NCBI GenBank assembly: GCA_043228905.1 | Contig: JBHGNT010000399.1 | Span: 1-28,300 of the forward strand | Length of the DNA stretch: 28,300 bases | Reading direction: 5' to 3' | DNA from: Azolla caroliniana | Lineage: Eukaryota; Plantae; Polypodiophyta | Part shown: positions 1 through 28,300 of the stretch, in pieces | Layout of the letters: the number at the start of each line of letters is the position of its first letter | Position numbering within the stretch: position 1 is the stretch's first letter | The notes under the pieces: model-generated | Seen by the model: the letters and a program-made list of their open reading frames with translations, nothing else | What the model was told of the DNA's origin: nothing | Databases searched by the model: none | Program-made: the position numbers and the translations under genes

Positions 1-129
1 AAGCAGTTGGTCCATTGCAGAGAGAGGGGCGCCAGAGAGACCTGTTGGTACTCTTTGGGATGGATGCATTTGCCCTCCATTTACATTAGCCAGAAGTTGA
101 GCAAGCCAGCGTCTAGTCGTTACATCCTC
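1..129 (-). CDS. CNOT9: CNOT9 last visible coding exon ([16 protein letters not shown]...AMDQLL), open to the window edge
   Basis: CAG acceptor at 132-130; conserved ED..TRRWL.QL..NV; no stop before base 1. Confidence 0.92.
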
Positions 130-3100
130 CTGTCACATAAAGCCCATTAAATTAAGTTAATTAAGTTCATGAAGTCAATATCAACTTACCATCAACATAA
201 AAATAACATCTTTGATGATAAAAAGTTATACTCTTAGGCAATTGCTGAAAGTACTGTCTCGTAGCAACTCTGGAAGACAATTTTTTAAAGCCTCACATGC
301 CCTGTAACAAATAAATGTGGCATAAGACTTTCATATATGTCAAAGAATAGTTAGGCATACATGTCTTGTTTAAATAACCTTGGATTATCTGATAGACGAA
401 GATAGCAACGGATGATATGTTTCAACAGCCGAACAGATGGCTGTTCAGCAAGCATTGCAACCATACTTCCTAGGACAGCTCCTACTGCAAAGAACCTCTC
501 AGCTGTGGCACAAATATAAGCTAGTCCAACATCATCTAAAAGTATCTTTTGCACAATAAATGTTGCAACCTGCAAAAGAGATGCCATAACCTCCATTAAT
601 GCAAACAGAAGGAGATAAATATGCAACAAAAAAGTCAGATTGCACTTACTGTTTTTGAGAGTTCACTGCCCATTTCCATAGTGCGAAGACATAAAGGAAT
701 AATCTCAGTGGAGAGAAGAAAATTGATCACATCGGTATCATCAACCTGCCAAATGGACCATCGCAGTGAGTATCTTACTTCCAGCTGTTTTAAAAAACTT
801 TTCCAGACAATGGGAAATCTTTGTTATACCTTAACAAGAGCACCAATAACTCCTAAACTGGTCAGACGAAGATATTCAAAAGGTCTTGTTTTGCTGACAG
901 TATTCAAAAATGGGTAGAGATATAATGGTATGTGTGCTGTCAAAACAAAACAAATATGATAACAATAAGAATTATAAGCACCGTATTTCGGCAGGACGTA
1001 ACACATCAAAATTAAGAAACAACAAAGTATCGTAATCAAGAAACATCACAAATAATGTTATTAGAATCCAGATCAAGCTACCCAGAATCTACATTAAAAA
1101 ATGGCTAACTGCAAATATGTATAAATATTCAGTGTTAAGGTCAAAGGCACTATTGAAGCCCTACAGCAAAATATAAATGAGGTTTTTGCAGTCACATAGG
1201 AGTATGTTTTCATGAATGCGAAACTGAAAACATAATATCAATTATCCAATAACTTTAGATATTGTTTATATGAATCAACAGGAGCCTCAAGTCTGTTGCT
1301 GATTTGCCACATATTTATGTAGGACGTGAAGAATGAGATATGAATAGATGCAGGACCAGTACTGTTTTTTTAGATTTGTTTTTATGGCAACGGTGTCTAG
1401 TGGTGGCAGGATAAGACTCTTTTCATTTCTCTAATGCAGAACTTAAGGGTTGGAATCAGCCACAATCCAAGAATCTAACTGACGCATTACAATTTGCAAA
1501 GAATGCGGACATATAAAAGCACAAAGGCTACCAATTTCGATCATATAAGTTTCAAATTTAGACCAAACTTTCTACTGTTTTTTATTTCAGCAATTACATG
1601 AAGCAATCGACAAAAATGACAATTGTTCTTCCATCAGATGCCAATCATCATGTTTTGTTGCATTCCCTGGGTATGAGCCCAATACATTTGTACATATTTG
1701 CCACAGACTGGTTGAAGTTAAACCATTCACATTGATTGTCATGGTACTGATACCCTCATGACAGGCAAACCTCAGAGTAGGACTGCTTGGAGACCTATCT
1801 CGGTTACTCCTGGAAAACAGCATGTCATAAGGTTTTCCACGATGAGCATATAGATATGAGACTTTTAGATAGTTTCTGTTCCTCAGAGAGCCTTTTTTTG
1901 CCTTAATCATAATACATTTCCCTGAACTCTTCATACATGATCAGGATCATCTCTTGGATTGTGAGATGTGGACTAGAGTGCAATAATCAGGATCATACCC
2001 ATAAAACTTGATTGACGCCGTTACCCACAAGATGCATCACTAAAAAGTGCATTTTCTGAGATTCACGGATGATTCATTTATCATACACCCCAAAAAGCAT
2101 GCTTTATTCCATGTAGTAAATTCAGCACTCAGAGAATTGTATCTGGAGATAGCTTTCCATAATAGATAATATACCGAGGTAAGGGGAGGTTTTCATAGAC
2201 CATAGAGCATTCATGGATGTCAGTAAATGGATGGTAAACAAATGAAATTATCTATTCAGGTACTATTTGGGCATCATCGCAAATAGGATGAATTACCATA
2301 CCAGACATTAAATGTTCTTTATCATGAAATACGCATCATGGTAGAAAGGTTTAAAAAAGCATGCTTTATTCCATGTAGTAAATTCAGCACTCAGAGAATT
2401 GTATCTGGAGATAGCTTTCCATAATAGATAATATACCGAGGTAAGGGGAGGTTTTCATAGACCATAGAGCATTCATGGATGTCAGTAAATGGATGGTAAA
2501 CAAATGAAATTATCTATTCAGGTACTATTTGGGCATCATCGCAAATAGGATGAATTACCATACCAGACATTAAATGTTCTTTATCATGAAATACGCATCA
2601 TGGTAGAAAGGTTTAAAAAAAACTACAGACATGAAATTGCACCTTTAGAACGTAATGTTCTCCACTGAAGGGACATGCGTGAATGAGAATGACTACAAGC
2701 AGTGATAACATGGGGATGTGATCCAATAAAGGCAAGCAGGTATTACCATGCATATTCAATGGTTGTCTGGGGGCTGTCTGGATTGTTCATGAGATGTATC
2801 AGACATATAATATAATATGTACGCTGTAGGTTTATAATCATAATCTTCTAGCTGGCCTTCATTTCGCATACCAAAAGAGCTTTCAGCAATACCATATTTC
2901 AAAAGTTTCTCCTCACATGCCAGCTAGCCCTAGCCTCTCATCATTGGTGGGTGCTGACAATGTCATATAAGACAATGCTAATGTTGCACCCCTGCTTGGA
3001 TTTTGCTATTGTGTTGTTTTTTTCAGATTTCTTCTACTCAACCACTTTTTATCTGAAGGTCTGGAAATTATAACCTTGTCAAAGGCTTTATTAAAGCAAG

Positions 3101-6100
3101 AAAACCAATTCGAAATGCATTTTAAGAGATGTCCCAACTAGCTAGGTGATGGTTACAAACTACCTCCACTTCCTTTATCCATTCTGGTCACGCTACAGTG
3201 TACTCTACATTGCCTTTCTTCACTAAGACTCTATGTTAAGGCATGTTTTAAATTCATGAGATAATACATAAGACAGTTATCATTTATGATTCTTTCAATA
3301 AATTATACTATTTAGTATATAACTGCAAGATTCTGATTTTGCATAAAGCTTCATTCACAATATTTCTAAAACCTGTACTTATGTAGCATATACAACTCAT
3401 TTTATGAAATGTCTGGTTTCCATCAATTTGGATATAAATTGCTAGAAAAGGAAAATGAGTTCTCACCATTTAAAAAAAAAGCTCTTGTTTCTGAATGTGA
3501 TGCTACACACTGGAAAGAAAACATGTGCATGTTCAGAACACAAGCAATAAAGAGATATTTAAAAGAAAAGAAAAATTATATTCAACCTGCAAAAGGGCTA
3601 AAGCATTGCAAACACGATTTGATGCACCTGCAGTTAAAGTTGGTGGTGACAGCATTGGATAGATAGACACTATTTCCTGCAAATGATGTTCAATAAGATG
3701 GTGGTTCTGCAGAATAAATTGATAGAATGTGGCAAAAAATTGCATATGATGAGAGATAACAGCAGATATAATTTAATTATTTGAATGTCCTATAATTCTC
3801 ACAGCTTATTACACAGAATCCACACTACAGTAAAAATGACAAAAGGTAAGGCCGCAAACTGAGCAATATATAAATACCCTGCACATGATGTATACACATG
3901 TGTATATTATTTATTACAACCAGACTTGGTTCCAATATAAAAGCCAAGAATATGCCGAATCATCAATTACCACATCTTGCTTGGAATGTTGGATGTAATC
4001 TACAAAAGAATCAGAAGAGTAAAATTCTTTCATCCGGTTGGGTTGTTGACATAAGAAAATGGTTCAAAAGATGGGGTGTGGATGAACTTTTCGAGCTTTT
4101 GGGTGATGCTATGCATTATGTAATGATTGAGGAAAGGTTGGTGGAATCAGTAAGGATGAAATGGGAAGATGCTAAGAGGACAAAGCTAGAATATTACATT
4201 GCAAATGTCAACCCTGAATGTTGGTCTCAATAACGCAAGAATGCCTATTGATTGTATCCAACCTTATCTCATTACAAATATGAGTAGTAATGCTCGTAGA
4301 GCCCTCACAATAATTCGCACTCAATCTCACAAGTTAGGTATTGAAGTTACATCATGGTATCAAAATGTAACGAATTTAAGGGCATGTAAAGTATGCAATG
4401 AAGGCATGGTAGAGGATGAATGTCACTTGCTCTTCACATGCTTGGCATATAGTGCAATTCATTCAAGATATGATGACATTAAGAGGGAGTGACAACATAA
4501 GTGCCATACTTAAGACACCACCTAGAAGGTTCAATTCATATGTGCATGCCTTATTCATGCATAGAGACATTGTGCTTCAATGTATGAATACCCCTTTTTG
4601 GGAAGGAGACACATATCAAGAACACATGTATACTCTGGTCCCATAGGTCAAAATTGGCCTCTTTATGGACGATAAAAATTCTAATTCTAACAACATCTAA
4701 ATGTCTATTTATGCAGTGACATATGGTAATGCTGATTCACATCTATAAATGCATAAGACAAAACCAATGTGACATTTGGACCAAGAGTAAGCAATTGTTT
4801 ACACCACTATGTCAAGTTGGTCCAACAAAATGTCAAAAGTCCAAACAATTTAAAGAAAACAACAAAAATGCAAGGAATCCCTGATGTGATTATTAGAAGA
4901 CGAAAGACAAGACTTCATCCTCAATCATACTTCACTACTGGACACATTATGAGGTGGAGCTCTAGATTGCTTATATAACAATGAGCTCTATTTGAGAGAT
5001 TGATGAGAAATCATGAGTTGCCAGTACAGAAAGGACACGGAGAGAATGATTTTCTTGGGGAAAATCATGTTTAGAAAAGTGTTGCTTTTCGAAGATTCTG
5101 AAATTAAAATTTGGAAAAACTAAATATATTAACTGAAATTATATGTGTAGAAGAAAAACTAAATATATTAACTGAAATTTGGAAATACCACTTTCCCATT
5201 GCATTAAACCACCGTTCAGTTCTCCAGATGTGAAACAGCCATTTCCTGCTTGTATGGCACACCCAAACTTTTTTCTACGATTTGGCTAGTGGAAATCAGA
5301 ACTACTTCAACAGATTTGCATGTTCTGCTATGTCAAATATGACACATGTCTGCTACCATAGTGCAAATAAATGAAAAAAATACACGTGTCTTTTTCAGAT
5401 TTCTTGTCAAATGATCACTTCATTCTAGATCTTTCTGCAAGAGTTTAATAGTGAGGCCAATTCCATCCTCAATCTATATCATCACCATTCATTGTACATG
5501 TAATATCATAATTTTGAGTGGTGATAATGATTTTGAAGGATTACATCATGCATATGCTCTATGCACAGACTAAAAAACAAGTAAAGGTCAGTTGTATCAT
5601 CAATTCCATTTTCTAAAAAATAAGGTTTAGAGCCCTGTTTTTATTTGTATTCATAAAAAGAAAAACATTAGTAAATTTTCAGCTCCATGTGTTTTTGTTG
5701 ATAGTATCTTTTATTTTTATCTTAACTTGAGAATAATATATTTATCAAAATGGTAGTTTAAAACAGAAAGGTGAAATCTATAAGAAAACCAGGTACATCT
5801 CTAGCAAGCAATTCATATAGAATATAAATGTTCCTTAAGGAATATAATAAAAAGGACAAAGATTGAATGAAAGCAATAAGAAAAGATCAAAACATAGCTA
5901 CATTACCTGTAATAGCGCAGCAATTGTTCCACATGAATGCCATAGCATTGGTGCTAGATCTTGAAAAAGCTCCCGTTTCTGCGTAAAAGCACTTGCTACA
6001 GCAATCAGTGCAAATTGTCACCATACCTCTCCCTCGCATGTTGTATTGTGGCTATACTATAGTAGCAAGCAATGTTTTATTGGGTTCACTTTTTCACTAA

Positions 6101-6531
6101 TTTACTAGACGACCTTGTGATATGCCTGGCTTAAAATCTCATTAATTTACAAGATGACCGTGTAATATACCTGTGGCCAAATCTCACTATTTCCACAAAT
6201 TTAATAGATAAAATTGCACTATACCTGGGTCAAATCTCAATTCTTTCACCAATTCACTAGATGATCTAGAGATATACTTGGGTTCAAATCTCAATGATTT
6301 CACTAATGTATAGATGCCCTTGAGAAATGTATGGGTTGGGTTCATGACCCTATGGGATTTGCTGGAACATCTTAACGACTAAGCTACATCGTCCTGGCAC
6401 GGCCTCTCTCTCTCTCTCTCTCCAATTCGAAACACAAAAACCATACTACTAACCTTGGAGAGATCAAGAAGAGCATTTTCCCGCTGTTCAGGTATGATGA
6501 GCTCCAAGACGAGCTGCTCTGCAGTCGCCAT
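1..6531 (-). CDS. CNOT9: CCR4-NOT transcription complex subunit 9 (RCD1/CAF40), 9 coding exons, 3' end runs off the window
   Basis: Spliced exons 6531-6454, 5978-5907, 3676-3587, 3509-3467, 936-830, 745-650, 569-379, 301-232 and 129-<1 join in phase at GT-AG introns. The product (about 292 aa visible) reads [57 protein letters not shown]...[39 protein letters not shown]...[19 protein letters not shown]..., the hallmark Rcd1 sequence. Confidence 0.97.
232..301 (-). CDS. CNOT9: CNOT9 coding exon 8 ([23 protein letters not shown])
   Basis: 70 nt, completes the split Arg codon, AGA|GTATAA donor. Confidence 0.94.
379..569 (-). CDS. CNOT9: CNOT9 coding exon 7 ([13 protein letters not shown]...[14 protein letters not shown])
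   Basis: 191 nt, AG/GT bounded; lies within ORF 351..629. Confidence 0.96.
650..745 (-). CDS. CNOT9: CNOT9 coding exon 6 ([32 protein letters not shown])
   Basis: 96 nt, CAG acceptor, GTAAGT donor. Confidence 0.96.
830..936 (-). CDS. CNOT9: CNOT9 coding exon 5 ([36 protein letters not shown])
   Basis: 107 nt, AG/GT bounded; lies within ORF 824..1039. Confidence 0.96.
2092..2620. repeat. 262-bp tandem duplication in CNOT9 intron 4
   Basis: GCATGCTTTATTCC at 2097 and 2359, GGTAGAAAGG at 2340 and 2602; copies appear identical; A-runs at the junctions. Confidence 0.95.
3467..3509 (-). CDS. CNOT9: CNOT9 coding exon 4 ([14 protein letters not shown]+G)
   Basis: TTTCCAG acceptor, G|GTGAG donor, 43 nt, phase 1 matches the next exon. 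Confidence 0.94.
3587..3676 (-). CDS. CNOT9: CNOT9 coding exon 3 ([30 protein letters not shown])
   Basis: 90 nt, AG/GT bounded; lies within ORF 3533..3745. Confidence 0.96.
3890..4690 (+). mobile_element. 5'-truncated non-LTR retrotransposon 3' end (RTEX/L2-like, family A), antisense in CNOT9 intron 2
   Basis: ORF 4199..4492 has [11 protein letters not shown]...[19 protein letters not shown] (LINE C-terminal CCHC region); homologous to 24700-25590; ends in a stem-loop and an (ATTCTA)2 tail. 5' boundary approximate. Confidence 0.85.
5907..5978 (-). CDS. CNOT9: CNOT9 coding exon 2 ([24 protein letters not shown])
   Basis: CAG acceptor, CAG|GTAATG donor, 72 nt; missed by the ORF track. Confidence 0.95.
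6088..6325. repeat. Degenerate minisatellite, about 5 copies of a 45-56 bp unit, in CNOT9 intron 1
   Basis: Recurring TTTCACTAATTTACTAGATGACC..TGATATACCTGGG..CAAATCTCA-like units; AAATCTCA occurs four times. Confidence 0.7.
6404..6422. repeat. (CT)9 microsatellite
   Basis: Read directly. Confidence 0.9.
6454..6531 (-). CDS. CNOT9: CNOT9 coding exon 1 ([26 protein letters not shown])
   Basis: ATG at 6531-6529 with an in-frame TAG upstream; donor AAG|GTTAGT at 6453; 78 nt. Confidence 0.9.
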
Positions 6532-6743
6532 CTCCTTCTGTCTTCGCTTTTTCTGGGATGGAGGTAAAGAGGAGGGACCGTGAGGAAGGCGAAGGGAGTA
6601 GAAGAAGAAGAAGATGAAGAAGAAAGGAATGCCATTCTAAGGCCAGATTTCCGTTTCACACCTTTTGTCCGCCCGGACGGACGCTCCTTCGAATAGCTCC
6701 CCTCGGAGGAGACACAGGATTATATCTGATGCCAATTTTTTGT

Positions 6744-6885
6744 AACGGTTCGGTTTAAACGGTTTCGGTTTAAAACTGGTTTCGTGGTTCGGTTCAGTTC
6801 AGTGCAGTTCGAGTTTCAAAATTTTTAAATGGTTCGGATTTAAACTGGTTTGATTTTGACACTCCCAAACCATTGCCGGTTGTTA
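6744..6885. repeat. CGGTT/GGTTC-rich segment upstream of CNOT9, probable DNA-transposon remnant
   Basis: Dense CGGTT(T/C) and CAGTT motifs; shares AACTGGTTTGA and TTTAAACGGTTT with 16770-17030. No TIR or TSD found. Confidence 0.5.
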
Positions 6886-7386
6886 GTTCTATTGATATTT
6901 GCTTGCCATATCAGAGGAATGAATACACATGCGGGTTTGCTTCTTTTATCAAGATGCCACTCCGATTCACCATCATCCTCATTATAAAAATAAAAATAAA
7001 CGCATGCTTTCCCCACCCCCATCCATGTTGTATTGTGTCTCCTCTCATTTGCCTCCTCTCGAGCTTTCTATTGTTCATCAAACCCAGATTGTGTTCCTCT
7101 TTGGCCTGTTGGCTTGGTGGTTTACATTGTAGCATTGAAATCGTAAAAATTGAAAGAGCTGAATTTCAATCCTTGCCATGGGTTGGGCCCTATCTCATAA
7201 ACCGTACCATGTCTCCTACACAATGTTTACAAGAGTTTCTCCCATGTTGAATTGATGGTAAATTTGATGTTGTGTTTCCTCTCATTTGTAGTTTTTCAAA
7301 AAGGGGAGCCTTCGACTCCAAGCAACCCCCGACTCAAAGGCTCGAGCCCGAAACTCCGTCCAACCTCTACGGTCCTCCATGCTACA

Positions 7387-7877
7387 TGTAAAGAATCGAT
7401 GGTGATTCTTGTGCAACGGAATAGATGTGTGTTATGTGTGTATATGTGTGAGAGAAAAGGAGAGGAGAGAAAAGGGAACACAAGATAGATAAATGAGAGG
7501 AAAATAGAATACTCAAGAAGAAGGTGTATATTTCACAAGTAGAATAAGATTTACAAAATGTAGCATAACAAGGAGTCACAACCGACTTAGTATGAAGTAG
7601 GAGAAGGGTGCTTTATATATAGTCACCCTCTCTCTTCAGTAACTAACTACAACAACCACTCTCTCTTGGGGAATGTGAAGACTCATAGTCATGGGGAATA
7701 TGTAACTCATTAGTTATATTCTATGACACATAGTTAATGTGTAGAGAGTAGTGGTGTGACTCTTGACCTTTGGGTAATCATAGATTCTCAAAAGGTGTGT
7801 TCACTAAACCCTAAACCCTAAACCCTAAACCCTAAACCCTAAACCTTGTTGCACTATGTTGAGCTTGATTCTCAACA
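7387..7877 (-). repeat. Copia 3' LTR (491 bp)
   Basis: Matches 12357-12821 with about 12 substitutions, a 15-bp deletion and a telomeric insertion. Confidence 0.96.
7804..7845 (-). repeat. Interstitial plant telomere tract, (TTTAGGG) x6
   Basis: (CTAAACC)6 on the + strand; absent from the sister LTR. Confidence 0.95.
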
Positions 7878-7889
7878 CGCCCCCTCAAG
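7878..7889 (-). other. Polypurine tract of the copia element
   Basis: Minus strand CTTGAGGGGGCG directly precedes the TG of the 3' LTR. Confidence 0.88.
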
Positions 7890-8007
7890 TTCAACTCGGG
7901 TCGGTTCCTTTCAATTGATTTCCCCTTCGGTTGGTATCCGGTTTGGACGATCTCCGGTATCTGCTTCAGCTCGTACCCGGTTCAGACGGTATCTGGTTCT
8001 CGCTTGT

Positions 8008-11000
8008 ACTCCCCCTCAAGCTTGGCAAGTCAGGGATTGTCAATCCAAGGTCTGGCATGAATTGCCGAAGCTTGTTGGCTCCTAGGGCCTTGGGAAGATG
8101 TCGGTTGTCTGAAGATTCGTGTTGATGTGTAGAAGATTGACATCTTCGGCCTGAACACGCTCTCGAATGAAGTGGTAGTGCACTTCAATATGGTTTGTGC
8201 GTGCGTGGAATAATGGGTTCCGAGCCAGATATATATTGCTCATGTTGTCGCAGTAAATGGGTGTCGGATCCTTGATGGGAACGCCCAGATCCTTCAAAAT
8301 CCTCTTGAACCATACGACTTCACATGCAGCTACGACGATGCCCCTGTATTCGGCCTCCGTACTCGAAAGTGCGACGGTAGGCTGCTTCTTACTACTCCAA
8401 GATATTGCTCCGCTACCGAGCGAGAAGACAAATCCGGAGGTCGATCGTTGATCAACTCTGTAGTCGGCCCAATTGGCATCCGTGTACCCTTCGAGTCGAA
8501 TTGGTGTGGCTGATGTGTAGAGGATGTCGTAGTCCATTGTGCCACTCGCGTATCGTAATGCTCGTTTAGCACAATCGAAATGGATATCGCGCGAAGTGTG
8601 CATGAATTGGCTAATGAGGCCGACCGGATAGTTGAGGTCGGGTCGAGTGATCGTGAGATAGATGAGGCTCCCGATCAATTGTCGATATTGAGTTGGCTCG
8701 CACTCGCCTGTGCTGGAGTCGACATCTAGGTTGAGGTTTCGATCGAGAGGGGCTGCCACAGATTTGCACTCAGCCGTCCCGAACTTGTATAATAAGTTGA
8801 GAATGTAGTGTCGTTGAGAGTTCATAATGCTGGTTGGAATACGAATTACTTCGATGCCTAGGAAGTAATGAAGTTCCTTCATGTCCGTCATCTCGAATTT
8901 GTTGGAGAGGAGGGACTTCACCTTGTTGATGTCGACTAAATGCTCACCTCCAATCACCAGATCATCCATGTATAGGATGATGACAATCGAGCTTCTAGAG
9001 TTGTTTCGTACGTAGAGGGAGTTGTCAGATTTTGACATTCAAAAGCCGATTTGATGAAGATATTGCGTAATCTTGGAATGCCAAGCACGCAGTGCTTGCT
9101 TGAGGCAATGGAGTGGCTTCTTGAGTTGGCATACGACTTTCGGATGAATGTTGGATTCGAAGCCGGGTGGTTGTACCATGTACACCTCCTCTTCTAATTC
9201 TCCTTGAAGAAAGGCGTTCTTTACGTCCATCTGATGGAGGTGCCACCCTTTCGCCGATGCGAGTGGAATTACGGTCCAGATAGTCGTTATCTTTGCCCCC
9301 GAGGCAAATGTTTCTTCATAGACGACTCCATGGAGCTTTGTAGCGGTTTACAGAGCCGTCAGCATTATACTTCACCTTGTAGATCTTGTGCGGTGAGTGG
9401 GGAACGGAATCCCATGTTTTGTTCTTGCAAAGTGCCTGTATCTCCTTGTTCATTGCTTCGACCCATCACGGGTCCTTCACGGCTTTGGAAAAGGTTTCTA
9501 GCTCCCGTACTATTGCTACCTTCATCATAAAGGCGTAATGGTACACTATATAATCATTGTAGCCGAATCGGCTTACGGGGTTCTTTTCACAGGTGGATCA
9601 GCGGAGCTTCTCGTTTGTGGATACTAAGGGTTTCTTCACTCCATTTGTCCGGATGTCAAGGCCTTCGAACTCACTATCGAGAGAGTGAGTCGATTCTTTG
9701 CCGTCGAAGTGATCGTCTTCATACTTCGGCATTTTCGCCTTCCCTTTGTCTAGCTTCAGACTCAGCCGAGATGTGCTTTGACCACTCGGGGCACTTGTGG
9801 CCCACTAAGCCTTGTCGTAATTGGGCTTTCTTCGAACATGCGTGTGAGCCGATCTTCAGCTTCTATCTCTATTTCGGCGGATTCCAGGTCGAGCGGAATC
9901 AAAGTTGAAGTTGTCTCTGGTGCTACCAAGATGCGGACTCGTCGAAAATGACGTCTCGACTTACTTGAGATTTTCGAGTTGAGGGGTTATATCACTTGTA
10001 CCCCTTTTGCTCCAGTGAGTATCCTACGAGGATACATTTCTCCGACTTCGGGTCAAGCTTTTGGCGCTTCTTGTTGGGGATGTGCACGTATGCAATAGAG
10101 CCAAATATCTAAACATGTGATAGGTTCGGTTTCTTTCCAAAAAACTCCTTGTGCGGAGTAAGTTTGTGCACACCCGATGTCGTACACCGATTCATGAGGT
10201 ATACAACTGTGTTAACCGCTTCTACCCAGTACGACTTTGGCATGTGCTTTTCGTTCATCATGGCCCGTGCTACTTCAAGGATGTGCCGATTCTTTCATTC
10301 GACCACTCCGTTTTGTTGTGGCGTATGTCGACACGAAAACTCTCACTGAATTCCTTCTTTCCGTAGATATGCCATAAACTCATTCAAGAAATATTCCTTG
10401 CCTCCATCTGATCGAAGGCATCGTACATGTCGGCCCGTGGCTTTCTCGACTTCATTCTTAAATTTTTGGAAGTGTCCGAACAGTTCTCTCTTTTGTCGCA
10501 TGGGGTAGATCCAAGTGTGCTTGGAGAAGTCATCGATGAAGGTCACGTAGTATCGGCATCCGCCGAATGTAGTCGTCTGAGTCGGACCCCATACATTGGA
10601 ATGAATTACGTCGAGTACGCCTTTGCTCACGTTCCTCTCCTTAAAAAATGGGTGCCAATGTTGCTTGCCGAATTGGCAAGCGGCACACACACCTTCAATC
10701 TCTTTCTCCTTTAATGTCGGGAGCCCGATGACGATTCCTTTTGATTGCATTGCCTTGAGCTTTTGGAGGTTGTTATGGCCAATCTGCTTGTGCCATAACT
10801 CTATGTCGGAATCGGCTTTCGTGCCCTTTGCGAACATGGCCGATTTCATCTCGTGCAAGTCGAGAATGAACATTCGGCCCTTTCTTTGTCTGTGAGCGAT
10901 GAGTCGGCCTTCTTTTTCGATGAAGCAACCGCCTTGATTAAATCATACTTGCATCCCTTGCTCAACAATTTGGCCGACGGAGACCCAATTCTTCGTAATG

Positions 11001-12189
11001 GTTGATACATGCAAGACATTTTTAATAAAAGTTTGGTTACCTTCTTTGCCGAATGGGATATTGCAGATATGTCGAATCGGATGTGTAGTGTCGTCTCCGG
11101 TTTCGACATAGTCGAGTCGTTCCGGCTCTCGAATTTCTCGGAACCATTCTTGATGAGACGTCATATGGTTTGAGGCACCGTAGTCGATGAGCCATACGTC
11201 TTTCGGACCGAAGGCACTAGTTGAAGTAGAAGCTGACATAGAATTTGCTCTATGTCTCATCATGAACATTCCTCCACAATCGTCATAGTCGGAGTTGGTG
11301 GCGTAATTGGTGAGTTGTTGGCTAGTGGAAGCCGAGTCGCGCATCTTCTTACGACACTCTTCTTCGTGGTGACCGATTTTTCCACAATATCCGCATTCGA
11401 CCAAGTTTTGTTGGCTCGGACTGGAATGGTGGCTCCCCCTTCTTCCGAAGGTTCCTCGATGGCCTCCATCTTGTTGTCGTAATTGAGAGTTGTTTTCATA
11501 ACTCGGGCCTCGTCCGCCTCATCCTTGGCCGAATCGGCCTCTTCTTGCACGGTCGCGTCCTCTTCCTCCATCCGATGCGTGTAGAGCATGTGGCCTTCCG
11601 AGGCATTGCTCCTTGTTTGAACATGATTCTCTTTGACCAACAACATGGATTGAAGATCGAAGAAAGAGGGAGGATTCTCCCATGCTAGTACGATGGTCCT
11701 CATCGCGCCGAACCGTGGTGCAAGGCCGCCGAGGCATATTTGCACCATCTCATCGTCATTCACATTCACGCTTATCGAGCCGAGCGAGCCGCAAAGCTCC
11801 TTGATCTTCAAGGTGTAGCTCGTGATGGACATATCCTTTTGTTGGATGTTGTTCAACTCTTGGTGGAGTTGAAGCTTTCTCGCGATTGTGTTGGCGGCGA
11901 AAATCTTTCATAGATTCTCCCACGCTTCCTTTGGCGTCTCGGCTTCTTGAATGTAGCCAAGCATGCGGTCGTGAACACATGTGGCCAAGCAATACATCAC
12001 TCAGCTTGCCGCTTGCTCCCACGTTGCATAGTCGGCGTCTTTCGGGTCGGGTCGGTTTTCTTGTGCTCCTTTGATGTAACCCCAATAGCCTTGGCCGACA
12101 AGGTATTGGTGCATCTTGTACTCCCAAGATGCAAAGTTGTTTCGATCTAGCTTCTCGCTAGGGAGAGCACTCCCGATTTGAGTATTCAT
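8008..12189 (-). pseudogene. Disrupted copia gag-pol polyprotein
   Basis: Gag (EKLDRNNFASWEYKM), zinc knuckle CGYCGKIGHHEEEC, protease WLIDYGASNHMT, integrase VIHSNVWGP and RSDGGKEY, RT MDVKNAFLQG and LYMDDL, RNase H GYTDANW and STEAEY. Many stops, frameshifts and small deletions. Confidence 0.95.
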
Positions 12190-12344
12190 TGTCGATGAAG
12201 CTTCCTTTCTTCTTTTCCTTCTCTCTCGAACACGAGCTATGTAATGGTACTATGATAGCGATGAGTCGGTTCTTCTTGAACATCGGCGTAGAGCACAACA
12301 CATGATCACGATGAGGTGAGTGGGGTAGATGGAGCTACCAAATC

Positions 12345-12356
12345 GCTCTGATACCA
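12345..12356 (-). other. Primer-binding site complementary to the tRNA-iMet 3' end
   Basis: Minus strand TGGTATCAGAGC directly after the CA of the 5' LTR. Confidence 0.95.
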
Positions 12357-12821
12357 TGTAAAGAATCGATGGTGATTCTTGTGCAGCGGAATAGATATGC
12401 GTTATGTGTGTATATGTGTGAGAGAAAAGGAGAGGAGAGAAAAGGGAACTCAAGATAGATAAATGAGAGGAAAATAGAATACTCAAGAAGAAGGTGTATA
12501 TTTCACAAGTAGAATAAGATTTACAAAATGTAGCATAACAAGGAGTCACAACCGACTTAGTATGAAGTAGGAGAAGGGTGTTTTATATATAATCACCCTC
12601 TCTCTTCATTAACTAACTACAACAACCACTCTCTCTTGGGGAATGTGAAGACTCTTAGTCATGGGGAATATGTAACTCATTAGTTATGTGTCATAGAATA
12701 TGATTCTATAACACATAATTAACGTGTAGAGAGTAGTGGTGTGACTCTTGACCTTTGAGTAATCATAGATTCTCAAAAGGTGTGTTCACACGTTGCACTA
12801 TGTTGAGCTTGATTCTCAACA
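12357..12821 (-). repeat. Copia 5' LTR (465 bp)
   Basis: TG...CA ends, adjacent PBS, TSD outside. Confidence 0.96.
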
Positions 12822-14031
12822 CTACACTTGCAATTGACGTTGATTGAGGTCACCTCGCCATGTCACCCAAGCCAATCTTTCCTTCTCACATACTTATATA
12901 TATATATATAATTAAAAATAATAAATTGATAAATTAAATAAAATAAAGATTGAGATGTATACAAACAAGTTAATTGCAAACACAAGTGTTCACTCTTGTG
13001 TGTTCATACATACAGAGGGTTTTGTACACATCGAGAGTTCAAGAGAAAAATCATATTGATTCCTCAAATCAAACTGAAAGTGAATATCAACATACATGAG
13101 GTCCTTAATGTCAATGACTCAGCCAATCACATCCTCTTTGGTTCAAGTCCCCGATGATCTCACTCACTTTTCACATAGACGGGCATTATTTTCGCATATA
13201 CATTGAAGTTTCTTACCAATAATACACGTTTTGTTAAAAAAATGCCATAGAAATACAAATTTGGTGTAGTGGCATTCTTACAAATTAATTATTTAAGATA
13301 TTTCAATACAACACAAAAGGAAAAAATGTTTTCAATTAATTTTGCGATGCAAATTGTTTTTCATAATCACCAGGATGTTACTCGATGCTTCCTTTTCCAC
13401 AACCTAAGTCAACTCTATAGTAAGATGAAATCCACTTGAAAGATATATGGTATGGCATATTATTATAATTTCACAAGTTCACCTTCATTATTAAAGTTTC
13501 AATTTCATTCATTAGATTCTTAACTGGCATTAATTGATTATTCCAATCATTTTAAGAGGAAGATTTTCAAGCCTGACACCTTGAGAAAGATTCTATTTGA
13601 AATTACTGTCAATAATAAACTTTGTCAATTTGATGTTTCGTAATGTTCACACATATCTTGTGGCAATAATGTGCTCCTGGTTTTAGACAACATCAAACCA
13701 ACCAATAAAACAAGACAATTAAGCATTTCATCAAGTTATTATTGTACATCGCAAATTGACAAGATGATGAGTTGTAGTCCACAATCCCTCATTTGTACTA
13801 GATGTCAACCCATTACTATCACACATTACTATCTTGTCCATATATAGCATTGTAACTTTTTACATTATTTCAACATTCCTCAAAATAATTATCATGGCAC
13901 CTCATATGATAGTTATGCATGATAGCGAAATGGCAAACATGCTTGCTAGGCTAGTCTTGAGCATACACAATAATGCTTGGTAGTGACATCCATACAACTA
14001 TAGTAGCATTATGTATTTAAGGAGGCTCGAA

Positions 14032-14911
14032 GGTTGTGAAACCATCTCATTCTACTATCATGTTTGTAGATTTAAGGATTGGTGTAAAAGTAAGAAATAC
14101 CAAATTTATAATTATGAATTATTATAGGCCTTATATATTTAAAGCCACATGTGTAAATCGAGGGAATTATTGGCCTAAATTTTAATATGGCCTAGAAGGC
14201 TTTCGAAACTTCTACAAAAGCCTAGAAACATCTCAACCACTCTAATGAGGATTGTGAATAGCCTATAAAAACCACTTTTGGGTTGGGTTGGGTTGGGTTG
14301 GGGGGGGGGGGGGAGTAGCAATCGAACAATGAAAGGAATCAAGGAATGAAGTGAAAAAGCAAGCAATAGCATTAGGGAACAAGAGCGTCAAGTGAGGAGT
14401 AAAAAGAATAATAATATACAAGAAGATACAGATAAGAGAGAACAATAGGAAGAAATAAAAATTAACAGTAGCAAGTAAATGAAGATAATAATAGTGTATC
14501 ATAAGATCTTTTGTTCCTCAAACAATGAATGAGAGTTCAAGTTCTCTCCCTACACATATAAGGAGAGGTATAAGTTAAGTCATTTTATATACTTCAAAAA
14601 ATTAAAGTTCTATTGTTTAAGTCACGTAAATTGATCAGGTTTAGGCACTGATGAGCTCTACCTAGAGTGAAACTAGTTTGCACAAGGTCTTTCTAATGAA
14701 AATTTCTTAAGCTTTTCTTTTTTTCTCACTCACTCTTCTCTTCTTCTTTCATCTCATTCTCTCATTCTCTTTTACTCTTGTTCACCTCTAATCCTACTCA
14801 CCTTAGTTTCACTTGCATCATTGCTTTATTTCTTTTCTTACTCTTCCCATATCATCTCAATAGTTGTGCTAGTTCGCTCGCACTCCTTGTCACGACGCTA
14901 TGGTCACAACA
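14032..14911 (+). mobile_element. Solo-LTR-like non-coding element (gypsy or retrozyme-like); boundaries uncertain
   Basis: CTAGAA/CTTC motif cluster (14191-14228) like the one in the gypsy LTR at 23330-23370; TATA box CTATAAAA near 14263; imperfect inverted ends GGTTGTGA / TCACAACA. No TSD found. Confidence 0.45.
14641..14696 (+). ncRNA. Candidate (partly degenerate) type I hammerhead ribozyme
   Basis: TTAGGCA-CTGATGA-GCTCT(ACCT)AGAGT-GAAAC...GGTC-TTTCTAA: exact CUGAUGA and GAAAC core boxes around a 5-bp stem II, a GUC site, and imperfect stems I and III. Confidence 0.6.
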
Positions 14912-15573
14912 AAATATGTAGTTTTCACTTTATACTCTTTGGCATTTATTTTGCATAATCTTGTGCTCTTTCCCCTAACCATCTCCTTTACTTCTACGAT
15001 CTCCCCTTCAATAAAATCTCGGAGATTCAACATAGCAATCGTGACCTTCGAAATAATGCCATATACCTCATACTTCTTGAGCGACGATCAATTGCCATTG
15101 AATCATGGTTATGGAAAGGGTTGTTGAATACATGCTAAACAAGCAAAAAGGTTGGTCTGAAAGAGTTTTTTATGTTCCACCTAGATGCAAAATATAAAAA
15201 AATGGTTTGGAAGATAGGATATAGCACATGTGCTTTTTTGTGAGTTACATTCACGAAACATGGCAAAGACAAGGGAGGGGTATTTTTGTGAGTTTCATTA
15301 AACATGACAAAGACAAGGGAGTGGTATGTTTGTGAAATTCAAACTTTCACAGTGTTTTATCCATATATTTTATCTCACATGTCCAATTTAATCATGTAAG
15401 TATCCAACATGACCATCGTGATTTCTAGATTTAGAACACACAAAAGCAATCACACTACCATGATGTTGTAATGAATTTCCCTTTAACAATGGAAAATGCA
15501 AAAACACAAAAAAAAAGATATGGAAAATTGGTTGTCTTAAAGAAACAATGTTCATGCAATGACAATGTTTGGT

Positions 15574-16160
15574 GAGAGAGAGAGAGAGAGAGAGAGATTT
15601 TAGTATCGTCTTCCGAGGTTATATATGGCCCATGAGATAAAAAATATAACATATTCATATAATACATGTGAAAGTGAGTGGTGACTCTTGATGTTTAAAA
15701 TTTTACTAATGAAGGTTACAATTGATAGTGTGTGATTGTGAGAGAAATTTGTGCAGGGATTGCATTTGGTTGAAGATGTATGGAAAACATAATCGAATGT
15801 GATCAAAGATAGAGCATTGTATCGAAGTGCGATACTCAGACTCTCAAACTTGTTTAACATGAAATGCACATAGTCAACTACTCTCACCACTTACGCCCCC
15901 ACACCTCATCTCAAATTGTAGTGAGTGTGAGCTAAGTCATATGGAAACAATGCTTTGGATGGCACGAAACAATATGAACTCTAACATGTGTTGCAATGTG
16001 TGGTTTACTCATTGAATGAAGAATATGGCTTTGTAGTTAGGTGCAACATATGCAATATAATGTGTGAAGTTTGAGCCTCCAAATTTCCCCATGTCGTGAT
16101 ACATTGGTGTTGCGAAAAGGCATCATTCATAGAGGAATTAATTGATTCTTGTTTAAGAGA
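15574..16160 (-). mobile_element. 5'-truncated LINE 3' end (family B) with a (CT)12 tail
   Basis: Reverse-complement homologue of 20760-21337 (ORF 15600..15890 aligns with ORF 20961..21209); (GA)12 at 15574-15597 is the tail. Confidence 0.88.
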
Positions 16161-16769
16161 GGGGCGCAAGAGACAAAAAATAGGGGAACTCAAAGAGGGA
16201 GAGGAGTAATAAAGGACCATATTCTAAATATTGGTCATAGAAATTAGAGATAGTGTCAACAATGATTGAAAGGGAATCAAAGGTTGTTGATGATGTATCG
16301 AAAAAATTGGTGGAAACTCACATTATTTGCCCATCGAAAGAATGAAGTACATGCTTGTAATGAGAGGGAACTCATGCATAAATATTTGAAAGAGGGGTTA
16401 CTTGCTATGAAGAAAATTGCATTGCAAATTCAAGAGTATAAACCAAAATGACAATCTTAAAAGCCAAGAAAGAATCGTTAATCAAAGCAAATGTTGAAAT
16501 GAAGTCTAAACTTGAGGCAAAATAAGATGCAATCATTATGAAATGGAGAGACGTTCTCAATAAGAAGATGCCAAAGGAAAATGTTTAATGAAGTTAACTT
16601 GAATCCACTTCAAAGGATGCATTGATGCCAAATAACTATATGAAAGAGAGAAAAGGAAGTAAACGATTGTCATTATAGGGATGCAAGAAGAGGAACCTGA
16701 GAAATCACTCTCCCTCACTAGAAATATCATGAATTGTTTTGACAATCTTTGTGCTTTACATGAATTTTT

Positions 16770-17065
16770 GGTTAAGAATCAACAACGGTTCAATTTCGAC
16801 TTAACTGGTTTGAGAGTTTTCAAACTTGAGACAAATCGGTTCCTAAACCAGTTGCCAAACTTGTTTAGGAGCCAATTTAGCCAAACTTATTAGCCTTAAT
16901 CGGTTTGAGAAACGGTTAGCCCAAAATGGTTCAGTGGGCTTGAGCCATCCCAAACCGAGGGCAAACCGATTAAGGAAGCTTAAGCTTGAACTAAACCGAA
17001 CTGATATGTCAAACCGTTTAAAAACAGATTAATGCCTCAGTTCAGGCTTGAGGCGAGTCATTGTT
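16770..17065. mobile_element. CGGTT/AACCG-rich non-autonomous DNA-transposon-like insertion
   Basis: GGTT motifs on the left switch to AACC motifs on the right; terminal hairpin GCCTCA...TGAGGC; splits the ORF1 remnant. Confidence 0.5.
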
Positions 17066-17150
17066 TACTCCTATTTATGGTATATGGAACACATTGAGTT
17101 GGTCGAAAGAGGTTAGAAGGAGAATCATGTTGAGGGATTATTTGTACAAC

Positions 17151-17438
17151 CTTAGATGATAAGAAAAAGAGTTAAGAGTTTTAGATAGTAGCAAGGTGTA
17201 CCTAAAAGGTATAAATTTTGTTGTAGTAGAAGATCAAACCCTGAAGGAGAAAGACCAAAGAAGGCAAGCCTATGTAGCTAGAAAAGCAGCTCAACTTAGA
17301 TGATAAGAAAAAGAGTTAAGAGTTATAGATAGTAGCAATGTGTACCTAAAATGTATAAATTTTGTTGTAGTAAAAGATCGAACCCCGAAGGAGAAAGACC
17401 AAAGAAGGCAAGCCTATGTAGCTAGAAAAGCAGCTCAA
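17151..17438. repeat. 144-bp tandem duplication
   Basis: CTTAGATGATAAG at 17151 and 17295; about 6 substitutions between copies. Confidence 0.93.
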
Positions 17439-17629
17439 AATGCGTAGCAAGCGATGACCTATAAGACTACATAAGTTTGAAAATCATATTTTGGAATTGT
17501 TGACAATATCCATGGAATAAAGATTTGGGATTAAGTCATGTCGCTAACAGTATTGGTATTATATTTTTTGTTGAAATGATATTGTAGTCGGGCCAGATAA
17601 TTGTTAAACACTCTCAAGCCCTAACCTCA

Positions 17630-18161
17630 TGTTATGAGCATAACTGTAACCATATTTATGGGCTAATTTGTAAGGATGAAGGGTGAGGATTGAGTTATCT
17701 CAATCCTACAATGGGGGATAACTTTAGAGTGTTTCATCACTTGGCTACTTTTTATACAAAACAACCAAGTGTGAAACATACAAGGGCCTAAGGTTTGAGC
17801 CTATATAAGAAGGCTAACTACCTTCATAAAGGGGGATCTCTTTTCTTTATTGTTTGAGACAGAGACTCTGATAGTGTGGCAAAACTCTAGCTTCATACAT
17901 GTGTGCCTCCTTTAGCTATGATCCATGTTTGTACACAATGGTATGTGACATTGGCAGGGGACTGAGACCTGTCTCCCACCTTTGTTAAGGGGTGGTTGGA
18001 TGGACTGACCATTCATCCTTATTTCCTTCTTAAATTTTGCATATCATTAATTAAGATTCTAATAGATGAAGTATCTCCACTGTAAGATTGAGATAACTTA
18101 ATCTTCGCCCTTCATCCTTATGAATTAGCCCACAACAACGGTTACAATTATGCTCATAACA
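17630..18161 (+). mobile_element. 532-bp TG...CA element with about 90-bp terminal inverted repeats (solo LTR or MITE)
   Basis: TGTTATGAGCATAA...TTATGCTCATAACA; 70 of the first 81 positions complementary; flanks CCTCA/TCTCA; internal CCTATATAAG near 17799. Confidence 0.85.
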
Positions 18162-18789
18162 TCTCAGTTACCCTAATCATACGAACTCTTGCTCACCCTT
18201 CACTAAGACAATTCTAATTAAGAAATCAACTAATGGCTTACAAAGAAGAACATCACACATAGGAATTGGTTATGTTTTTGTTTAAGCCAAAGCAAACCAC
18301 AAACAAATGTGGCACAACAATTTAACTAATTCGGTTTATTTCTACTCTATTTAGATATAGAAATTTGTAAAATGGCTTGGTTTGGCTTGGGGCCTAGGTG
18401 TTCAGTAAGTTTGGTTTGACCATTTATTGGATTGATGGTTTACAATTATACCATGCCATCTTCAAATCATAGTTTAAATAGTTGAATGGTTTAGGGTTAT
18501 GACATTTTTGAAATATTTACTAAATTTATGAATTAACTTTATTAAACTAAGAGTTATAGCATATCAAACATAATAAGTTATAACATTTGAGGTCCAATAT
18601 TTTCATTTTTTCTAAGTTTATATACACACGACTTTTGGTTGGAAAACTCTTTGTTAAATAATTGTGCCAAAGTTAACATATAATATGTTTAGCACTAATA
18701 CATACCTCTTGGTTTGAACAATGTCAATTTAAATGTTTTGTGATTTGGTTTAGGGTTATGATGATATGTGACCTGGCAACGTTCTCTCT

Positions 18790-19500
18790 CTTCATGGTTG
18801 AGGTTTTGTGACTTCTCCAACACTGTTAATTGCCACAAAAGAAGTCCTTTTAACTTTACAACATATTTCCTCACTAACTTGCAAATAAAAAGTGAAGGCA
18901 TTCCGTATATTCCAATTGAACCATAGCCCCCAAAACCTCATGAACTCAAAAATAATTTGGAAATGAGACGTCAACTCATTATTCTCCATATGTGAAAAAC
19001 CCCAACTAATGAAGATAGTCTTACACTATTTAAAAACATCCACACTAAATTGATACATCTTCAAACCATTCTAGCCATCGAGCATGAAAGAAATCGATGC
19101 CTACTATGTTCCAACTCCATGGAACAAAAGAAACACATTCCTCTAACAATGTTTCCCTTGTTTAATGCACCCCCCAATGCTAAAGCTCCAACCATAACCC
19201 GCCAAATGATTATTGCAGATCGTAGCATCAATCGAGAACACTAACATGCCTTGATTACATGAAACCACCAACTAATGGGCTTACAAGAACCCTTTCTTCC
19301 ATCCGCTTAGGTTTGTCAATCAACTTGTGATAGACATCATTTGTTGAGATCATAGTCAATCTCCTATTTCCAACAAATGTCCAATCAAGCTCTTGAGATC
19401 CCCCATCTAAATTAGGAATTGGGTCATACAATGATAATAATCATTGCAACTTATCTCAAGTAAAGGTGTATAACCTCTTGGAATATGAAATGTTGATCAT
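18790..19500 (-). mobile_element. L1-clade LINE 3' fragment (zf-RVT region)
   Basis: Minus-strand translation IIWRVMVGALALGGAL...GMCFFCSMELEHSRHRFLSCSMARMV (19138-19082) followed by WGLWFNWNIRNAFTF (ORF 18792..18989). Boundaries approximate. Confidence 0.8.
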
Positions 19501-19537
19501 GTTGTTCAAAAGGCCATTAATCTTCTCTCTCTCTCTC

Positions 19538-21337
19538 ATGGCAAAACTATTTGGATGTATAATGGAATCAAAGATAAGTGCATGAGATGAAAAAAAGAGA
19601 TAAGAGAGCTTATGGACCAACTGGCTTTCGAAAACACCATAGCACCATTGATCACCTTGTCGCCCTTCGAGTATTAATGGAGGAAAGTCGTCTTAGAGGT
19701 AAAGGTTTATATTATTGCTTCGTAGACTTCAAGAAAGCTTTTGATATGGTACCTCGTGAGCATCTTTGGAGGTGAATGGAAGAACTCGAGGTGTCAATAA
19801 TATATGCTTGCAATTTCCTGAATATATGAGAATGTTATATGTTGTGTGCATATGAGAGATAAACTTTTAGATTTGTTGGTGTTAAGCATGGATGCCCACT
19901 ATCACCAACTCTATTTGGCCTATGCATTGATGAATTGGAAGAAATGGTTGCCACATTTGTAAAGGAAGAATGTGTTGAAGAATTTGCCATTGGGAATGTT
20001 GTCATTATGCTTTTGCTATATGCAAATGATGTAGTGTTTTTTGCAAATACTTTAGGAGATGCACAAAAACTTTTGAAGGCATTGGAATTTTTTGCATGCA
20101 TACTAAATTAAGTGACAATCGGTCTAAAACAAAGATTATGCTTGTGAAGAGGCCCCAAAAAGATAAACCATGCATTATATACAATAATGAGCCACTTGAA
20201 TGTGAGAAAAGCTTCAAATAACTTGGCCTTGAAGTTCCTTCAAATTATAGATGGAATGAATGCGCTACATGCCGCTTAGAAGCGGGGAAGCGAGCATATT
20301 ATGCATTTGAGAACACATGCAATCATGGAGATATTGTATTGAGTCCTCAAGATATACCTTTTTGACACTTTCGTGACACTAGGGCTTCTCTATGGGGTGG
20401 TAGCATCCCTAAATCTACTTGGAAAGAGTTTAAAAATGTTCAAATATATTCTTACAAAGTTCTACAAGTTAACAAACAAACATCATACAATATATTCTTA
20501 CAAAGTTCTACAAGTAAAGAAACAAACATCATACACCCTCCTCCCCCTCCTCCTTGAGACAAGATCACTTCCCATTGCGATCATAGCCATGGAAAGGTTT
20601 ATTGAATACATGGTTAAGATTCAAAAAAATCCCTCACATCAACTACCTATAATTGCATGGGAAGCAAGCAAAAAGATCCAAAAGATGCTTAAAAGAAAAA
20701 TTTGTGTTCCAGTTGGATGCAAGATATGAAAAAATGGCTTGGTAGATGGGATGCAATGCACTTGCTTCATGATGCATCACTAAATACCTTTGTAAATGAG
20801 GTCTTTTTGCAATGCCAATGTATCATGGCATGGGACAAATGTGGACTCGGCTCATTGTCTACACATTATACTACACATGTTGCACCTAACTACAAAACCA
20901 TATTCTTCAGGGAACAAGGAAACCATACACATCAATACATGTTAGAGCCCATCTTGTTATTTGTCATTTGAACCATTGCTTCCATGCGACTTAGCTCACA
21001 TGCATTGCGATGTGAGAGGGGGCATTGGGGCACAAGAGATGAGAGTGGTCGACTATGCACACTTTGTCCAAAACAAGTTGGAGAGTTTGAGTATCACACT
21101 TCGATACAATGCTCTGCCTTTGATCATATTCGGTCATGCTTTCCACACATCTTTAACCAAGCTCAATCCTTGCACGAATTTCTCTCACAACCACAATCTG
21201 CACTCTTGATTGCAACATTCATCGGTAAAGTTCTTGAACATTGAGAGTCGCTACTCACTTTCACATGTATCACGTGAAATGTAATATTTCTGGTCTCATA
21301 GTTCATATTTGACCTCCAAAGGCGATAATAGAAACTC
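19538..21337 (+). mobile_element. 5'-truncated RTEX/L2-like LINE (family B), degenerate RT plus C-terminal zinc finger
   Basis: GFRKHHSTIDHL, FVDFKKAFDMVPR, GVKHGCPLSPTLF, LLYANDVVF (YADD-like), and RLSSHALRCE...CTLC...EFEYH...C. Confidence 0.92.
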
Positions 21338-23209
21338 CATATTTTCCTTTCAATCACCTTTAGTCGATCTCAAACCATTGACCCTTTCATTAGCAATGGG
21401 TAGCTTTTGTTGTCTTCTTAATAGTCATTCTTTTTCCTTTTTAATTTTAGTGAGCACTTTGATTACAAATCCCACGCTTGTCTAAAACCTACCTTTACTA
21501 TGTTTTGCTCACTTTCCATATGTCATATCACTATAACAATGAGGCATTACATAATTTCCTTAACATAAGTAATAATATGCCCTTCATCAAAGCTTGTGAT
21601 GAAACCATGAACATTGAGGGCAACTTTTATGATTTTCAAACCCCTCGCACAACACCCACTAATTCAAGAGGCAACACTACATAGTCTTCAAGACAATCTT
21701 ATTGAAAGATAGAAACGTTGATGACCAAACCTATCCATGAGAACATTTGTTGCCCGATCTGGCAGAGCCACCAACCCAAGCAAGATCATGCCTGAAAACA
21801 CACACACAATATTGTAAGTGTTGTAATATTTTCATCTTCCATCACCCAAACAACTATTGTAAAGCCCTATGGGTCACTTTGACCCACTTCCATTTCGAGA
21901 CCGCCCATATAAAACCCTATAGGGTTGCTCATGAAGACCTCTATGTTTGGCTATCCTACCACCACAACCTCTCAACATCAACAAAAGGAAGTTATTTGAC
22001 TATGCATTGGTGAATGAATGTGATGCACCCATAGTGAATACAATAAGTATTGGCCCATTGTCATTAGACTCGAACCACAAGCTCTTGTACTTGTATATTT
22101 CACCCAAAAATTCACACATTGACCAATGCATTAGTGTACAAAAGGAAAAGAGGTACATTATGTGAACTTCATATCAAAAGGCGAGTCTATATGCAAATGA
22201 GGTAACTGAGAGTTATGTCATGAACCTCTTCCTTAGTAAAGGTGTGAAAACAAAGTGGGAGCAATTGAAGAATGTCATTCTCAAGGTAGGGTGTCAATAA
22301 TTTAGTGCACAAGTGGGTGGACATTGAATGCTTAGCTTCCCATGCAATGCTTGGTTTGGCGAAAAATGCAAAGCTAATCTCAAAATGTTAAAGGTTGAAA
22401 AAGATAAAAATGACAAAGCTTTATTATTGTATCAAGATTGAAGAATGATGGGGAGAAAGAAGAGACAATACCATCAAATACAAGAAAAGAAGAAAAAACA
22501 AATGTTTAAAATCCAACCAAAGTTAGTATGGAGACAACTCAAATGCAAAAGGAAGATATAACTAGTGAATTCACCGACGAGGAGATGGAACAATATATAT
22601 GTAAGCTTTATATGCATGATGGGATAATGCGTATGAAATTTAGTATTGCAATACCATAGAATGCATTTGTATTTGTTGAAAATGTTAATAGAGGGGTAAA
22701 AAAGATGTCTAATGGCAAAGCGGTGAATATAACTTTAATGACAAGACTTGTAAACTCATCAACAAATAGAAATTATCATGGATCAAACGATCAAGAAATG
22801 TCTTTGAGAAGATTGACTCATGAATCGGATCAAAGTAATCCATAAAGGAGCAGATAAAAATTGGTAACCAACTATCGAACTATCATGGTTGCCTCAGATA
22901 TGGCCAAGTTATATAGCACTACCATGGAACAAAAGATTAGCACATGGGTTGAACATCATCACAAATGAACACTTGCTCAACCTATCTTTAGGCCAAAACA
23001 TTCAATTGTCAATTACTTGGTTGTACACTAAGCATTACCATGGGAAAAAGTCAATTTGAAGGAAAAACACCATGTTGTTTTTGGCAGTAAGACACCAACC
23101 TACTTTAGATACAAAGTAGAACCAATACAAATGGTGCAAATCTTCAAATATCTTGGTGTTAAGGTTCCATGAATAAATAGGTGGAATGTATGCTACATGA
23201 CAACAGTCA

Positions 23210-24370
23210 TGTCATGATTTCAACTCTTGACCTATTGTATTTAATGGATATGTTTTAACCAATACATCCAATACATAACTATATTATCTTACTAGATTAC
23301 TGAGATGATCTATTCTACATGTAAGATTTTAGAAGCTTCTAGAAACCTCCAAAATCTAGAACATTCTAGACACTTGTGCATGAAAATGAGTCTTTGCATG
23401 GGGCTACATTTAGAGCCCATAAACATGTATAAATACAGGGGTTCACCTTGGCCTTAGTCAAGGTGAACAAACTGTCACGGACAAGTAGTCGAGGCCACAG
23501 TCCCCCTCATTTTGCAGCTCGGGACCCAACAAGAGGCCTTATCATTTTACCTCATCACTTCACCGCAACATCCAATCATACTTGGGTTGTCTTGGTTGAA
23601 AGCGAATAAACCTGTTATAGATTGGCACAACCACTCACTTACTTTTCAACTGCAAACTCACATGGAGGTTGGAGCGGCTTCCAATATCGTTGTGTTAGAA
23701 TGGCTCGAATCATTTTCTGTCGAGCACTCCATTCAACTCGGACCAATGCACTCGGATGATCATGCCCCAGTCACAAGGCACTCCATCTAAATGGGCAATG
23801 ACTCAAAGTTGAGTACCCCAGCTTTGGTTCCTATGAAAGCCAATCTGGACTCGCTTCCATCCAAATATGGTGACTTTGCTGATGTGTTCAAGAAGAAGAA
23901 TGCAGATCACTTACCAGAGCATCGACCATATGATTGTCCGATAGATCTACAGGAGGGCATATCTCCACCCTTTGGGCCCATCTATGGTCTCTCTGAACCA
24001 GAACTAGAGGCTCTTCGCACTTATCTCAATGCAAATTTGGAGAAGGGCTTCATCCAACCGTCTAAGTCACTAGTTGGGGCCCCTATCTTGTTTGTGAAGA
24101 AAAAGGATTATCGTGGCCTCAATAAAATCACGATACGTAATCGATAGCCTTTACCTCTCATCCTAGAGCTCCTCAATCGCCTTCGTTGTGCATAGGTCTT
24201 CTCCAAGATTGACTTGCGGGGAGCATACAACTTGGTTCGGATTAAACCTAGTTACGAAATCATAATTCAGTTCTTGTTCTCTTGACTACTTTCTCTCTCA
24301 CTCTCTTTCTTATTATCTTGTCTATGATCTCACTCTCTTAGTATTGAGCCTTGTCTACTTGTCTGTGACA
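23210..24370 (+). mobile_element. Ty3/gypsy remnant nested in the LINE: LTR-like ends around a pol fragment
   Basis: TGTCA...TGACA termini, GCTAC duplicated at 23192-23196 and 24371-24375, TATA at about 23428; LINE homology resumes across it. Confidence 0.85.
23479..24258 (+). pseudogene. Gypsy (chromovirus-like) protease-end to RT-start fragment
   Basis: PIILGLSWL..NKPVIDW, LPEHRPYDCPIDL, PSKS..GAPILFVKKKD, YRGLNKITIRNR*PLP, FSKIDLRGAYNLVRIK. Confidence 0.9.
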
Positions 24371-25224
24371 GCTACGAGTCTAGACTTCAAGCAGGTTGGA
24401 ATAGTTATTATATGTTTGAGAATCAATGCAACCAAAGTGATGCTCGACTCTCGAGGATGGGAAGTGAGATTGACGTTATTCAATGCTATGGTGGTTCAAG
24501 TGTTGCTTTATGGAGTATAAGTGTGGGGTTTTACTATCTCACTTAGTGCTTGGAATGAAATAGAGACAAACCAAAAATTCTTCTTACATTGGAAAATTGG
24601 GGAAATAATCCTCAACGTCCTACCTTGTCAAGCTATTATAAATAAGTGCTTAGCCCAAAGAGGTACTAGTCATTCAAAGAGTATAACAATATATCACAAA
24701 AGTCAAGAGTAAGTTTGATCATAGATTTCCAAAAACAAGTTTGGAACATAGGATGCAAGGTAACAAAATCATATGAGGAAAATCCTCTTATCTAGTTGAG
24801 TGCTTGACATTGTAAAATGATTTAAGAGATGGGGAGTAAAAGATCTATTAGAGCTCCCATGTGAGACTATGAAGTATGTTATCATCAATGATATATTACT
24901 AATGGCACTAAAGATGAAGTGGCAAGGTGCTAAAATTTCAAATTTGGAATAGTATATTGCAATTATTAACCCCAAATGTTGGCCCCAATACAAGGACAAA
25001 TTGCTTGGACATATCCAATCACATCTCTCTATCCCCATGAGCCTTCAAGTTGGCTCTAGGAGAGCCTTACCACTTCCACAAACACACTCAAACAAGTTAG
25101 GTGTTGAGGTAGAGTCATGGCATCATCATCACAGAAATGTGATGATATTCAAGGTATCCAATGAAAACCTAACAATGAAGGATGAATATCACTTGTTTAT
25201 GACATGCTCAAATGTATAAGGTAA

Positions 25225-25342
25225 ATTTTTATTTTTATTTTTATTTTTCCATAAAACATATGCTCCATTGGTATTAATAAAAGGCCCGGAGGCAGTATAC
25301 AAATAGTACATAATATTGTTTCATCTCCACAAATATATATTA
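25225..25342 (-). mobile_element. 118-bp retroposed insert with A-rich tail and 17-bp TSD
   Basis: TCAAATGTATAAGGTAA at 25208-25224 and 25343-25359; (ATTTTT)n at the left end is an A-rich tail on the minus strand. Confidence 0.82.
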
Positions 25343-26003
25343 TCAAATGTATAAGGTAATTCACGACAAATATGACGACTTGTTAGTAAAGCATGACAAT
25401 GTAAGTGTCATGTACTCAAACATCCTCTAGAAGAGTGAGCACATGTGAGTGTGCATTATTTTCACATAGAGAGTTCTTATTACAAAGTAGTTGTAACCTC
25501 CCCTTCTTAGGAATGAGGCACATACAATATGATATGTTGATTTAGTCCCATGGGTCATAATTGCCCTCCTCATGGATGATAAAACATCTATTCTACTTTG
25601 TACTAGGCACAAGCACATATTGTAGCAATACTTCCATTGTCCGTGTGAAAAGTTGAACGTGACCACCGTCAACCTAAACCAAGGAAGATGGCATTGTTGA
25701 TAATGGGTTGCAAGTTTGTGTGTATGTGAGATGGCACATCATCATGCTTCTATCGACTTTTCCTTTTCTATTTATTTTGATACACTTGTTTACATGAGCT
25801 CTATCCATAGGATAATGAGCATGACTTGGCTATTTTCTATTTATGTGTCTATCTAATGTAGAAGGCTATATAGCATCATACCAACCTCAAATAATTTAAA
25901 TGTTTGTAATGGATGTTTGAAGTTGTAGAAGAGCGTAATGTTGGGTGTGGTTGGTGACATCATGGCAATATCATACATGTCAATCTACATGCTCACACCT
26001 ATA

Positions 26004-26238
26004 TGTTAAGTTTGAGGGTTATTGAGTTCAATACAATACACTAACCAATAAGTGACCACCACAAGACACTATCGTGGCCCTTGTTAAGTTTGAGGGTTAT
26101 TGAGTTCAATACAATACACTAACCAATAAGTGACCACCACAAGACACTATCGTGGCCCTTGTTAAGTTTGAGGGTTATTGAGTTCAATACAATACACTAA
26201 CTAATAAGTGACCACCACAAGACACTATCGTGGCCCTT
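26004..26238. repeat. 78-bp tandem repeat, 3 copies
   Basis: GTTAAGTTTGAGGG at 26005, 26083 and 26161; one substitution in copy 3. Confidence 0.96.
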
Positions 26239-28300
26239 TCTATGAAAAGTTGTCTTGTGTCAAAACTGTATAATTTGTGTATCATAGAAATGAAGATAAT
26301 TCTTATGAGGTTCAATCGTAATGGGTTTTCCCATATTGTCAATCACAATTTCAAAATCTAACTCTTTAACACTTTACATTCTACCCACTCAATGAAAAAG
26401 AATATGGATTGACTATTGAACTTTCTTTCGAAGGAACAAATACTTGTGATATTTATACAATTAAATGGAAGTTGACACGTTACACACAAACATGTTTTTT
26501 TCTTGCACCACTTCGTTACCGTTAGAAACTAACTAGTCTTGCCCTTCTTCAAATAAGACTTTCTTGGAGTGTGTCTTGTCAATTATAATAAATTACAGAA
26601 CATTGTGAATGATTGACAGATTATAGTGATAAGACATGGATCCTCTTAAATCTAGGAAACTTTTCCCTGGCTGAATATTCCAAAGGAAATGCTTCTAATG
26701 TTTAGGAGTAGTTCTTGCTTTGTATTTATGTCTAAATTTATGTTTAGGTAAGTGTAATTAATGGAAGAGACTAATTCAAGTGATTTAAACAAAGATTCAT
26801 ATTATTAATCATAACATTAAGTGTGAATGTTAATTCCATATGTATAAATTATAATGGCATTTCTATCATCAACCAATGACATTTTAATTATGAGCACACA
26901 TTATGTACATATGTAAGAACACAATATGGTAAACATGTTAATTATATCTTGCTTTTACTAGGCACTTCTATTTAGTACAACATTTTAAGGATATTGTTTT
27001 TACCATTCTAACTTTTAGATGGTTTCCACATGGCTAAAACCCTTTGAACATTTTATGAGTCATCGAAGCCAAGCACAACATTAGGGGGCATGTGGTAGTT
27101 TTAAACAACCTCAAATAATTCCCATAAATCCGAGGGCATTGCAACACCCAAGTTTATTGTCGTTTTTTATTTTAGAATTGACCATGTGTCTGGAGGTTTT
27201 CATACATGATGAATCTAATCCAGATCATTATAGTGGCCAAAGTACATACCTAAACAAACCAACTCATTTTCTCAATAAAACCATGAGACGATGATAATAT
27301 TTACTAGGATTCTGTAAAAAAACTTATTGAAAAGAGCATTGAATGTACTCTTTTATTAGAAATCAATGTGGTTTCTATCCTAAATTTATAAGTTTATTTG
27401 TCATATTCCATGCATCCTTGGATCTCATTCTTCATATTGATTGCTTTTAAGGTGCGCATGTGGTTTTTTCTTTCCGAAACGCTAAAAAGCATGAATCTAT
27501 AGTATCATTGGTTTTGTCATTCACTAATCATTACAGTATATTCTTAAAGTGTTTTACCTTTATTAGATAAGCGTGTAATGGGTACGCAATCCTATTCAAA
27601 TTTCAACATCATCATTTTTTTAAAATTATAGAAACTCGGTAAAGGGGTTTAAGAGTAAAGAACATAGTGTTAGCTAGGCGAAGTTTCTTGCAACCTTAAG
27701 AACCTTTTAATATCAAGCATGGGGAGATGGAGGTTAGAATCATCATGATTACTACTAAAGAGTTAAAAACTCTTTCGTAGAAGTTGGAGGAGGTTAGAAT
27801 CATCCAGGTTACCATAGGAAAGTCAAGGAATTAAAATGCTTTCTTGAAGTTAGTGGAGGTTAACACAGTTCAAAAGTAAGTCAACATCATCATGTTTAGA
27901 GCATTATGGAAAAGCTAGAGAAGGTTGAGCTAACGATTACCTCTCCCTCTCTATCTACTAATGAATTTATGACAAGAGGTTGTGTTTCTATAGATCTAGA
28001 TTGGATCATTGGGAAAAATATATTGGCACATAGTAGGACCGTGGTCTCTATAGTGATAGTCGTTATACTTGATTAAGTAAGTAGAATTCAAGTTTCCATG
28101 TATTTTGCTTGAAGCATACTAATTGACTTTATAGAAGTATGCCACTTTTGAGGTGTTGGATTGTAGAATCTTCTAATTTCAAATTCTACTTGTCCATCAA
28201 TCTTAAAAGTGTAGTTGGATTTAGTTGATGAGATAAAGGAAACACTCATAATGGTAGTAACCGAATGATGTAAGACCATAGTCTACATAAAGAAATAAGG

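What the first reader, a model, noticed from the sequence alone, without database searches (positions are those of the whole stretch)
7804..7847. Telomere repeats written into only one LTR: a likely telomerase-patched break with a built-in ancestral control
Seen: the 5' LTR reads TTCAC-AC-GTTGCAC (12785-12798); the 3' LTR reads TTCAC-(TAAACCC)5 TAAACCTT-GTTGCAC. Two bases are replaced by 43 nt of near-perfect telomere repeat, with no TSD and a 1-nt in-register microhomology. Established: LTRs are identical at insertion, and short interstitial telomeric tracts are attributed to telomerase or telomeric filler at double-strand breaks. Inference: a post-insertion repair event whose pre-break sequence is preserved. 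It also creates a telo-box (AAACCCTA) array 1.3 kb upstream of CNOT9.
Basis: partly seen in the sequence, partly recalled or inferred. Interest (0 to 1): 0.7.

Follow-up and report, generated by a model that had tools for sequence, protein, structure and literature searches.

The report
Telomere-repeat repair scar in one LTR
One of the two end repeats of a dead jumping gene in a fern-like plant carries 43 letters of chromosome-end (telomere) repeat where its twin has two ordinary letters, likely a scar left when a DNA break was patched with telomere repeats, a kind of scar already well described in mammals.

Summary
A degenerate Ty1/Copia element (7387-12821, minus strand, matching 5-bp TSD) has LTRs 2.7% apart. 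Only the 3' LTR carries 43 nt of Arabidopsis-type telomere repeat, in place of 2 nt. Contigs from four runs under three species labels show the empty state is abundant in this high-copy family, so gain is the likely direction. Best reading: a short interstitial telomeric sequence (s-ITS) from post-insertion break repair, probably telomerase plus end-joining. Three corrections. The 1-nt microhomology lies at the rejoining junction, not the priming junction, so it does not support telomerase. The 5' LTR is the more mutated copy (7 of 12 differences). A telo-box role on CNOT9 is unsupported, because the tract is 1,274 nt from the ATG inside a decaying LTR. One new hint: both tract ends fit the 9-nt Arabidopsis telomerase template; the fern template was not available. 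Read support is untested. Using a repeat as the ancestral control was done in primates in 2007. The scan noted similar scars in rotifer genomes and one alga, none at this locus. A clean plant example of a known kind.

The parts
7805..7847 (-). 43-nt Arabidopsis-type telomere-repeat insert, G-rich on the element's sense (minus) strand, one mismatch at 7846; replaces 2 nt; lies 30 nt into U3 of the 3' LTR
7804..7804 (.). Single base shared by LTR flank and repeat register (equals 12789); it is at the distal, rejoining junction of the G-rich strand
7387..7877 (-). 3' LTR, 491 nt, TG..CA ends; carries the insert and a 15-nt deletion after 7717
12357..12821 (-). 5' LTR, 465 nt; empty at the site (12790-12791); 12 substitutions against the 3' LTR in 450 columns
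12680..12722 (.). Hairpin with 20-nt arms in the 5' LTR (-10.0 kcal/mol); 15 nt of it (12688-12702) are missing in the 3' LTR, about 87 nt from the tract
7382..7386 (.). Target-site duplication, left copy
12822..12826 (.). Target-site duplication, right copy, identical to the left
12339..12356 (-). Primer-binding site next to the 5' LTR (initiator-Met type; label recalled)
7878..7890 (-). Short polypurine tract next to the 3' LTR
8082..12157 (-). Broken Ty1/Copia gag-protease-integrase-RT region (Retrotran_gag_2, Pol_BBD, gag_pre-integrs, rve, RVT_2); 41-54 stops per frame, longest open stretch 318 aa
7612..7621 (-). TATA-like motif of the 3' LTR, about 185 nt downstream of the tract on the element strand and pointing towards CNOT9 (function inferred)
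1..6531 (-). CNOT9/Rcd1 gene, ATG at 6531, about nine exons matched, running off the left end of the window

Best explanation
The 3' LTR of a dead Copia element carries 43 nt of telomere repeat in place of 2 nt, likely written in after the element had integrated, when a double-strand break was likely extended by telomerase and then rejoined by end-joining. Shown: the asymmetry between the LTRs, the 2-nt loss, no duplication, one insertion event (TSD), and an abundant empty state in the family. Inferred steps: (1) a break 30 nt into U3; (2) loss of 2 nt; (3) telomerase extends the 3' end that faces the PPT side, one full template pass plus five further rounds, without an in-register primer; (4) the new G-rich end pairs by one base with the other end, is filled in and ligated; (5) one later C-to-T change in the tract. 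It is most likely a neutral scar no older than the element (K2P 0.027; about 1-3 Myr under recalled plant rates).
For: The tract is in one LTR only, with collinear flanks and an identical TSD. The site is in U3, which both daughter LTRs copy from one parental sequence (established retrotransposon biology), so an inherited tract would be in both. The empty LTR site has no telomere seed, and the motif occurs nowhere else in the element. laid 10,784 contigs from four runs: none of the 10 indel rows at 3% or more lies at the site, and 7 of 32 listed pieces cross it with only 0-12 gap letters (3 of 32 under the tool's 31-letter rule). Deletion without TSD is the top junction class in rodent and primate s-ITS and in horse (30%). 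Tract plus shared base is 9 + 5x7 nt: it begins at the 3' end and stops at the 5' boundary of the 9-nt Arabidopsis template given in PMC6765143. That is about 1 in 49 by arithmetic, but post hoc. One mismatch in 43 nt fits the element's age (0.59 expected).
Against: There are no in-register bases at the priming junction, whereas about 75% of informative mammalian loci have at least one. No non-template telomerase RNA sequence is present. The template fit uses an angiosperm template, needs the one mismatch read as a later change, and counts an ambiguous shared base. A fern template was not found (supplement unreadable). Read support is missing. The laying tool drops some records by filter, so tract-bearing contigs could be hidden and their absence proves nothing. 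Two of the 32 pieces (X2 record 23, X11 record 14) stop within 4 nt of the site with 27 and 19 unlaid letters that were not shown. In human tumours telomere insertions are commonest in ATRX/DAXX-mutant (ALT-type) samples, so telomerase is not required.
Confidence: 0.55

Rival explanations
1. Same post-insertion break, but the filler is a captured or copied piece of existing telomeric DNA (a free fragment ligated in, or synthesis templated from a telomere), with no telomerase at the break.
For: No in-register primer bases. PMC2246262 names capture of telomeric sequence as the alternative to telomerase. Telomere insertions are most frequent in ALT-type tumours.
Against: Both ends fit the 9-nt template phase, which capture would give only by chance. 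The tract is short and has no variant repeats except one base.
Confidence: 0.29
2. The tract was added during retrotransposition or by another reverse transcriptase: telomerase extended a stalled plus strand 30 nt into the 3' LTR of the cDNA before integration, or a telomere-associated Penelope-like RT primed on the break and copied only its C-rich repeats.
For: The tract is in the 3' LTR, G-rich on the plus strand and 30 nt from the PPT, as the cDNA route predicts. Penelope-like elements with C-rich repeats at the RNA 3' end are known, including in Selaginella. An unreviewed scan note reports such elements in this genome.
Against: LTR and strand each match by chance half the time. No Penelope sequence adjoins the tract. 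Reverse transcription is mainly in cytoplasmic particles (recalled). The same LTR has a second, unrelated indel, so post-insertion damage happens here.
Confidence: 0.07
3. Assembly or base-calling artefact.
For: No read evidence was obtained. The window also has a 100% identical 262-nt tandem duplication.
Against: Both flanks stay collinear with the twin LTR to within 2 nt and the TSD matches, unlike a misjoin at a chromosome end. The tract has a decay-type mismatch.
Confidence: 0.05
4. The tract arose in another family copy or a rare subfamily and reached this LTR by gene conversion, or the 5' LTR lost it.
For: The family is very abundant, and filtered records could hide a tract-bearing subfamily. 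The 3' LTR has two indels within 90 nt.
Against: The empty state is abundant under three species labels. Both LTRs share letters that differ from the family majority at 12445, 12520, 12537, 12570 and 12574, so they are true twins there. Precise loss leaving 2 non-telomeric bases is unparsimonious.
Confidence: 0.04

Closest known systems
Short interstitial telomeric sequences (s-ITS) of primates, rodents and horse (PMC2246262, PMC7215372; passages read)
   Same: One-step insertion of a few near-perfect telomere units at an internal site; small deletion at the junction; no TSD; empty ancestral state recoverable. For 16 primate loci it was recovered from the consensus of the host repeat.
   Different: Plant 7-nt repeat; the control is the twin LTR of the same insertion, which also bounds the age; no in-register bases at the priming end; no telomerase-RNA (TERC-ITS) sequence.
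Plant telo-boxes and the telomerase-plus-recombination model for their spread (PMC3022908; passages read), and TRB-bound telo-boxes (PMC12616469; passages read)
   Same: Same motif; the proposed origin is telomerase acting on a free 3' end followed by error-prone repair.
   Different: That model adds a single unit near an active promoter, and the motifs peak at -50..0 from the TSS. This is six units inside an LTR, 1,274 nt from the ATG.
Somatic telomere insertions in cancer genomes (PMC7002710; passages read)
   Same: Telomere repeats at non-telomeric breakpoints, attributed to end-joining or microhomology-mediated repair.
   Different: 98% of those are one-sided and they are enriched in ALT-type tumours. 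This one is closed on both sides and present in an assembled plant genome.
Interstitial telomeres and MoTeR relics of Pyricularia (PMC8381367; passages read)
   Same: Short internal telomere tracts associated with transposons.
   Different: Those come from telomere-targeting elements or internalised chromosome ends with rearranged flanks. Here the flanks are collinear and the host is an ordinary Copia.

Membership tests
Short ITS inserted at a repaired break | At least four telomere units with no more than one mismatch per unit (criterion in PMC7215372) | tested here: met
   6.0 copies, one mismatch in 43 nt
Short ITS inserted at a repaired break | Internal position with collinear flanks on both sides | tested here: met
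   Flanks match the twin LTR on both sides; same TSD
Short ITS inserted at a repaired break | Empty ancestral state exists and lacks a repeat seed | tested here: met
   5' LTR is empty; 7 of 32 listed family pieces cross the site without the insert
Short ITS inserted at a repaired break | End-joining-type junction change (none, deletion, addition or duplication) | tested here: met
   2-nt deletion, no duplication; deletion class about 50% in mammals
Short ITS inserted at a repaired break | Sequence confirmed by reads across both junctions | not testable with these tools
Telomerase-made ITS (subclass) | In-register bases at the priming 3' end (about 75% of mammalian loci, not obligatory) | tested here: not met
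   0 bases at 7847/7848; the shared base is at the other junction
Telomerase-made ITS (subclass) | Tract ends fit the species' telomerase RNA template | tested here: inconclusive
   Fits the 9-nt Arabidopsis template at both ends; fern template not found
TERC-ITS | Non-template telomerase RNA sequence inserted with the repeats | tested here: not met
   The insert is repeat only, apart from one mismatch
Promoter telo-box | 8-nt telo-box motif present | tested here: met
   Five overlapping copies in the tract
Promoter telo-box | Position close to the TSS, with site II or TEF motifs | tested here: inconclusive
   1,274 nt from the CNOT9 ATG; TSS not mapped; one site II motif near 7184; the known peak is -50..0
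Promoter telo-box | TRB binding and effect on expression or H3K27me3 | not testable with these tools
   Needs chromatin and expression data
Ty1/Copia LTR retrotransposon (host element) | Paired TG..CA LTRs, 5-bp TSD, PBS, PPT | tested here: met
Ty1/Copia LTR retrotransposon (host element) | Domain order gag, protease, integrase, RT | tested here: met
   Pfam hits in that order on the minus strand
Telomere-fusion relic | Head-to-head arrays or unrelated subtelomeric flanks | tested here: not met
   Single orientation, collinear LTR flanks
Telomere-associated Penelope-like insertion | Element sequence joined to the repeats | tested here: not met
   No extra sequence between the tract and the LTR flanks

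The most novel reading that the evidence does not exclude
Telomerase extended the retrotransposon's own cDNA before integration: the plus strand stalled 30 nt into the 3' LTR, received one template pass plus five rounds, and synthesis resumed. The tract would then record telomerase acting on a transposition intermediate rather than on a chromosome break. This predicts that, genome-wide, such tracts sit mainly in 3' LTRs, G-rich on the sense strand and near the PPT.
Probability: 0.05. Interest if true: 0.7.

Novelty: new member of a known kind. Interest (0 to 1): 0.27.

Why it matters
Base-level evidence that telomere repeats get written into internal breaks comes, in the papers I read, from mammals. 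For plants I found a model but no resolved LTR-pair case in four targeted searches. The library lacks most subscription papers, so this is not proof of absence. One locus proves little. The useful part is the method: twin LTRs give the empty state and an age bound within one assembly. Scanning all intact elements in LTR-rich plant genomes would give a rate per base per million years, and end phases that test telomerase against capture. A regulatory effect on CNOT9 is possible but unsupported.

Tried and rejected
No whole genome is held, so no all-copy alignment and no search for the telomerase RNA gene was possible. Laying contigs over the 3' LTR region gave no result; read support stays open. 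In one search the flank beyond 12843 had no cover in X1, X2 and X3; the tool says a hole proves nothing, so presence of this insertion in those samples is unknown. No RNA holder was listed, so there is no evidence on expression or TSS. The fern telomerase template was not found: main-text passages of PMC8287931 and PMC12133305 gave none and the supplement of PMC8287931 was too large to read; it may bear on the template claim. Three papers were not held, so plant de novo telomere register and Penelope priming rest on recall or on the review. Searches (0 papers; listings only, apart from papers cited by passage) gave no plant LTR-pair case. Rfam on 12250-28300 and ARAGORN on 7900-28300 found nothing. 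Scan look-ups near the locus and by LTR sequence were empty. Rejected: slippage from a local seed (no seed); telomere fusion (one orientation); a recombinant of two elements (same TSD); the 1-nt match as evidence (wrong junction, 1 in 4 by chance). The 7-versus-3 mutation asymmetry between LTRs, where the 3 assumes the family matches the 5' LTR at sites whose rows were not shown, is not significant (p 0.34).

Full report
Observation. The tract occupies 7805-7847: 43 nt of Arabidopsis-type 7-nt telomere repeat with one mismatch, at 7846. Tandem Repeats Finder reports 6.0 copies of period 7 at 7804-7845, the only such array among 20 rows. The flanks match the other LTR without gaps up to 7804/12789 and from 7848/12792, so 2 nt are replaced and nothing is duplicated. 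Composition predicts about 4e-16 runs of five or more copies in the window. Outside the tract the 7-nt motif occurs only as single copies, at 18490, 18749 and 20407.

Host element. It spans 7387-12821 (5,435 nt) on the minus strand, with TG..CA LTRs, the same 5-bp TSD on both sides, a PBS beside the right LTR and a PPT beside the left. Pfam gives gag, protease-region, integrase and RT matches in Copia order. The coding region has 41-54 stops per frame. The LTRs differ at 12 of 450 columns (9 transitions, 3 transversions; K2P 0.027), with a Poisson range of 0.014-0.047. That is about 1 Myr at 1.3e-8 or 2.8 Myr at 4.8e-9 per site per year; both rates are recalled, not measured. The neighbouring gene is CNOT9/Rcd1. 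Five relatives map about nine exons from an ATG at 6531, and the fern protein P0007 is the closest of the five in two short exons (89% and 94%). That agrees with unreviewed scan notes calling the genome a fern.

Direction of change. I laid public contigs on the empty LTR instead (4 of the 20 runs listed; 10,784 records; three species labels). The family is very abundant. None of the 10 indel rows at 3% or more lies at 12789-12792. Of 32 listed pieces (10,821 more were not shown), 7 cross the site with 0-12 gap letters in total, and 3 of these meet the tool's 31-letter rule. Summed depth at 12792 is 0.53-0.76 of that at 12778, with no collapse, though the tool warns that depth is not copy number. 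Against: two pieces stop within 4 nt of the site with 27 and 19 unlaid letters not shown, a third contig simply ends at 12789, and the tool's filter could hide tract-bearing contigs. So the positive result counts (the empty state is abundant in all four runs), and the absence of tract rows does not. Retrotransposon biology points the same way: the site is 30 nt into U3, which both LTRs copy from one template, so a parental tract would be in both.

The control is not pristine. At 7 of the 12 LTR differences the family majority matches the 3' LTR, 1 is split, and 4 are not among the 40 rows shown (53 hidden). The 3' LTR also lacks 15 nt of a 20-bp-arm hairpin (-10.0 kcal/mol), and no such deletion row appears in the family. 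It has therefore probably had two indels within 90 nt.

Junctions. The G-rich strand runs along the element's sense strand, so a telomerase would have primed at the 7847/7848 junction. In PMC2246262 (passages read) the telomerase signature is in-register bases at that priming end, seen in about 75% of informative loci against at most 25% expected. Here there are none. A different hint favours telomerase. Tract plus shared base is 9 + 5x7 nt, starting at the 3' end and ending at the 5' boundary of the 9-nt Arabidopsis template with its 2-nt anchor (PMC6765143, passages read). By arithmetic this is about 1 in 49 if both phases are random. It is post hoc, treats the mismatch as later decay (0.59 changes expected), and assumes the fern template is the same, which I could not check.

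Mechanism. Most likely (0.55): a break after integration, loss of 2 nt, extension by telomerase, then end-joining. Capture or copying of telomeric DNA at the same break is the main rival (0.29); PMC2246262 names it, and telomere insertions are commonest in ALT-type tumours (PMC7002710, passages read). Together these give about 0.84 for a post-insertion repair scar. Addition at the cDNA stage or by a Penelope-like RT (0.07; review PMC12477314, passages read; scan note), artefact (0.05; reads untested) and conversion from a rare subfamily (0.04) remain.

Function. The tract makes five overlapping telo-box motifs. It lies 1,274 nt from the CNOT9 ATG, and telo-boxes peak at -50..0 from the TSS in moss (PMC12616469, passages read). 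It sits in an LTR decaying mostly by transitions, which suggests methylation (inference). If it acts at all, the nearer target is the LTR's own TATA-like motif about 185 nt away, which points towards CNOT9 (inferred). Nothing here shows an effect.

Comparison and novelty. It meets four tested features of a short ITS made at a repaired break. It does not show the priming microhomology or telomerase-RNA sequence that mark the telomerase-made subclass. Deletion junctions are the commonest class (about 50%; 30% in PMC7215372, passages read), and 16 primate loci were already read against the host repeat's consensus. A telomerase origin for short plant motifs was proposed in PMC3022908 (passages read). 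PMC6410037 and PMC8381367 (passages read) add background only. Searches showed no plant twin-LTR case, within a library that lacks most subscription journals. The scan has noted similar scars in rotifers and an alga (unchecked). Verdict: real, a new member of a known kind, interest 0.27. The value lies in the genome-wide twin-LTR test it suggests.

Noticed in passing
window 7717/7718 versus 12688-12702: The 3' LTR lacks 15 nt of a 43-nt hairpin that the 5' LTR keeps; no such deletion row at 3% or more in the family. A second likely repair or hairpin-deletion scar 87 nt from the tract.
   Followed up: yes
window 2092-2620: Perfect tandem duplication of 262 nt (100% identical, 5 nt overhang) inside a CNOT9 intron: a very recent duplication or an assembly artefact.
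   Followed up: partly
window 26004-26238, 17151-17438, 20432-20535, 15250-15337, 5114-5179: Several further short tandem duplications (78x3, 144x2, 46x2, 44x2, 39-nt spacing), suggesting frequent local duplication.
   Followed up: no
window 15654-16077 and 20849-21278: Two diverged copies (78-82%) of an unclassified repeat in inverted orientation, about 5 kb apart; no BLAST match to the Copia LTR.
   Followed up: partly
window 17629-17714 and 18077-18162: 86-nt inverted repeat pair (86%) 362 nt apart, MITE-like by shape only.
   Followed up: no
window 23467-24147 and 3889-4492: Broken frames that resemble, from recall, a Ty3/Gypsy protease-RT start and a LINE tail (the latter inside a CNOT9 intron); no Pfam hit at 0.001.
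   Followed up: partly
runs X1, X2, X3 laid on window 12250-12885: Single-contig joints shared between runs, for example 12699 back to 12656 in three runs and 12367 to 12802 in two, show other rearranged LTR copies, several at the hairpin.
   Followed up: no
window 6094-6307: Degenerate 45-53 nt tandem repeats in the first CNOT9 intron.
   Followed up: no

What the first reader, a model, noticed from the sequence alone, without database searches (positions are those of the whole stretch)
14641..14696. Hammerhead ribozyme core inside an LTR-like element: candidate retrozyme or ribozyme-bearing LTR family
Seen: CTGATGA (14648-14654), stem II GCTCT/AGAGT with ACCT loop, GAAAC (14669-14673), a short stem III (A-U, C-G, U-G) closing on GUC (14687-14689), and stem I TTAGGCA/TTTCTAA (6 of 7 pairs including one G-U). 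The G-U closing stem II is what CpG decay of the canonical CGAAA would give. Established: this is the hammerhead consensus; described plant retrozymes carry mainly type III hammerheads in LTRs and make circular RNAs, while type I motifs are typical of Penelope-like elements. Inference: a decayed copy of a self-cleaving LTR element with type I topology in a probably non-seed plant, a combination I do not recognise as described. This copy may be inactive.
Basis: partly seen in the sequence, partly recalled or inferred. Interest (0 to 1): 0.85.

Follow-up and report, generated by a model that had tools for sequence, protein, structure and literature searches.

The report
Hammerhead relic of telomere-type Penelope retroelement

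Summary
Relatives show a type I hammerhead with a covarying stem II and distal stem I, a 2-bp palindromic helix III and predicted site GUU 14676-14678. Window 14644-14912 is 266/269 identical to the repeat end (pLTR) of an endonuclease-less Penelope-like element: two ORFs joined by a predicted -1 frameshift, RT folding like telomerase, no GIY-YIG, head-to-tail arrays, C-strand telomeric repeats. No LTR, PBS, PPT or TSD. This copy is young and 5'-truncated, lacks the TATA box and distal stem I arm, and is likely dead. The kind is known from Selaginella (PMC4209133), and this scan noted such elements before in fungi and a diatom. Not found in my searches: a fern-like host, U17 in 56 of 56 family matches, a separate 3'-terminal hairpin, RT-less tandem satellites and young internal insertions. 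Cleavage and circles are untested.

The parts
14644..14911 (+). 5'-truncated copy of the repeat end (pLTR/leader) of an endonuclease-deficient Penelope-like element; whole insert
   Evidence: 266/269 identical to L039 and 264/269 to L040 over 14644-14912; high contig depth only over this stretch; shared from -4 relative to CUGAUGA
14645..14647 (+). Hammerhead stem I, proximal 5' arm (GCA); distal 5' arm lost at the truncation
   Evidence: pairs kept in 97.8% of cells; distal arm missing in 2 of 31 distinct copies, the window and L008
14648..14654 (+). Catalytic core CUGAUGA
   Evidence: fixed by the search pattern in relatives
14655..14668 (+). Stem II and loop; closing pair G-U through a CpG transition at 14668
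   Evidence: third pair U-A in 19, C-G in 12; closing pair G-C in 30, G-U only in the window
14669..14678 (+). GAAA, 2-bp palindromic helix III (ACUAGU 14672-14677) and predicted cleavage triplet GUU 14676-14678 (cut after 14678)
   Evidence: Rfam HH9 aligns intact relatives in this register; U17 in 56 of 56 family matches where the pattern allowed A, C or U
14679..14689 (+). Stem I 3' arm: UGC, then AAGGUC, whose partner GACCUU is absent in this copy
   Evidence: distal helix swaps GACC/GGUC (11), GGUC/GACC (16), GGCC/GGCC (2) among relatives
14690..14878 (+). Pyrimidine-rich leader between ribozyme and terminal motif
   Evidence: length differs between subfamilies
14879..14911 (+). Conserved 3'-terminal motif (CGCACUCCUUG, small hairpin 14894-14905, ACAACA); fixed 3' junction of insertions; second CpG transition at 14901
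   Evidence: 70 occurrences on the hammerhead strand, 0 on the other; followed by ORF1 start 43, telomeric repeats 10, other DNA 15, contig end 2; loose ends at this point in runs X1, X2, X5
14030..14643 (.). Left flank, NOT part of the element: low-copy older repeat with a TATA-like box near 14266
   Evidence: no match in the 56 loci; depth near single copy next to the junction, diverged relatives only over parts
15073..15220 (+). Right flank: relic similar to the LINE-like fragment at 20550-20752
   Evidence: 77-83% matches

Best explanation
Window 14644-14911 is a short, 5'-truncated copy of the hammerhead-bearing repeat end of an endonuclease-less Penelope-like retroelement, likely pasted by the element's telomerase-like reverse transcriptase at a DNA break and likely inactive. 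Shown in relatives: unit order TATA box - hammerhead - leader - terminal hairpin - ORF1 - slippery site plus hairpin - ORF2 (RT, no endonuclease), in head-to-tail arrays of 4.6-6.2 kb, with RT-less satellites of 1.7-2.4 kb. Inferred mechanism: the TATA box 36-39 nt before the core drives a transcript that reads through to the next repeat end; RT, made by -1 frameshift, starts copying just after the terminal hairpin, primed by a telomeric G-overhang or another free DNA 3' end, and falls off at variable points (here 4 nt before CUGAUGA). The ribozyme is inferred to be throttled: helix III is only 2 bp and palindromic (needs a second copy), monomer folds pair the core with that loop, and the site is GUU. 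It would cut multimeric transcripts to unit length only part of the time, so templates that cross the cut site (uncut or re-joined circles) remain, as this copy requires.
For: Identity to coding arrays; fixed 3' end with variable 5' ends and depth rising toward the 3' end; covariation in stems I and II; Rfam HH9 on intact copies, best E 1.5e-4; RVT_1 in 5 of 5 ORF2s, no GIY-YIG; RT clade with Selaginella, Ginkgo and Cryptomeria proteins, SH 99; seven best fold matches are telomerases; slippery AAAAAAC plus hairpin at 21 of 21 ORF junctions; CCCTAAA 268 versus TTTAGGG 12 on the sense strand; no TSD/PBS/PPT; monomer helix III probability about 0.
Against: No cleavage, RNA or circle data. Rfam scores lie below the gathering cut-off and the window copy scores nothing. 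Core, loop III and UGC were fixed by my search pattern, so their invariance is circular; only stem II interior, position 17 and the flanks are free. 55 of 56 loci come from one series of related assemblies, so they sample about one host lineage. No named Coprina/Athena reference was in the tree, which is FastTree only (the fuller search did not finish). The window's subfamily showed no telomeric repeats after its hairpin, so its priming at internal sites is unexplained. Host assignment is weak (CNOT9 identities 271 Adiantum, 266 Psilotum, 259 Marchantia, 252 Physcomitrium).
Confidence: 0.9

Rival explanations
1. LTR retrozyme or ribozyme-bearing LTR family spanning 14030-14910, cleaving after C14689.
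For: The letters allow that fold in this copy; the unit ends in CA and a TG start with a TATA-like box lies upstream.
Against: Register fits 1 of 31 copies; no relative shares 14030-14636; no TSD, PBS or PPT; relatives continue into PLE ORFs.
Confidence: 0.02
2. Same element, but the insert is a complete run-off cDNA of the 5' leader (terminal hairpin back to the transcription start), not a random truncation.
For: Its 5' junction lies 34 nt after the first T of the family's TATA box (38 nt before the core in this subfamily), near where a plant start site is expected (recalled); the terminal motif is also present in the 5' leader.
Against: No other locus of 55 showed a junction at this place; contigs show other 5' ends within and after the ribozyme (table 8); start site not mapped.
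Confidence: 0.15
3. The family's motif is kept mainly as an RNA dimerisation or folding signal (the 10-nt palindrome AAACUAGUUU) and barely cleaves.
For: U17 in 56 of 56 completes a perfect 10-nt palindrome (duplex -8.4 versus -4.8 kcal/mol for the 6-mer); monomer folds trap the core; PLE minimal hammerheads cleaved poorly in vitro (PMC4209133).
Against: Stems I and II covary as for a hammerhead; GUU is listed among active NUH sites (PMC3138052 passage); a second PLE hammerhead in L016 has a palindrome with GUA.
Confidence: 0.2
4. Assembly chimera or chance motif.
For: The window holds exact tandem duplications elsewhere.
Against: Single-copy-depth contigs of two runs cross the 5' junction (X1 record 6, X2 record 19) and one crosses the 3' junction (X2 record 24); 0 of 400 shuffles. 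X1 may be the window's own source.
Confidence: 0.01

Closest known systems
Endonuclease-deficient, telomere-associated PLEs of Selaginella moellendorffii (Coprina Sm1/Sm2) with type I hammerheads in their pLTRs (PMC4209133; PMC13159263)
   Same: Non-seed plant, no endonuclease, type I hammerhead in the repeat ends; RT 38% identical to a Selaginella protein and in one clade with it
   Different: Selaginella motifs are described as canonical with typical helices and tertiary contacts; here helix III is 2 bp and palindromic, loop II is not conserved and the site is GUU. That the Selaginella protein is Sm1/Sm2 was not verified.
Athena / Terminon elements of bdelloid rotifers (via PMC8557442, PMC6431247)
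   Same: Two ORFs with a frameshift signal, head-to-tail chains, 5' truncation, reverse-complement telomeric repeats
   Different: There the telomeric stretch is immediately downstream of the hammerhead; here the 3' end lies 170-1300 nt further, behind a separate hairpin motif, and the window's subfamily inserts at internal sites. No cargo ORFs seen.
Non-LTR retrozymes of animals (PMC7229834 listing; bioRxiv 10.64898/2026.07.22.740005)
   Same: RT-less tandem units with a type I hammerhead, derived from PLEs
   Different: Units here are 1.7-2.4 kb rather than 150-300 bp, are in a plant, and derive from an endonuclease-less clade; circles untested.
Plant LTR retrozymes (PMC4918200)
   Same: Hammerhead just downstream of a promoter in a terminal repeat
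   Different: Type III, LTRs with PBS/PPT/TSD, Ty3-mobilised; none of this is met here.

Membership tests
Type I hammerhead ribozyme | Core CUGANGA...GAAA...UH | tested here: met
   0 of 400 shuffles
Type I hammerhead ribozyme | Helices I, II, III with stem I open, supported by covariation | tested here: met
   family; this copy keeps only 3 bp of stem I
Type I hammerhead ribozyme | Self-cleavage | not testable with these tools
   no assay; no RNA reads
Penelope-like element, endonuclease-deficient (Athena/Coprina type) | RT of PLE type, closest to telomerase | tested here: met
   in relatives: RVT_1, homologues include GIY-YIG PLEs, seven best folds TERT; no ORF in the window copy
Penelope-like element, endonuclease-deficient (Athena/Coprina type) | No GIY-YIG endonuclease | tested here: met
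   no Pfam hit in 10 of 10 ORF1/ORF2 tested; ORF2 ends after the thumb
Penelope-like element, endonuclease-deficient (Athena/Coprina type) | Head-to-tail arrays forming pLTRs, 5' truncation, no TSD | tested here: met
Penelope-like element, endonuclease-deficient (Athena/Coprina type) | Reverse-complement telomeric repeats at the 3' end | tested here: met
   family-wide 268 versus 12; 10 of 70 terminal motifs run into telomeric repeats; not seen for the window's subfamily
Penelope-like element, endonuclease-deficient (Athena/Coprina type) | Location at chromosome ends | tested here: inconclusive
   short contigs only; the window copy is internal
Coprina clade specifically | RT groups with named Coprina references | tested here: inconclusive
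   groups with a Selaginella protein but no named Coprina or Athena sequence was available
Chlamys / PLE-X of spike mosses | CxC motif and insertion-in-fingers domain | tested here: not met
   neither is visible in alignment A2, read by eye against the description in PMC8557442
Plant LTR retrozyme | Paired LTRs with PBS, PPT and TSD | tested here: not met
Plant LTR retrozyme | Type III hammerhead | tested here: not met
Retrozyme (either kind) | Circular RNA | not testable with these tools
   no raw RNA run served

The most novel reading that the evidence does not exclude
A fern-lineage radiation of endonuclease-less Penelope-like elements uses a deliberately throttled, dimer-gated GUU hammerhead placed on top of the transcription start, plus a separate 3' hairpin as RT docking site, to make circular templates; it has left the telomere to insert genome-wide at breaks and has spawned RT-less tandem satellites, the first plant non-LTR retrozymes of an endonuclease-less parent.
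Probability: 0.25. Interest if true: 0.72.

Novelty: new member of a known kind. Interest (0 to 1): 0.42.

Why it matters
The window copy alone is an ordinary relic. The family behind it matters modestly: telomere-type PLEs are called rare in plants, with Selaginella as the example (PMC12477314 passage), and the role of PLE hammerheads in vivo is open (PMC8557442, PMC7761336 passages). Here intact, near-identical copies (one 89-nt contig over the ribozyme at depth 385 against about 9 for single-copy contigs in run X1), coding arrays and RT-less satellites coexist in what is likely a small water- or lab-grown-type plant lineage only if the host is confirmed; that would make the questions 'does the PLE hammerhead cut, and are circles the template?' directly testable. 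Related RTs in Ginkgo and Cryptomeria suggest a wider land-plant clade.

Tried and rejected
No whole genome is held for the window, so copies were studied through public contigs. Rfam on the window: 0 hits. Pattern scan of viral contigs: 0. PDB by sequence with ORF2: 0. No RNA holder listed; the 'RNA?' runs X14, X17, X24 are guesses and contigs, so nothing on expression is drawn. A high-depth contig beginning exactly at 14679, the base after the predicted cut (X14 record 14), was rejected as evidence: a variant at 14709, 30 nt on, explains that contig start. No empty-site joint across the insert was listed. The terminal motif was considered by eye as an HDV-like or twister-like ribozyme (recalled consensus) and did not fit. 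L048 was dropped before all family counts (no TATA, no stem I, inside an unrelated ORF). One CNOT9 exon was too conserved to name the host. The maximum-likelihood tree did not finish; FastTree was used. Searches for a measured GUU rate gave none; that GUU is slower than GUC/GUA is recalled. Gladyshev and Arkhipova 2007 and Arkhipova 2017 are not held and are known only second-hand. Earlier-findings look-up by sequence: nothing.

Full report
1. Observation. A descriptor for that arrangement hits once in the window and in 0 of 400 shuffled windows. Rfam gives no match in the window at E<=1. No genome is held.

2. Extent of the repeat. Laying contigs of 4 of 24 listed runs on 13950-15000 shows summed depth in the hundreds to thousands only over about 14645-14912, against 9-40 for single-copy contigs, with many loose ends behind 14912 and before 14644-47. 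The loose ends before the core end in GACCUU plus three or four bases, which pair with the sequence just after GUU. Both junctions are crossed by single-copy-depth contigs (X1 record 6, X2 records 19 and 24); X1 may be the window's own source.

3. Relatives. One pattern scan of metagenome contigs returned 56 loci with 57 matches; L048 is unrelated and was dropped, leaving 55 loci and 56 matches, all from one series of related assemblies. 18 loci align to the window, all within 14637-14920. 14644-14912 is 266/269 identical to L039 and 264/269 to L040; two of the three differences from L039 are CpG transitions (14668, 14901) and the third matches another subfamily member. The insertion is therefore young.

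4. True register. Among 31 distinct copies (30 relatives and the window) stem II pair 3 is U-A in 19 and C-G in 12, and the distal part of stem I swaps between GACC/GGUC (11), GGUC/GACC (16) and GGCC/GGCC (2); two copies, the window and L008, lack the 5' arm. 97.1% of cells pair, 0 of 500 shuffles reach that, and slid controls give 29-43% (relatedness inflates this, and core, loop III and UGC were fixed by my pattern). On 7 of the 56 loci, Rfam hammerhead-clan models hit 6, best HH9 at E 1.5e-4 in the GUU register, all under the gathering score. Position 17 was free in the pattern and is U in 56 of 56 family matches across 19 stem II variants. Helix III is 2 bp around a palindrome; in seven monomer ensembles its probability is about 0 and the core pairs with that loop instead. 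Such motifs are described as needing a dimer (PMC4209133, parts 1-2 of 4 read). A TATA-like box lies 36-39 nt before the core in 28 of 30 distinct relatives; the window copy lacks it.

5. The carrier. RT matches occur in 23 of 55 loci, 22 on the hammerhead strand. The unit is TATA, hammerhead, leader, terminal motif, ORF1, ORF2, in tandem periods of 4.6-6.2 kb (L022, L027, L029, L034, L040, L042). ORF2 has RVT_1 in 5 of 5 and no GIY-YIG in any of 10 ORFs and ends after the thumb. Its named homologues are Selaginella (38%), Cryptomeria (38-42%) and Ginkgo (39%) proteins; in a FastTree of 75 selected rows these form a clade with the family (SH 99). The AlphaFold model (pLDDT 81) has telomerases as its seven best PDB folds. 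All 21 ORF junctions found carry AAAAAAC and a strong hairpin, a predicted -1 frameshift. CCCTAAA outnumbers TTTAGGG 268 to 12 on the sense strand. A terminal motif occurs 70 times on the sense strand and never on the other; it runs into ORF1 (43), telomeric repeats (10), other DNA (15) or a contig end (2); 25 of 36 distinct forms have a perfect 4-bp hairpin. Other subfamilies lack RT and repeat at 1.7-2.4 kb (L009, L025, L030, L035, L036, L038, L046, L050, L055). A second lay on L040 shows fixed 3' ends, several different 5' ends, and no listed change at core positions, with 16 rows hidden.

6. LTR tests fail: no TSD, PBS or PPT, no partner LTR, no relative of the left flank; the right flank resembles a LINE relic at 20550-20752.

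7. Host. The window's CNOT9 exons match Adiantum best (271 identities; Psilotum 266, Ceratopteris and Marchantia 259, Physcomitrium 252), and a P450 beside a family copy in L055 has Adiantum as best named hit (57%). Fern-like is likely, not shown.

8. Mechanism. Shown: anatomy, covariation, junction pattern. Inferred: promoter use, frameshift, priming after the terminal hairpin at telomere overhangs or breaks, dimer-dependent and weak cleavage. Because this copy spans the predicted cut, its template was uncut or re-joined; circular templates were proposed in PMC4209133. This copy has lost promoter, distal stem I and the G-C closing pair and has no partner in the window, so it is likely dead.

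9. Known and new. Type I hammerheads in pLTRs of endonuclease-less Selaginella PLEs are published (PMC4209133); the plant table of PMC4918200 (supplement file 4 read whole; passages) lists 111 type I motifs in Selaginella and no true fern. Clade definitions come from PMC8557442 (passages, section 12, supplement search), PMC6431247 and PMC13159263 (passages); PMC7761336, PMC12477314, PMC10088271, PMC3138052, PMC11875169 and the 2026 preprint were seen as passages. Nine searches (listings only) showed no fern or moss PLE with a hammerhead; the library lacks most subscription papers and two key papers. This scan has noted such elements in fungi and a diatom, none on this sequence.

10. Verdict. 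Interest 0.42.

Noticed in passing
window 1-6533 (-): Intron-rich CNOT9/RCD1 gene; best named match Adiantum.
   Followed up: partly
window 7385-12822: Copia-type LTR retrotransposon with about 98% identical LTRs and broken ORFs; one LTR carries an inserted telomere-like (CTAAACC)n run at 7804-7845, absent from the other.
   Followed up: no
window 17630-18162: About 530-bp element with 86-nt terminal inverted repeats; its end also occurs in L052.
   Followed up: no
window 19600-21280 and 15654-16157: LINE-like RT relic and an inverted, 78% similar partial copy.
   Followed up: no
window 2092-2615; 26004-26237: Exact 262-nt tandem duplication in an intron and a 3 x 78-nt tandem; the first may be an assembly artefact.
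   Followed up: no
window 23200-24360: Gypsy-type protease/RT fragments and LTR-like pieces.
   Followed up: no
L016, about 2150 nt upstream of its family hammerhead: A second hammerhead type (CUGAAGA core, ACAUGU palindrome, GUA site) beside an RT fragment of another PLE clade, 38% identical to ORF2.
   Followed up: partly
L010 5490-5815: TATA-hammerhead unit duplicated at 273 nt, the second copy with a changed core: a short tandem like animal non-LTR retrozymes.
   Followed up: no
L041, L052, L044: Long intact LINE-type ORFs directly beside family copies, head-to-head in L041/L052.
   Followed up: no
P0018 cluster (Cryptomeria), P0028 (Ginkgo): Several near-identical endonuclease-less PLE RTs in a conifer, mostly on short scaffolds, and one in Ginkgo; possibly an unreported gymnosperm telomere-type clade distinct from Dryads.
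   Followed up: no
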